DNA from: Microcoleus sp.
GTDB taxonomy: Bacteria; Cyanobacteriota; Cyanobacteriia; Cyanobacteriales; Microcoleaceae
Length of the DNA stretch: 64,000 nucleotides
Assembly: GCA_042408215.1 (NCBI GenBank)
Contig: JAYFMW010000026.1
Location: 162,020-226,019 of the forward strand
Direction: 5' to 3'
In this document: positions 1 to 64,000 of the stretch, one piece after another
Position numbering within the stretch: the first letter of the stretch is position 1
Layout: each line of letters starts with the position of its first letter
Translations under genes and position numbers: made by a program
The notes under the pieces: generated by a model
Told to the model about the DNA's origin: nothing
Database searches by the model: none
Seen by the model: the letters and a program-made list of their open reading frames with translations, nothing else

Positions 1-168
1 TTAGATTAAAATCCAAGAGCCTAAAGCGCTGAGATTCTTCGCAACGCTCAGAATGACACACAGACTTAGACGATCGCCCGTAACACCCGATACCGATCGC
101 GCTACAATTATCGATCGGGATAGAAACAGCCGATCGGTATGTTATAGAAGAGGTAGGGGATAATTGCT

Positions 169-606
169 ATGGCTACAAGTCGTCGCATTGAGCGCGTAGC
201 TTCAATGATTAAGCGGGAAGTCAGCCTGATGTTGCTCAACGGCATTAAGGACGATCGAGTCGGTGCAGGTATGGTTAGCGTTACCAATGTCGTTGTTGCA
301 GGAGACCTTCAGCACGCAAAAATCTTTGTCAGCATCTACGGTAACGATCAGGCCAAGGCCGAAACTATGGAAGGCTTGAAATCCGCTACCGGCTACGTCC
401 GCAGCCAGTTGGGCCACCGCGTGCAACTCCGCCGCACCCCAGAAGTGCTATTTCTACAAGATGATTCTTTGGAACGTGGCGATCAAATGCTGATCCTGCT
501 GAACAAGCTTTCTCAAGAACGCAAACCGGGTCTTTTTGATGATGAAGAATTGACCGATGATGATCGAGATGACGAGGATGATGATTTAGAAGCAGACGAG
601 GATTAG
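169..606 (+). CDS. rbfA: Ribosome-binding factor A
   Basis: [23 protein letters not shown] and LRRTPEV.F..D.S.ERG motifs; acidic tail. Confidence 0.95.
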
Positions 607-659
607 TTTCCGAAGTCATTAGTTATTGGTTATTGGTTATTTGTTGTTTGCGATCAATG

Positions 660-727
660 CCCAATTCCCGATGCCCCATTCCCCATTCCCCATTCCCCAT
701 TCCCCCATTACCAATTCCCCATTCCCC
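660..727. repeat. Short tandem heptamer repeat (CCCCATT)n, STRR type
   Basis: Tandem CCCCATT units directly before the ATG at 728. Confidence 0.9.
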
Positions 728-2494
728 ATGATTGACAATCTTTCCTTACCAGAACTGGTCGCTCAAATGTTTGTGGTGCGCGCTTCTGGGTTCCTGTTCG
801 ACCACCAAATACGCTATCCCGCATGGGAACCAACGGCCGACAAACTCCGCTATTACGTGGAAAATCTGGGCGTTGGTGGTGTGATTTTGGCGGGGGGAAG
901 TGCTGCGGAATTGGCAGTTCGATCGCACCAATTGCAGTCTTGGGCACAATGTTATCAAAGAGTTCCGCTGCTGTTGGCCGCTGATATTGAGGAAGGTGTT
1001 GGCCAACGGTTTGCGGGGGCGACTTGGTTCGGGCCACCGATGGCAATTGCTGAAATTGCTAGGAAAAATCCCGAGTTAGCCACTCGCTATGCCGAACAAA
1101 TGGGCTCTGTCACTGCGATCGAAGCTAGGGCGATCGGTCTAAATTGGGTGCTCGCCCCAGTAGTTGACGTTAACAACAATCCCGACAATCCCGTGATTAA
1201 CGTCCGCGCTTTTGGCGAGACACCCGAAATTGTCGGCAAATTGGCTAGTGCTTTTATTCGGGGCGCTAGCGCACACCCGGTTTTGACTACAGCCAAGCAT
1301 TTTCCCGGCCACGGCGACACCGCCGTTGATTCTCACTTGGAATTGCCGATTTTGCCACATTCGCCAACTCGATTGGCCCAGGTTGAGTTGCCTCCTTTCG
1401 TTGAGGCGATCGCCAATGGAGTCGATGCTGTAATGAGCGCCCACTTGCTGATTCCGGCTTGGGATGCCGAATTTCCGGCTACTCTTTCTCGCAAAATTTT
1501 GATGGGGAAACTCCGCCAAGAGTTGGGATTTCAGGGTTTGATCGTGACGGATGCTTTGGTGATGGGCGCGATCGCCAATTTTGATCGAAGAGGGTATGGC
1601 GCTAATGAAGCTGCTGTTTTGGCCGCCGAGGCTGGTGCTGATGTTTTGCTGATGCCGCTTGACCCGGAAGGGGCGATTCTGGCTGTCTGCGATGCTGTCA
1701 ATCGAGGGCGAATCGACATAGCACAAATCAAGGAATCTGTCAAGCGAATTTGGGCAGCAAAAGTCAAAGTTGGTTTGGCGATTTCTGACCCCCCCCAACC
1801 CCCCAAGGCTGTTTCATTCTCAGACAAACCAGATCTTTGTAGGGGTAGTGCCCCCGTGCCTACCCCCCCCAGCAACGAGGGCAACCACGGGGGGATTGCC
1901 CCTACAGGCATTTGTGCGATCGGGAACCTGAGTTTGCTAGCTACAGCAGAGGCAAGAGCAACGGCGGCCGATATTTTGCGAGATTCGTTGAAATTTGGCG
2001 GCGAGCTACCTTTACAGCCGAAAAAACCCGACCAGAGCCAACTTTTGCGGAATTTGATTGTGGTGGACGATGTTTTGGGATGTGAGTTTTTGGGAAATCA
2101 CACTCCGGCGATCGCCCTGCCCTCACGGTTTGGTTACGAATTGCAACTAATTGACGATCGCACCAGTTCGATCGCTGACAATACAAATGCAGAGCCGAGT
2201 TGTGATTTAGGAGTTAATTTAAGAAGACCGACATTGCTGCAAGTTTTCATTCGTGGCAATTGCTTCCGAGGTAGTGCTGGTTTGACCGAAGCAGCTCAAG
2301 ATTGGTTTAAGCAATTATTAAAAACAGGAGAACTCCAAGCCGTGCTCATCTACGGCAGCCCCTACGTTTTAGACCAGTTTTTGCCGCACCTGCCTCCGAC
2401 TATTCCCTATATATTTTGTTACGGGCAGATGCCGACAGCCCAGGCGATCGCCCTAGAATTGCTGTTTGGCATTGACAGAATGGCTAATCCTTGA
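728..2494 (+). CDS. Glycoside hydrolase family 3 (NagZ/beta-glucosidase-like)
   Basis: ADIEEG, KHFPGHGDTAVDSH and IVTDALVMGA motifs; start moved to ATG 728 because the upstream extension is translated repeat. Confidence 0.9.
   Translation: MIDNLSLPELVAQMFVVRASGFLFDHQIRYPAWEPTADKLRYYVENLGVGGVILAGGSAAELAVRSHQLQSWAQCYQRVPLLLAADIEEGVGQRFAGATWFGPPMAIAEIARKNPELATRYAEQMGSVTAIEARAIGLNWVLAPVVDVNNNPDNPVINVRAFGETPEIVGKLASAFIRGASAHPVLTTAKHFPGHGDTAVDSHLELPILPHSPTRLAQVELPPFVEAIANGVDAVMSAHLLIPAWDAEFPATLSRKILMGKLRQELGFQGLIVTDALVMGAIANFDRRGYGANEAAVLAAEAGADVLLMPLDPEGAILAVCDAVNRGRIDIAQIKESVKRIWAAKVKVGLAISDPPQPPKAVSFSDKPDLCRGSAPVPTPPSNEGNHGGIAPTGICAIGNLSLLATAEARATAADILRDSLKFGGELPLQPKKPDQSQLLRNLIVVDDVLGCEFLGNHTPAIALPSRFGYELQLIDDRTSSIADNTNAEPSCDLGVNLRRPTLLQVFIRGNCFRGSAGLTEAAQDWFKQLLKTGELQAVLIYGSPYVLDQFLPHLPPTIPYIFCYGQMPTAQAIALELLFGIDRMANP
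1838..1906. repeat. REP/MITE-like palindromic element inserted in frame in the GH3 gene
   Basis: TGTAGGGG...CCCCTACA ends, 69 bp; related GCCCCTACA arms at about 44900 and 45110. Confidence 0.7.
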
Positions 2495-2648
2495 GTTTGC
2501 CTACCCCTACGCATACTCTGTGATGCCCTCAAGTCTCGCCCAACCCTCGCCCAGGGCCCCCCTGTTGTTTGCGCCGTCGCGCGGCCAGAGCGCACTATTC
2601 CCCCCTCCCCATTATGAAAACTTTTATTAAGTAAAAGTTGAGCAAACA

Positions 2649-2662
2649 GTATATCCGTATAC
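2649..2662 (+). promoter_or_regulatory. Possible NtcA box
   Basis: GTA-tatccgta-TAC (GTA-N8-TAC) about 90 bp upstream of the ORF at 2751; -10 spacing not canonical. Confidence 0.35.
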
Positions 2663-2750
2663 AGAAAAAAATTAATAGACGAATATGTAAATTTGAACTA
2701 TATTATTACTAGGGCAATAAAATTTTTTAGCAAAACCTTGAGGGCGCATT

Positions 2751-2981
2751 ATGATTCACTCACCTATCAAAATCGCATACTCTTTAGATCTCATTCAGGA
2801 TGAAGCACGCCATCTCGTCCACGAGGGCGTCTTGAGCCGGCAACAGCCGATCTACACGCTCTGCCAATTCATCCCGCCCCGCGAATGGGCTTGTGTTGAA
2901 GGAGAACTAGAAAAATGTGACTTCTTGCTGCGCGATCGCATTGCCGACCTGATCGGTTCTGAAGATTGGGACAATGACTAA
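2751..2981 (+). CDS. DUF4327 family small cyanobacterial protein
   Basis: YS.D.IQDEAR.LV..G..SRQQPIY.LC..IP.REW..E.ELE..DFLLRD pattern. Confidence 0.8.
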   Translation: MIHSPIKIAYSLDLIQDEARHLVHEGVLSRQQPIYTLCQFIPPREWACVEGELEKCDFLLRDRIADLIGSEDWDND

Positions 2982-3239
2982 AGTTTGCCCTTCAAAACTC
3001 GATCGTTAATTGCCGATTGTGTTACTCACTGTCAAAAGTAGATGATATCAAAGAGGGTGTTTGCTGCCCATGCTGTTGACAGTAGAAGCTGCAACAAGTA
3101 GTGCAATCTAGATTTGAAATCTCTAACTTTGTGTCACCTTGCTCCTACTCGCACTCACTGTAGGATCGGGTGTTTTTTTTTGCTGACTTTTTCCGGGAGT
3201 AGAAATTGTCAAATTAGCTCAGCAAAGACTCTCGATGCT

Positions 3240-3623
3240 TTAATCCTCGGAGTTTTCGGTACCCAATTTTTCCAACTGGGCCCTAAGCGCGGCCATGAGT
3301 TCCGTTAATTCTTGAATCTCTTCTAGCTGTGCGTCGGGTACAACCGACTCAGGGGGAGTACCTGCGGATGAATCCGATTGTTTTTCGGAGCCACATTCGC
3401 CCGGTTTAGAGAAAATAGTATCTACAAAATTCCGAGCTTCTCGATCGGTCATTTCTCCTTTTTCCAGCAATTCGTCAGCGAGGAGGCCTAAATCTGACTG
3501 CAATTTACCCAGATTTTCCGATCGCTTCACAGGATCTTGCAATGTTTCAATTAAAAATGACGTTGCGCCTAAAGTTAAGTGAAATCCTGTTTGCAGTATT
3601 TGAGGTAGTTTGTCGGAATTCAT
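3240..3623 (-). CDS. Hypothetical coiled-coil protein (phasin-like)
   Basis: 127-aa ORF with KGEMTDREAR motif and helical C-terminus. Confidence 0.65.
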   Translation of the reverse strand: MNSDKLPQILQTGFHLTLGATSFLIETLQDPVKRSENLGKLQSDLGLLADELLEKGEMTDREARNFVDTIFSKPGECGSEKQSDSSAGTPPESVVPDAQLEEIQELTELMAALRAQLEKLGTENSED

Positions 3624-3883
3624 TAAAAAATGCCCCTACAACGTTTTTCGGAGTTGTTGATTCAGGAGTTCCAGCAAGCGGGACGGGGCTGGCCAAATCC
3701 TAGGATAGATGCGAATCCGTCGATCGCGATCGCCCGAATCACGAAAAATACCTCTTTGGCGGGATGGCTTTCTGTTCAAATCATATCAATCATACCATTA
3801 CTTGCTAAATTGATCCATGTCAAGTATAAATTTTTGTTACAAAATCGCTCAATCTGGGATCTTCAGGTTAAGCACCGATTAAG

Positions 3884-3972
3884 CAGTCCTGGACGCACTA
3901 ACAACCTAATTATGTCATTCTGAGGGTCGCGAAGAATCTCAAACCCTTGCAACATCATTACAATGCGTGCAC
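3884..3972. repeat. Dispersed intergenic repeat (TGTCATTCTGA...GAAGAATCTC family)
   Basis: Related copies at about 30-58 (inverted) and 55443-55550. Confidence 0.7.
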
Positions 3973-3975
3973 CTA

Positions 3976-5109
3976 CTAAGGGTACAGTGCTTCGCCCGTG
4001 GAAGGATCAAATACAAATAGTTGATTAAAATCAAGCTGTACTGTTAGTCGATCGCCCGATCGCAAGCGAACACTCGCAGGTATCAGCACCTGTACAGTAG
4101 TTTCTCCATCCAACAGCGGTAAACTCGCCCGGATTAAAGTCTCTCGCCCCAAGGGTTCCACAACTTTTACCTCTACTTCAAGAGGCACTTTTTCTAAGGC
4201 CCAAAGATCGCTGTTTAAATCATCATTTTCTGTCGTTGATTTGGGAAAAACTTCTATGTGTTCAGGACGAATTCCCAAATCAAATCCTTGTCCTTCTCTC
4301 GGCTGCAATTTTTTCTGAATAGACGGCGGACAAGCTAAACATTGATGTCCTACTTGAAAAGATCCGTTAGCATAAATTGTCGGCAAAATATTCATAGCCG
4401 GATTGCCTAAAAAAGTCGCAACCATCCGATTCGCTGGTTTAGCATAAATGCTATGAGGGTCTCCTATTTGTTGAATAACACCGCGATTTAAAACAACAAT
4501 TTTATCCGCTAAAGTCATCGCTTCCACTTGGTCGTGGGTGACATAAATTGTAGTAATTCCTAGCCGTTGATGGAGTAGTTTGAGTTCGGCTCTAGTGTCG
4601 TCTCGCAGTTGAGCATCGAGGTTAGAAAGCGGCTCGTCCAAGAGAAATACTTTGGGCTCGCGGACGATCGCCCTTCCCAAGGCCACCCGCTGCTGCTGTC
4701 CGCCTGATAGCTGTTTGGGCTTACGGTTGAGGAGGAGGTCGATCGAGAGCGATCGGGCTACAGTTTCCACTCGTTCTTGAATTTTTGATTGCTCAACATT
4801 CCGCATCCGCAATCCAAAAGCCAGATTTTCTGCGACTGTCATATGCGGGTAAAGCGCATAATTTTGAAATACCATTGCGACATCCCGCTGTCGGGCCGGA
4901 ATATTGTTAACTAAATTATCTCCAATATAAAGATTGCCGGAAGTTGCCGTTTCTAAACCTGCAATTGTCCGCATAATTGTAGATTTACCGCAACCGGATG
5001 GCCCTACTAATACCCAAAATTCGCCATCCGGGATTTTGAAACTAATGTTTTCGATCGCGGTGACGTTTTGGTAGCGTCTGGTAATATTTTCTAAACGAAC
5101 GTTGGCCAT
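3976..5109 (-). CDS. Sugar/glycerol-3-P ABC transporter ATP-binding protein (MalK/UgpC family)
   Basis: GPSGCGKS, VFQNYALYPHM, LSGGQQQR, LLDEPLSNLDA. Confidence 0.95.
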   Translation of the reverse strand: MANVRLENITRRYQNVTAIENISFKIPDGEFWVLVGPSGCGKSTIMRTIAGLETATSGNLYIGDNLVNNIPARQRDVAMVFQNYALYPHMTVAENLAFGLRMRNVEQSKIQERVETVARSLSIDLLLNRKPKQLSGGQQQRVALGRAIVREPKVFLLDEPLSNLDAQLRDDTRAELKLLHQRLGITTIYVTHDQVEAMTLADKIVVLNRGVIQQIGDPHSIYAKPANRMVATFLGNPAMNILPTIYANGSFQVGHQCLACPPSIQKKLQPREGQGFDLGIRPEHIEVFPKSTTENDDLNSDLWALEKVPLEVEVKVVEPLGRETLIRASLPLLDGETTVQVLIPASVRLRSGDRLTVQLDFNQLFVFDPSTGEALYP

Positions 5110-5156
5110 TTTTATTAGTTAGTAGTTACTGGTTATTAGTTATTTGTTAGTGGTTT

Positions 5157-5732
5157 TTACATTGGGTCTTGGGAAAGCTTGTCTAATTCTAAAACAGTGC
5201 GGTCTAATTCTTCAACGATCGGCGTTGATTCAGCTTGGCGGAATGCTTCTACTAAAGAACGATAATACCAGAGAGAACCTTCTTTGCCACCTTTGAAGCG
5301 TTCCCAAACAGTATCGCCTAATTGACGACAATCTTGGAGGATCGATCGGGCATTATAAAGTTTATCAGCAGCCGAGACTAATCTGATGGAGTGAGAAGCC
5401 GTGAGAATGTGGGCGATGTAGGCTTCTTTTCGCTGCCGCCAAGGGGGTTTCGGCGTGATGTCGCTGTCTGTACAGCCGTCTACAATAGCCGTCACTGTAT
5501 CGCCAAAGCGTCGGCGAATGGCTTCGCGGATGGTGGGCCCGCCGCAATCTTCGATCGCATCGTGAAGCAAAGCTGCGATCGCCTCATCTTCCGAAGCCCC
5601 GTACTCTAAAGCTATACTAGCAGTGCCCAACAAATGGGCGATGTAAGGAACGCCAGAGCCCTTGCGGACTTGGGTAGCGTGTAATGAGGCGGCATAGATG
5701 AGAGCTTCCGAAAATCGGTTTGATAGTATCAT
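5157..5732 (-). CDS. HD-domain protein, Mesh1/SpoT-hydrolase-like
   Basis: H..Q.RKGSGVPYIAH, LLHDAIED, ADKLYN; start set at MILSNRF. Confidence 0.85.
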   Translation of the reverse strand: MILSNRFSEALIYAASLHATQVRKGSGVPYIAHLLGTASIALEYGASEDEAIAALLHDAIEDCGGPTIREAIRRRFGDTVTAIVDGCTDSDITPKPPWRQRKEAYIAHILTASHSIRLVSAADKLYNARSILQDCRQLGDTVWERFKGGKEGSLWYYRSLVEAFRQAESTPIVEELDRTVLELDKLSQDPM

Positions 5733-5921
5733 TGAAGTTGAGTCTTTGTTGGGTAAAATTATTTTTTTCTCAATTGGCGATCGTCTAGGGGCCGATCGAT
5801 CGGGTAACTTTGATATCCCATCTACAATCGATCGCACAAAACCCGTCGCCCTCCCATGTAGCAAAATCCATCAGATTTAAAACTCTTTCTCTTCCCCTTA
5901 TCCAAAAGTGAGGTCATCACC

Positions 5922-6506
5922 ATGACAGCTACTCTAATCCTAACACCAACTCCTGAACAAGTACAAGACTCATCTGAGCAAATACAACCCAAAAAAGTCA
6001 CATCTCTCGAAGAATTTTTAGTCAAGCCTGCTGATAGAATGGAATGGGTTGATGGTAACTTAGTAGAGAAAACAGGAATGACATTCAAACACGGTCTAGC
6101 TCAATCTAAATTATCTACATCCTGGAGAAATTACAAAAATTCCAGCGGACAGGGAGGAGAAGTTATTACAGAAGTCCTTTGTCGCACAGCCAAGCAGGGT
6201 CGCCGTCCCGATGTCGCTTACATTACTCCTGAACTGCTGCCACCAGGCAATTTTACAGCATTTTCCCAAAGTTTCCCACTCATTGCGGAAATTGCGTCTC
6301 CCGAAGACAGTGCCGAAGAATTATTCGCGAAAGCTCAAGAATATTTAGAATCAGGTTGTTTAGAAGTCTGGCTGCTATTTCCTGAAGCGAGATTAATCTT
6401 TGTAAATGCAGGGAAAAACAGGCTTTTGTTTAATGCAGATGAAGTGGTTAACACTCAAACGGTACTTGCAGGTTTTAGCGTAGCCGTCAGTGAAATATTA
6501 GCATAA
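5922..6506 (+). CDS. Uma2 family endonuclease-fold protein
   Basis: MEWVDGNLVE, RRPDVAY, P.LIAEIASP, EYLESGCLEVW. Confidence 0.9.
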   Translation: MTATLILTPTPEQVQDSSEQIQPKKVTSLEEFLVKPADRMEWVDGNLVEKTGMTFKHGLAQSKLSTSWRNYKNSSGQGGEVITEVLCRTAKQGRRPDVAYITPELLPPGNFTAFSQSFPLIAEIASPEDSAEELFAKAQEYLESGCLEVWLLFPEARLIFVNAGKNRLLFNADEVVNTQTVLAGFSVAVSEILA

Positions 6507-6590
6507 AAAACTTGCCAAAAATGCCAGATTATGAAATAATCTAGAATATTGCAATGTCCAACTACAGCGACCTACAAAAATAAAAATATA

Positions 6591-8675
6591 ATGGATAGAT
6601 TCAGAGTAGAAGTTATTTCTCAAACACCAAATCCTCAGCAAGTAATTTATGCTGCCCTCCATCAAGACTATACTGAGAATTTCGTATTTGACGAGCGCGA
6701 TTCCTGGCCCTCAGACGAAGAATGCGGCGAAATAATTGTGAAGCGGCTCTTAGCGGGCGATCGCGGGCATTACGGCCCCTTAGAGCACCCCCAAATTATC
6801 TTTAATTGCGGCTACTTTCCCCACAGTGTCATGCAGCAAGCCAGAACACATCGTGTAGGAGTATCATTTGATGTGCAATGTCTTGCTGCTGATACCGCAA
6901 TCACTTTTGTTGATTGCGAGGGAAGTGCTGGCAAGAAAAATTTGAGCAAAACAATTGGAGAACTGTATGACCTTTGGACGAATGGGGAAAAAGCGATTCG
7001 TTCTCGGTCTATTCGAGGTCGAAATGGTGAACCGCCAGGCGAATATCGTCGTGACTGCAAGCAAAGAATCCGTAAAATGCGCTTGCGAGTTTTAAATGAA
7101 GAAACTGGCTTGTTTGAAGTGGGTCATATCAAAGATGTCATGTGTAGCGGTATTCAACCCGTTTATAAAGTTACATTGGAGGATGGCAAGACTTTAGAGT
7201 GTACTACCAATCACCGTTTATTCACCGCAAACGGTTGGCAAACCATGAAAGATGCGGTTGGATTGACAACCAACGCAGATGGCAAAGTCGTTAGCATAGC
7301 CAAAAACTCCTATGTGATGTGCAATGGTTTATCAGTAACGGACGATCGGCTTTACACAGACAAATCATGGCTAGAAGCCCAAATCGCCAAAGGATTAACT
7401 ATCAAAGAAATTGCTGGTTTATCGGCTTGCTCTATTGCTACGGTTAAAGTATGGATTAATAAGTTTGAGTTGTCTTTAAGATGCTCAATTCCAGGTCATC
7501 TTAACAATCACAAACCTGGGAATTACGATCCTAATGCCCTCTATCGCAACAAGGCTTGGCTGGTAGAGCAACTTAATCAAGGACTGCACGCCGATGAAAT
7601 AGCGACTTTAGCTAACTGTTCAATTGAGGCGGTCAAAAAATGGGTCTATGCTTATGGATTGTCTCTAAATAAGCGAAAACCTGGAAGAGATGAACCTTGG
7701 AATAAAGGCAAAGGAGGTTATCAACTTAACCTCTCTGAAGAAAGCCACCAGAGACGACTGGAAAATGCAAAAATTTACACGCGAAGAGGCGCTGAGTCTA
7801 ATTTTTGGAAAGGTGGTACTTCTACGGAGCGAGAATTAATTGGCACTTGGACGCGGCAAATTGCGCCCCAAGTCCATAAAAAGTTTGATTGTATTTGCCA
7901 GAAATGTGCTGTCAGAGGTGGTTCTCTTCACGCCCATCACTTAATACCAGTTTTTGCAGATCTATCTCTTGCTTATGATTTTGATAATCTAGTGACTTTA
8001 TGCAAAGACTGTCACGAATATATTCATCAAAACAACTTAGAGCTTGAATTTGCTCGAGCTTATTCGCCAATATTAGAGCCTCAAAATTGGCAAGTCAAGC
8101 CAAAGCAAACAGGGAGAAAATTACGTGCTCATCCCGTAAAAGTCAAGAGTGTTGAATATGTTGGCGAACAAATGACTTATGACCTAGAGGTGGATGGTGA
8201 ATGGCATAATTTCGTTGCTAATGGTTTAGTAGTACATAATTCCCTGCGCTATACAGGAAATCAATTTTTGGATGCAGCAACCGGCAAGAAAGATATAGAA
8301 GATATTTTTTACCTGCGTCCAGTAGATTATTATACAGACCGTGAAGGCAAAAAATACTACTATTCTCCCGAACAAAGACAAAAAGATTTAGAATGGTGTC
8401 TAGAAGCCGCTAAACGTTACAAAATAGACTTCGACGGCGGAATGTCCGAAGAACACGCCAGAGGAAAATTACCCTTTGATTATCGCCAGCATTTTGTAGT
8501 CAGCTTCAACTTAAGGTCTTTCCTACATTTTGCCGACTTGAGAAACAAGAAAAATGCTCAACTAGAAATTCAAAAACTCTGCGAAATGATGTGGCCTCAT
8601 TTTGAGAATTGGGCCCCCGCCATTGCTAAGTGGTACACAACAAATCGTCTGGGAAAAGCAAGGCTAGCCCCGTAA
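6591..8675 (+). CDS. thyX: FAD-dependent thymidylate synthase, intein-containing
   Basis: GHYGPLEH, QQARTHR..SFDVQ|S.RY, EEHAR, R...AQLEI; interrupted before the active-site Ser. Confidence 0.93.
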   Translation: MDRFRVEVISQTPNPQQVIYAALHQDYTENFVFDERDSWPSDEECGEIIVKRLLAGDRGHYGPLEHPQIIFNCGYFPHSVMQQARTHRVGVSFDVQCLAADTAITFVDCEGSAGKKNLSKTIGELYDLWTNGEKAIRSRSIRGRNGEPPGEYRRDCKQRIRKMRLRVLNEETGLFEVGHIKDVMCSGIQPVYKVTLEDGKTLECTTNHRLFTANGWQTMKDAVGLTTNADGKVVSIAKNSYVMCNGLSVTDDRLYTDKSWLEAQIAKGLTIKEIAGLSACSIATVKVWINKFELSLRCSIPGHLNNHKPGNYDPNALYRNKAWLVEQLNQGLHADEIATLANCSIEAVKKWVYAYGLSLNKRKPGRDEPWNKGKGGYQLNLSEESHQRRLENAKIYTRRGAESNFWKGGTSTERELIGTWTRQIAPQVHKKFDCICQKCAVRGGSLHAHHLIPVFADLSLAYDFDNLVTLCKDCHEYIHQNNLELEFARAYSPILEPQNWQVKPKQTGRKLRAHPVKVKSVEYVGEQMTYDLEVDGEWHNFVANGLVVHNSLRYTGNQFLDAATGKKDIEDIFYLRPVDYYTDREGKKYYYSPEQRQKDLEWCLEAAKRYKIDFDGGMSEEHARGKLPFDYRQHFVVSFNLRSFLHFADLRNKKNAQLEIQKLCEMMWPHFENWAPAIAKWYTTNRLGKARLAP
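6879..8240 (+). mobile_element. Intein (454 aa) with HNH homing endonuclease
   Basis: N-terminal CLAADT, block B CTTNHRLFT, C-terminal TYDLEV..HNFVANGLVVHN|S; internal CQKC..HAHH..NL.TLC..CH. Confidence 0.93.
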
Positions 8676-8824
8676 TAATTGCGAGCATCGAAATTATTCA
8701 TCTCCCTCTTCTCCTCCTCTGCGTCCTCTGCGCTCTCTGCGGTTAAATCATTCCGATAAAACTGAAATTGAGAGCACTAAAAACTTTGCTGTATAAGCAT
8801 TCTTCCTTCTACTTTCCAAACAAG

Positions 8825-9259
8825 ATGAAATTAAAAATCCTCCAACTCCATGAACTAGCCATAATTCCCAAATACGCCCATGAATATGATGCTGGACTCG
8901 ACTTATTTTCCATAGATGAAATAGAAATTACTCCGGGAGAAAGCCAGTTAATTCATACAGGTATATCAATAGAATTACCTGAAAAAACAGAGGCTCAAAT
9001 TCGTCCCCGAAGTGGTTTAGCTCTCAAGCACAAAATCACTGTACTCAATGCACCAGGAACCATAGATGAAGGCTATCGAGGCGAAATCGGAGTAATCTTA
9101 ATCAATCACGGTCAAACTTCCTTTAAAGTCACCAAAGGAATGAAAATTGCTCAAATGGTAATAGCGCCAGTAATTCGCGTGGAAATTGAAGAAGTTAAAA
9201 TGTTAAGTTCCAGCTCTAGGGGAGATAATGGATTTGGCTCGACAGGAATCTCGCAATAA
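8825..9259 (+). CDS. dut: dUTP diphosphatase
   Basis: [31 protein letters not shown]. Confidence 0.95.
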
Positions 9260-9310
9260 ATTCCTCGTCTCAATACAGTTCTAATTCTCAGTTCTAATTC
9301 TACATTTTCA

Positions 9311-9868
9311 ATGGAAAATACACCAGACAACTACGAACCCCCTCACAGACCAACTTGGGACGAATACTTTTTAATGTTGGCAAAATTGGCCGCAACTCGA
9401 TCGACTTGTCTGGCTTTTCCCGTAGGTGCGGTAATAACTAAAGATCGGCAAATTTTAGCCACGGGTTACAACGGTTCGCCATCAGGTTCAGCACACTGTA
9501 CGACTCAAGGCTTCTGCTATCCTGGTTTGAGTAGTTGCGACGCCAGCAAAACTTTACCTTCGCGGGCGGTTCATGCTGAAGCAAATGCGATCGCCCAAGC
9601 AGCCAAACATGGTATATCTACTGCTGGGGCTAGCATTTACGTCACCTTAGAACCCTGCATCTATTGTTTGAAATTAATCATTTCCGCTGGAATTCGGGAA
9701 GTGTTTTACGAAACGACTTTTAACAGCGGCGAAAAAGCTGCTTTGAGAGATACTTTTATCAGTGAAGGTATTGTTGAGTTCAACCAAATTCAGCTATCTG
9801 AAGTTACAGCAAAAAAGGCGGCTTTATTTCTGTTGAATCCTACTTCTGTGCCCAAAAAATCAGTGTAG
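9311..9868 (+). CDS. dCMP deaminase family protein
   Basis: RPTWDEYF, TGYNG, HAEANA, PCxxC. Confidence 0.92.
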   Translation: MENTPDNYEPPHRPTWDEYFLMLAKLAATRSTCLAFPVGAVITKDRQILATGYNGSPSGSAHCTTQGFCYPGLSSCDASKTLPSRAVHAEANAIAQAAKHGISTAGASIYVTLEPCIYCLKLIISAGIREVFYETTFNSGEKAALRDTFISEGIVEFNQIQLSEVTAKKAALFLLNPTSVPKKSV

Positions 9869-9890
9869 GATCAATCCTCCCCGTGGTTTC

Positions 9891-10431
9891 CGCAGCCAAA
9901 GGACACAACAGTGTTGTGTCCCTACAAATGATATTTATTTTACCATTTGTAGGAATATCGCACTGCCATGTTATTACAAAAAATAGGGATGGCAATTAAC
10001 AAAAAACGGTGCTTAGCGCAGCCAAAGGACACAACAGTGTTGTGTCCCTACAAATGATATTTATTTGCCATTTGTAGGGACACTCAAGCGTGCCCATTGG
10101 TGTCAACTTAAGCCTGAAAGCCCTGAGAAATCTGGTTTTTACCTGAGTCTAGATCCCCCTAAATCCCCCTTGAAGAAGGGGGACTATGATCGGACTCCTG
10201 TCCCCCCCTTCTTAAGTGGGGAGTAGGGGGCAAGAATGCGGGGGGATCTAGATTTAATAGTCAAACAACAGTCTCTGACTGGGTTTGACCTTAAGTTGAC
10301 ACCTATGGGCACGCTTGAGTGTCCTGAAGCCCGCGTGATACAAATGATATTTATTTTACCATTTGTAAAGACACGGCACTGCCGTGTCCTTACAACAAAT
10401 AGAGATGGCAATTAACCAAAAACTGTCCTTA
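9891..10431. repeat. Tandem REP-like units (GGACACAACAGTGTTGTGTCCCTACA family)
   Basis: Units start at 9891 and 10017; the second is interrupted by a TIR element; related hairpins at 54284-54430. Confidence 0.8.
10078..10324. mobile_element. MITE-like element with 35-bp terminal inverted repeats
   Basis: 10078-10112 versus 10290-10324 differ by one mismatch; contains a GATCCCCC...GGGGGATC repeat. Confidence 0.7.
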
Positions 10432-10457
10432 CAAATTGTGAATACCGTGTAGTTCGA

Positions 10458-10967
10458 TCAATCAAACTCATTCACAACTTGCAAATAGTCGATCGCCGCA
10501 TCTATCCTAGAAGAATACTTAAAAGCAAACTGATCGAACCAAAATCCCTCATCGGAATTCTTATTTAAATTCTTCAGCCAAACTTGAGCTTGTCTCACTT
10601 TCTCTCGGTGCGTTTGTACGTGGGACTGTTTCTGTACAACTTTTTCGGCTGGTGGCTGTTCCTGTTTAGCAAGCTCTTGAGCTTTATTTTGTGCTTCGTA
10701 CTCAGCCTTAAGCTGTTCCTGTTTAGCAACTTCCTGAACTTGATCTTGTGCTTCGTACTCAGCCTTAATTTGAGCTAAATCACTGTCAAAAGTACCATAA
10801 TCCAAAGTTTCACCGACAGTTTTAATTGTTTGACTTGAGGGGAACCATACTTGTTGGCCCGACGGTTCTGCTTTCACTGTCGGCTGGCTTTTCAACTGGG
10901 CAGATTTTTTTTGAGATTCTTGATATTCAGCCCTAAGTTCAGCTAACAAACGATCGATCGATTCCAT
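10458..10967 (-). CDS. Slr1339-like (salt-stress) protein
   Basis: AQ.WLK.L...S.EG.WF..FA..Y.SR..AAI.YL C-terminus; internal 19-aa duplication. Confidence 0.6.
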   Translation of the reverse strand: MESIDRLLAELRAEYQESQKKSAQLKSQPTVKAEPSGQQVWFPSSQTIKTVGETLDYGTFDSDLAQIKAEYEAQDQVQEVAKQEQLKAEYEAQNKAQELAKQEQPPAEKVVQKQSHVQTHREKVRQAQVWLKNLNKNSDEGFWFDQFAFKYSSRIDAAIDYLQVVNEFD

Positions 10968-11041
10968 AACTTCACCCCCCCTAAATAATGCTTCTGGGCT
11001 AGCGGGCACAAATACAGTCCCATTGAACTTCACCCCCCTAC

Positions 11042-11647
11042 TCAATCAGTTATTGCATTCAACAATACTTCCGTCAGGGTCATTCCTTCCATATCGTCGA
11101 TCGTTACAGTATCAACGATATCAAATTTAGCCCCGGCGCTTTGCAGTTCGTCATCCAATATCTTGAGAAACTTGGTAGCTTCCGGCGCATTTCCTACTTG
11201 AATGAAAGAAATCGCCAACTCTTCATCTCGATCGAGCTGACGCGAAGCCTCTATAATCGTTTTCATCACTTCTTTGCGATCGTCCGGTTCTCCGTCAGTC
11301 ACCACTAATATTGTTTCCCCATTTTGCTTCGTCTGACTGGATTTTTTTCGCTGAAAATAACTGTTCAGAGCATCTTGCAAAACGGCCGCCAAATTCGTAG
11401 TGCCCGAAGGTTCATTTTCAGAGAAAATTTGCACGACTTTAGCTGCTGTTACATTGTCGTACCGTTTGAAGCGACCGGAAAATAGATAAACTGTTATGCC
11501 GTCAGGATCGAGTTCTTCGCATTTATAGGCTAGTGCGATCGTCGATTCTTGCATAAGAGCCCACCGACTTTTACCGCCCATCTGGTCCTTCGTGTACATA
11601 CTGCCACTTTTGTCAATGATGATGGTATAATCGCGGTTCTGAAGCAT
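11042..11647 (-). CDS. von Willebrand factor A domain protein
   Basis: MIDAS DKSGSM, GTT.LA, VVTDGEP. Confidence 0.9.
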   Translation of the reverse strand: MLQNRDYTIIIDKSGSMYTKDQMGGKSRWALMQESTIALAYKCEELDPDGITVYLFSGRFKRYDNVTAAKVVQIFSENEPSGTTNLAAVLQDALNSYFQRKKSSQTKQNGETILVVTDGEPDDRKEVMKTIIEASRQLDRDEELAISFIQVGNAPEATKFLKILDDELQSAGAKFDIVDTVTIDDMEGMTLTEVLLNAITD

Positions 11648-11765
11648 AAAATTTTTCCTGTTAACTAAGTCTTTCCAAACAAGAACAAAACCAGCGAGCA
11701 GAAGCTGTTGAGCCTGAGTTGCTCGCTGCGTTTTTCAGTTGATTTGCGATCGAACTAAGCCGAAT

Positions 11766-12242
11766 TTAAGCCGCAACTAAAGCATCCTTAAGTGGCTTCC
11801 AGCTAAAAACTCGATCGCCCCCCATCTCTACTGCTATTTTAACTCGCGGTTCCAGAGTCGGCAAAACAGTCAAATATTCAACTTCCTGACTCGACAAAAT
11901 CTGCCCTTCAATAATCCAAAGCACCAATCCTTTTGCTTTTGGCGGCAAATTATCTAATTGAGTCTTCAACATCGGCGGCACGTAATATGTATAACCCACA
12001 GCCGCCTCATTGCCAATAGTTTTCTTGCCCAAATGCGGCGGCCGCACCCCGTGAACCCCCGTCAAATACATCGCCAAATCGCCCAAACCCCGGGCCGTAA
12101 TGTTGTACGCACCGTAGCCCGCAGCCCTCAGCCGGCGCAGGTAGCGCCCCTCAAATCCTCCCTCCAAGGGAACGTACAGGGCCAGAGACCCCGACTTTTC
12201 CAAATCCCGAATCATGTCCGAGCCTGTCGTAATCAATCCCAT
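11766..12242 (-). CDS. ndhN: NDH-1 subunit N
   Basis: LITTG..RDLEK.G.LA..VPLEGGFEGRY.RRLRA.GY, HGVRPPHLGK. Confidence 0.95.
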   Translation of the reverse strand: MGLITTGSDMIRDLEKSGSLALYVPLEGGFEGRYLRRLRAAGYGAYNITARGLGDLAMYLTGVHGVRPPHLGKKTIGNEAAVGYTYYVPPMLKTQLDNLPPKAKGLVLWIIEGQILSSQEVEYLTVLPTLEPRVKIAVEMGGDRVFSWKPLKDALVAA

Positions 12243-12343
12243 AAATTTGTGTTCCCTGCTGTATCAAATTTGGTCGATCGCCCAAGTGCGAGCTCAAATT
12301 ATTATAAATCTTTAAGCTGAGTCAAAAAAATCCGATCGAGGCC

Positions 12344-12373
12344 TTGACAAATTGCCAACACATCATCTACTGT
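12344..12373 (+). promoter_or_regulatory. Putative promoter of the ribosomal superoperon
   Basis: TTGACA-N18-TACTGT about 300 bp upstream of rplC. Confidence 0.5.
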
Positions 12374-12673
12374 TAGAGATCGTTGCCGTAAAGGATACTG
12401 AGTGGCTTGCTACTCAAGTCCAGGCACAAAAAAGCAAGATCGAAATAAATCTCGGAGACACAACAGCTAGAAGCCTGTGAATCTCAAAACTTGCAAGACT
12501 TCCACAAGCTCGCTCCCAAATTTAAAATTCTAATTTTAAACACCGAGTCAGGCTGTTGGTTGATAACAGTTAATTGCGGAAGCATTGAAATAAATGTTTC
12601 TGCACAAGAGCAAGCGGATTGACGTAAACTTCGCAATCCGAAACCTCTTGCGTAAATAAAAGGAAAAAAATCC

Positions 12674-13309
12674 GTGTCTGTAGGCATTCTTGGCACAAAA
12701 CTAGGCATGACTCAAGTGTTTGACGAGCAAGGGAGAGCAATCCCCGTCACCGTCATACAAGCAGGGCCTTGTACAGTAACTCAAATTAAAACAAAACCAA
12801 CTGACGGCTACAGTGCCGTTCAAATTGGATACGGCGATGTCAAGCCGAAGGCTCTCAACAAGCCAGAATTGGGACACCTCGGCAAGTCGGGGGCGACTCC
12901 ATTGCGCCACTTGCAGGAATACCGCTTGGAAGACACCAGTGCTTTTGAATTAGGTCAACAACTAAATGCCGATTCTTTTGCAGCCGGACAAATAGTAGAT
13001 GTGATCGGTACGAGCATCGGTAAAGGCTTTGCAGGCTTTCAAAAGCGCCACAACTTCAAACGAGGCCCGATGTCTCACGGTTCCAAGAACCACCGCGAAC
13101 CCGGATCGATCGGACCTGGAACCACCCCCGGCCGCGTCTATCCAGGCAAAAAAATGGCTGGAAGAATGGGCAACGTTCAAGTAACCGTCCGCAAGCTAAC
13201 AATTGTGCGGGTGGATACAGAGCGGAATTTGCTGCTGATTAAAGGAGCAGTTCCCGGTAAAGCAGGAGCCTTGGTCAATGTTGTGCCTGAGAAAAAAGTT
13301 GGGCGGTAG
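12674..13309 (+). CDS. rplC: 50S ribosomal protein L3
   Basis: [29 protein letters not shown]. Confidence 0.98.
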
Positions 13310-13495
13310 TCAGCAGTCATTAGTCAGCAGTCATTAGTCATTAGTCATTAGTCATTAGATATTGCTGGGCATTGATTTAGTAATAACTAAGAGCTGAGAA
13401 CTAAGAGCTGAGAACTAACAACTAACAACTAACAACTGACAACAGACGTACCGCCAACAGACAACTAATAACAGACAACTAACAACAGACAAAGG
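13307..13495. repeat. Heptamer tandem repeats (TAGTCAT)n and (ACAACTA)n-like
   Basis: rplC-rplD spacer. Confidence 0.85.
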
Positions 13496-13504
13496 ACAAA
13501 AGAT

Positions 13505-14137
13505 ATGGTTAACTGTGTAGTGCGAAATTGGCAAGGCGAAGAAGTTGGGGAAACAACTTTAGAATTGCGCGTAGCCAAACAAGAAAATGCCTCTCACATC
13601 GTTCACAGAGCATTGACGCGACAATTGAATAACGCTCGTCAAGGAAATGCTTGCACCAAAACTCGATCGGAAGTTAGAGGCGGTGGCCGCAAACCTTGGC
13701 GTCAAAAAGGAACTGGCCGAGCCAGAGCAGGTTCTATCCGTTCTCCCCTGTGGCGTGGTGGCGGTGTGATCTTCGGGCCGAAACCGAGAGACTTTGAAGT
13801 CAAAATGAACAAAAGAGAACGCCGTCTCGCTTTGCGGACAGCATTCTACAGCCGTACAGAAGACTTGATTGTGGTGGAAGAATTTGCAGAGCAATTTCCG
13901 AGACCGAAAACCAAAGAATTGCTGAGTGCGATCGCCCGCTGGGGAATCGAACCAGATACAAAAGTTCTGTTAATCTTGCCAGAACCGCAACTAAACGTCT
14001 ACTTGTCTGGACGCAACATCGAATTGATGAACGTCATCTTGGCAACTTCCCTGAATGTTTATGACGTTCTTGCGGCTGACAAAATTATCGTCACATCGAC
14101 AGCCATAGCAAAAATTCAGGAGATTTACGGTGAGTAA
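13505..14137 (+). CDS. rplD: 50S ribosomal protein L4
   Basis: [24 protein letters not shown]. Confidence 0.98.
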
Positions 14138-14438
14138 AATCGATCCCCGCGACTACGCAGATTTGATCCAGCGTCCTATTCTCACCGAGAAAGCTACCCG
14201 GATGATGGAATTAAATCAATTCACATTCGACGTAGCCCCCAAAGCGACAAAACCTCAAATTAAAGCTGCAATCGAAGAACTGTTTAAGGTTAAAGTCACC
14301 GCAGTCAACACCCAAAACCCGCCGCGCAAAAAGCGTCGAGTTGGCAAATTCGTCGGTTTTAAACCTTGTTACAAGCGAGCCACCGTAACTCTGAGCGACG
14401 GAGACTCAATCCGCAAACTCCTATTCCCAGAAGTTTAA
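14130..14438 (+). CDS. rplW: 50S ribosomal protein L23
   Basis: PILTEKA, IK.AIE.LF.VKV..VNT; synteny. Confidence 0.97.
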
Positions 14439-14442
14439 AATT

Positions 14443-14603
14443 TAGGAATAGGTAATAGGTAATGGGTAATCGGTCATCGGTAATGGGTAATAAACAAGGA
14501 TGAAGGATGAATTCGGACTTCACAAATTCTAATTACTAATTACCAATTACCAATTACCAACTACCAATTACCAATTACCAATTACCAATTACCGATTATC
14601 AAA
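14443..14603. repeat. Inverted heptamer arrays (GGTAATN)n and (CCAATTA)n
   Basis: rplW-rplB spacer. Confidence 0.85.
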
Positions 14604-14605
14604 TT

Positions 14606-15469
14606 ATGGGCATCCGTTCTTACCGACCTTATACCTCCAGCACCCGCGAACACACCGTCTCGGACTTCGCTGAAGTTACCCGCTCAGAACCCGAAAAGTC
14701 TCTAACCAGTAATAAGCACACTAAACAAGGCCGCAACAACCGAGGCGTCATCACCTGTCGTCACCGGGGAGGCGGTCACAAACGCCTTTATAGAGACATC
14801 GACTTCCGCCGCGACAAACATAGCATTCCCGCTACCGTCAAGGCGATCGAATATGACCCCAACCGCAACGCCCGCATCGCCCTCCTGTTCTACAAAGACG
14901 GCGAAAAACGGTACATCCTTCATCCACTGAACTTAGCCGTCGGTACAGTGATTGTCTCAGGCCCAGACGCGCCGATCGAAATCGGCAACGCCCTACCCCT
15001 GAGCAACATCCCCCTAGGTACTGCTATCCATAACGTCGAGCTAGTACCAGGTAAAGGCGGACAAATCGTCCGTTCCGCCGGCTCCAGCGCTCAGCTAATG
15101 GCAAAAGAAGGTAGCTACGTTACCCTCAAACTGCCCTCCGGCGAACAGCGCAAAGTCCGCGCCGACTGCTACGCCACCATCGGTCAAGTCGGCAACATAG
15201 ACGCCAGAAACATCAGCCTCGGTAAAGCCGGCCGCACCCGTTGGAAAGGCCGCCGCCCAACCGTCCGTGGCTCGGTAATGAACCCGGTAGACCACCCGCA
15301 CGGCGGTGGCGAAGGCCGAGCTCCCATCGGGCGTTCAGGGCCTGTCACACCTTGGGGTAAACCAGCATTGGGTGCAAAAACCCGACGCAAGAACAAGCGC
15401 AGCGACTCTTTGATTGTCCGCCGTCGCCGCAAATCTTCCAAGCGCGGTAAGGGCGGCAGACAAAGTTAG
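14606..15469 (+). CDS. rplB: 50S ribosomal protein L2
   Basis: [29 protein letters not shown]. Confidence 0.98.
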
Positions 15470-15569
15470 TCATTAGTCATTAGTCATTAGTCATTAGTTT
15501 GTATTTTTTGACTAATGACAACTGGTAACTGACAACTGACAACTGACAACTGAACTCATTGGAAAAATC

Positions 15570-15851
15570 ATGTCTCGTTCATTAAAAAAAGGCCCGTTTG
15601 TCGCAGACCACCTGATGACAAAAATCGAAAAACTCAACGCCGCTGGCCAAAAGCAACTAATTAAAACTTGGTCGCGAGCATCCACAATCCTGCCCCAAAT
15701 GGTAGGACACACGATCGCAGTTCACAACGGCAGACAGCACGTTCCCGTTTACCTCACCGACCAAATGGTAGGTCACAAACTAGGAGAATTTTCTCCGACT
15801 CGCACCTTTAGAGGTCACGCTAAAAGTGGTGATAAAAAGGCAAAAAGATAA
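15570..15851 (+). CDS. rpsS: 30S ribosomal protein S19
   Basis: [17 protein letters not shown]. Confidence 0.98.
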
Positions 15852-15962
15852 AAGTCATTAGTCATTAGTCATTAGTCATTAGTCATTCAGCTTAGTGACT
15901 AAGAACTAAAGACTAATGCCTGGAGACAGAAGACTAATGACTGAGGAAAAAGGACTAATCTC

Positions 15963-16322
15963 ATGGCTATAGATACCACATCCGAAATTAAGGCGATCGC
16001 CCGTTACATACGGACATCCCCCTTCAAAGTGCGCCGAGTTCTCGACCAAATTCGCGGCAAAAGCTATCAAGAAGCGCTGATTTTACTCGAATTCATGCCC
16101 TACCGCGCCTGCGAGCCGATCGTCAAAGTTTTGCGCTCCGCAGTAGCCAACGCCGAACACAACGCAGGATTGGACAAATCCAAGCTAGTAGTGTCTCAAG
16201 CTTACGCAGACCAAGGCCCAGTCCTCAAACGCTTTAGACCCCGCGCTCAAGGTCGCGCCTATCAAATTCGCAAGCCCACCTGTCACATCACTGTGGTAGT
16301 AGCTCCGATCGCCGAAAAGTAA
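15963..16322 (+). CDS. rplV: 50S ribosomal protein L22
   Basis: [19 protein letters not shown]. Confidence 0.98.
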
Positions 16323-16421
16323 ACAAGAGCACAGGTAATAGGTAACAAACTCCTAAAAGTTGATTACACAGGTAAATCCAATTACCAATTACCAACTACC
16401 AACTACCAAAGAGCAACTTTT

Positions 16422-17150
16422 ATGGGACAAAAAATACATCCAATTGGTTTTCGCCTCGGCATCACCCAAGAGCACCGCTCCCGCTGGTTTGCCGACGCGA
16501 GAAACTATCCCGAACTCTTGCAAGAAGACTATAAAATTCGCAAGTACGTCCGCAAAACCCTCAGCAATGCAGGCATCTCCTCGGTCAAAATTGAGCGGAA
16601 AGCCGATCAAATCGACCTAGAAGTGTTAACCGCTAGACCGGGCGTTGTCGTAGGCCGCGGCGGAGCAGGCATCGAAACCTTGCGAGTTGGCTTGCAACAG
16701 CAACTCGGTAGCAACCGCCAAATCCGCATCAACGTCGTCGAAGTTCAGCGAGTAGACGCCGATGCCACCCTGATCGCGGAATACATCGCTCAGCAACTAG
16801 AACGGCGCGTATCCTTCCGCCGAGTAGTCCGCCAAGCCATCACCCGCGCCCAAAAAGTAGGCATCCAAGGCATCAAAATTCAAGTCAGCGGACGCCTCAA
16901 CGGTGCAGAAATCGCCCGTACCGAATGGACACGCGAAGGCAGAGTCCCCTTGCATACATTGCGGGCAGACATTGACTACTCCTACTGCACCGCTCAAACC
17001 ATCTACGGCATCCTGGGGATTAAAGTTTGGGTTTTCAAAGGCGAAATTATTCCCGGACAGGAACAGGAGGCTGCACCAAATGCAGCAGTGCCTCGCACCA
17101 AACAAAAGCGCCGTCGCCAGCAATTTGAAGATCGATCGAACGAAGGCTAA
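16422..17150 (+). CDS. rpsC: 30S ribosomal protein S3
   Basis: [25 protein letters not shown]. Confidence 0.98.
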
Positions 17151-17259
17151 CAGTTAATTGTTAGTTGTTAGCTGTTAATTGTCAATTGTTCCAAACCAAT
17201 TACCAATTACCAATTACCAATTACCAATTACCAATTACCAATTACCAACTTCCCCAGCC

Positions 17260-17679
17260 ATGTTAAGCCCTAAAAGAACAAAATTCCGCAAACAACAGCG
17301 CGGGCGAATGAGCGGTATTGCCACCCGCGGCAACACAGTTAGCTTTGGTGACTTCGCCCTCCAAGCCATCGAACCCGCCTGGATTACTTCTCGCCAAATA
17401 GAAGCCGGACGGCGCGCCATGACCCGCTATATCCGCCGGGGCGGCAAAATCTGGATTCGGATTTTTCCCGACAAACCAGTCACCCAGCGCGCAGCAGAAA
17501 CCCGGATGGGTTCCGGTAAAGGCTCACCTGAGTTTTGGGTGGCTGTCGTCAAACCGGGCCGGGTAATGTTTGAAATTGGCGGCGTTACCGAAGAAACCGC
17601 TCGCGAAGCAATGCGTTTGGCCTCCTTTAAATTGCCAATTAAAACCAAGTTCATCTCCCGCGAAGAAGACCAATCATAA
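17260..17679 (+). CDS. rplP: 50S ribosomal protein L16
   Basis: [19 protein letters not shown]; start after (CCAATTA)n. Confidence 0.97.
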
Positions 17680-17689
17680 GGACACAATT

Positions 17690-18019
17690 ATGTCTTTGCC
17701 CAAGATTAAAGAAGCTAGAGATTTAAGCGATGCGGAAGTAGCAGAGCAAATTTTAGCCGTCAAGCGCCAACTAATGAACTTGCGGCTCCAGCAAGCTACG
17801 GGCCGCATGGAAAAGCCCCACTTGTTCAAGCACGCCAGACACCGACTAGCTCAATTGATGACTGTTGAACGGGAACGGCAAATCCTTGCTGATTTGGCTT
17901 TGGCACAAGAATTAGCCACAGCCAAATCGGAACAAGCAGCATCTGCTGCTGCTCGCGCAACGGCGGCCCCAACCGCAGCAGTCAGCGAAGAGTTAGAAGC
18001 AGCCACACCCGCACAATAA
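17690..18019 (+). CDS. rpmC: 50S ribosomal protein L29 with Ala-rich C-terminal extension
   Basis: LRLQQATGR.EKPH..K..R...AQL.TV; synteny. Confidence 0.93.
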   Translation: MSLPKIKEARDLSDAEVAEQILAVKRQLMNLRLQQATGRMEKPHLFKHARHRLAQLMTVERERQILADLALAQELATAKSEQAASAAARATAAPTAAVSEELEAATPAQ

Positions 18020-18046
18020 TCAGTTGCACAACAAAAATAGGTAGCT

Positions 18047-18295
18047 ATGGCAGTTAAAGAACGAGTTGGCGTAGTAGTCAGCGACAAAATGGACAAAACC
18101 GTCGTGGTAGCAGTAGAAAACCGCTCCTCCCACACCAAATACGGCAAAATCGTAGTCCGCACCAAACGGTACAAAGCTCACGACGAAGAAAATCAGTGCA
18201 AATCCGGCGATCGTGTCCGCATCACTGAAACCCGCCCCTTGAGCAAAACTAAACACTGGATGGTTGCTGAAGTTTTCGGGACAAAAAACGGTTAA
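18047..18295 (+). CDS. rpsQ: 30S ribosomal protein S17
   Basis: [20 protein letters not shown]. Confidence 0.98.
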
Positions 18296-18411
18296 CAGTT
18301 AACAGTTGACAGTTGACAGTTGGCGGTTGACAGTTGGCAGTTGGCAGTAGTAACCAATTACCAATTACCAATTACCAATTACCAATTACCAATTACCAAT
18401 CACCAATCACC

Positions 18412-18780
18412 ATGATTCAACCCCAGACATACCTCAATGTCGCCGACAATAGCGGAGCACGCAAAATAATGTGCATCCGCGTCTTGGGAGGCGGCAACCG
18501 CCACTACGGCGGAGTCGGCGATGTGATCATTGCCGTCGTCAAAGATGCCATCCCCAACATGGCAGTCAAAAAATCAGATGTCGTCCGGGCAGTCATTGTC
18601 AGAACCCGCAAAGGCCTGCGTCGCGACAGCGGCATGAGCATTCGTTTTGACGACAACGCCGCCGTCATTATCAACCAAGACGGCAACCCCAAAGGCACCC
18701 GCGTTTTCGGCCCCGTTGCTCGCGAACTGCGCGACAAAAACTTCACTAAAATCGTTTCCTTAGCCCCGGAGGTACTTTAA
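18412..18780 (+). CDS. rplN: 50S ribosomal protein L14
   Basis: [26 protein letters not shown]. Confidence 0.98.
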
Positions 18781-18781
18781 A

Positions 18782-19144
18782 ATGTACGGAAAAAAGGGTA
18801 AACCAACTAGCGAACCGCAGCGCCATAGAATGCACGTCAAAGCTGGCGACACCGTTCAAATAATTACTGGCAAAGAGAAAGGTAAAGTCGGAGAAATCTT
18901 AAAGACATATCCTAAAGTCAGCAAAGTAATTGTTAAAGGTGTCAACGTCAGAACTAAACACGTTAAGCCCCAGCAAGAGGGAGAATCGGGAAAAATCCTC
19001 ACATTTGAGGCTCCTATTCACAGCTCAAATGTCATGCACTACTCCGAAAAAGAGAAAGTAGCTAGTCGTGTTTGCTACACCTTTAGCGAAGATGGCCGCA
19101 AACTGCGACAGCTCAAAAAAACCGGAGAAATCCTCGATAATTAG
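18782..19144 (+). CDS. rplX: 50S ribosomal protein L24
   Basis: [20 protein letters not shown]. Confidence 0.97.
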
Positions 19145-19276
19145 TCATTAGTCATTAGTCATTAGTCATTAGTCATTAGTCATTAGTCATTAGCTAACAA
19201 CAGACAACAGACAACAGACAACAGACAACAGACAACAGACAACAGACAACAGACAACAGACAACAGACAACAGACA
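19142..19276. repeat. Heptamer arrays (TAGTCAT)n followed by (ACAACAG)n
   Basis: rplX-rplE spacer consists almost entirely of repeats. Confidence 0.92.
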
Positions 19277-19320
19277 ATTCCCTGACCACGCCCAGGGACA
19301 GTTAAAGAAACCCAAAAACA

Positions 19321-19866
19321 ATGCCAGACAAACTCAAAGTTCTTTACCAAGAAAAGATTGTACCGAAACTGATGGAGCAGTTTAAATATACTAATATCCA
19401 TCAGGTACCCAAACTCGTCAAAGTCACCGTTAACCGTGGTTTGGGAGAAGCATCTCAAAATGCTAAGGCCCTAGATTCATCTATCAACGAAATCGGTATC
19501 ATCACAGGTCAAAAACCAGTGGTGACGCGGGCGAAAAAGGCGATCGCAGGCTTCAAAATCCGCAAAGGAGTACCCGTTGGTGTCATGGTGACCCTACGAG
19601 CCGATCGGATGTATGATTTTCTCGATCGACTAATCAACCTCGCACTTCCCCGGATCAGAGACTTTCGCGGCATCAGTCCCAAAAGCTTCGACGGACGCGG
19701 CAACTACAGCTTGGGCGTGAGAGAACAACTAATCTTTCCCGAAATAGAATATGACAGCATCGATCAAATTCGAGGCATGGACATTTCAATTATCACCACA
19801 GCAAACACCGACGAAGAAGGACGCGCCTTGCTCAAAGAAATGGGAATGCCCTTCCGGGACAACTAA
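19321..19866 (+). CDS. rplE: 50S ribosomal protein L5
   Basis: [21 protein letters not shown]. Confidence 0.98.
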
Positions 19867-19888
19867 GCAGTAGAGTAAGGAGCAAAAC

Positions 19889-20293
19889 ATGGCAGCTAAC
19901 GATACCATAGCAGATATGTTGACGCGCATTCGCAATTCATGCATGGCGCGCCACCAAACAACACAAATTCCAGCTACAAAAATGACCCGTAGCATCGCCC
20001 AAGTCCTCAAAACAGAAGGCTTTATCAGCGAATTTGAAGAAGCAGAACCAGAAGGGATAAAGCGACATTTAGTGCTTTCTCTCAAGTACAAAGGCAAAAC
20101 TCGCAAGCCCATTATCACGGCACTTAAGCGAGTCAGCAAACCAGGACTGCGCGTTTACTCGAACCGTAAAGAATTGCCCAGAGTTTTAGGCGGAATTGGC
20201 ATTGCCATTATCTCCACCTCAAGCGGCATTATGACCGATCGAGAAGCTCGACGCCAAGGTTTGGGCGGCGAAGTGCTTTGTTATGTTTGGTAG
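19889..20293 (+). CDS. rpsH: 30S ribosomal protein S8
   Basis: [28 protein letters not shown]. Confidence 0.98.
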
Positions 20294-20415
20294 TCATTAG
20301 TCATTAGTCATTAGTCAATGGTCATTGGCAACCGACTCAAAAATCAATAACTAAGGACTAATAACTAAAGACTAATCATCCAGGACTAATAACTAAAAAC
20401 AAAGGACAAAAAACT

Positions 20416-20964
20416 ATGTCGCGAATTGGCAAGCGTCCGATTAGCATTCCCACGAAAGTCACCATCACCCTAGACGGTCAAAAAGTAGCCGTCAAAGGCC
20501 CTAAAGGTGAACTTTCACGAGTCATACCAGCAGAAATCCTGATGGGACTCGAAGGCGAGACTTTACTCGTCACGCGCCGAGACGAATCTCGCGTCGCCCG
20601 CCAACTGCACGGCTTGTGTCGCACCCTAGTCGCCAACATGGTCGAAGGTGTATCCCAAGGTTTTGTGCGCCGCCTGGAAATTATCGGTACAGGTTATCGG
20701 GCCCAGGTTCAAGGACGGAACCTGATTTTAAACGTCGGTTACAGCAAGCCCGTTGAAATGCCCCCTCCAGAAGGCATCACAATGGCAGTAGAAGGCAACA
20801 CCAACGTCATTGTCTCCGGCATTGACAAAGAACTCGTCGGCAATACAGCAGCCCGCATCCGCGCGGTACGTCCGCCTGAAGTCTACAAGGGCAAAGGCAT
20901 TCGCTACAGCGGCGAAGTTGTCCGGCGCAAAGCTGGTAAAACAGGCAAAACAGGTAAGAAGTAG
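20416..20964 (+). CDS. rplF: 50S ribosomal protein L6
   Basis: [20 protein letters not shown]. Confidence 0.98.
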
Positions 20965-20966
20965 AC

Positions 20967-21329
20967 ATGAAGCTTACTCGCAAAGAATCAGTCCACCGCA
21001 GACACCGCCGCGTGCGACGCAAGGTGTTCGGCACTTCCGAACGTCCCAGGTTAGCGGTATTTCGATCGCAACAGCACATTTACGCCCAAGTCATCGACGA
21101 CTCCACCCAGCACACTTTAGCCGCCGCGTCAACCCTAGACCCGGAATTAAAGTCAGCTCTCAGTTCGGGAGCCAACTGCCAAGCCAGTGTGCAAGTAGGT
21201 CAGTTGATAGCCAAACGCTGTTCCAGCGCTGGCATAGCCAAAGTCGTCTTCGATCGCGGAGGCAACCTCTATCATGGTAGAGTCAAAGCCCTCGCAGAAG
21301 CAGCTCGCGAAGCCGGGTTAGACTTTTAG
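20967..21329 (+). CDS. rplR: 50S ribosomal protein L18
   Basis: RPRL.VFRS, VVFDRGG..YHGRV. Confidence 0.98.
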
Positions 21330-21483
21330 GAAGAAGGAAGTTCGGCAACGGATTATGTAACGGATGTAACGGATATCAGGAAGAAGGAAAAAAGAATCTA
21401 CAACAAAACTCTTAATTCCTAATTGTTAATTACCGAGTGCTGGCTGCGAGTTACTAATCTTCAATTCCCCAAAGGACAAAACT

Positions 21484-22026
21484 ATGGCAGAACAAAAAGA
21501 ACAGCGCAACAAGAAAAAAAGTAGCAACAAAACGCGCGAAAAAGAATCCGAATGGCAAGAACGAGTCGTTCAGATTCGCCGCGTTACCAAAGTAGTCAAA
21601 GGCGGTAAAAAACTCAGCTTCCGCGCCATAGTCATTATCGGCAACGAACGCGGTCAAGTTGGAGTTGGAGTAGGCAAAGCTAGCGACGTCATCGGTGCCG
21701 TTAAAAAAGGCGTCGCTGACGGCAAAAAGCACCTGATTGAAGTGCCCCTCACCAAAGCTAACTCCATCCCTCACCCCATCAACGGTGCTGGCGGCGGAGC
21801 CAAAGTCATGATGCGGCCGGCATCTCCCGGAACAGGCGTAATTGCAGGGGGAGCAGTGCGAACTGTTCTCGAACTAGCAGGAGTCCGCAACATCTTAGCC
21901 AAACAGCTAGGTTCAGGAAATCCTTTAAACAACGCTAGAGCCGCAGTCAACGCCCTATCAACTCTTCGCACCTTATCCGAAGTTGCTCAAGAGCGCGGAA
22001 TTCCAGTAGAAAACCTCTACGGTTAA
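21484..22026 (+). CDS. rpsE: 30S ribosomal protein S5
   Basis: [17 protein letters not shown]. Confidence 0.98.
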
Positions 22027-22176
22027 GGGCCTTAGAACGGGACAGTGTAAGTTTTGAGTATTCAGTATTGAGTTTTGAATAAAGATTTTTTTAACTCAAA
22101 ACTCAAAACTCAAAACTACTACGAACCTGTTCACCAATTACCAATTACCAGTTGCCAATTACCAATTACCAACACT

Positions 22177-22623
22177 ATGAGATTGCAAGACGCCCGCCCA
22201 AAAGCGGGCTCCACAAAACGCCCCCGCCGCTTGGGCAGAGGTATTGCGGCCGGTCAAGGCGCGAGCTCTGGTAAAGGGATGCGCGGTCAAAAATCTAGAG
22301 CCGGTAGCGGCACTAGACCCGGTTTTGAAGGAGGTCAAAATCCTCTTTACCGCCGCCTCCCCAAGCTGAAAAGCTTCCCTTTAGTCAACCGCAAAGAGTA
22401 CACTACGATTAATGTCAGTAAATTAGCATCGCTGCCAGCAAACACAGAAGTCACTCTCACCTCTTTGATTCAAGCAAAAATCGTCACTACTGACGACGGC
22501 CCGCTGAAAATCTTAGGAGATGGCGAACTAAATGTGCCTCTGCAAGTGCGCGCCTCGGCTTTTACCGCAGGTGCTCGCACCAAAATTGAAGCCGCTGGCG
22601 GAAGTTGCGAATTAGTTGCCTAA
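22177..22623 (+). CDS. rplO: 50S ribosomal protein L15
   Basis: GRGI.AG.G...[21 protein letters not shown]. Confidence 0.97.
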
Positions 22624-22725
22624 AGATTTGAGGTTTGAGAATCAGTCCAAATCTCAAATCCTCAAGCTTGCTATCAAAAAATGATTTAGTCCAAAAACAA
22701 AAATCTAAAATCCCAAATCGTAACT

Positions 22726-24030
22726 ATGGACGTTAGTAGAGAAAAAGCGCCAACTGCACAAGAGACGTTCATGCAGATGGCTCAAGCTGCGGGTTTGCGG
22801 GGCCGCATCCTCGTTACCATCGGCTTATTGATTTTAGTGCGCTTGGGCGTCCACTTGCCAGTCCCCAGCATCGATCGCCTCGCCTTTTCCCAAAATGTTC
22901 AAAATAGCCCTTTAATTGGCTTTTTGGATCTATTTTCAGGCGGCGGGCTGTCAGCTTTGGGGATTTTTGCTCTGGGGATTTTGCCCTACATTAATGCTTC
23001 AATTATCGTGCAGCTTCTGACTGCCGCTCTCCCCAGTTTAGAAGACTTGCAGAAAAATGAAGGGGAAGCAGGGCGACGGAAAATTTCTCAGATTACTCGC
23101 TACGTTTCTTTGGGCTGGGCAATTCTGCAAAGCGTGGGTATTGCGATTTGGGTCAGCCCTTTTGCTCAAATTCCAGGGCCTTTATTTATAGCACAGACTG
23201 CTTTGGCTCTGACGGCCGGGTCAATGTTTGTGATGTGGATATCGGAAGTCGTGACGGAGCGAGGTATCGGTAATGGAGCTTCGCTGCTGATCTTCATCAA
23301 CATTGTGTCGGTTTTGCCACGTTCTTTGGGACAAACTTTTGAATTGGCACAAAGTGGAGACACGCAGGTTGTAGGGCGCGTAGTGGTGCTGCTGCTGGTC
23401 TTTTTGGTGACGATCGTTGGGATTGTTTTTGTTCAGGAAGGTACTCGCCGGATTCCGATTATTTCGGCCCGCCGCCAAGTCGGCCGCAAAGTTTATCGGG
23501 AGAGTCGCAGCTACCTACCGCTGCGGTTGAATCAAGGCGGGGTGATGCCGATTATTTTTGCATCTTCGGTGCTGATAGTACCCTCTTTCCTCGCTCAATC
23601 TCTCAATAACCCGTTTTTGGTTCAAGTGGCTAATGTTTTGAGTCCGAACGGGCCGGCACCTTGGGCTTACGCTCTATTTTATCTGACTTTGATTCTGTTC
23701 TTTAGCTATTTCTACGCTTCGTTGATTGTCAACCCCGTAGATATGTCTCAAAACTTGAAGAAAATGGGTGCCAGTATTCCTGGGATTCGTCCTGGTCAGA
23801 AAACGAGCGATTATGTGGAGAAGGTTTTGAACCGTTTGACTTTCTTGGGAGCGGTATTTCTCGGTCTGGTGGCGATTGTGCCAACGGCTGTGGAAAGTGC
23901 GATCGGAGTGCAAACTTTTAGAGGCTTTGGTGCAACTTCCCTACTGATTCTAGTAGGTGTGGCGATCGAAACTGCTAAGCAAATTCAAACTTACGTCATC
24001 TCCCAACGATATGAAGGAATGGTGAAGTAA
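22726..24030 (+). CDS. secY: Preprotein translocase subunit SecY
   Basis: FALGI.PYINASII.QLL, GIGNG.SL.IF, IPGIRPG. Confidence 0.98.
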   Translation: MDVSREKAPTAQETFMQMAQAAGLRGRILVTIGLLILVRLGVHLPVPSIDRLAFSQNVQNSPLIGFLDLFSGGGLSALGIFALGILPYINASIIVQLLTAALPSLEDLQKNEGEAGRRKISQITRYVSLGWAILQSVGIAIWVSPFAQIPGPLFIAQTALALTAGSMFVMWISEVVTERGIGNGASLLIFINIVSVLPRSLGQTFELAQSGDTQVVGRVVVLLLVFLVTIVGIVFVQEGTRRIPIISARRQVGRKVYRESRSYLPLRLNQGGVMPIIFASSVLIVPSFLAQSLNNPFLVQVANVLSPNGPAPWAYALFYLTLILFFSYFYASLIVNPVDMSQNLKKMGASIPGIRPGQKTSDYVEKVLNRLTFLGAVFLGLVAIVPTAVESAIGVQTFRGFGATSLLILVGVAIETAKQIQTYVISQRYEGMVK

Positions 24031-24035
24031 TCGCA

Positions 24036-24626
24036 ATGCAATTGATTTTTATGGGGCCTCCAGGGGCGGGAAAGGGAACTCAGGCTCAGCTATTAGCCTC
24101 TCTCTGGAACATACCCCACATTTCTACAGGCGACATCCTGCGCGCCTCCGTAGTTGCCAAAACTGCCTTGGGCCAAAAGGCACAATCTTACATGGATGCT
24201 GGTGATTTGGTTCCTGACCAGTTATTGATGGATCTCGTACAAGAACGCATGAATCAACCAGATGCTAGTGCTGGCTGGATTCTCGACGGCTTTCCCCGCA
24301 CAGTCCCACAGGCAGCTTTTTTTGACAAACTGCTCTGCGATGTTGCTGGTGCGGGCCCAAAGTCTGGGAAGGACTGTGCTCTCAGGGCTGTCAATTTGGA
24401 TGTCCCTGACAATGTTTTGGTGACTCGCCTGTTGTCGCGGGGCCGCCAAGATGACAATGAGCAGACGATTCGCCACCGCTTGCAAGTTTATCGCGAGCAA
24501 ACTTCACCTTTGATTGAGTTTTACAAAGACCGCCAACAGTTAGTTGCGGTTGATGGCGATCGATCGATGGCAGAAGTTACGGCAGAACTTCAACAGGCTC
24601 TTTCGGGAGACCAGATCTGCCACTGA
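24036..24626 (+). CDS. adk: Adenylate kinase (short LID)
   Basis: GPPGAGKGTQ, HISTGD, LDGFPR. Confidence 0.97.
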   Translation: MQLIFMGPPGAGKGTQAQLLASLWNIPHISTGDILRASVVAKTALGQKAQSYMDAGDLVPDQLLMDLVQERMNQPDASAGWILDGFPRTVPQAAFFDKLLCDVAGAGPKSGKDCALRAVNLDVPDNVLVTRLLSRGRQDDNEQTIRHRLQVYREQTSPLIEFYKDRQQLVAVDGDRSMAEVTAELQQALSGDQICH

Positions 24627-25034
24627 GTCTCAGACAATAGGACTGTCTCGCTGGTGGTATGTCAATAGACCGCGATTTAAACGCCAGTATTAATATTTTA
24701 AACTGGGAACCCTTGGCGATCGGGGGATAGCCTACTGATCTTGGGATAGCCGACTACCCAACAGCGTTGTCAGTAAACACTAATTATCTCAAGATCACTT
24801 TGGATAAGTTTAGATAGGTTTTATAAAGCAGACTCTTGAACCTTCTCAATCGATCCTGTTACCCCCCAACAACTTTTGCTAAGATGTGTTAACTAGGAGC
24901 TTTTTGTGCTAAAGGGTTGTCTGAGGGTTAATCTACAGTGAGATTTTTGACTCGTCCGTTTTGCAGCTTTGGGTTCGACAAGGCAGCCCGGACACTCCTA
25001 GTTAATCAAATGTAGAGTTGAGGTAAATACCAAA

Positions 25035-25259
25035 TTGTCTAAGCAAGATTTAATTGAAATGGAAGGGACAGTGACGGAATCCCTGCCCAATGCGATGTTT
25101 CGCGTTGACCTAGATAATGGGTTTAACGTGCTAGCTCACATTTCCGGCAAGATTCGTCGCAACTACATCAAAATTCTGCCTGGCGATCGCGTCAAAGTCG
25201 AATTAACCCCCTACGACTTGACCAAGGGCAGGATCACTTATCGCCTTCGTAAAAAATAG
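25035..25259 (+). CDS. infA: Translation initiation factor IF-1
   Basis: [26 protein letters not shown]. Confidence 0.98.
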
Positions 25260-25310
25260 GCTTAGATAAAACTTTCTCAAAACTAATTATAAGTTTAATT
25301 AGAGAGAATT

Positions 25311-25340
25311 TTGTAAAATCCGTCAAATTTATGCTATAAT
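25311..25340 (+). promoter_or_regulatory. Putative internal promoter upstream of rpmJ-rpsM
   Basis: TTGTAA-N18-TATAAT with extended -10 TGn. Confidence 0.55.
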
Positions 25341-25628
25341 GCTGGGTTTGTAGCGTTGCCGAGAAGGGCGTCAACAACCCACCGGTGTACAGGGTTAAGT
25401 CATTGCTACGCCGTGAAAGTATCGATCGCTAACACTGTGAAAGCAAGCGAACTTTACTCCAGTAATGGGAGTGGGAGCAAGCGGGTTCCTTCATGAAATA
25501 ACCCGCACTTTATACAATTTAATCGAGGAGAGGCCTACACCTTGCCCAGCCTCTCCTCCCACCGCTGTACGGGCAGCGCCGGCTTGCCTGCTCTCCGGTA
25601 TAGCGGGGTTCTCCAGGCAGGAAGAAAG

Positions 25629-25742
25629 ATGAAAGTTCGAGCATCTGTCAAAAAAATTTGCGAGAAATGTCGCGTCATCCGCCGTCGTGGCAGAGTGATG
25701 GTGATATGCACTAACCCGAAACACAAACAGCGCCAGGGTTAG
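25629..25742 (+). CDS. rpmJ: 50S ribosomal protein L36
   Basis: [14 protein letters not shown]...NPKHKQRQG. Confidence 0.98.
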
Positions 25743-25825
25743 GAAACCGGAAAATTGGGCACTGCAAATAGTTGCCGCCTAATTGAACATTGTAGCCAAA
25801 CAGGAAAACTAGGGAGACAAAAAGT

Positions 25826-26209
25826 GTGGCACGGATTGCCGGGGTAGACCTTCCACGCGACAAGCGCGTCGAAATAGGTCTGACATACATTTACGGAATA
25901 GGGCTCTCACGCGCCCAAGCAATTATCGCTGCAACAGGCGTAAATCCTGACATTCGTGTCAAGGATTTAACAGAGGAAGACGTGACCGCCCTGCGGGCTC
26001 ATGTAGAAACCAACTACCAGATCGAAGGAGACCTCCGGCGCTGGGAGTCAATGAACATCAAGCGCCTGATGGATATCGGGACTTACCGCGGTCGGCGTCA
26101 CCGTTTGGGTTTGCCGGTACGGGGCCAGAGAACCCGCACCAATGCCAGAACCCGCCGGGGTGTCCGCCGAACTGTTGCGGGCAAGAAAAAAGCACCTTCC
26201 AAGAAGTAA
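25826..26209 (+). CDS. rpsM: 30S ribosomal protein S13
   Basis: [23 protein letters not shown]. Confidence 0.98.
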
Positions 26210-26293
26210 TATCTTTTTGGGAAAATTACGCTGGGGGCTGCTGGCTCCTAGCGCTTCGGGAAATTAGTTGAGAGAAAAGTTAAAGAGACTCCT

Positions 26294-26692
26294 ATGGCGC
26301 GACCACAAACAGGCAAGAAATCTGGTGCAAAAAAGCAGAAACGGAATGTACCGAATGGGGTAGGCTACATCCAGTCTACCTTTAACAACACGATCGTGAC
26401 TATTACTGACCTCAATGGCGAAGTCATATCCTGGGCATCAGCAGGTTCGAGCGGTTTTAAAGGAGCTAAAAAGGGAACCCCCTTCGCAGCTCAAACAGCA
26501 GCAGAAAGTGCCGCCCGCCGAGCCAACGACCAGGGAATGCGCCAAATAGAAGTAATGGTCAGCGGACCAGGAGCAGGTCGAGAAACTGCTATTCGGGCGC
26601 TGCAAGGGGCAGGACTGGAAATTACTCTAATTCGAGATGTCACTCCAATTCCTCACAACGGCTGTCGCCCTCCCAAGCGGCGTAGAGTCTAA
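26294..26692 (+). CDS. rpsK: 30S ribosomal protein S11
   Basis: [21 protein letters not shown]. Confidence 0.98.
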
Positions 26693-26866
26693 AACGATTT
26701 GAGATTTTAGATTTTAGATTTTGGATAATGGCTAATTGCTGAAAGCCAAAAACTAATGCTTTCAACTGTTGCCCCGTCCATCCAAAATCCGAAATCCGTT
26801 CAGGGGTATGCTCTGCAATCTAAAATCCTCAATCAAAAATCCAAAGTGGAAAAGGGAGGTCACTCC

Positions 26867-27811
26867 GTGGCGCAGTTTCAAATTGAATGCATAGAGTCTA
26901 ACACTGACAAAGACCGGAGTCAGTACGGAAAATTCGTCCTCGAACCGCTCGATCGCGGTCAGGGAACAACTGTTGGGAATGCGCTGAGGCGAGTTATGCT
27001 GTCCAACTTGGAAGGGACCGCAGTAACTTCTGTCCGCATCGCCGGTGTCAATCACGAGTTTGCGACGATCGAAGGAGTACGGGAGGACGTTCTCGAAATC
27101 CTGCTGAACATGAAAGAGGTCGTCCTCAAAAGCCATTCTCAGCAGCCGCAAATAGGTAGGTTGCGGATCGAAGGGCCAGTCACAGTTACTGCCGATCGAT
27201 TCGATTTGCCTTCTGAGGTCGAAATAGTCGATCGCTCTCAGTACATTGCCACTCTCTCGCCCGGCTCAATTCTGGAGATGGAATTCAGAATTGAAAAAGG
27301 GGTCGGATACCGAGCTGTAGACCGCAGTCGCGATGATGGAGCGGCTTTGGATTTTCTCTCGATAGACGCCATTTTTATGCCGATTCGTAGGGTTAACTAC
27401 AGCGTTGAAGACGCTCGGGTAGGCGGCACGGTCGAGAAAGACCGACTGATTATGGAAATCTGGACTGATGGTAGCGTGGCTCCTCAAGAAGCTCTGAGCC
27501 AAGCTGCCCACATCCTGGTAGACCTATTTGCACCTCTCAAAGACATCACCCAAGATTTGCTCAAACCCGAGTATCCAGGTGAAGCCGATCCTACCAGCCA
27601 GATTCCGATCGAAGAATTGCAGTTGTCAGTGCGGGCTTACAACTGTCTCAAACGAGCTCAGATCAACTCCGTGGCAGACTTATTGGATTATACCCAAGAA
27701 GACTTGCTCGAGATCAAGAACTTCGGGCAGAAATCCGCTGAAGAAGTGATTGAAGCTTTGCAAAAGCGCTTGGGCATTACCTTGCCGCAAGAAAAGTCAG
27801 CGAAAAGTTAA
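26867..27811 (+). CDS. rpoA: RNA polymerase alpha subunit
   Basis: EPL.RGQG.T.GNALRR, LSVRAYNCLKR; GTG start after GGAGGT. Confidence 0.97.
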   Translation: MAQFQIECIESNTDKDRSQYGKFVLEPLDRGQGTTVGNALRRVMLSNLEGTAVTSVRIAGVNHEFATIEGVREDVLEILLNMKEVVLKSHSQQPQIGRLRIEGPVTVTADRFDLPSEVEIVDRSQYIATLSPGSILEMEFRIEKGVGYRAVDRSRDDGAALDFLSIDAIFMPIRRVNYSVEDARVGGTVEKDRLIMEIWTDGSVAPQEALSQAAHILVDLFAPLKDITQDLLKPEYPGEADPTSQIPIEELQLSVRAYNCLKRAQINSVADLLDYTQEDLLEIKNFGQKSAEEVIEALQKRLGITLPQEKSAKS

Positions 27812-27941
27812 TCACAGGGTAATGGGTCAAACAAAGTTTTGAATTTTAAGTTTTGAGTTTTCAGTAAAAAATTCAAAACTCAAAACTTAAAACTATCCGT
27901 AGACCAAATTACTAATTACCAATTACCAATTACCAACTGCT

Positions 27942-28292
27942 ATGCGTCACCGCTGTCGCGTTCCCCAACTCAGCAAACCGGCTGACCAGCGCCGCGCCCT
28001 ACTGCGCTCGCTGACCACCGAATTAATCCGCCACGGTAAAATCACTACCACTCTCGCCCGCGCCAAAGCGCTGCGTTCAGAGGCGGACAGGATGATTACC
28101 CTGGCCAAAGATGGCTCCTTGGCCGCTCGTCGGCAAGCTATGGGCTATATCTACGACAAACAGTTAGTACACGCACTGTTTGAAGCAGCAAAAGAACGGT
28201 ACGGCTCGCGAAACGGGGGCTACACTCGCGTGGTGCGAACAGTCCCCCGTCAGGGAGATCATTCCGAAATGGCGATCGTTGAATTGGTTTAA
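27942..28292 (+). CDS. rplQ: 50S ribosomal protein L17
   Basis: MRHR, I.TT..RAK, R.GGYTR. Confidence 0.98.
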
Positions 28293-28382
28293 TGTAATCA
28301 GTCATTAGTCATCAGTTATCAGTCATTAGTCAGTGAATTGGGAAAACTAACAAATCACAAGTAATAACTAAAAAAATAACTA

Positions 28383-29216
28383 ATGACTGTTGACAAAGGA
28401 CTAATAACTAATCACAAACAGCGCGTTGCTCTTGTGATTCAATATCTCGGCACAGACTTTCACGGTTGGCAGCGACAGCCGAATCAGCGTACAGTACAAG
28501 AAGAGATTGAAACAGCAATCTCGAATGTTCTAGAGCGTCCGGTAACGCTGCACGCGGCAGGGAGAACTGATGCGGGAGTTCACGCCGCTGCTCAAGTAGC
28601 CCATTTTGATGCCCAGGGCCCAATTCCGGCTCACCGCTGGGCAAGCGTTCTCAACTCTCGACTGGCAAAAGATATTTTAATTCGAGCTTCGGCAAAGGTG
28701 GAACCTACCTGGCACGCTCGGTTCTCAGCCAGTTGGCGGCGCTATCGCTACACCCTTTATACAGACCCGATTCCTAATTTGTTTGTCCGTCCTTTTGCTT
28801 GGCATTATTATCACGCCCCTGTGGATGAATCTTTGATTCAGGCAGCAATGGCACCCCTAATCGGGCGGCACCATCTAGCTGCTTTCCACCGCGCGGGGTC
28901 TGCCCGGCCCCATTCTTGGGTGGACGTGCAAGCGGCAGAGTGTCAGCGTTCTGGGCCTCTGATCTATATCGAGGTTCAGGCGAGCGGGTTTCTGTACGGG
29001 ATGATGCGGCTGCTGGTGGGGTTGCTGGTGCAGGTGGGTCGCGGGGAAAGGGCGATCGACAATTTCACAGATATCTGGGTCAACGAACGCCGAGAAATGG
29101 TAAAATATGCCGCCCCTGCTCAAGGTTTGTGCCTGCTGCGGGTTGGCTATCAAGACTTTCCCTTTCCCCCAGAAGTCTGGTACGACACTCAGCCAAAATT
29201 AGTCATTAGTCAGTAG
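28383..29216 (+). CDS. truA: tRNA pseudouridine(38-40) synthase
   Basis: F.GWQRQ, AGRTDAGVHA, FLYGM.R. Confidence 0.96.
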   Translation: MTVDKGLITNHKQRVALVIQYLGTDFHGWQRQPNQRTVQEEIETAISNVLERPVTLHAAGRTDAGVHAAAQVAHFDAQGPIPAHRWASVLNSRLAKDILIRASAKVEPTWHARFSASWRRYRYTLYTDPIPNLFVRPFAWHYYHAPVDESLIQAAMAPLIGRHHLAAFHRAGSARPHSWVDVQAAECQRSGPLIYIEVQASGFLYGMMRLLVGLLVQVGRGERAIDNFTDIWVNERREMVKYAAPAQGLCLLRVGYQDFPFPPEVWYDTQPKLVISQ

Positions 29217-29515
29217 TCATTAGTCAGTAGTCATTAGTCAGTAGTCAGTAGTCAGTAGTCATTAGTCATTAGACATCTCCCAAAAAGCCTGTCAAGAACA
29301 GGCAGGATGCCTGTTCCACAAGAATTATGGGAGATGTCTATTAGGTAACTACTAATATAAACTAAGGACAACTGACAACTAACAATTAAAAGCTGAAAAC
29401 TAACAACTGACAACTGACAATTAAAAACTGACAACTAACAATTAAGAACTGACAACTGACAACAGTTAACAGTTAACAGTTAACAGTTAACAGTTAACAG
29501 ACAACTCACAACAAA
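29199..29515. repeat. Heptamer arrays (TAGTCAK)n, (ACAACTG)n, (TTAACAG)n surrounding a small inverted element
   Basis: truA-rplM spacer; GACATCTCCCA...TGGGAGATGTC inverted repeat inside. Confidence 0.8.
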
Positions 29516-29517
29516 CA

Positions 29518-29955
29518 ATGAACAAAACTTACGTCCCTACTCAAGACTCCCTAGAGCACAAGTGGTACGTGGTCGATGCCGCCGACCAACGGCTCGGCCG
29601 TCTGGCCACTGAAGTTGCCACGTACCTTCGCGGTAAACACAAACCGACTTACACTCCTTCTATGGATACTGGCGATTTCATAATTGTCATCAATGCCGAA
29701 AAGATTGCTGTTACTGGCAAAAAACGCACCCAAAAAATCTATCGTCGCCACTCTGGAAGACCGGGTGGGATGAAAACAGAAACTTTTGCCAAATTGCAAG
29801 CACGTTTGCCTGAAAGAATTGTCGAAGAAGCGATTCGGGGAATGCTGCCTCACACTTCTCTGGGCAGGCAACTGTTTACTAAGCTGAAGGTGTACGCTGG
29901 GCCTGAGCATCCGCACGCAGCTCAAAAACCAGAAGAGTTAGTCCTTCAAAAATAG
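29518..29955 (+). CDS. rplM: 50S ribosomal protein L13, C-terminus replaced by an insertion (145 aa)
   Basis: W.VVDA, LGRLA, YTP..DTGD, KLKVYAG..HPH.AQ. Confidence 0.96.
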
Positions 29956-30197
29956 GAAATCTCAGAAAAAATACTCTCGTTCAAATCACTACTTACTTAT
30001 GCAAAAACCACGCAACAATAGTAGTAGAAGATTTAAATATTTCTGGGATGTTGAAAAACCACAAACAGAGATTTGAATGCAGCGATTAATTTGTCACGTT
30101 TGGCTAAAGCGTGAAAGCTTACTGAGGGATAACCGCTCCCATGCTCCCGATGAAGTAAGAAGCAAATGTCTAGGCTTGTCTGGTATTTGTATAGCAG
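29938..30197 (+). mobile_element. Internally deleted TnpB-bearing IS remnant (IS607-like) with right end
   Basis: Translates [39 protein letters not shown], then RDLNAAINLSRLAKA* in a shifted frame (TnpB RuvC II/III motifs); hairpin-rich tail ending TATAGCAG. Confidence 0.85.
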
Positions 30198-30233
30198 TTA
30201 ATTGTTCACACGATTCCGGGAGGAAATGAGTAA
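30198..30233 (+). other. Stranded native 3' end of rplM ([11 protein letters not shown])
   Basis: In frame with rplM codon 140 if 29938-30197 is removed; its TAA overlaps the rpsI ATG. Confidence 0.85.
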
Positions 30234-30643
30234 TGCAAGCAACAGATACCGGCCGCGCTGTGTACTGGGGTACCGGCCGCCGCAAGTGTTCGGTAGCACG
30301 GGTACGTTTGGTTCCCGGCACTGGCATACTGACAGTCAATGGTAAAGAGGGGGATTTGTACCTGCAATTCAACCCAACTTATTTAGCACTCGCTAAGGCC
30401 CCTTTGGAAACTTTGGGTCTGGAAAATGAGTACGACATTTTGGTGAAAGTTGAAGGCGGCGGGTTGACAGGCCAAGCTGATTCGATTCGCTTGGGTGTGG
30501 CTAGAGCTCTGTGCCAATTAGACCCGGACAACCGCAAACCTCTCAAGATTGAGGGGTATTTGACTCGTGACCCACGGGCTAAAGAGCGGAAAAAGTACGG
30601 TTTGCGGAAGGCTCGCAAGGCTCCTCAATACTCGAAGCGGTAA
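30233..30643 (+). CDS. rpsI: 30S ribosomal protein S9
   Basis: [32 protein letters not shown]. Confidence 0.98.
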
Positions 30644-30888
30644 GAGAAGTTCGGCAGCGGATTGTGTAACGGATGTAACGGATCGAACGGATCGAACGAA
30701 GAAGGAATAGGGAATAGGGAAGAAGGAAAAATTTTCCTGATTCCATCCTTCTTTTTTCAAGGTCTATTTCTGATTCCCGATTCGCGCTTTCACAGCCGAC
30801 GATGGCGGAAAATCCCTGCTGTTTTTGCTACGCAAGTCCTAGGACAGCTAAAATGGTTATAAAGTCAAAAGTTAGAGAGTAAAAAACA

Positions 30889-31197
30889 ATGGCAAAAGAT
30901 GGCATTCACCCTCAGTGGTATCCCGAAGCTCAGGTTTATTGCAACGGGGAACACGTAATGACCGTTGGTTCGACTAGACCGAAACTTCAAGTTGATGTTT
31001 GGTCGGGGAATCATCCTTTTTATACTGGCACTCAGAAGATTATTGATACTGAAGGTCGTGTGGAACGCTTTATGCGGAAGTATGGCATGACCGATGTGGA
31101 AATGCCGAAGGCAGATGCTTCCTCTGGGCCGATCAAAATGGAAGCTCCTAAACCAGAGGCTTCTAAGGCTGCTGCTAAAGGCAAAAAGAAGAAGTAG
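30889..31197 (+). CDS. rpmE: 50S ribosomal protein L31 with C-terminal extension
   Basis: K.GIHP.WY, DVWSGNHPFYTG, GRVERF. Confidence 0.95.
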   Translation: MAKDGIHPQWYPEAQVYCNGEHVMTVGSTRPKLQVDVWSGNHPFYTGTQKIIDTEGRVERFMRKYGMTDVEMPKADASSGPIKMEAPKPEASKAAAKGKKKK

Positions 31198-31416
31198 CCG
31201 GATTGTCATTTGTCCGCAGTTTGTTGAGAGTAGTTTTTTCTACTGACAACTTACCGCCCTCGAATTTGAGATTTTAGATTGAAGAGTTTTGCTATACAGG
31301 CTGTTGAGTGCGATCGAGTAGAGTTCGATCGAGATTCGAGCCAGACTTCTCTTCAATTCTAAAATCTAAAATCTAAAATCTAAAATCTAAAATCGATTGA
31401 CGGAGGACATCTGACA

Positions 31417-32514
31417 ATGGCTGAATCTTATTTGCTGGATAAATTGAAGTCGGTTGAGCAAACTTTTCATGAGTTGACTCGCCGCATGGCTGACCCGGAT
31501 GTGGCTAGGGATAATTATGAGTTTCAGCGGGTAGCGAAAGCTCGATCGTCCTTGGAGGAAGTGGTCGATACTTTTGAGCTGTGGAAAATAACTCAGGACG
31601 ACTTGGTAGGTGCGCGGCAGGTTCTCAAGGAAGCAGCGAGCGATCGAGAAATGCAGCAAATGGCTGCGCTGGAAGTTGAGGAACTTGAGTCGAAATCGGA
31701 ACATTTCGAGAGTCGTTTGAAGGTTTTGTTACTGCCTCGCGACCCGAATGATGATAAGAATATTATGCTGGAAATTCGGGCGGGTACTGGTGGAGATGAG
31801 GCTAGTATTTGGGCGGGAGATTTGTTGCGGCTGTATTCGCGCTACGCTCAAACTCAAGGCTGGGTGGTGAAGTTGGTGAGTGAGTCCCTGGCGGATATGG
31901 GCGGGTTTAAGGAAGTAATTCTGGAAGTCACGGGCGATAGCGTTTATAGCAAGCTGAAGTTTGAGGCTGGGGTACACCGGGTGCAGCGGGTGCCGTTGAC
32001 TGAGGCTAGCGGCCGGGTGCATACTTCGACGGCGACGGTGGCTGTGATGCCGGAGGTTGATGAGGTGGAGATTCACATCGATCCGAAGGATATTGAGATG
32101 AGTACGGCTCGATCGGGCGGTGCTGGCGGTCAAAATGTGAACAAGGTGGAAACTGCTGCGGATTTGTTTCACAAGCCGACGGGGATTCGGATTTTCTGTA
32201 CTGAGGAGCGCAGTCAGTTGCAGAATAAGGAGCGGGCGATGCAGATTTTGCGGGCTAAGCTCTACGATCTGAAGTTGCGGGAGCAGCAGGATGAGGTGAA
32301 GTCGCGCCGTTTGGCTCAGGTTGGTACTGGTTCGCGATCGGAAAAAATTCGCACCTACAACTATAAGGATAATCGGGCTACCGACCACCGTTTAGGGGAA
32401 AATTTCTCGCTCAATACTGTTTTGGAAGGGGATATTGAGGGGATTATTCAGACTTGCATTTCTCAGGATCAGCAGGAACGTTTGGCCCAGTTGGCTGCTT
32501 CTACTTCTAATTGA
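31417..32514 (+). CDS. prfA: Peptide chain release factor 1
   Basis: [10 protein letters not shown], PxT motif (PLT), [19 protein letters not shown]. Confidence 0.98.
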
Positions 32515-32530
32515 TGGGTTGATGGGGAAC

Positions 32531-32947
32531 TTAGGCGCATTGTTGACTGAGCCTTTGTTCTCGGATGACTTGACGGATGTGGTTGAGGAGGGCTTCCCAA
32601 ATTGCATCGGCGATCGCAACGGGATACTTGAAATGTTCGAGGTCATACTGTACGATGATTTCTAGAGGTGCGAGAGTTTGCTGGTTTCGACAACTGGCAA
32701 TTGTGGCGATCGTCTCTTGCTGCCATCTGGCAAACAGTCTATAGCTGAAAAAGGAACTGCATTTTTGTCCTTTCTGGTTCAGATAGACGACTATTACTTG
32801 ATGTTGTTTGGGGTAGACTTTGACTATGCGGTTTACGGGCATTCTCAGGGCTTCGGCTGCTTCTATTTTGGAGATTTGCCAGCGCTGGGGTTTGAGCCAA
32901 CCGGAGGCTGTAAGGCTTTGACGGGTGTTGCGTGTCTTGCGAGTCAT
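32531..32947 (-). CDS. Hypothetical protein, copy 1
   Basis: 138-aa ORF; near-identical homolog at 42374-42811. Confidence 0.75.
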   Translation of the reverse strand: MTRKTRNTRQSLTASGWLKPQRWQISKIEAAEALRMPVNRIVKVYPKQHQVIVVYLNQKGQKCSSFFSYRLFARWQQETIATIASCRNQQTLAPLEIIVQYDLEHFKYPVAIADAIWEALLNHIRQVIREQRLSQQCA

Positions 32948-33083
32948 TTTTACTGCCCCTGATTTGCTACAAATACAATTACGATTTCAAAACTATTTAC
33001 ACTCTAACTGGTAAACTTTTTGCTGTCAAGCAAGAAAGACAAATTTTTTGGTAGATAAGTAAACTAGGAGTTGTGTTGATCTG

Positions 33084-33440
33084 GTGACTAATACTGTGGA
33101 CGCAGAAGCTAGGAAGAAACTGAGCGAAGTTGTGAAGCTAGCCCGTGGCGACCTGAGTTTTAGCGCTTTTGGTAGGCTATTGGGAGTCTCTGGGTCTGCC
33201 GTTCAGTATTGGGAAAAGGGGCAGGTACTCCCGGATACGAAAAATTTGACTCAGATTGCGGCAAAAGCGGGCTTTACAATGGAAGAGTTGATGGCTCATC
33301 TCGAAGGTAAGCCAATGCCGGAACCTGTTAATACCAACGAGCTACTGAAGAAAATTCAGTGTATGCCGATGAGTGAGTTGGCAGTGATTGGTAGAGCTGT
33401 GATGGATAGGCTCGCGGCGGCGGCTGAGTCGTCTGGGTAA
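33084..33440 (+). CDS. XRE-family HTH regulator (type A, copy 1)
   Basis: S..AFG..LGVS..AV..WEKG...P. Confidence 0.85.
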   Translation: MTNTVDAEARKKLSEVVKLARGDLSFSAFGRLLGVSGSAVQYWEKGQVLPDTKNLTQIAAKAGFTMEELMAHLEGKPMPEPVNTNELLKKIQCMPMSELAVIGRAVMDRLAAAAESSG

Positions 33441-33501
33441 GTAGAGTTGATGTATCTGTTCGTAAGTAGACTGGTAGGTACGATCGCATAGCTTTTAAGT
33501 T

Positions 33502-33849
33502 GTGAACATCCAAAATAGACAAAAACTCAGTGAAATCATCAAAACTGCTCGTGGAACAATGAGTCAACGAGCGTTTGGTAAGCTTTTAGGCGTTTCTGCG
33601 ACTGCTGTTCAGCTTTGGGAAAGGGGCGATACGGTTCCCGATACCGAAAACTTGGGTAAGCTCGCAGCGAGAGCCGGCTATACTCTGGAAGAGTTTCTCA
33701 GCTTTTTGGATGGCAATCCAGTCTCGCAACCACCAGAAATTAACGATATTGTCAAAAAAATTCAGTTTTTGCCTCTGAGTCAGGTGGCGCTAATTGCTAG
33801 AGCTGTAGCCGATAGATTCGCTGCGTCGGCTGAGGCTGCTGGAGAATGA
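33502..33849 (+). CDS. XRE-family HTH regulator (type B, copy 1)
   Basis: MSQRAFGKLLGVSATAVQLWERG. Confidence 0.85.
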   Translation: MNIQNRQKLSEIIKTARGTMSQRAFGKLLGVSATAVQLWERGDTVPDTENLGKLAARAGYTLEEFLSFLDGNPVSQPPEINDIVKKIQFLPLSQVALIARAVADRFAASAEAAGE

Positions 33850-33893
33850 ATATGAGGCAAATTTATCTGTAAACTAGGACTTGTGTTGATCTG

Positions 33894-34250
33894 GTGACTA
33901 ATACTGTGGACTCAGAAGCTAAGAAAAAACTGAGCGAAGTTGTGAAGCTAGCCCGTGGCGACCTGAGTTTTAGCGCTTTTGGTAGGCTATTGGGAGTCTC
34001 TGGGTCTGCTGTTCAGTATTGGGAAAAGGGTCAGGTACTCCCGGATACGAAAAATTTGACTCAGATTGCGGCAAAAGCGGGCTTTACAATGGAAGAGTTG
34101 ATGGCTCATCTCGAAGGCAAACCAATGCCGGAACCTGTCAATACCAATGAGCTGCTGAAGAAAATTCAATGTATGCCGATTAGTGAGTTGGCAGTTATTG
34201 GTAGAGCCGTGATGGATAGGCTCGCTGCTGCTGCTGAGTCGTCTGGGTAA
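33894..34250 (+). CDS. XRE-family HTH regulator (type A, duplicate)
   Basis: Three aa differences from 33084-33440; upstream 25 bp also duplicated. Confidence 0.85.
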   Translation: MTNTVDSEAKKKLSEVVKLARGDLSFSAFGRLLGVSGSAVQYWEKGQVLPDTKNLTQIAAKAGFTMEELMAHLEGKPMPEPVNTNELLKKIQCMPISELAVIGRAVMDRLAAAAESSG

Positions 34251-34261
34251 GGACAGTAGAT

Positions 34262-34318
34262 TGCGAGTTTTTTGAGTGCCTCTCTTGGTCATTGTTATTT
34301 CTCCCAAATCTGACTTCA
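34262..34318 (-). pseudogene. 5' relic of the 138/145-aa hypothetical gene
   Basis: TTTTTTGAGT..CTCTTGGTCATTG.TATTTCTCC.AAATC resembles 42786-42830. Confidence 0.6.
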
Positions 34319-34359
34319 ATAATGGGATTGAGTAATTTATTTATCGAGAATGTCATAAT

Positions 34360-35199
34360 ATGAATCCCGCATCTCCACCGTTTCAATATCAAGCAGTAGC
34401 TCAATTCACAGGACACATTGACTATTTCCCAGACGGAGGTGAAAACCCTGGGGATGTGGTTGAACTTTTAAAATGTCAAGATGAAGGGGGTGACGAGTAC
34501 AGAATTTATGGAAAATTATCCTTTGATAATTTTGTAGATGGACGCGCAAAGATTGAGGCTTTAATTATAGAAAAAGACTATCCTATACAGCAAAAATTAG
34601 AGGATTTTTGGGAATACGCCCAAGAAAAAATAAAATCTTATGCTTATAGATTAGTAGCTTTTTCAGGTGATTGGTCAGCTACAGTAGCCGATGTATTTGT
34701 AAAAAATAAAAATGGCTATGAATATCAATATCATCCATCTGATGCTCCTCAAATCAAAGATGAAATTTCTCAGTATTTAGTATTGAAGACGATTGATAAA
34801 TTGAAATTCCGTAATTTGATTACTGCTCCCCAATCAGAATTTTTAGATGAATACATAGAAAGATATTATTTTATAGAAAATAACTTAATTAAAGGGTCAA
34901 AAATAGATCCTGTACTCCTTTTAATCAGCTTATCAAATTTGTTTGAACTTATTCAGGAGAATGAAGCTCCTCCACCAATGACTGAAGATCCATTGCTTAC
35001 AGCTACGAGAAATTTAGTTGTTCATGGACTTGTTTATCGTAATAACACTGTAACTCCTCTACAGACAAGATTTGCTACTAGGGAAAATGTTTTTAAGTTT
35101 AGCCGCAATAATCTAGAACATATGAAACTGGTTAGAGAAGCTAATTTGAAACTACTTAAGATTATAACTCACTACATTGAAGATACTGTTTTGAGATAG
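34360..35199 (+). CDS. Hypothetical protein with C-terminal RxxxxH (HEPN-like) motif
   Basis: 279-aa AT-rich ORF; TRNLVVHG in a helical C-terminus. Confidence 0.6.
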   Translation: MNPASPPFQYQAVAQFTGHIDYFPDGGENPGDVVELLKCQDEGGDEYRIYGKLSFDNFVDGRAKIEALIIEKDYPIQQKLEDFWEYAQEKIKSYAYRLVAFSGDWSATVADVFVKNKNGYEYQYHPSDAPQIKDEISQYLVLKTIDKLKFRNLITAPQSEFLDEYIERYYFIENNLIKGSKIDPVLLLISLSNLFELIQENEAPPPMTEDPLLTATRNLVVHGLVYRNNTVTPLQTRFATRENVFKFSRNNLEHMKLVREANLKLLKIITHYIEDTVLR

Positions 35200-35250
35200 C
35201 GTGACAGAGCTTAAGAAATAGGTTAAGTATAATTATCATAAACCAAAACC

Positions 35251-35958
35251 TTATATTCTCCTAAATCTCTGGATTTCTTGTAGTTCAGATAAAATTGACA
35301 ACCAAGAAACATTAATAACTATATCTTTAATTTGTTGGATTATTTCATTGGGTTGGATTTGAGTTACATAATTATCCCAATTGTCAGTAATGGTAATACA
35401 AAATTTATCTAGGCTGTAATGAACCAACTGCTCTAGCAAAATGCGACTAGATGATAAAGATAGATAGTCTATCGCTTCGCAAGCAATAAGTATTTGTAGT
35501 AATAAATTTTGATCGTAAGTTTTTGACGACAATATTCGGCATTCCGTTTCCAATTGACTACTGTTATCGGAAAAATGATTGCAACAGGCTTCAGTAAAGT
35601 TATTCAATTTCTGGGTGTTAATTTTTTCTTTAAATACGTGAATTTTTTGATAAAAATTATCATCACTCCTTGCTATAATATTCAGAAAGTATTTTTGAAA
35701 TAAATCACGCCTTTGCTTTTTGTCTTCTGGGGTTAAGCCACTCGATTCTTCGCTGTAGCCTGTTACTCTAAGGGAACATCTACTAGAAGAAGTAGCTTGA
35801 AAATGAGCAAAATGAGTTTTTTTATAGTCCCCCCTTTTTAGATGAACTTCTTCACCACATTCCAGACAGCGTAGACCTAAATTTGAGTAACTGGAGTAAT
35901 CCGCATCATCTGCACAAACAATCATTCCTCCCTGATACATAGACTTGGCACAATACAT
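35251..35958 (-). CDS. Hypothetical protein with CoiA-like N-terminal zinc ribbon
   Basis: L.C..CGE.V.L..G.....HF.H...C pattern; start set at MYCAKS. Confidence 0.6.
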   Translation of the reverse strand: MYCAKSMYQGGMIVCADDADYSSYSNLGLRCLECGEEVHLKRGDYKKTHFAHFQATSSSRCSLRVTGYSEESSGLTPEDKKQRRDLFQKYFLNIIARSDDNFYQKIHVFKEKINTQKLNNFTEACCNHFSDNSSQLETECRILSSKTYDQNLLLQILIACEAIDYLSLSSSRILLEQLVHYSLDKFCITITDNWDNYVTQIQPNEIIQQIKDIVINVSWLSILSELQEIQRFRRI

Positions 35959-35999
35959 AACTTTTTCCTTAATAAATTGAATGTAGTTATAAATTAGCG

Positions 36000-36322
36000 A
36001 CTGGATAGCCTTCCGCATCAACCTTGTGGCAAACCCATGCGGATACAATTTTACTCCTTCAACTTGCAGGTAAACCTGCAAAAACCCCAGTTCCAAAAGT
36101 TTCGCAGCTAAACCCAGAATAGCTGACCTTAGCTCGCATCTGCTAGAGGGTCGAGCCATCAACGAAACCGAGATACCCCGCTTAAATGCCTCCTCTACCT
36201 GTTCTCCCCAATCCGGGTCATTTACCCCCAAAATTGGCGTTGATCCAACTGTAGCACATCCAGCAAAACCTCTCTCTTCGCATGGGGAAGCACCGGAAAC
36301 GGATTGTAGGAAGACAAAGCAC

Positions 36323-36329
<7 letters not shown>
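36000..36329 (-). pseudogene. Degenerate C-terminal fragment resembling a DpdJ-type helicase
   Basis: RS.ALSSYNPF..LP...RE.LLD.L then DPDW.EQV..A..AIL.LA...E.GFL.VY..VEGV..AIQ across a frameshift; recognised from memory only. Confidence 0.4.
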
Positions 36330-36952
<623 letters not shown>

Positions 36953-36968
36953 TGGGTTGATGGGGAAC

Positions 36969-37053
36969 TTAGGCGCATTTTTGGGTGTGCCTTTGTTCTC
37001 TGATGACTTGACGGATGTGGTTGAGGAGGGCTTCCCAAATTGCATCGGCGATC
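36969..37053 (-). pseudogene. 3' fragment of the 138-aa hypothetical gene
   Basis: Matches 32531 onward and stops at GCGATC (37048-37053). Confidence 0.85.
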
Positions 37054-37091
37054 ACTCTTTGGGAATTGGGGCGAGCGATCGTGCCTAAATT

Positions 37092-38282
37092 TTACCGAAT
37101 TGGAACAAACCCTGCTTCTTCTACTAACTTTTGACCTTCATCGCTCAAGAGCATATTGGTATAAGCAACTCCCGCTTGTTCATCCAATTTTCCATCCTGT
37201 TTGATGACAACAAAAAGTCGTCGCGTCAACGGGTAAGTTCCATCAGTAAAAGCAGTTTTATTAACCGCTTTGCAAATTTGATCGATACAGGGAGACACAA
37301 AACCTGAACTCGCTACCTTGCCAAGAGGAAGAAGGTTTATCATACTTTGATTGATTACCTCTGAAGCTGTAGCATACCCAATACCACCACGAGTCACAGC
37401 AACCTTTCTTATTGATTCAGTAGTGTCTCTCACCTCTTGCACATTCGATCCAAATGGTTGTTTATCTAACACTTTTTCAGAAAAGTAATCAACTGTACCA
37501 CCAGCACTAAGATTACGGCTAAAGGGAGTAATTTCCTGGTCTGGCCCTCCTACATCTTTCCAGTTTTTGACTCTTCCAGTAAAGATATCCTGCCCTTGAG
37601 CTAAGCTAATCCCTTTTAAACCTTGATTAATCAATTCAGGATTGACATAAAAAGCAATACCATCAATAGCAACAGCTACTTGTTCAAGTTTAAAATTTCG
37701 CTTTTTAGCCAGTTCAAACTCATCGTCTTTTACAGATCGCGAAGATTCAGCAAAACTCATTTGTCCCTCAATCAGCATTTTAATACCTGTTCCAGATCCA
37801 GGCTTGCCATTAGGCGGCTCAGTATAGCGCAACTGAAATTGAGGATGTGTCTTATTAATAGCTGCAACAATGACCGGAGAGCGCAGAGGTGCAAAGGTTG
37901 TAGAACCCCCATAGTTGAATATTCCATTTGGGACATTAGGAACATTAGCCAGACTAGGATAGGTAGTGAACGGGGCGCTACTCGGTGTAACAGGCGTTGT
38001 GGGGTTAGGGATGGGGCTGATGGGTGAAGCTGTAGGAGTAGGTGATGTGGGGTTAGGGATGGGGCTGATGGGTGAAGCTGTAGAAGTAGATGATGGCGCT
38101 CCAAATAGCTTGTCTTTAAATAAAAAATAGGGTCCCCCTAACATTAAAAATACAGTTGCTAATCCCAAAACTATAGGAGGTACACCGCGTAATCTTGTAC
38201 CGCAGTAGGAACACTGATATGCTGTGGATGAATTTAATGTTTTACACTTCGGGCATTCGACATTATTAGAGCCACTACTCAT
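37092..38282 (-). CDS. Zinc-ribbon + TM + Pro-rich linker + PstS-like (PBP) domain protein
   Basis: CPKC..CSYC, hydrophobic span, YGGSTT, GSGTGI, VAIDGIA, YPLTRRLFV. Confidence 0.85.
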   Translation of the reverse strand: MSSGSNNVECPKCKTLNSSTAYQCSYCGTRLRGVPPIVLGLATVFLMLGGPYFLFKDKLFGAPSSTSTASPISPIPNPTSPTPTASPISPIPNPTTPVTPSSAPFTTYPSLANVPNVPNGIFNYGGSTTFAPLRSPVIVAAINKTHPQFQLRYTEPPNGKPGSGTGIKMLIEGQMSFAESSRSVKDDEFELAKKRNFKLEQVAVAIDGIAFYVNPELINQGLKGISLAQGQDIFTGRVKNWKDVGGPDQEITPFSRNLSAGGTVDYFSEKVLDKQPFGSNVQEVRDTTESIRKVAVTRGGIGYATASEVINQSMINLLPLGKVASSGFVSPCIDQICKAVNKTAFTDGTYPLTRRLFVVIKQDGKLDEQAGVAYTNMLLSDEGQKLVEEAGFVPIR

Positions 38283-38305
38283 AAATACCTCATAAAAATT
38301 GATAA

Positions 38306-41300
38306 CTATTTATTCAAGCCTAGTTCTTTTCGCACGTTCGACTCAATTGCTGTTACTTGTTCGTTAGTCAATCCCAATTCCTCTTGAAGATCAAGTAAAT
38401 CAGCCTGCTGTTGCCCGCCTATTCCTTCATCATTCTCAAGAAAAGCTCGATACATCAGAGCATATTCCTGTTGATAATTTTGAGGTGCGAACTCAGCAAT
38501 AATCCGCTCTGCCAGTTCTTGAGGAATGGCATATCTTTGGCGAAAGCGCTCCAAAGTTTGCAAGTCTGTGGCAGAAGGATTGCCGCGACTGTAACAACTC
38601 TGGGCTAACTTTTTGAATTTTTCCAGATTCCCTTCAAAATCTGCTGTAGTTGCAGGTTTTACTGGTGAAGGGATGGAAGGCTCAGTAGGTGTCTGGGAAG
38701 CTGAAGATGTAGCATCACTAATGAATAAATTGTGATTCTTGACAAACTCCTCAATTGCGGCTTTAGCCTTTCCGTGTTCAGGATTATCTTTGCCATGCAA
38801 GAGAGTATTTTCTAACTGCTCCAGGTATGTCATCAGTTTTTGATAGAGAGCTTTTTTCTCTGGTTTCGTAACCGCTTTTTCACCGATACTTTGAATAGTG
38901 TCATTAAGGATTTCTCTAACTTGCCGGTTAGAATCGTTCAGCAAGTATTCTTCAGCCTCCTGCCAATTTGCTCCGAAAGTATGAGTTTTTCCAAACCCCG
39001 TCTGCTTATCTTGGTAGGCAAAACGCACTTCGTGGAACCCAGTAGCTTTGTTCTCCACTTCCGTCAGCAACTCCAAAACTCTTCCCAGAATCAGGTTGTG
39101 TTTAACTTTTACCTCATGGTCAGGTGCAGGCATCGGGTCTTGAAAACGACGATTATCTTGATGAGTGTGCAGCGGGTTCGGATCTGATTGCGAAACCGAG
39201 CGATAAACAGTCCGCATCCGATCCATCCCCTCAATTAGCCTTAATGGAAAAGCTCCAACTTCTTGAACAAAATAAATTGAGTGCGGGTCGTTGAGAGGTT
39301 TGATATCTTTATCGGTTAACGTGCTAGCTTTACGGAGCATGGGCAAAATAATTTCTACCGCTGAATCTGTAGGCTTATTTCCTCCCTCAATTCCTACCAG
39401 TTTTTGGCGTTTTTCAGGTCGGTCATCCCAACCTAGACGGGCTTGATCTTGACTAAACCGTACAAACGGTTCACTTTTCTCAAAGGTAGTTTTAATTCTG
39501 GCTTCCTGCTCTTGTAGAGTAGGATACTGTTGTAGGAATTGGCGTGCTGCCGAAATTTTGATTTGAAGCCTACCTGCCAATTCATCTAAAGCTAGATCGT
39601 AAAGCCTATTCAACAAGTCTTTCCTTCGTGGAACATCTTCTGAGAAAGTGTGCATGCCAAGCAATCTCAACTTCAATTCCCCTAAAACTTTCTGGGAAAT
39701 AGTCTGAATAGCATTTTCTTCTTTACCTTCTAGGGCTTCGCTATAAACTTGATCGACTACCTTGGGGTCATAAAGTAAAATGCCATTAACGGTTAGCGTT
39801 CCTGTTTCCCGTATGTAAGTATTTTCATATTCTTGTAATATCAACTGTACATATTCTATTGTTCGCTCATAGGCTGTGATATCGAGCAATAACTGATCTA
39901 TTTCTGCAATCATAGAGTCTACAAGTCGAACCCCTAAAACGCGAGACTTGACTTCTATCTTAGCCACATATAGGTCTTTGAGTGTCGCCAAAATATCTTC
40001 AAAATCTTTGTCAACAACACTTTTTTTATTGATGGGGTTAAACTCTTTAGCATGGGTGTCGATTTGATTGGACAATACTGGAAACTTTTTGTCAGCTTTT
40101 GTTTCTTGGTCTAGCCACACTTTTGACCTTTCTTGCTCAAATCGACTGCGGTATTCAGCAAAGACTTCTCGGAGCGTCTCTAAAAATTGACGGGTAAACC
40201 TTGAACCACGAAATCTGTCTTCAACCATGCGGTAGACCGTTTCGCGAAGCTCTTGGCGTTTTTGGGGAATTAATCGACTGAGGTTATCCCACATTTTTTT
40301 ATAGTAGTCGCTCCACCGCTTCGGATCGTCATCGCTACCCTCAAAATGGGGATCGTACTTCCGTTTGTTTTCCGCTATAAAGTTTTGTAAAACTTCAAAT
40401 TTAACGTTTAATTGGTTGCGTTCCTGTTTCACCGCAGCCACCCACTCAGAAACTTCCAGGCTATAGGTTTTACTATTGTCGCTCAAACTGATGCTGTCAA
40501 GGATTTGGTGCTCCTTGTCAGATTCAGTTAGCTGGAGGCTTGGCAATATTTCGGTTTTAACTACATCTCGCATTGATGTAGAAACGGGAGTAGGATTTGC
40601 CCACCATGAAACTACACGGTTAGCGAGGCGAAAAGCACAAGCTTTGCGAACCCGTTCTACGGGAAACTGAATGCTAGAAAGACCGAAAGTAATAAAATTT
40701 TGAGGATAACCAAGGGGATCGGGCGCTGCCCACTGCTTACGAATATTGTCTCTCACTAACTTTTTATAGGGACTAAATCCAGAACTGAAGTCTAGGAAAA
40801 TATTTTGTGCGACCATTTCTAGCATTGATTCCAGGGTGGGAAGGGTGACTTTATCGTTGCTATTGCCTAGCAGGTAGCAGAAGCTAAAAGGCACATCTTG
40901 ACCAATCTGACTGCTAATTTGATCGGAAGCATTTGTGCTGTATTGCGCTTCAAAGCGAGTATCGCTGCGGGAATAGTGGTTTAATTCCATTAGAGCAGCA
41001 TAAGCATTGGCAACTACCCTGTCTCCCAAACCAGAAAAAGCCCCTGGCAACACCAAGTAGGCTGATGTTTGAGGCTGATCCGACGCGGGAATCCAATCGC
41101 GGAGATTGTAGGCGAGGTCTAAAAACATTCCTGAACCTGTTCCGCCACAAAGGGAACAAACAACAAAGATATTGATGCCTTTATCAATTTGCACCTGGCG
41201 GCGCTCCATTTTGTCCGTTCCTTCAATAATCCTCTGTTTAGCATTCTCAAAACTATCTTTAATTGACGGATAATTGATGGTAAAGGCAAATTTACCTAAA

Positions 41301-41653
41301 GATCTAATTTGACCTGCACCTGCCAAAATTGAATCAGTACCTTTGAGCTGACTCGGAAACCAATCTGCTAAATAGTTGTAGTCAGAAAGTTTGTTAAGCA
41401 TGGCTTTAGCATTTTCTACCTTAGCCCAGACTTGTTCGACAGGACGCAGGGAAATATCTTGTTTGAGAACGACTTGCGATTCTGAGCATTTGGCGTTCTG
41501 CTCTGTATCTATATGCAAGAACGATACTATCGGCAGAGCATCTAAGGATCCGTAGGTTTCCACGATCATCCGGCGAATTTTAATTAATATTTCTTTTCCT
41601 GTCCCACCTAGTCCGATGACGACAGTGGGAGTCATGCCTTGGTACTCAGCCAT
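38306..41653 (-). CDS. Tubulin/FtsZ-like (Tubulin_2 type) large protein
   Basis: VIGLGGTG, GAGQIR, SLCGGTGSG, ANAYAAL.EL; long helical body. Confidence 0.88.
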   Translation of the reverse strand: MAEYQGMTPTVVIGLGGTGKEILIKIRRMIVETYGSLDALPIVSFLHIDTEQNAKCSESQVVLKQDISLRPVEQVWAKVENAKAMLNKLSDYNYLADWFPSQLKGTDSILAGAGQIRSLGKFAFTINYPSIKDSFENAKQRIIEGTDKMERRQVQIDKGINIFVVCSLCGGTGSGMFLDLAYNLRDWIPASDQPQTSAYLVLPGAFSGLGDRVVANAYAALMELNHYSRSDTRFEAQYSTNASDQISSQIGQDVPFSFCYLLGNSNDKVTLPTLESMLEMVAQNIFLDFSSGFSPYKKLVRDNIRKQWAAPDPLGYPQNFITFGLSSIQFPVERVRKACAFRLANRVVSWWANPTPVSTSMRDVVKTEILPSLQLTESDKEHQILDSISLSDNSKTYSLEVSEWVAAVKQERNQLNVKFEVLQNFIAENKRKYDPHFEGSDDDPKRWSDYYKKMWDNLSRLIPQKRQELRETVYRMVEDRFRGSRFTRQFLETLREVFAEYRSRFEQERSKVWLDQETKADKKFPVLSNQIDTHAKEFNPINKKSVVDKDFEDILATLKDLYVAKIEVKSRVLGVRLVDSMIAEIDQLLLDITAYERTIEYVQLILQEYENTYIRETGTLTVNGILLYDPKVVDQVYSEALEGKEENAIQTISQKVLGELKLRLLGMHTFSEDVPRRKDLLNRLYDLALDELAGRLQIKISAARQFLQQYPTLQEQEARIKTTFEKSEPFVRFSQDQARLGWDDRPEKRQKLVGIEGGNKPTDSAVEIILPMLRKASTLTDKDIKPLNDPHSIYFVQEVGAFPLRLIEGMDRMRTVYRSVSQSDPNPLHTHQDNRRFQDPMPAPDHEVKVKHNLILGRVLELLTEVENKATGFHEVRFAYQDKQTGFGKTHTFGANWQEAEEYLLNDSNRQVREILNDTIQSIGEKAVTKPEKKALYQKLMTYLEQLENTLLHGKDNPEHGKAKAAIEEFVKNHNLFISDATSSASQTPTEPSIPSPVKPATTADFEGNLEKFKKLAQSCYSRGNPSATDLQTLERFRQRYAIPQELAERIIAEFAPQNYQQEYALMYRAFLENDEGIGGQQQADLLDLQEELGLTNEQVTAIESNVRKELGLNK

Positions 41654-41728
41654 ACTTTAATTTAAGGATAGATATTGCTAATATTATGAATGGTAGTATA
41701 GCATACGGTTGAGGTGAGAGTTGTATTT

Positions 41729-42358
<630 letters not shown>

Positions 42359-42373
42359 TGGGTTGATGGGGAA

Positions 42374-42811
42374 CTAGGCGCAAGCTAGGCTGAGCCTTTG
42401 TTCTGTGATGACTTGGCGGATGTGGTTGAGGAGGGCTTCCCAAATTGCATCGGCGATCGCCACTGGATACTTGAAATGTTCGAGGTCGTACTGTACAATG
42501 ATTTCTAGAGGTGCTAAGGTTTGCTGGTTTCTACAACTGGCAATTGTGGCGATCGCCTCTTGTTCCCATCTGGCAAATAGTCTGTAGCTGAAAAAGGAAC
42601 TGCATTTTTGTCCTTTCTTGTTCAGGTAAACGACTATTACTTGATGTTGTTTGGGGTAAACTTTGACTATCCGGTTTACGGGCATTCTCAGGGCTTCGGC
42701 TGCTTCTATTTTGGAGATTTGCCAGCACTGGGGTTTTAGCCAACCGGAGGCTGTAAGGCTTTGACGGGTGTGGCTGGGCTTGTGATTTTTTTGAGTCCGT
42801 CTCTTGGTCAT
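42374..42811 (-). CDS. Hypothetical protein, copy 2
   Basis: Homolog of 32531-32947; AGGAG precedes ATG 42811. Confidence 0.75.
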   Translation of the reverse strand: MTKRRTQKNHKPSHTRQSLTASGWLKPQCWQISKIEAAEALRMPVNRIVKVYPKQHQVIVVYLNKKGQKCSSFFSYRLFARWEQEAIATIASCRNQQTLAPLEIIVQYDLEHFKYPVAIADAIWEALLNHIRQVITEQRLSLACA

Positions 42812-42949
42812 TGCTATTTCTCCTAAATCCGTTTTCATTAAAATTCAAAATTTCAATCTAATTAAAAGAATATCTGTTAAATCTTCTCCTGTCAAGCAAG
42901 ACAGGTAAATTTGTTGGTACACAAGTAAACTAGGAATTGTGGTTATCTG

Positions 42950-43315
42950 GTGGCTGATACCGTGGACGCAGAAGCTAAGAAAAAACTGAGTGAGGTTGTT
43001 AAATTAGCGCGGGGCTCGATGAGTCTGACTGCTTTTGGCAAGCTGTTGGGAGTTTCTGCTGCTTCTGTCTTGTATTGGGAAAAGGGGCAGGTACTTCCAG
43101 ATACGAAAAATTTGACTCAGATTGCGACAAGAGCAGGCTTTACGATGGAAGAGCTCATGGCTCATCTTGAAGGCAAGCCGGTGCAGGAACCCGTAGATAC
43201 TAACGATCTGCTTAAGAAAATTCAATGTATACCAATTAGTGAGTTAGCCGTGGTTGGTAGAGCTGTGATGGATAGACTCGCGGCGGCGGCTGAGTCGTCT
43301 GGGAAATATAGTTGA
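42950..43315 (+). CDS. XRE-family HTH regulator (type A, divergent allele)
   Basis: Homolog of 33084-33440 with an altered recognition helix (VSAASVLYWE). Confidence 0.85.
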   Translation: MADTVDAEAKKKLSEVVKLARGSMSLTAFGKLLGVSAASVLYWEKGQVLPDTKNLTQIATRAGFTMEELMAHLEGKPVQEPVDTNDLLKKIQCIPISELAVVGRAVMDRLAAAAESSGKYS

Positions 43316-43366
43316 TGTATCTGTTTGTAAGTAGACTCGTAGATACGATCGCATAGCTTTTAAGTC

Positions 43367-43714
43367 GTGAACATCCAAAATAGACAAAAACTTAGCGAAA
43401 TTATCAAAACTGCTCGTGGAACAATGAGTCAACGAGCGTTTGGTAAGCTTTTAGGCGTTTCTGCAACTGCGGTTCAGCTTTGGGAAAGGGGCGATACGGT
43501 TCCAGAGACGGAAAACTTGGCTAAAATTGCTGCAAGAGCTGGTTATTCGTTGGAAGAGTTTCTCAGCATTTTGGATGGCAATTCAGTCTCGCAAGCCCCA
43601 GAAATTAACGATATTGTCAAAAAAATTCAGTTTTTGCCTCTGAGTCAGGTGGCGCTAATTGGCAAAGCTGTAGCGGATAGGTTCGCTGCGTCGGCTGAGG
43701 CTGCTGGAGAATGA
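43367..43714 (+). CDS. XRE-family HTH regulator (type B, copy 2)
   Basis: Homolog of 33502-33849. Confidence 0.85.
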   Translation: MNIQNRQKLSEIIKTARGTMSQRAFGKLLGVSATAVQLWERGDTVPETENLAKIAARAGYSLEEFLSILDGNSVSQAPEINDIVKKIQFLPLSQVALIGKAVADRFAASAEAAGE

Positions 43715-43871
43715 GTTAGAATCGATCGCGATCGCCCGTTTTGCAAAGTAGAGTTCGATCGCCCTTAAGAAATTCCTCCCACTCGTGCATATCACAAATT
43801 GAGTATTTTGTCAAGTTAAAATCTACTTGGTTACGGAGTCCGATAGCCCTTATGGACTGACGCACTCCGAC

Positions 43872-43940
43872 AAAGAAACCGGGTTTTTCACCTAATCTGT
43901 CGGTGACAACGAAGTATTTTCCTAAAAAACCCGGTTTCTG
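43872..43940. repeat. AGAAACCGGGTTT inverted-repeat element
   Basis: Related pairs at 52367-52432 and about 57180-57211. Confidence 0.75.
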
Positions 43941-43978
43941 GGCCCCCTATCATCGCCCTTATGAAAAAACCACTCGCC

Positions 43979-44785
43979 CTATCCCTGACTCAATATGTCT
44001 AAAAATTCTTGGACAATGCGATCGGGTTCTTCTGTGCATCTGTTAGCGTCGCAATAGTGGATGATGCTGATACCGTGAGATGCAAACAGGCGATCGCGCG
44101 TTTCATCTTTTTCTGTGTCGGGATGGCATATTTCCAGAATACCCCATTTGCCTTGGTGGAATATCAGAAAATCTGGTTCTTGGTTTTGTCGCCCTGCGGG
44201 TGTGGTGAGGCGGGCTTTGGAGTTGGGGAAAAAGAGGGTGTTTGTGCGATCGAGCGCTTCGGCTATTTTTACTTGTTCTTGGCTGTGAAAGCGCAAATCG
44301 TTCCAGTGATAAATCCGTTCTTTTATGCTTGACAAAAGTCCCTGGTTATGGGCGTTTTCAGGCTTAATCATTCCATCTGATACTGTATTATAATCAGATA
44401 TAGTTGCACCCTGTAAATCTGTTGATGAATCAGACTCACTTAAGTTGGCGAATGATATTCTGGCTCCGCTTAAGTTAGCACCGCTGAGATTAACTCCAAT
44501 AACTTGAGTTCGATGTAAAGTCACTTGATGTCGCCGCAAGTATCGTTTAAAAACAGAGCGTAAATTATTTTTTTTTACTTTTTCATCAAAAGCCTGTGAG
44601 AGTTGTTTCCAGAGTTTAGCCGCCAGCGCTTTTATGTATTCATCATTATATTGAGAGAGTTGAGAAATTTCTTCATAGGAATGTCTTCCTTCCCAGCATT
44701 GTCTGAAGATGAGCTCTTGTACGTCGTTTAAGCCTTCGCCATCGAGGACTGTTTCTGCGATCGCGATTGCTTCATCAACGGTCAT
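43979..44785 (-). CDS. N-terminal HTH + pentapeptide repeats + PD-(D/E)xK-like domain protein
   Basis: L...Q..I...W...SY.EI....LW..LS....V.K.N; NLSGANLSGA; EPDFLI...WGILEI. Confidence 0.7.
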   Translation of the reverse strand: MTVDEAIAIAETVLDGEGLNDVQELIFRQCWEGRHSYEEISQLSQYNDEYIKALAAKLWKQLSQAFDEKVKKNNLRSVFKRYLRRHQVTLHRTQVIGVNLSGANLSGARISFANLSESDSSTDLQGATISDYNTVSDGMIKPENAHNQGLLSSIKERIYHWNDLRFHSQEQVKIAEALDRTNTLFFPNSKARLTTPAGRQNQEPDFLIFHQGKWGILEICHPDTEKDETRDRLFASHGISIIHYCDANRCTEEPDRIVQEFLDILSQG

Positions 44786-44831
44786 GGCTTAAGTTTCCTT
44801 AAAGTATATATCTGGTGAAGTTTTGACAATA

Positions 44832-45210
44832 ATACCATTTTTTTATGATGCTGCATAGAATCCGATCCCCCCTAAAGAGGGCGGGCGGGCACGGGGGCAC
44901 CGCCCCTACAATGGGGGGACAAGATTCTTCTCAAAGTCCCCCTTCTTAAGGGGGATTTAGGGGGATCGAGATATGTGCAACGACCCATTAAATTAATATA
45001 ATACCAATTTTTTATGAGGCCCCGTAGAATCCGATCCCCCCTAGCCCCCCTTAAGAAGGGGGGGACAAGACTCTTCTCAAAGCCCTAAAGAGGGCGGCAA
45101 CGGGGGCACCGCCCCTACAATGGGGGGGACAAGACTCTTCTCAAAGTCCCCCTTCTTAAGGGGGATTTAGGGGGATCGAGATATGTGCAACGACCCATTA
45201 AATTAATATA
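44832..45210. repeat. Two tandem copies of a GATCCCCC...GGGGGATC palindromic element
   Basis: Units start at about 44832 and 45001; both carry a nested GCCCCTACA arm. Confidence 0.85.
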
Positions 45211-45229
45211 AGAGGCGATGTTTGAGCAA

Positions 45230-46090
45230 TTAAGGCTGATGTTCGTTCAACCAATTGGTTAAATCTGAGGCTTCTGAAAAATCCAAAAGCGCTTCTCCTA
45301 AATCCTCTAATTCTTCTACGGATAAAGTCTGAATTTGCTCGGTTGTTTCAGGGGCGATCGAACCGATGCGTCGAATCAACAGGCGAGTGAGCAACGACAG
45401 CGCCTCATCTTTCCTTCCTTCAAGGAGGCCTAGTTGTCTTCCTTCAAGGAGTCCATCTTCGCGAATTTCTTGGTAAATCACAGAACCGCGCATAGTTTCT
45501 TTCCTAAATAGTTGTCTGATCAAGTCTTTTTCAAATCTCAAACCTGCGAGCACTTGGGTACAAGCGAGTAAATCCGCTTGTTGATTCGGTTCTTCTATTG
45601 TAGCAATCTGAGTAGCAATTTGCTCTAACAAATTTCGCGGCGAGTTGGTTTGGGATAGTGTCGCGAATGGGAGTAAGCCGGGGACGGACAGCAGTAACGC
45701 GGGGTCTTGTTCCCACAGGCGGATAACTCGATAGCTGTGTCGGGTGTTCGCGTCTGTGTACTCGGATACAAAAACTTGTTCTGAGGCTGTTTGCTGCAAA
45801 AAGATTACTACTTGATTGATGGAACAGGAGTATTGCCGTTTGAGCCTGACGTAGTAGTCTAGCATTCTGAAGGCGATCGGCGGGTCGGAGTAGGGTCGGG
45901 TTTCAAATTCCAGATGCAGGATTTGGTTATCTGTTTGCAGGAAAACGAGAGAATCGGCTCGGATGGGCTCTTGAATTAGTTCGGTTTTGAGTACCTGAAC
46001 GCTGGTGGGTTCGTCAATTGGTAGCAGCCAGCTTACGAAGGCGGCAGGGAATTTTTCGGCTAGATATTTGCAGGTGTTGTCGTAGGCCAA
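45230..46090 (-). CDS. Rpn family recombination-promoting nuclease/putative transposase (DUF4351 C-terminus)
   Basis: TEL..EPIRAD, ILHLEF, RMLDY, LE.LGEALLDF....L..WL. Confidence 0.88.
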   Translation of the reverse strand: MAYDNTCKYLAEKFPAAFVSWLLPIDEPTSVQVLKTELIQEPIRADSLVFLQTDNQILHLEFETRPYSDPPIAFRMLDYYVRLKRQYSCSINQVVIFLQQTASEQVFVSEYTDANTRHSYRVIRLWEQDPALLLSVPGLLPFATLSQTNSPRNLLEQIATQIATIEEPNQQADLLACTQVLAGLRFEKDLIRQLFRKETMRGSVIYQEIREDGLLEGRQLGLLEGRKDEALSLLTRLLIRRIGSIAPETTEQIQTLSVEELEDLGEALLDFSEASDLTNWLNEHQP

Positions 46091-46292
46091 GGAAGTTGGG
46101 TTGTGAGAGGGGACTAGAAGAGTTTAACCCTAGGGGCATCTATCTGAGAGGAGATTTTAGGGCGATTTGGGGAAAGTCATTACTTTTTATCACTTTTTAT
46201 CACTTTTTATCACTGACAAAGATGAGATCGAGTTGATAAAGTATTTTACTAATAGCTCGCGAGCAGTGCTCCACAGGTAGCAATACAGAATA

Positions 46293-47120
46293 ATGAATAA
46301 GCGATTAAAACTGATATTTCTAACATCTACCATTATATGTACAGTGCTGTTTCCTTCGGCAAGCTGGGCGCGGACTGTCTTGCAAGAAATCCAGCAAACA
46401 GGAGTTTTAAAAGTAGGGATTAGAAAAGATGCTGTGTTTTTTGGCTATGAAAGTTCAGGAAGTTGGACAGGCTATTGTGCAGGCTTTGCCAATGCTCTAG
46501 CAAGTAGTCTCAGCAAACAAATGAATACTTCTATTAGTGTCAGAGCAGTTACATCTACGCTCCCAACCCGCGAGGGAATAGTTCGAGATGGCACTGTACA
46601 TATTGAGTGTGGACCAAATACAATTAGTCGCGAAAAAGAAGTACAGGAAAACATTAAATATTCACAGGCTTTTTTTGTCACGGGGACGCAATTTATTGTA
46701 AGGGCTGCCAACAAAAATACCAGCTTGAAAAATGCGAGACTCGGTGTACTTCGAGGATCAACCAATATACGTTCAGTTACCCAAGCATATTCAGAAGCTG
46801 AAATACAGCAGTTTTCTGAAAGAAGTGAGGGTGTAAGTGCTGCAATGAACGGTCAAGTTACTGCATTTGCTGGAGATAGTATTCTTTTGATAGGAGAAGC
46901 CGTGAGACAGGGAGTGCCGCTCAGTGCTTTTGAGATAGTACCCAACCAACCTCTATCCTGTGACTTTTATGGAATGATACTTCCTACTAACGATACTCAG
47001 TGGCAAAATACAGTGAACTCTTTTATTGGTAGCAGTCAAGGGCTACAGGTTTGGGGGACTTGGTTTGGAGGATTAGCACCTTATCTTAAAGGAACGCTTG
47101 ACTATTGCAAGAGCAGATAA
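46293..47120 (+). CDS. Amino-acid ABC-type substrate-binding protein (family 3)
   Basis: Signal peptide, G.L.VG.R.D, ECG..TI..E, F.TGTQF. Confidence 0.85.
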   Translation: MNKRLKLIFLTSTIICTVLFPSASWARTVLQEIQQTGVLKVGIRKDAVFFGYESSGSWTGYCAGFANALASSLSKQMNTSISVRAVTSTLPTREGIVRDGTVHIECGPNTISREKEVQENIKYSQAFFVTGTQFIVRAANKNTSLKNARLGVLRGSTNIRSVTQAYSEAEIQQFSERSEGVSAAMNGQVTAFAGDSILLIGEAVRQGVPLSAFEIVPNQPLSCDFYGMILPTNDTQWQNTVNSFIGSSQGLQVWGTWFGGLAPYLKGTLDYCKSR

Positions 47121-47171
47121 ATCAAAGCGTTCGGTGTTTCTAGCTCCAAATGTCTTATTAAGGGGGAAGTT

Positions 47172-48047
47172 ATGAGCGAACAAGGAATAGTCAAAACAAT
47201 AGTAGTTGGAGTAATAGTAGCTGTTGTAGGATCGTCAATCCATATTTTTCAGAATGAAATTAAACAATGTATTGGTTTGCAAGTAGGTTTTTGCCCTCTG
47301 ACAAATGAGGTAACATACAAGGATGGTGGTAGATATAAGGGTGATACTTTTAATGGTAATCCACATGGTAAAGGAGTATTTATTACTGCTAATGGCGATC
47401 GCTACGAAGGAGAGTTCAAGAATGGAACATATGAAGGTAAAGGCACATATACTTACGCCGCAAATGAGGCTGGCTATAAACGCCATCTAGGGGAGTGGCA
47501 GAATGGCAAAAGAAATGGTAAAGGGACGTTGAATTATACGAGTGGTGATCGTTTAGAAGGAGAGTGGAAAAATGATAGTTACATCAAGGGTGTATATATC
47601 TATAAAAATGGCGATCGATATGAGGGAGAGTGGAGCAATGATGGAACAAAACGCAATGGAAAAGGGACTTTAACCTATGCAGATGGTCAGCGTTATGTAG
47701 GTGAGTTTCGTGACAACGAAATCAATGGTACAGGGAGTATGACCTACCCTAAAGACAGCAAGACACAAAGCTATGACGGTGAGTGGAAAAACGGAAAATT
47801 CAACGGCAAAGGCAAAATTATTTGGTCTGATGGCAGTAGCTATGACGGGTACTGGCGTGATAACAAATATAACGGTCAAGGGGTTTTTACTTGGGCTGAT
47901 GGCGATCGCTTTGAAGGGGAGTGGCTTGATGACAAGCGCAATGGTTTTGGGGTAATGATATACACTAACGGCACTGGTAAATTCCAAGTCTGGGAGAATG
48001 GTAAATTAGCTACATCACCATCACCAAGTCCTTCGCCAAGTCCTTGA
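47172..48047 (+). CDS. MORN-repeat protein with N-terminal anchor
   Basis: Repeated Y.GEW.NG...GKG..TY..GD units. Confidence 0.92.
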   Translation: MSEQGIVKTIVVGVIVAVVGSSIHIFQNEIKQCIGLQVGFCPLTNEVTYKDGGRYKGDTFNGNPHGKGVFITANGDRYEGEFKNGTYEGKGTYTYAANEAGYKRHLGEWQNGKRNGKGTLNYTSGDRLEGEWKNDSYIKGVYIYKNGDRYEGEWSNDGTKRNGKGTLTYADGQRYVGEFRDNEINGTGSMTYPKDSKTQSYDGEWKNGKFNGKGKIIWSDGSSYDGYWRDNKYNGQGVFTWADGDRFEGEWLDDKRNGFGVMIYTNGTGKFQVWENGKLATSPSPSPSPSP

Positions 48048-48176
48048 TAGGGAAGAATCTGTGCTTGAGTTACGATCGCACCTCATCACCCTCACCTTTC
48101 TACAATCTTCTCCCATCGCCTGCTTTAAAGGTTCTTGAAGTTCGATCGCCCTCCAATGCAAATCCCTTGCAATCGA

Positions 48177-48545
48177 TCATACTTTCAAAGATTCTCGCTG
48201 CTGTTCCCTAGAAGGCACTCCATAAGCAGTATAAGGTCGAACATCAGGCGGTTGAAGCCCCAAAACAATTGATTTAGCCGGAATTCCTGCTGCAACTAAC
48301 TCCTCAGCAATCAGGCGATCGGTATTATTTGCTTGAATCCACACCTGAGAGTCAATAATATCAATATGAATCACGCAATGGTGAATGCGCTGCTCGTTAA
48401 ACCAACCTATATTTATTAACATATAGCGGTCATTTTCCACATCAAAAATTGTGGCGTTTTGCGTGCCGCTGTCAAAAACGGGAATCTCAGCGTATTCAGT
48501 CAGGAGCTGCTTAACAAGTTTGCGATAATTATTTAAGCTATCCAT
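48177..48545 (-). CDS. xisI: XisI family protein (copy 1)
   Basis: D.ENDRY.L...GW, HIDI.D..VWIQ.N.T...IA.EL...GIP...IVLG..PP..R. Confidence 0.9.
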   Translation of the reverse strand: MDSLNNYRKLVKQLLTEYAEIPVFDSGTQNATIFDVENDRYMLINIGWFNEQRIHHCVIHIDIIDSQVWIQANNTDRLIAEELVAAGIPAKSIVLGLQPPDVRPYTAYGVPSREQQRESLKV

Positions 48546-48948
48546 TGTACTATTTCCTCTGTTTTTGGGTTGAAAACAACAAGACTTAGGCGGTTATTAT
48601 CTAGCAAAATTTGACCAAATTTTTGTCCTTCAAAAAGCTCCGTAAAAGCATTTAGTGGAAGTGCAAGATAAAGTTGTCTTTCTGATTCTGTCTGTTTTAA
48701 GATGTCATAGTAAAGAGTGTATTGACCCAACGCTTGCTCTAAATCTGCAACTCGCGACTCTCTGATAAAACTTTTAACTTCAACGGCTATCTTGCGATCG
48801 TTGTTCTCAGCAGCTAATAGCTGTTCGGCACCAAGATCGATAGGTTTCTCTTCGCCCAAGCCAATGGATAGGGATCGTGGGTAATTGTCCAGCCAGCCTT
48901 AATCAGAGCCTGTTTGACAACTTGATGATAAATGTCTCTTGCGGGCAC
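48533..48948 (-). pseudogene. xisH: XisH family protein, frameshifted
   Basis: 4-bp deletion at GATCGATCGA relative to the intact copy at 50712-51128. Confidence 0.85.
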
Positions 48949-49129
48949 GATCGCTCTCTTTTTCTATCCAGATCGAGACTATTATAATGTATTTCATCCC
49001 GATCGCCCAAATCATCCCCAATGCGATCTCTCACGCTTGGGAAGTGGGAAGTCTGCAACCATTAGAAGAAGTAGAAAGTGCGATCGCCCTTTTTTGCTCC
49101 ACCACACAAATATAATTTTACAGTAGCAT

Positions 49130-49352
49130 TTAACAAGCAATTTGAAGCGTCCTGGGTTCAGGGATAGATTCACCTTCTGCTTCCCAAGCTTCCAAATACA
49201 TTTCAATCACTTCTTCGCCGTTATGAATTGCTTGCTCGCGAGTTTGACCGTGAGTGCAAGGCATCACCACGCGATCGGCAAACTCTGGAATCGTGACTAG
49301 GAAAAGTCGATCTTCATGACTACCATTGAACAATCATACTATATCGACTCAT
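49130..49352 (-). pseudogene. HicB-family antitoxin, frameshifted after MSRYSMIVQW
   Basis: EDRLFLVTIPEF...THG.T.E.A..N..E.I..Y.E..E.IPEP; one extra base near 49320. Confidence 0.75.
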
Positions 49353-49368
49353 AAATCCTCGCCCCTTT

Positions 49369-49803
49369 TTAACACCATAGAAAAAAAGATTTGTCAACAG
49401 TTACATATTTCCCCAAAACTGTCAATGGCATCACATCCGCACTTCCAAGTACATCAACAGACACCCCATCTCTAATCAGAATTTTAAACACTTCATCCCC
49501 ATTTTGAACTAAGCTTGCATCTAACTCAATAACTTGACCCTCTTCCTTCAAGACACTTAATAAATCCGCACTAGATAAACGCAATACTTCCTCATTATTA
49601 CCTTTCTTAGTCAATTGATCGCCACATCTTCCAGTAGCATCAATATCAGCAACGATCCATTGATTAGGCAACTCACAATTTTGGGCTAAATATTCAATAA
49701 TTTGGGCAACTCTGGGTTCCAGTTTTTCCTGTTCCTCATAGCAGAGTGTAATTGCCCACTTTTGGCTAACATTTTGTTTGAGAGCAGAAGTTTGAGATTT
49801 CAT
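49369..49803 (-). CDS. Hypothetical protein, candidate immunity protein
   Basis: 144-aa ORF whose ATG overlaps the stop of the upstream toxin-like frame. Confidence 0.6.
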   Translation of the reverse strand: MKSQTSALKQNVSQKWAITLCYEEQEKLEPRVAQIIEYLAQNCELPNQWIVADIDATGRCGDQLTKKGNNEEVLRLSSADLLSVLKEEGQVIELDASLVQNGDEVFKILIRDGVSVDVLGSADVMPLTVLGKYVTVDKSFFLWC

Positions 49804-50121
49804 AATAGTTCCGGTATTTTATTTCTAGTAGGAGTACCACCTGTAAGATTTGGTATCCATTGATGTTGATGAGGTGGTGGCAGATGATCCGGTCGAGGAT
49901 TACCATTAGGATAGGTAGGACTGGTAAAATCTATGTCTCTCACAGGTTGCCCCAGACTGATCGAATTCTCGCATCTGATAAATCCTCTGATTATAAGTAT
50001 CCCATCTTAATTGAGAATGAGGTCCTATAGCATTCGGATCGGGTTTTGCTTCCCCAAGTCTAGGCGGTTGTTGACTTTTAAGTACAATCGTACCATCTGC
50101 ATAGCGTGAGTGGACTAACAA
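49800..50121 (-). pseudogene. Orphan polymorphic-toxin C-terminal domain (Ntox24-like), frameshifted
   Basis: PDPNAIGPH..YQMREFD..G / QPVRDIDFT...PPPHQHQWIPNLTGGTPTR; extra base in the run at 49950-49953. Confidence 0.6.
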
Positions 50122-50237
50122 TCTAGTTTCAGGTTTTTGGGAAATTCAACCTAATTATTTTATCACTTATTTTAAAAGGCGGTAGAACAAGTGCGATCAA
50201 TTGCACAACAGCAGCCTGTGGACTGATACGAGCCGAT

Positions 50238-50318
50238 GCGATCGCAAAACTCTGGAATAGTAACTAAGAAAAGTCCATCTTTATCAGACCATTGAACAAT
50301 CATACTATATCGACTCAT
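50238..50318 (-). pseudogene. 5' fragment of a second hicB
   Basis: MSRYSMIVQWSDKDGLFLVTIPEFCDR; homology is lost at GCGATCGC. Confidence 0.8.
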
Positions 50319-50355
50319 AAACCATCGCCCTCCAAGTCAAATCCCTTCCACTCCA

Positions 50356-50724
50356 TCATACTTTCAACGATTCTCGCTGATGCTGTTTAGAAGGCACTCC
50401 ATAAGCAGTATAAGGTCTAACATCCGGCGGTTGAAGTCCCAAAACAATTGATTTAGCCGGAATACCCGCTGCAACTAACTCCTCAGCAATCAGGCGATCG
50501 GTATTATTTGCTTGAATCCACACCTGACCGTCAATAATATCAATATGAATCACGCAATGGTGAATGCGTTGCTCGTTAAACCAACCTATATTGATTAACA
50601 TATAGCGGTCATTTTCCACATCAAAAATTGTTTTGTTTTGTATCCCGCTGTCACCAACGGGAATTTCAGCGTATTCAGTCAGGAGCTGCTTAACAAGTTT
50701 TCGATAATTATTCAAGCTATCCAT
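50356..50724 (-). CDS. xisI: XisI family protein (copy 2)
   Basis: Near-identical to 48177-48545. Confidence 0.9.
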   Translation of the reverse strand: MDSLNNYRKLVKQLLTEYAEIPVGDSGIQNKTIFDVENDRYMLINIGWFNEQRIHHCVIHIDIIDGQVWIQANNTDRLIAEELVAAGIPAKSIVLGLQPPDVRPYTAYGVPSKQHQRESLKV

Positions 50725-51128
50725 TGTAATATTTCCTCTGTTTTTGGGTTAAAAACAAGATTTAGGCGGTTATTATCTAGCAAAATTTGACCAAATTTTT
50801 GTCCTTCAAAAAGCTCGGTAAAAGCATTTAGTGGAATTGCAAGATACAGTTTTCTTTCTGATTCAGTCCGTTTTAAGATGTCATAGTAAAGAGTGTATTG
50901 ACCCAAAGCTTGCTCTAAATCTGCAACTCTCGACTCTCTGATAAAACTTTTAACTTCAACGGCTATCTTGCGATCGTTGTTCTCAGCAGCTAATAGCTGT
51001 TCTGCACCAAGATCGATCGATAGGTTTCTCTTCGCCCAAGCCAAGGGATAGGGATCGTGGGTAATTGTCCAGCCAGCCTTAATCAGAGCCTGTTTGACAA
51101 CTTGATGATAAATGTCTCTTGCTGGCAC
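50712..51128 (-). CDS. xisH: XisH family protein
   Basis: PARD.YH..VK.AL.K.GW.ITHDP, IDLGAE, IAVEVKSF, ALGQ...Y. Confidence 0.92.
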   Translation of the reverse strand: MPARDIYHQVVKQALIKAGWTITHDPYPLAWAKRNLSIDLGAEQLLAAENNDRKIAVEVKSFIRESRVADLEQALGQYTLYYDILKRTESERKLYLAIPLNAFTELFEGQKFGQILLDNNRLNLVFNPKTEEILQWIA

Positions 51129-51230
51129 GATCGCTCTCTTTTGCTATCGAGGTTGACACTGACTATTATAATGTATTGTATCAACAAATTCGATATACTG
51201 AGATACGACCTAGTACGATGGCCTTTCCCA

Positions 51231-51287
51231 ATAATTTCTGCACGTCCAGTTACCCGTACAGAAAGGAAACTATATGAACAACGTTGA
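51231..51287 (+). pseudogene. C-terminal remnant of a BrnT-like toxin
   Basis: IISARPVTRTERKLYE overlapping the next start. Confidence 0.55.
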
Positions 51288-51543
51288 AAAAGAACTGACA
51301 TTAAAAGTCCGATCGCGCCCAACAACAGTATCGATTGAAATCCCAACAGATACCTTAGAATCCCTAAACAAAGTAGCACTGCATCGAGATATGCCTTTGT
51401 CAGTTGTGCTCAAATTTTACATTGGGCAAGGTTTGCGGCAAGATTTAACAAAATTGTTTAGCGATCGCCTCATGGAAGCAACAGCCCAAGTTTTAGCACG
51501 ACATTTACATTCAGAAGAAGAAGTCTCAACCATTCTCCCTTGA
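51274..51543 (+). CDS. CopG/RHH-like antitoxin-type protein (C-terminus possibly frameshifted)
   Basis: VSI.IP.DTL.SL..VA..RDM....L.K.YIGQGLRQD. Confidence 0.6.
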   Translation: MNNVEKELTLKVRSRPTTVSIEIPTDTLESLNKVALHRDMPLSVVLKFYIGQGLRQDLTKLFSDRLMEATAQVLARHLHSEEEVSTILP

Positions 51544-51624
51544 AATTCAATCTGAAACAGCACCATAGTGCGATCGATCGCACTCAATCTCGCGATCGGT
51601 GCGATCGCCCCACCAAATCCTAAT

Positions 51625-52014
51625 TTACCAAATCGTCTGAATGTTGGCTGCCCGAATCTTAGAATCACAGCTAACCAATGGCAGATTCAAATAAAAAGCA
51701 GTAGCCGTAATAATGCGATCGGGCATATCTGGCACAACATCTCGTGGAATTTGGCCAATTGCCTGAGCAATTTCTAGAGATAATGGCATTACCAGCCATC
51801 CAGTATTAATATCAGCTAAGGCTTGAATTAACCTCTCTAAAGCCACTGCTGGCAACTTTCCTTTTTCGTTCAAGTAAATGATTTCTACAACTGAAATAGA
51901 AGCCACATAAACCGACTCAGCCTGTTCGATTGCTGCCAAAGCAGTAGCCGATAAATTCCTAGACTTCAAAAAATACCAAACAATTGCATGGGTATCTATT
52001 ACAACTGCGCTCAT
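51625..52014 (-). CDS. VapC/PIN-domain toxin
   Basis: VIDTH..VW, S.VE...L, D.PDRII.ATA, LVS.D. Confidence 0.88.
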   Translation of the reverse strand: MSAVVIDTHAIVWYFLKSRNLSATALAAIEQAESVYVASISVVEIIYLNEKGKLPAVALERLIQALADINTGWLVMPLSLEIAQAIGQIPRDVVPDMPDRIITATAFYLNLPLVSCDSKIRAANIQTIW

Positions 52015-52238
52015 AAAGGACATTCCTTCGGAAAATTACCCCACATTTCTTCACGAACTTCGGAAATATCAGCGGCTGTAATTTCAATATTTAAATCGCT
52101 CCACAACCCGTACAAACTACGCCGAGGTTGTTTCCCAGTAGACTTTTGCCTGAGAAACTGGACGAAGTTGAGGACTTCTTGCTGTTGCTCTGGCTGCAAT
52201 TCCCGTAAATTTTCTAATACAGCTTGCTCAATGGTCAT
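52011..52238 (-). CDS. Cognate antitoxin (DUF2281-like)
   Basis: L..L.PEQQQEVL.F..FL; overlaps the PIN gene start. Confidence 0.75.
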   Translation of the reverse strand: MTIEQAVLENLRELQPEQQQEVLNFVQFLRQKSTGKQPRRSLYGLWSDLNIEITAADISEVREEMWGNFPKECPL

Positions 52239-52558
52239 TATTTTACATCCCATCCCATTCAACTCTCTTCAATAAGACTAACGGGTTCGCAGTCAAGCCC
52301 GCAACACAGAAACAGCCCGATCGCTCGATCGCCCCGCCCAAATAGTCCCGAACCCACGTCGAGGCTAGAAACCGGGTTTCTTCCTAGATATGTAGTTGAG
52401 AATCAGTGATTTTTCGTAGAAACCCGGTTTCTTCCCGTAACTCCTACCAAATCAAAATCTGGCAATACGCTAAAAATCTTTAAAATTTGTTAAGATTAAC
52501 ACGACCTCAGCGCCGGCATCCGATCCGCCGCTAAACCCCCTTCCCCAGCCCCACAACA

Positions 52559-54259
52559 ATGCTGCGACTCGAACACATCAGTAAAATTTATCCCACAGGC
52601 GTCGTACTCAAAGATGTCACCTGGGAAGTCAAACCAGGCGATCGCATCGGCTTAGTAGGCGTCAACGGTGCCGGCAAATCCACCCAACTCAAAATCATCG
52701 CCGGCGAAATCGAACCCACCGCAGGCGAAGTCATTCGCCCCGCCAGCCTCCACATCGCCTACCTCTCCCAAGAATTTGAAGTAGATCCGACACGCACCGT
52801 CAAAGAAGAATTTTGGCGCGCCTTCAGCGAAGCCAACGAAATACACGAATCCCTCATGCAAGTCCATCGAGACTTGGAAGCCTCCACTCCAGAAAATCTC
52901 GACGAACTGATCCACAAAATGGATCGGCTACAAAGACAATTTGAAGGCTTAAACGGCTACGGTTTAGAAGCCCAAATCGAGAAAATTCTACCAGAAATCG
53001 GATTTGAACCCGAAGATGGCGATCGGCTAGTCAGCGCCTTCAGTGGCGGCTGGCAAATGCGGATGAGTTTGGGCAAAATTCTCCTCCAAAAACCCGACAT
53101 CCTGCTGTTAGACGAACCTACCAACCACCTCGATTTAGAAACCATCGAATGGCTGGAAGTTTACCTCAAAGGGCTGACAACCCCGATGGTAATCGTATCC
53201 CATGACCGCGAATTTCTCGATCGCCTCTGCACCCAAATAGTCGAAACCGAACGCGGAGTTTCCAGCACCTACCTCGGCAACTATTCCTCCTATTTACTGC
53301 AAAAAGCCGAAGCCAGAGAAGCCCAACTCAGCGCCTACGAAAGCCAACAAAAAGAACTCGAAAAACAGCAAGCATTCGTTGAAAAATTCCGCGCCAGCGC
53401 CACTCGCAGCACCCAAGCGAAAAGCCGCGAGAAACAATTAGATAAAATCGAACGCATCGAAGCCCCCACCGGCGGATTAAAAACTTTGCATTTTCGCTTT
53501 CCCCCCGCACCCCGCAGCGGCCGCGAAGTAGTAATAATTGAAGACTTGGTGCACAGCTACGGCGACAAAATCCTATTTTTGGGTGCCGACTTATTAGTTG
53601 AAAGGGGCGAACGTATCGCATTCCTCGGCCCCAACGGCGCCGGCAAATCTACCTTGCTGCGCCTGATTATGGGTTTGGAAACGCCAACCGAAGGTACGGT
53701 AAAATTCGGAGGTCATAACGTCATCCCCGGTTACTTTGAACAGAATCAAGCCGAAGCCTTAGATTTGAATAAAACCGTGATGGAAACGATTCACGATGAA
53801 GTTCCCGACTGGAAAAACGAAGAAGTTCGGACTTTGTTGGGGCGTTTTCTGTTCACCGGCGAAACAGTATACAAACAAGTCGGCGCTTTAAGCGGCGGAG
53901 AAAAAGCCCGCTTAGCTTTAGCAAAAATGCTGTTGACTCCCGTGAATTTGCTGATTTTGGACGAACCTACAAATCACCTCGACATTCCGGCAAAAGAGAT
54001 GATGGAAGAAGCCATCAAGAATTATGATGGCACGGTAATGATCGTTTCGCACGATCGCTATTTCATCTCCCAAGTCGCTAACAAAATTGTCGAAATTCGG
54101 GATGGAGAGTTTCGCCCTTATTTGGGAGATTACCACTACTATCTGGATAAAATAGCTGAAGAAAAAGAGCTGGCCAAGTTAGCCAAACTTGAAGCAGAAA
54201 AAGCAGCTAAAAAAGCAGAAAAAGAAGCCAAGAAAAAAGCAACAGCTAAGCAAAAATAA
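52559..54259 (+). CDS. ABC-F family ATP-binding protein
   Basis: Two ABC domains (G.NGAGKST, SGGW.MR, LDEPTNHLD twice), no TM segments. Confidence 0.95.
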   Translation: MLRLEHISKIYPTGVVLKDVTWEVKPGDRIGLVGVNGAGKSTQLKIIAGEIEPTAGEVIRPASLHIAYLSQEFEVDPTRTVKEEFWRAFSEANEIHESLMQVHRDLEASTPENLDELIHKMDRLQRQFEGLNGYGLEAQIEKILPEIGFEPEDGDRLVSAFSGGWQMRMSLGKILLQKPDILLLDEPTNHLDLETIEWLEVYLKGLTTPMVIVSHDREFLDRLCTQIVETERGVSSTYLGNYSSYLLQKAEAREAQLSAYESQQKELEKQQAFVEKFRASATRSTQAKSREKQLDKIERIEAPTGGLKTLHFRFPPAPRSGREVVIIEDLVHSYGDKILFLGADLLVERGERIAFLGPNGAGKSTLLRLIMGLETPTEGTVKFGGHNVIPGYFEQNQAEALDLNKTVMETIHDEVPDWKNEEVRTLLGRFLFTGETVYKQVGALSGGEKARLALAKMLLTPVNLLILDEPTNHLDIPAKEMMEEAIKNYDGTVMIVSHDRYFISQVANKIVEIRDGEFRPYLGDYHYYLDKIAEEKELAKLAKLEAEKAAKKAEKEAKKKATAKQK

Positions 54260-54445
54260 AGTCTCAACCACCAAGCAGAAATCAGGACACGGCATTGCCG
54301 TGTCCCTACAATTAATTTGGCGATAGTTACATCATTCGATTGGGATCGTGATTATTTTGGGGTAGGGAAACGGCATTTCCGTGTCCTCCTCATGATTATT
54401 TTGGGGTAGGGAAACGGCATTGCCGTGTCCAGAGTTGCTTAAATT

Positions 54446-55363
54446 TTAACCTAAAATTCGATTAATCATCTGATTCGCCTGGGAATCGTAACTTCCACCA
54501 AACAAATTAAAATGATTCAAAATGTGATATAGATTATAAAGAATTTTGCGCTTTTCATACCCTGAGTCCAACGGCCAAACCTGATTATATCCCCGATAAA
54601 ACTGCGCCGAAAACCCGCCAAATAACTCCGTCATCGCGATATCAACTTCTCTATCTCCAAAATATGCCGCCGGGTCAAAAATCACCGGTTCCCCCGCAGG
54701 CGTTACCCCCGCATTCCCCCCCCACAAATCCCCGTGAACTAGGGAAGGTTGAGGTTCGTAACCTGCTAACAACTCAGGAATTACCTTTAATAAACGTTCC
54801 CCTTGGGGAAAATGACCACCCCGACGCTTAGCCAATTTTAACTGATAACCAATCCGATGTTCTGCCCAAAATTCAGCCCAATTTGCCGTCCAATTATTAA
54901 TTTGCACAGTTGAGCCGATCGTATTGTTCCTATCCCAACCAAAACATCCCCTCAGCAAGGTAGACTTAGGCTCTTCTACCCCCCTTAGCAAGGGTGGGCT
55001 GGGGGGAGTGTATTTGTGCATTGCAGCGAGTTTACGCCCCATTTCTTCCCAAGGTTTATCACCCGCACGCCCTCCCAAATCCATCCATTCCAGCACAATA
55101 TAAGCTGAATTACCCTCGGTTCCCCAGCAAATCGGCTCAGGTACTCGAATCGTCTGGGTTTCCCCCATTTGCTGCAAACCCAGGGCTTCAGCTTCAAACA
55201 TCGCGATTTGGGAAGCTTGATTGATTTTCGCGAAGTAAGTGCGGGAACTGCTGCTGATATAATATCCTTGATTGATGCAGCCACCGCTGACAGAACGGCG
55301 ATTGTCGATCGCAAATTTGTCTCCCGTCACTTCGGAGATATGCGCGCTAATTTTATCCCACAT
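54446..55363 (-). CDS. Fructosamine kinase family protein
   Basis: SGGCIN, F.AEA.GL, LVHGDLWGGN, DPA.Y.GDRE.DIAM. Confidence 0.93.
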   Translation of the reverse strand: MWDKISAHISEVTGDKFAIDNRRSVSGGCINQGYYISSSSRTYFAKINQASQIAMFEAEALGLQQMGETQTIRVPEPICWGTEGNSAYIVLEWMDLGGRAGDKPWEEMGRKLAAMHKYTPPSPPLLRGVEEPKSTLLRGCFGWDRNNTIGSTVQINNWTANWAEFWAEHRIGYQLKLAKRRGGHFPQGERLLKVIPELLAGYEPQPSLVHGDLWGGNAGVTPAGEPVIFDPAAYFGDREVDIAMTELFGGFSAQFYRGYNQVWPLDSGYEKRKILYNLYHILNHFNLFGGSYDSQANQMINRILG

Positions 55364-55723
55364 TGGATCAAATCGTGTTGAGGGCGATCGGAATTAGTTT
55401 AACAGGTATAGCAACTTATATCAGAACTCAAACTGACATTAACAGTCCTGGACGCATTGCAACGTAATTCTGTCATTCTGATCCAACGCATAGCTCAGAC
55501 TGCGAAGAATCTCAAACCATTGCAACACCGCCCTTGAGTGCGTAAGTCCTGATTAAATTAAACTTTGAATTCTGGACTAAGCCGAGTCTGTGTAATTTTC
55601 CCAAACAACAAAGCCCCTATCTGAGATTCATAATGATTAAAAAAAGTTGATATTTCCGCTCTTAAACCCCCCCTTCAAGCTAATAAGGAATTACCAGCAA
55701 AAATACTGATCAGAGACTCTCTC

Positions 55724-57122
55724 ATGACTGGACAAAAATTCCGCCCCGACGATCAGAAAAATCAACTGTCGCCTCAACTGAAATTATCCTTCTGGCGTCT
55801 TCCTTCATTCATTGCCTTTGGCTTATTATTAATATCCCTGCTCTTTTTTGGCTGCAACAATAATCAAACCCCACTCAGTTCAAAACCGCTAGTCAAGCCA
55901 ACACAGCAGGTAGCCAGTAAAGATATGGCTACCCTAGTCGAAGGGCAACACCAAATTTGCCCTGAACCTTTACAGCCAACTACGCACTCAACCTGACAAT
56001 CTATTTTTCTCACCCTACAGCATTTCAACAGCGATCGCCATGACAGCGGCGGGTGCTAAAGGGAAAACAGCCACTCAAATCGATCGGGTTTTCAGCTTTA
56101 ATCTCCCGCCGGCTTCCCGACCTCCCGCGTTTGCCCAATTGACTTATCAGTTAACTGACGCTCAAGGCTATCAGTTATCAATCGCCAATCGACTTTGGGC
56201 GCAAAAGGATTTTCCCTTGCTACCACCCTTTGTCAAAACAACTCAAGATTTCTATGGAGCTCCTATTGAATCATTGAATTTCGCCAATGCAGCCGAAGCC
56301 AGTGGCACAATTAATGCTTGGGTAGCGAAGCAAACCCAAAATCAAATCAAAGATTTACTTTCCCCTGATGATTTGGATTCTTGTACCAGGCTAGTCTTAA
56401 CCAATGCCATTTACTTTAAAGGAAATTGGGTGACTCAATTTGACTCAGAACAAACCAAAAACCAACCATTTACCCTAGCATCAGGTGAGCAAAAGCAAGT
56501 AGCCATGATGCTTCAATCCGATAACTTTGGCTATGCTGAGTTTGAGAATTTGCAAGTCCTAGAAATGCCCTATCAAGGTAATAAGCTCTCCCTGGTAATT
56601 CTTTTACCAGCCAATCCAGATGGTTTGCCGAAATTAGAAGGCGCTCTGACCGCAGACAATCTGCAAAAATGGCTGTCCTTATCTCAGCGTGAAGTACAAG
56701 CTTATGTCCCCAAATTCACCTTCGAGCAAAGCTTCAATTTAAAAGACGTACTCTCTAAAATGGGAATGGCAGATGCTTTCAGCGATCGACCCGGAGTCGC
56801 CGATTTTTCTGGGATCAGCAACAAAGAGAATTTGTTTGTATCCGATGTAATTCACAAAGCTTTTGTAGAAGTTGAGGAGAAAGGATCAAAAGCCGCCGCC
56901 GCAACAGCGGCGATCATGTGTACAGGGGAAAGACCATGTGCTTCTCCTTTACCGCCTTCTCCGCCCATATTTCTTGCGGATCGCCCCTTTTTATTTCTCA
57001 TCCGCGAACAACAATCTGGCACTATTTTATTTATGGGGAGGTTTGTCAATCCTGCTTTAAAAAACAGTCACCCTATCAAAACCATACCTCAACCTCAAAA
57101 TCAAAATCAAAATGGATGTTAA
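55724..57122 (+). pseudogene. Lipoprotein serpin with +1 frameshift
   Basis: Lipobox LFFGC; removing one G at 55943-55945 gives EGNTKFALNLY..NLFFSPYSI; NAIYFKG.W, hinge EKGSKAAAAT, ADRPFLF. Confidence 0.88.
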
Positions 57123-57270
57123 TAGCCACTTAAATGTGGACTAGAAAGCCAGTCAAGTTTCTGGTATTACTTGACCCCTGAAACCAGGTAACTTCGCCGA
57201 AACCTGGTTTCTTAAACTGTTTCTGAAACCCTGACATCTTGAATTTAAACAAACTAACTGCAAAAACAAC

Positions 57271-57303
57271 AAAGCCCCTATCTGAATCTCAGAAAGAGGC
57301 TTT
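57271..57303 (-). terminator. Hairpin downstream of 5S rRNA
   Basis: AAAGCC..TCTGA-ATC-TCAGA..GGCTTT stem. Confidence 0.6.
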
Positions 57304-57323
57304 ATTTGTGTTGTAATAAAATC

Positions 57324-57441
57324 CCAGGCATCGAGCTATTTTCTCAGGCAGTGACCCGCCAAATATCTTCGCCACCGCAGCGTTTAACAACCGAGTTCGG
57401 GATGGAATCGGAGTGGTGCCACTGCGTCATAGACACCTAGA
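57324..57441 (-). rRNA. rrf: 5S rRNA
   Basis: CCATCCCGAACTCGG...AAAC core on the minus strand; ends approximate. Confidence 0.95.
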
Positions 57442-57508
57442 AAAGTTGTAAGGGTAAAAAACCCTGAAGACTGCATAGGATTAAGTCATCAATTACCATC
57501 AAAAATAG

Positions 57509-60410
<2,902 letters not shown>

Positions 60411-60612
60411 ACTTGATTTTTAGATGGTCGCTTGTAAGATATTCCGATGACTCGGAAGACTTACCTGCTGATTGATGACTTAATTGCTATGCAGTTTTCA
60501 AGGTTCTGACTAGAGTCGAGACTCCAGCATTCCCACAAGCCCAAAGAGCCGATTAGGGTGCTGATTTCTATATTCTGAGTGGATGATGATTTTTGGCGCT
60601 GGCTAGTGAGAG

Positions 60613-60685
60613 TGGAGGTAAGCGGACTCGAACCGCTGACTTCCTGCGTGCAAGGCAGGCGCTCTACCAACTGAGCTATACCCCC
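60613..60685 (-). tRNA. tRNA-Ala(UGC)
   Basis: GGGGGTATAGCTCAG..CCTGC-CTTGCAC-GCAGG..GGTTCGAGTCC. Confidence 0.97.
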
Positions 60686-60779
60686 ACTAAGCAAGCTTTG
60701 ATTTTTTCAGTCCTGAGTTCTGAATCGAGCGTCGCTCTTTCATGACTCATGACTTAAATTTCATTACTTTTTTTCCAGG

Positions 60780-60853
<74 letters not shown>

Positions 60854-60967
60854 ATGTTCTGAACCAGTTAATAGTTTGAAAGCTTTGACTCTATTATCTC
60901 GAACGACCAGGGATGACTGACATTGACCTATAATTTAGGTTCGGTCTGCTGTCAGATGGTCTCCCTA

Positions 60968-62455
<1,488 letters not shown>

Positions 62456-62695
62456 GTTGGATGGTTTTTTTCGGCTCGTCAAGCTATTTTCCGGCGACTT
62501 TGACATTTCTGTCTCAGTCCCTTAATTTCACCTTGACATTTTTCTCGTTGTTTGCGATATTGAGTTTAGCTCTCGCTTTCACTCTCTATCTGTTAATTTT
62601 TTGACGAGGTTAATAGTGCTTTAAGCTTTCAAACTATTCTTTTTTCTAGGTTCAGCGCGCGTTTCGGTGAATCGCTTCTCTTCCGGCGCTTTATT

Positions 62696-62724
62696 AATAT
62701 ACTTACTTCGCCTGGTGTTGTCAA
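62696..62724 (-). promoter_or_regulatory. rRNA operon promoter
   Basis: TTGACA-N17-TATATT on the minus strand. Confidence 0.75.
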
Positions 62725-63269
62725 GCGTTTTGTGAAACTATTTTTGACTTTTTTTATGACCTATACACTGTCAGGGTTTCGGCTTTTAGACCAGGCTCCG
62801 ACATCCCCTGCCTGATGCCTCTTTTCCGGAAGGGGTCTTTTTTTCGGCACTCCGGGGGCTTTTTGGGCTCTGAAGCTCCCGCCTATGGGTAGAATGTCTC
62901 AGTGGTTCCAGATGATGGGGCTTACTTAGAGTGGAGGTAAGGCTAAGTTAGAGTGTGAGGTTGTATGGCTGGGTTCAGGATGACAGAAGCTGATTGGTGC
63001 ATGAGTCATATATATATAAGTGGTGTCTGCATTCCCTGGACTTGACTGAGGGAGGTTTGGGTATGGCATTGGCCCGATCGCCCTTAACAATTCCTCTGAT
63101 TCAAAATCCAGCAGTCGGCATGACACGGTGCTGCAACTCGTCGTACTAGATACGCCCGCAACCACCCTCTTTACTCATAGCAACCCCGAAACACCTTCAG
63201 TTACGCCACCTATCGGCCGTTGAGACTCGCTCACGGGTTTGTCTTGAGTAAAATAACTGTCAAATTAGC

Positions 63270-63307
63270 TGAAGCTCCGAAAGTGCGATCGCACTTTCGG
63301 AGCTTCA
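63270..63307. repeat. Perfect 38-bp palindrome centred on HIP1
   Basis: TGAAGCTCCGAAAGTGCGA|TCGCACTTTCGGAGCTTCA. Confidence 0.95.
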
Positions 63308-63538
63308 AATCTTTCTAATCACTTGATCAAAGCTCAAACATTTACTCAGAGCGCCGGAGAGTTAATCAAAGCCGAACAAATAGATAGAGCCTCTCAAATT
63401 TTCAAGGGAGCCATTGATCTACTCAACCAGATTTAAGGAGCTTACTTATTTTCACCCAAACACCAACTCAAACAATCAGCAAAAACAACAAAGCCTCTCT
63501 CTGACTTGCAGAGAAAGGCTTTGTGTTGTAATAAAATC

Positions 63539-63656
63539 CCAGGCATCGAGCTATTTTCTCAGGCAGTGACCCGCCAAATATCTTCGCCACCGCAGCGTTT
63601 AACAACCGAGTTCGGGATGGAATCGGAGTGGTGCCACTGCGTCATAGACACCTAGA
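63539..63656 (-). rRNA. rrf: 5S rRNA (second operon)
   Basis: Same sequence as 57324-57441, offset 6215. Confidence 0.95.
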
Positions 63657-63723
63657 AAAGTTGTAAGGGTAAAAAACCCTGAAGACTGCATAGGATTAAG
63701 TCATCAATTACCATCAAAAATAG

Positions 63724-64000
<277 letters not shown>

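Follow-up and report, generated by a model that had tools for sequence, protein, structure and literature searches.

How does a cyanobacterium carry transposon DNA inside the one gene that encodes its ribosomal protein L13, and could that insertion still be undone? The question is raised by the rplM-rpsI locus of a Microcoleus sp. contig, contained in a window of 64,000 nucleotides (the whole stretch of DNA that was analysed). We find that the insertion is real, precisely mapped, and rare, a single event in a single lineage, and that it is explained by known IS607 biology. The insert is probably a tolerated relic of an IS607-family element, stuck in place, which has replaced the tail of L13.

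The rplM-rpsI locus

The gene rplM occupies positions 29518–29955 of the forward strand and encodes a uL13 of 145 aa with the C-terminus KPEELVLQK*. Codons 1–140 are native, while codons 141–145 (LVLQK) and the stop codon derive from an insert of 260 bp (29938–30197) located after codon 140. The new stop codon, TAG at 29953–29955, lies 15 nt into the insert, at the start of a tnpB piece and out of the tnpB frame. On the same strand, positions 30198–30233 encode the stranded native tail, [11 protein letters not shown], the TAA of which shares its A with the ATG of rpsI at 30233. The rpsI gene (30233–30643, forward strand) is intact, encodes a uS9 of 136 aa, and overlaps the stranded tail by this one base. 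When 29938–30197 is removed, a stop-free frame of 151 aa (140 + 11) results and the overlap with rpsI is back. The sequence AGTTA occurs at both insert junctions (29936–29940 and 30196–30200). A reading of the locus from its sequence alone (hereafter, the sequence-only reading) had placed the rplM stop inside a TnpB-like remnant and had described the stranded tail, the TAA/ATG overlap, the two AGTTA copies, and the 151-aa sum; all of these were confirmed. A search of the whole assembly, with a completeness of 99.98%, returned one rplM match.

Three features near the insertion were observed in passing. A 50-codon ATG frame (30077–30229) begins in the insert, crosses the right junction, and terminates 3 nt short of the rpsI ATG; it might in principle restore coupling, but it shows no clear ribosome-binding site or other indication of use, and it is open in another copy of the element family too. 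The spacer between truA and rplM consists largely of runs of short tandem repeats. At 33084–34250 there are three tandem small genes (118, 115, and 118 aa), which by eye resemble helix-turn-helix regulators, the first and third being nearly identical.

Identity of the insert

The inserted DNA is what remains of an IS607-family element at a canonical DGAG site. It matches four longer TnpB elements of its own genome (copies C10, C13, C20, and C30) in two pieces with 86–95% identity, and the plasmid search gave one record, a Nostoc plasmid copy of the element at 86.7%. In an alignment to L034 (1276 bp), the family copy nearest to it, the relic corresponds to positions 1–9, then 826 to approximately 945, and then 1144–1276, which implies two deletions, of at least ~0.8 kb and ~0.2 kb. 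The first of the resulting parts, all on the forward strand, is the first 9 bp of the left end (29938–29946), which differs from the L034 left end by one mismatch, at the first base, and reads L-V-L in the rplM frame. The second is an internal tnpB fragment without a start of its own (29947–30066), corresponding roughly to codons 236–275 as counted from the stop; it includes the VEDL motif, holds the rplM stop, and is 86–93% identical to family copies. The third (30065–30197) comprises the 3' end of tnpB, an omega-RNA-like scaffold with three predicted stems from 30094, and an intact right end in GCAG, which stops where the family right end stops, at 30197. This structure bears out the sequence-only proposal of an insertion sequence that jumped into rplM, gave it a new C-terminus, and then shrank.

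To define the insertion site, left ends of the family were sought by an internal motif. This yielded 36 distinct hits, of which 34 were true left ends and 2 were not. All 34 left ends follow GAG (preceded by A in 17, T in 11, and G in 6); the search pattern used to retrieve many of them itself required GAG, and the unforced sets gave 12/12 relatives' loci and 4/4 own-genome copies. In the window, the target motif AGAG (29934–29937, forward strand) fits the family consensus DGAG and ends in the AG core dinucleotide; it is derived from the host and is found in insert-free relatives too, where the empty site reads GAG/TTAATT. Of the 34 copies, 31 have C and 3 have A as the first base of the left end, and none has T. 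Thus AGTTA, which the sequence-only reading took for a meaningful 5-bp repeat, was ruled out as a target duplication: only the AG is shared by mechanism. The change from CTA to TTA at the start of the left end is silent in the rplM frame. IS607 elements are described as making no target duplication and as having a dinucleotide common to element and target (PMC6188088), and AGGAG is the motif recognised by other IS607 TnpBs (PMC11061315).

The assignment to IS607 is as a derivative. Copy C30 shares its ends with the relic and carries an undamaged gene for a 216-aa TnpA, the serine-recombinase transposase of IS607 elements (NF033518, 197 bits; cutoff 110); the dinucleotide is shared without duplication; and tnpB precedes the right end. 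The relic itself holds two tnpB fragments, no TnpA, and no whole TnpB. Copy C20 encodes an unbroken TnpB of 358 aa, which scores above the cutoff for NF040570 (289 bits) and below it for NF038280, IS607_TnpB (258.9 bits; cutoff 350), while copies C10 and C13 appear frameshifted. In the autonomous copy on C30 (L159, G000:C30:352800-357500), a group II intron with an RT-maturase of 571 aa splits tnpB. Independent mini-elements of the same family, of 318, 529, 529, and 527 bp, were seen in relatives (L032:1435-1753, L038, L041, and L043). They restart in tnpB at L034 positions 855–859, near the 826 of the rplM relic, and L032 likewise has just the final 127 bp left, the deletion points thus being recurrent; unlike the rplM relic, these minis retain ~60 bp of left end.

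Presence of the insertion in the genome

The exact 145-aa protein was found on no contig other than that of the window, and the junction patterns gave no second record. The right-junction pattern had no hits in metagenome contigs, and the left-junction pattern had 18 hits in metagenomes and 23 in genomes, all lacking both L13 and the element, in collections that may omit very near genomes. Among the matches listed for 78 other genomes of the genus, none had rplM joined to the insert; their best E was 1.9e-61, compared with 2e-225 in the genome of the window. Such a solitary record could arise if a chimeric join in the assembly had put transposon sequence into rplM. The junctions, however, match the family rules exactly, in the DGAG target, the AG core, the left-end start, and the right-end stop. 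Moreover, the relic differs by 5–14% from every copy in its own genome and its deletions are unique, so there is no source copy for a mis-join. Sequencing reads point the same way. An insert-free allele could account for no more than 836 of the 1121 words (0.746), a share that rises to 0.815 if all family words seen elsewhere are added, whereas two runs from two studies contained 0.95 (X1) and 0.93 (X2) of the words, above both ceilings; one of them may be the source sample. Twelve other runs (X3–X14) had shares of 0.69–0.83, around the insert-free ceiling, including 0.72 for X11, which is from the same sample as X2; these count neither for nor against the insertion. An assembly artefact is therefore scarcely credible.

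It could also be that the insertion allele is real and has not segregated, with wild-type rplM persisting on other chromosome copies or in other cells and the assembler reporting only the allele with the insert. Cyanobacteria are polyploid, and insertions into their essential genes often fail to segregate. The strong conservation of the lost tail and the contamination of the assembly, given as 2.55%, also speak for a mixture. Against it, no insert-free junction exists anywhere in the assembly, and the two deletions and private substitutions suggest a long residence, which would be hard for a harmful allele kept beside the wild type. We regard such a mixture as improbable.

The L13 tail in relatives

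Next, we consider what the insertion removed. Of 24 genomes drawn from the same genus, 23 had a match, and in all 23 insert-free loci L13 is 151 aa long, carries a TIPGG tail, and has a stop overlapping the rpsI ATG. Cyanobacterial L13 proteins have about 151 aa and a tail with TIP, as the sequence-only reading noted. The check it had called for, an alignment to relatives, was run, and none of the 23 loci ends in LVLQK, an outcome in its favour. The stranded tail is identical to the tail of the closest relatives, and the nearest named homologs of the protein are from Microcoleus and Tychonema. Among the 119 nearest homologs, no tail is as short as this one; T145 is present in 119, I146 in 113, P147 in 117, and G148 in 114, and synonymous variation is present.

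Wider draws gave a similar picture. With the 151-aa query, 134 of 140 other genomes of the family matched and 134/134 reached residue 148–151, one through a stop; this genome alone stops at 144. Of 301 genomes drawn across the class, 298 matched; among the matches listed, the 150 rows other than this genome reached 148–151, three through a stop. The TIPG tail is thus under selection, and its loss may carry a fitness cost.

Shorter tails were surveyed in 31 cyanobacterial genomes, most of them chosen as weak or odd matches rather than at random, and two have shorter L13 tails: G140, ending in QNPVLLNS*, and G220, ending in QKPEAINL*. In the latter, which belongs to another cyanobacterial family, a TAA at codon 144 is followed by an in-frame stranded VIPSS (L134, G220:C1:58900-59950). 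This is an apparent nonsense loss of the same tail, seen in one assembly. In two further assemblies, rplM appears in two pieces through a frameshift (G250:C81, L151/L152; G383:C69, L149/L153), possibly through sequencing errors. The rplM-rpsI spacer is ~100 nt or longer in several other cyanobacteria, so the stop-start overlap is not universal.

A probable course of events

Herein, we describe how the locus may have come about if, as we consider probable, the insert is a tolerated and stuck relic. An IS607-family element with TnpA and TnpB would have integrated at AGAG, between codons 140 and 141 of the sole rplM gene. By analogy with the chemistry of the family, whose target site and ends are both observed here, crossover would have taken place at the AG core, leaving no target duplication. 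The left end happens to read L-V-L in frame where relatives read L-I-V, so that the hydrophobic positions 141 and 143 would have been kept and the TIPG tail lost. Of the 119 homologs, 114 have L at position 141 and every one has I, V, or L at position 143; the insert supplies L141 and L143. A left end of the L034 type would give LVLS*, and the commonest left end, present in 12 of 21 full elements, LVPS*. The 145-aa L13 is probably made and built into ribosomes. Two later deletions would have reduced the element to its 260 bp, removing the transposase sites of the left end, so that the relic could no longer be excised.

The cell probably tolerates the truncated L13 because its functional core is spared. 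The L13 domain is present in full (PF00572 1–119 of 119, at residues 14–132), and TIGR01066 matches with 210 bits (cutoff 93) up to position 139 of 141. The 142-aa L13 chains of solved ribosomes align up to query residue 141–142; since the 145-aa product is longer than these bacterial L13s, the damage appears mild. Hence the sequence-only view of an essential gene that has been split was right about the insertion and overstated its damage. Much the same is true of the broken rplM-rpsI coupling that it proposed. The stop-start overlap is indeed lost, but rpsI keeps a GGAGG (30219–30223) inside the stranded tail, 9 nt upstream of its ATG; this is a putative Shine-Dalgarno sequence from which rpsI would be translated without the overlap, and the harm is thus mild. 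No promoter or terminator-like site was found in the insert by a promoter and terminator scan, the overall results of which were at chance level. Structure predictions of the 145-aa protein and of a 151-aa L13 had pLDDT values of 38.8 and 45.9, too low for use. The uL13 passages of 10.64898/2026.07.03.736309 are silent on this tail.

Insertions of transposons in the last codons of essential genes are tolerated, as is known from Tn-seq practice. The rplM insertion resembles these in that the core domain is intact and C-terminal residues are replaced. It differs in being natural, in lying in a ribosomal-protein gene, and in affecting a tail conserved across most of the cyanobacteria sampled.

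Excision and splicing

The sequence-only reading also proposed that precise excision from DNA or RNA would restore the wild type. TnpA of C30 might act in trans to excise the relic, or the mRNA might be spliced as in an IStron, and either process would yield the native 151-aa protein. The AG cores agree at both ends, an intact cognate TnpA is encoded in the genome, and excision of IS607 elements is described as scarless (10.1101/2023.11.20.567912). Furthermore, the stranded tail is the same as in the closest relatives, as if it were still in use; its conservation has a simpler cause, however, in that the tail is short, possibly recently stranded, and carries the GGAGG of rpsI.

The ends of the relic argue against both processes. 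In CboIStron, full excision is reported to need 40 bp at the left end and 60 bp at the right, the loss of two binding motifs abolished excision, and any deletion in the 581-bp region of left end and intron abolished splicing (10.1101/2023.11.20.567912). A TAGACAA-like motif, repeated at both ends of the family's elements, is the likely TnpA site. The right-end piece of the relic (30065–30197) has three such motifs on the minus strand, one of them altered, and none was found on the plus strand of the insert. A mobile mini-element would have several TnpA-binding motifs at both ends, while the 9-bp left end of the relic has none. Likewise, an IStron would have a group I intron core at its left end, where the relic has 9 bp before the tnpB sequence, leaving no room for one. 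An Rfam search of the insert with E up to 5 gave one chance snoRNA hit and no intron or omega-RNA match. With a 9-bp left end without the motif and without an intron, excision or splicing is unlikely despite the TnpA available in trans. Restoration of the wild type is formally possible, and we consider it very improbable that it rescues L13.

A putative guide RNA in the operon

A further reading adds to the tolerated relic and does not exclude it. The operon transcript would give rise to an omega-RNA that, with the TnpB of C20, cuts wild-type rplM at AGAG followed by the 20-nt tail, so that reversion is prevented and sister chromosomes receive a copy of the insertion. The putative guide is the first part of the stranded tail (30198–30217). 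TnpB cutting of empty sites and omega-RNAs acting in trans have been described or proposed (PMC10055086; 10.1101/2023.11.20.567912), and protein-less elements that use TnpB in trans have been proposed (PMC10055086). All 30 pairs of the predicted family fold are kept in the relic, where two A-to-G changes in the last stem give G-U pairs, and the TnpB of C20 is unbroken. In addition, the site formed by the TAM and the guide occurs nowhere in the assembly; the one exception is the right end of the element itself, where CAG stands instead of GAG. Self and non-self would be distinguished here as they are in CboIStron, by TGGG versus TCGG there (10.1101/2023.11.20.567912).

The fold itself is less decisive. 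In the last 126 nt of 16 family copies, which are kin, three stems were predicted with 99% of 480 cells paired, and covariation was 0.096 versus 0.062 in shuffled alignments (0/500 as high), again among related copies. Nevertheless, two-sided changes occur in only 2 of the 30 pairs, a number reached by 355 of 500 shuffles of these kindred sequences, and the single sequence folds weakly better than its shuffles (z −1.70, 12/200). The lack of an Rfam match, a deletion that stops 133 bp from the right end, and the identity of only 87% between the right ends of C20 and the relic also weigh against an active guide. We consider it unlikely that the relic is guarded in this way. The more specific proposal of a selfish guide RNA in a ribosomal operon, which TnpB in trans would free from the mRNA with the stranded tail as guide, seems distinctly unlikely. 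If it were true, wild-type rplM arriving by transformation or on a sister chromosome would be cut and converted, amounting to a gene drive on an essential gene. TnpB processing beside the rpsI GGAGG, which lies 1 nt past the 20-nt guide, could then also set the output of S9.

Comparison with known systems

IS607, IS1535, and ISC1926, as described in PMC6188088, share with the family of the relic a serine-recombinase TnpA and a TnpB in full copies, a shared dinucleotide, the absence of a duplication, and end motifs. A purine-rich target ending in GAG is a further likeness, the TnpB of ISFba1 having the TAM AGGAG (PMC11061315). In contrast to the IS607 elements described there, the core here is AG with a DGAG target rather than GG, and the rplM copy lacks TnpA and a whole TnpB. 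CboIStron is likewise a TnpB-family element lying in sense within a coding sequence, with a guide that fits the empty site and a right end that differs from the TAM at −3 (10.1101/2023.11.20.567912). The rplM relic differs from it in having no group I intron: its host gene survives by the position near the end of the gene and the conservative tail read from the left end, not by splicing. Like the PATE-like minis presented in PMC10055086, the relic is short and non-coding, has a right end and a possible omega-RNA, and would depend on proteins in trans. The relic is of IS607 rather than IS200/IS605 type, however, and is probably immobile, its left end being lost.

Implications

No case of rplM with TnpB, or of Microcoleus with IS607, was found, by title or the opening of the abstract, in a literature search outside of which most subscription journals lay. 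The locus offers a natural truncation of a conserved L13 tail for which no described role was found, and so a convenient way to test the function of TIPG. It also points to an intron-free route by which elements may enter essential genes, namely landing near the 3' end with a left end that is read as a conservative tail. If the guide RNA proves active, TnpB would here, in a clean natural example, keep an insertion within an essential gene although the element itself can no longer move.

Follow-up and report, generated by a model that had tools for sequence, protein, structure and literature searches.

A repeated xisI/prfA junction and stacked versions of a cargo island behind prfA in Microcoleus sp.

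Versions of one genomic island from different lineages were found stacked in tandem behind the essential gene prfA of the filamentous cyanobacterium Microcoleus sp. (coordinates are those of the window, i.e. the whole 64,000-nt stretch of DNA analysed). The stacking most likely proceeded via ordinary homologous recombination, not a dedicated integron-like machine. The preferred reading, with a probability of roughly 0.6, is that one homology-facilitated illegitimate join produced a natural "bridging fragment" making a replacement slot an additive stack.

The left anchor of the array is an intact prfA (RF1; 31417..32514, +), with matches to the PCRF and RF-1 profiles, and homology to the junction arms begins at its GGQ codons (32126). 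prfA 3' ends start at 32126, 36565 and 41971, and xisI 3' ends close at 36564, 41970 and 48314. The array of three prfA-to-xisI units described in the initial annotation is present in the sequence, but it comprises two junctions and three segments, the third continuing into an intact xisI, and the units do not share one frame as had been stated: unit 2 consists of a 490-bp prfA arm and cargo, without HTH genes, and pentapeptide and Rpn genes occur in unit 3 only. The resident prfA was indeed left unbroken by the stacking. Self-BLAST aligned 32126-33849 with 41970-43714 (88.0%), 32126-32615 with 36564-37053 (94.5%), 36323-37053 with 41729-42458 (98.6%) and 36323-36564 with 48072-48314 (90.9%), and repeats of 243-731 bp are present in the array. 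It also detected a fourth, partial xisI-xisH repeat absent from the initial annotation (48145-48993 with 50324-51177, 93%). The cargoes are unrelated between units and, as had been noticed, lie left of one and the same flank, F (81 bp; 36323..36403, +; copies at 41729 and 48072), bounded by the HIP1-like ACGATCGC and GCGATCGC.

Junction J1 (36564..36565, +) joins xisI, ending in ATCAG, to prfA, starting with CGGCCAAAAT. Its xisI arm (36396..36564, −) contains the last 138 nt of the ORF and downstream sequence, and its prfA arm (36565..37053, +) ends in a HIP1-like GGCGATC (~37044-37053). The second copy, J2 (41970/41971), lies within F, the xisI 3' arm and the prfA 3' arm (41729..42458, +); the two xisI/prfA junctions are identical, as claimed, sharing the join letters and 532 bp from 36323 to 36854. 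Together, the 243-bp F-xisI arm and the 490-bp prfA arm of this junction (hereafter J) span ~730 bp. True microhomology at J1 is at most 1 bp (G), beside a GGCG resemblance, and the join point lies 1-2 bp ahead of a CGATCG in xisI; a version keeping both G's gave 0 matches in genome contigs. The J1 prfA arm shows 22 differences in 388 positions from the resident prfA, and the J prfA arm 3 differences in 269 bp from the resident prfA of the related genome G014. A fused or rescue-type release factor encoded by the arms was ruled out, as the join turns GGQ into SGQ and a stop precedes it by ~20 codons in the window; a GTG-started, 125-aa prfA-arm fragment lacking the catalytic motif is possible. 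A tree in which the four J copies form a clade by their xisI arms was rejected (AU p = 0.0025; 169 columns, few supported branches) and the arms are mosaic, suggesting that they were refreshed by recombination.

Unit 1 carries a gene for a cyanobacterial hypothetical protein ("DUF138"; 32531..32947, −; 97.4% to G014) and three HTH_3 genes (a, b and a'; 33084..34250, +), with 32766-33666 near-identical to G014. Its cargo (34360..35958; 35.5% GC, no CGATCG in 2 kb) contains a 279-aa ORF with no family named (34360-35199, +) and an ORF with a CoiA_N-type zinc finger (probably 35251-35958, −). A 3' relic of Septu ptuB (36183..36322, +) follows, with its counterparts in G069 and G004 also positioned left of the flank. 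An origin of the DUF-HTH genes as a prophage remnant was rejected, with just generic repressor matches and a DUF without family. The frame of unit 3 (42374..46090) follows the canonical gene order of the genus, with a DUF gene (154 aa, −), two HTH_3 genes (+), a pentapeptide protein (43979-44785, −) and an Rpn-family protein (45230-46090, −), and its cargo (46293..48047, +), an SBP_bac_3 binding protein and a MORN-repeat protein, is the commonest slot filling among the fetched loci. The right anchor (48072..48993, −) comprises F, the intact xisI (48177-48545) and xisH, whose open frame spans just profile positions 37-134. Beyond it lie a fourth, partial stack with a 144-aa ORF and a second xisI-xisH pair (49196..51177, −; 49196-50783 is 96.9% identical to contig C122 of G014) and the outer right neighbour of the hotspot, a gene conserved in the genus (52559..54259, +) that presumably encodes an ABC-F ATPase.

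Units 1 and 3 are 88% alike, and each is nearer to another species than to its counterpart: HTHa of unit 1 is 99.7% identical to G014 and about 83% to HTHa of unit 3, which in turn is 97% identical to G022. The proposal that alleles from different lineages are stacked was supported by this G014-like unit 1 and G022-like HTHa of unit 3. Allele-level differences between shared genes, also proposed, hold for these two units but not for the two junction arms, which are copies of each other. As J1 equals J2 over 532 bp while units 1 and 3 diverge, their divergence did not arise after duplication, and plain duplication with later point divergence was ruled out.

Unit 2 is a low-GC, HIP1-poor cargo (37092..41653, −; 42.3% GC, 0.21 CGATCG/kb) flanked by two short arms, the prfA arm including the final 85 bp of the DUF gene. 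It encodes a zinc-ribbon/PstS-like binding protein (PBP; 37092-38282, −) and a 1115-aa Tubulin_2 protein (38306-41653, −). A search of 201 genomes of the order found no close donor of this cargo (partial matches of 51-56% at best), and its tubulin relatives on plasmids are distant (≤30%); the plasmid values and the occurrence of the junction in 0 viral contigs ruled against a phage or plasmid vehicle.

In a survey of 79 genomes (one genome per species), nearly all of which have prfA and most xisI nearby, J was found in two, the same two that carry the PBP-tubulin DNA. In G014, unit 2 lies at an unrelated locus (contig C39) with prfA pieces at either end, which speaks for mobility of this unit. 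The prfA locus of G014 holds unit 1 with a deletion that leads into 125 bp of the PBP gene (100% identity with the window), the other long genes being ~80-93% identical. A metagenome contig (L033) carries tubulin-F-xisI/prfA at 94% over 5.2 kb. The J cargo of G014 and L033 is 4-10% diverged from the window, which, with the identical relic in G014, indicates that J-bearing DNA moved between lineages. Outside the recent copy, J always follows the PBP-tubulin cargo, which points to one origin; the claim that one junction formed once was thus upheld, by the same join and the same upstream cargo in all these carriers. Counting against the preferred reading, DNA other than prfA precedes the PBP gene in L033, and the three-unit form occurs in 1 of the 79 genomes, each the single representative of its species. 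A second, unrelated junction (J'), at which the frame starts anew from the prfA stop, was found in 15 of the 79 genomes (one single-contig) and stacks two frames in G003. In none of the 79 genomes did a single unit occur in tandem copies, and neither an allele prfA-PBP-tubulin-F-intact xisI nor an excised circle was found, which counts against the preferred reading as well.

The loci of 72 relatives were fetched, 23 of which span the prfA..xisI slot. These 23 gave 19 different ORF-cluster strings, with contents including Septu, GUN4, UvrD, vWA and toxin-antitoxin genes. This comparison had been suggested in the initial annotation with the prediction of single units of varied cargo and varying unit number; the relatives carry single units whose varied cargo lies left of the same flank. 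In this genus, the interval prfA-(DUF-HTHn-pentapeptide-Rpn)-cargo-F-xisI-xisH-ABC-F serves as a single-copy hotspot of replacement without a recombinase. Alternative cargo occupies a syntenic slot between conserved genes, as in minimal mobile elements, and the nearest relative changes segment by segment, as under flank recombination; the restriction to one version per chromosome does not hold, with three versions in the window and two frames in G003. Alignment ends lay near CGATCG in 30 of 149 cases (10.1 expected), a count in which repeats enter several times; with repeats counted once, 11 of 71 homology edges lay at HIP1 (5.3 expected; p = 0.018), compared with 7 of 111 elsewhere (5.3 expected). 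HIP1-like sites are favoured, not required, as join points, and this fall in enrichment ruled out HIP1 as an obligatory att site.

In a genome-wide profile search, the array contig (C26) was free of tyrosine and large serine recombinases, the five PF00589 matches all lying off this contig and the one large serine recombinase gene on C6 only. No recombinase was found among the unit ORFs (Pfam, NCBIfam, PHROGs), and 30000-57000 gave no Rfam match, the repeats being gene fragments. There is no intI beside the array. No recombinase of its own and no core shared between the parental sites (1 bp exact, GGCG-like at best) mark an integrative element at prfA, and an fdxN-type xis element does not fit either, as no recombinase is near and the junction cuts xisI. 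The statement that no integrase is visible held for the frame, which nevertheless contains nuclease-type genes (Rpn, XisH). In the proposed "recombinase-free, integron-like accordion", the first part agrees with the absence of tyrosine and large serine recombinases from the contig, but the integron likeness was not supported (no intI; three units in 1 of 79 genomes). The competence genes comEC and dprA are present in the genome.

A 437-bp contig of run X14 bridges J1 with no letter different; this run may be the source or the same population. Contigs of public runs likewise connect the cargo of unit 1 with J1, the prfA arm with PBP, and tubulin with F-xisI. In runs X2 and X3, the matches listed extend over unit 2 and the frame of unit 3 and leave 34056-36047 (unit-1 cargo) uncovered; the gap would fit a two-unit strain, although absent cover proves nothing and carries no weight. 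In X3, a variant junction in which a tubulin-xisI contig rejoins prfA at 42205 on just 30 letters was discarded as too weak.

In the preferred reading, foreign PBP-tubulin DNA would first have been trapped between native ends, and the xisI end would then have been joined, once and illegitimately, to the GGQ codons of prfA on another copy of the chromosome or in a donor, with prfA homology as the probable anchor. A prfA anchor on one side and a 1-bp join on the other fit such homology-facilitated illegitimate recombination (HFIR), the event itself being what we infer from them. Both J arms would be homologous to every allele of the locus; a crossover in either could put another strain's island version in tandem without breaking prfA, whose 3' end would be supplied by the arm, and units may loop out through crossing-over of like arms. 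The array would represent at least two stacking events (G014-like unit 1, PBP-tubulin unit 2, canonical unit 3), J1 probably being a recent copy of J2, and a crossover within unit 2 between "unit 1-J-unit 2" and "unit 2-J-unit 3" would yield its exact order. The process was likely driven by RecA-type recombination following DNA uptake, and a dedicated enzyme would be unnecessary.

The same final sequence would result from duplication and then triplication in one lineage by unequal crossing-over, the copies later being replaced by double crossover in minimal-mobile-element style and J never bridging strains. Free exchange of the slot across the genus and the J1/J2 identity, as of a recent intrachromosomal copy, fit this history; it is nevertheless improbable, since it requires extra events, J and PBP-tubulin also occur in G014 and L033 with diverged cargo, and G014 holds a unit 1-unit 2 relic with a fully identical piece amid less similar genes. 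An assembly chimera of co-occurring strains, with real joints but the three-unit order created via the shared arms or the shared unit 2, is quite unlikely. The contamination estimate (2.55%), the arms as 731-bp near-identical repeats, and the lack of any contig spanning two junctions among the matches listed would agree with it; however, the 30-contig assembly passes a whole rRNA operon mid-contig and resolves multi-kb near-identical tandem repeats, which suggests long reads, and G014 independently has unit 1 followed by PBP.

Integration restoring the 3' end of a target gene is typical of integrative elements. Such restoration, the Rpn-family gene inside the frame, and non-monophyletic arms, which repeated joining would also give, are compatible with J as an attachment site at which a trans-acting site-specific recombinase or nuclease (a genome recombinase, XisH/XisI or Rpn) excises and re-inserts prfA-xisI circles, XisH being described as having a PD-(D/E)XK fold and acting in fdxN excision (PMC3424549). 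This is very unlikely, as the parental sites share at most 1-4 bp, J occurs in 2 of 79 genomes despite near-universal prfA and common nearby xisI and is tied to one cargo, J' joins at a different point, and a search covering tyrosine and large serine recombinases placed all five genes of the former type and the one of the latter on other contigs.

The closest precedents each share part of this picture. Vibrio T6SS effector-immunity arrays are HFIR-built, are likened to integrons by their authors and, once finished, spread by homologous recombination (Kirchberger et al. 2017, PMC5361080). They too are integrase-free, with alleles of different strains behind a conserved anchor and an anchor plus illegitimate join proposed. 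There, every addition requires an illegitimate join of its own and costs the resident module a part, whereas here a single joint is reused, the 3' end of the anchor is present in duplicate and multi-gene island versions are retained whole. In the EASy synthetic bridging fragment of Acinetobacter baylyi (PMC12455638) and transformation-made merodiploids of pneumococcus (Johnston et al. 2013, PMC3784515), homologous recombination with short linear DNA matching both segment ends likewise duplicates the segment in tandem, leaving a novel junction by which the event is recognised and a copy number that varies. Their junctions are engineered or sit on pre-existing IS repeats and their copies are identical, whereas the present junction is natural, occurs in more than one lineage and stacks different alleles. 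Minimal mobile elements and replacement hotspots (PMC1797815; Oliveira et al. 2017, PMC5635113), with the distinction of replacement from additive islands (10.1101/2020.11.11.378109), share alternative cargo at one syntenic slot, flank recombination and the lack of mobility genes, but such slots hold one version at once, and here the junction makes the slot additive. Like the array, integrons line up in tandem units whose unrelated cargoes each adjoin a repeated flank; they differ from it in that here there is no intI, no attC-like repeat was seen (Rfam, 30000-57000), and the units are 4-6 kb with gene-fragment arms and number just three.

The suggestion of an undescribed, dedicated system was therefore not supported, each step having a described precedent (HFIR, minimal mobile elements, junction-driven duplication); what is new is the natural cross-species case at a cargo slot. 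A literature search, made without most subscription papers, found no description of the locus or of a natural reusable allele-stacking junction.

More speculatively, and at rather less than even odds, J and independently J' may be heritable, horizontally travelling bridging fragments by which transformable Microcoleus-type cells add, rather than swap, a neighbour's defence- and signalling-rich island and later drop it, methylated HIP1 favouring cargo splice points, in a gene-free, integrase-free process that river-mat populations would still be using today. Mobility genes are absent from most gene-acquisition hotspots of transformable bacteria, and there is little documentation of how several versions come to be held together in them. 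This locus preserves intermediates, namely a slot replaceable across the genus, frame-restart junctions of two independent kinds, stacks of unlike alleles, a relic left by deletion and a copy at an ectopic site, and its ~730 bp of defined DNA make junction-driven stacking and the role of HIP1 directly testable. Even if it arose as a rare accident, the array shows clearly, in a natural setting, what engineered junctions have been found to do; if the bridging-fragment reading is true, it would offer replacement islands a gene-free and integrase-free way of becoming additive.

The window is the terminal 64 kb of contig C26 in a 7.36 Mb cyanobacterial assembly of 30 contigs. Self-comparison recovered the tandem array behind prfA reported in the initial annotation, with three segments (units 1, 2 and 3) that begin at the prfA GGQ codons (32126, 36565 and 41971), end inside xisI (36564, 41970 and 48314) and carry copies of F, an 81-bp flank left of xisI (36323, 41729 and 48072). 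The resident prfA is unbroken, and both xisI|prfA junctions (J1, units 1|2; J2, units 2|3) are one and the same join (J), identical over 532 bp. The prfA arms at J differ from resident prfA at 22 of 388 positions and carry SGQ where the resident gene has GGQ. Allele-level differences also held, units 1 and 3 being 88% alike although the junction arms are copies. The frame said to be common to all units was only partly recovered: unit 1 possesses a DUF gene (cyanobacterial hypothetical protein) and three HTH genes, and unit 3 a DUF gene, two HTH genes, a pentapeptide protein gene and an Rpn-family gene, whereas unit 2 encodes a PstS-like binding protein (PBP) and a Tubulin_2 protein flanked by arms only.

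Units 1 and 2 carry apparently foreign cargo, with 35.5% and 42.3% GC and 0 and 0.21 CGATCG (HIP1) sites per kb, compared to 2.46 genome-wide; the cargo of unit 2 has a HIP1-like site at each of its boundaries with native DNA. Contig C10 encodes a 33% paralog of the 1115-aa Tubulin_2 protein (38306-41653), which is paired with the zinc-ribbon/PstS-like protein; 40 of 201 genomes of the order contain full-length relatives. In unit 1, a 279-aa ORF (34360-35199) in 35% GC DNA had no match in Pfam, NCBIfam, PADLOC or PHROGs; the adjoining CoiA_N-type ORF matched DruB weakly, and the region is possible defence cargo. The HTH_3 cluster opposite the DUF gene (33084-34250 and relatives) comprises 1 to 5 tandem genes depending on species, some fused to a 224-aa N-terminal extension (candidate GIY-YIG-like, by eye). 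Unit 3 contains two short dispersed repeat families (43850-43950 and 44830-45210) with dozens of copies genome-wide.

In 72 loci surveyed from genus and order relatives, the prfA..xisI interval usually occurred as a single copy in the order prfA-DUF-HTH(2-5)-pentapeptide-Rpn-cargo-F-xisI-xisH-ABC-F. As predicted, single units varied in cargo: 23 loci spanned the slot and yielded 19 ORF-cluster strings, a figure that spurious ORFs and IS may inflate. Fillings included SBP-MORN, SBP-receptor, GUN4, kinase-GUN4, UvrD, vWA, Septu and toxin-antitoxin genes, and the left edge of F was sharp at a HIP1-like start in most of 34 matches. The final 140 bp of unit-1 cargo correspond to the 3' end of a Septu ptuB gene, and in G069 and G004 ptuB likewise precedes F and an intact xisI, which makes unit 1 a genuine allele of this slot.

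Of the 79 genus genomes, two contained junction J, and the same two carried PBP-tubulin DNA (three candidates scored per genome); J also occurred in a Tychonema bourrellyi record (L074) outside that tally. Outside the window, J was preceded by tubulin DNA in every case, in line with the proposal that it formed once. Its parental sites share one exact base plus a GGCG resemblance, and it lies 1-2 bp before CGATCG in xisI. No integrase had been visible in the window, and in a search covering tyrosine and large serine recombinases, the five genes of the first type and the one of the second found in the genome lie on other contigs. J appears to be one illegitimate join rather than an att site in repeated use.

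A different fixed joint, J', was found in 15 of 79 genomes (e.g. L009:4815, L052:3968 and L043:3887, prfA-forward); there, other cargo is followed by a restart of the frame at the stop codon of prfA, and between about 90 bp and 1.5 kb of the left part is kept. One genome (G003) has two DUF-HTH frames, 90% alike, around cargo. Frame-restart joints therefore emerged on at least two occasions here and passed between species. J' usually follows the genes for a 560-675-aa protein, which in one case bears a C-terminal HicA domain, and a 162-aa protein.

The unit-1 DUF-HTH block shows 0-2 differences per 150 bp from G014, a different species, over 32766-33666, and unit-3 genes are nearest to other species (94-97%). 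In the four known copies of J the xisI arms are mosaics, and an AU test over 169 columns rejected their grouping as a clade (p = 0.0025); the J prfA arm has 3 differences in 269 bp from resident prfA of G014. The arms thus continue to recombine with alleles resident at the locus. An unrelated locus on contig C39 of G014 contains a decayed unit 2 with prfA sequence at its start and end, the pattern expected of either an opened circle or a piece cut from an array.

A chimeric three-unit order is improbable. Among the public-run records listed none spans the whole array, but its single joints are bridged by public-run contigs: run X14, which may represent the source population, covers 36171-36607 (unit-1 cargo to J1) without any difference, and X2 and X3 cover 36950-37479 and 37008-38027, respectively, as well as 38054-41866 and 38054-41888. 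The best-matching public runs for which a habitat is given come from freshwater, river and sediment metagenomes. Identity to metagenome contig L033 is 94.2% over 37074-42240, a stretch that includes J. At its own prfA locus, G014 has unit 1 up to the third HTH gene and then a 125-bp piece of the PBP gene that matches the window at 100%, while identity across its other long genes is about 80-93%; this locus derives from unit 1-unit 2 by deletion. Moreover, the assembly runs through a complete rRNA operon and multi-kb near-identical repeats, which suggests that it was built from long reads.

Beyond unit 3, an additional xisI-xisH repeat lies at 50324-51177. Across 48145-51177 the xisI-xisH pair is duplicated either side of a 144-aa ORF, the first xisH frame being broken and the second block 96.9% identical to G014, which makes this region another heteroallelic stack, located at the right-hand anchor. 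Two tandem rRNA operons occupy 57250-64000, one complete (5S at 57323, 23S, two tRNAs, 16S to 62458) and one beginning at 63538 and cut off by the contig end. Other multi-kb direct repeats (C7:99664-128300, C30:13728-72935 and C6:1068813-1079140; 86-93% identity, 4-17 kb spacing) may represent clusters of paralogs or additional heteroallelic stacks.

The comparisons document a variable slot, a single-origin joint, heteroallelic units, mosaic arms, and relic and ectopic copies. The joint would have been made by homology-facilitated illegitimate recombination, after which units would be stacked by crossing-over within the 243-bp or the 490-bp arm and removed by loop-out. DNA may enter by natural transformation; comEC and dprA are present in the genome. 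HIP1 sites contribute modestly, occurring at 11 of 71 homology edges here (5.3 expected, repeats counted once) with no excess elsewhere. In Synechococcus PCC 7002, integration is raised by homologous, methylated HIP1 sites (10.1101/2024.09.10.611283). Rpn proteins have been linked to RecA-independent transfer and phage defence (PMC5350276, PMC10327210); nothing in the present data connects the window Rpn gene to the joints.

The array is not an integrative element and does not appear to be an integron; the integron-like reading offered initially was not supported. The slot is of the minimal-mobile-element type (PMC1797815; PMC5635113), and on it the array acts in the manner of EASy, with its synthetic bridging fragment (PMC12455638), and of transformation-made merodiploids (PMC3784515). 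Among natural systems, the nearest parallel is provided by the integrase-free T6SS arrays of Vibrio, which have been attributed to homology-facilitated illegitimate recombination (PMC5361080). Literature searches turned up no account of the prfA..xisI locus, nor of a reusable natural junction stacking island alleles. A bolder reading, less likely than not, is that the junctions are gene-free stacking devices that travel and are active in populations today. The array itself is a real, well-preserved case of known recombination steps giving an additive stack at a replacement hotspot.
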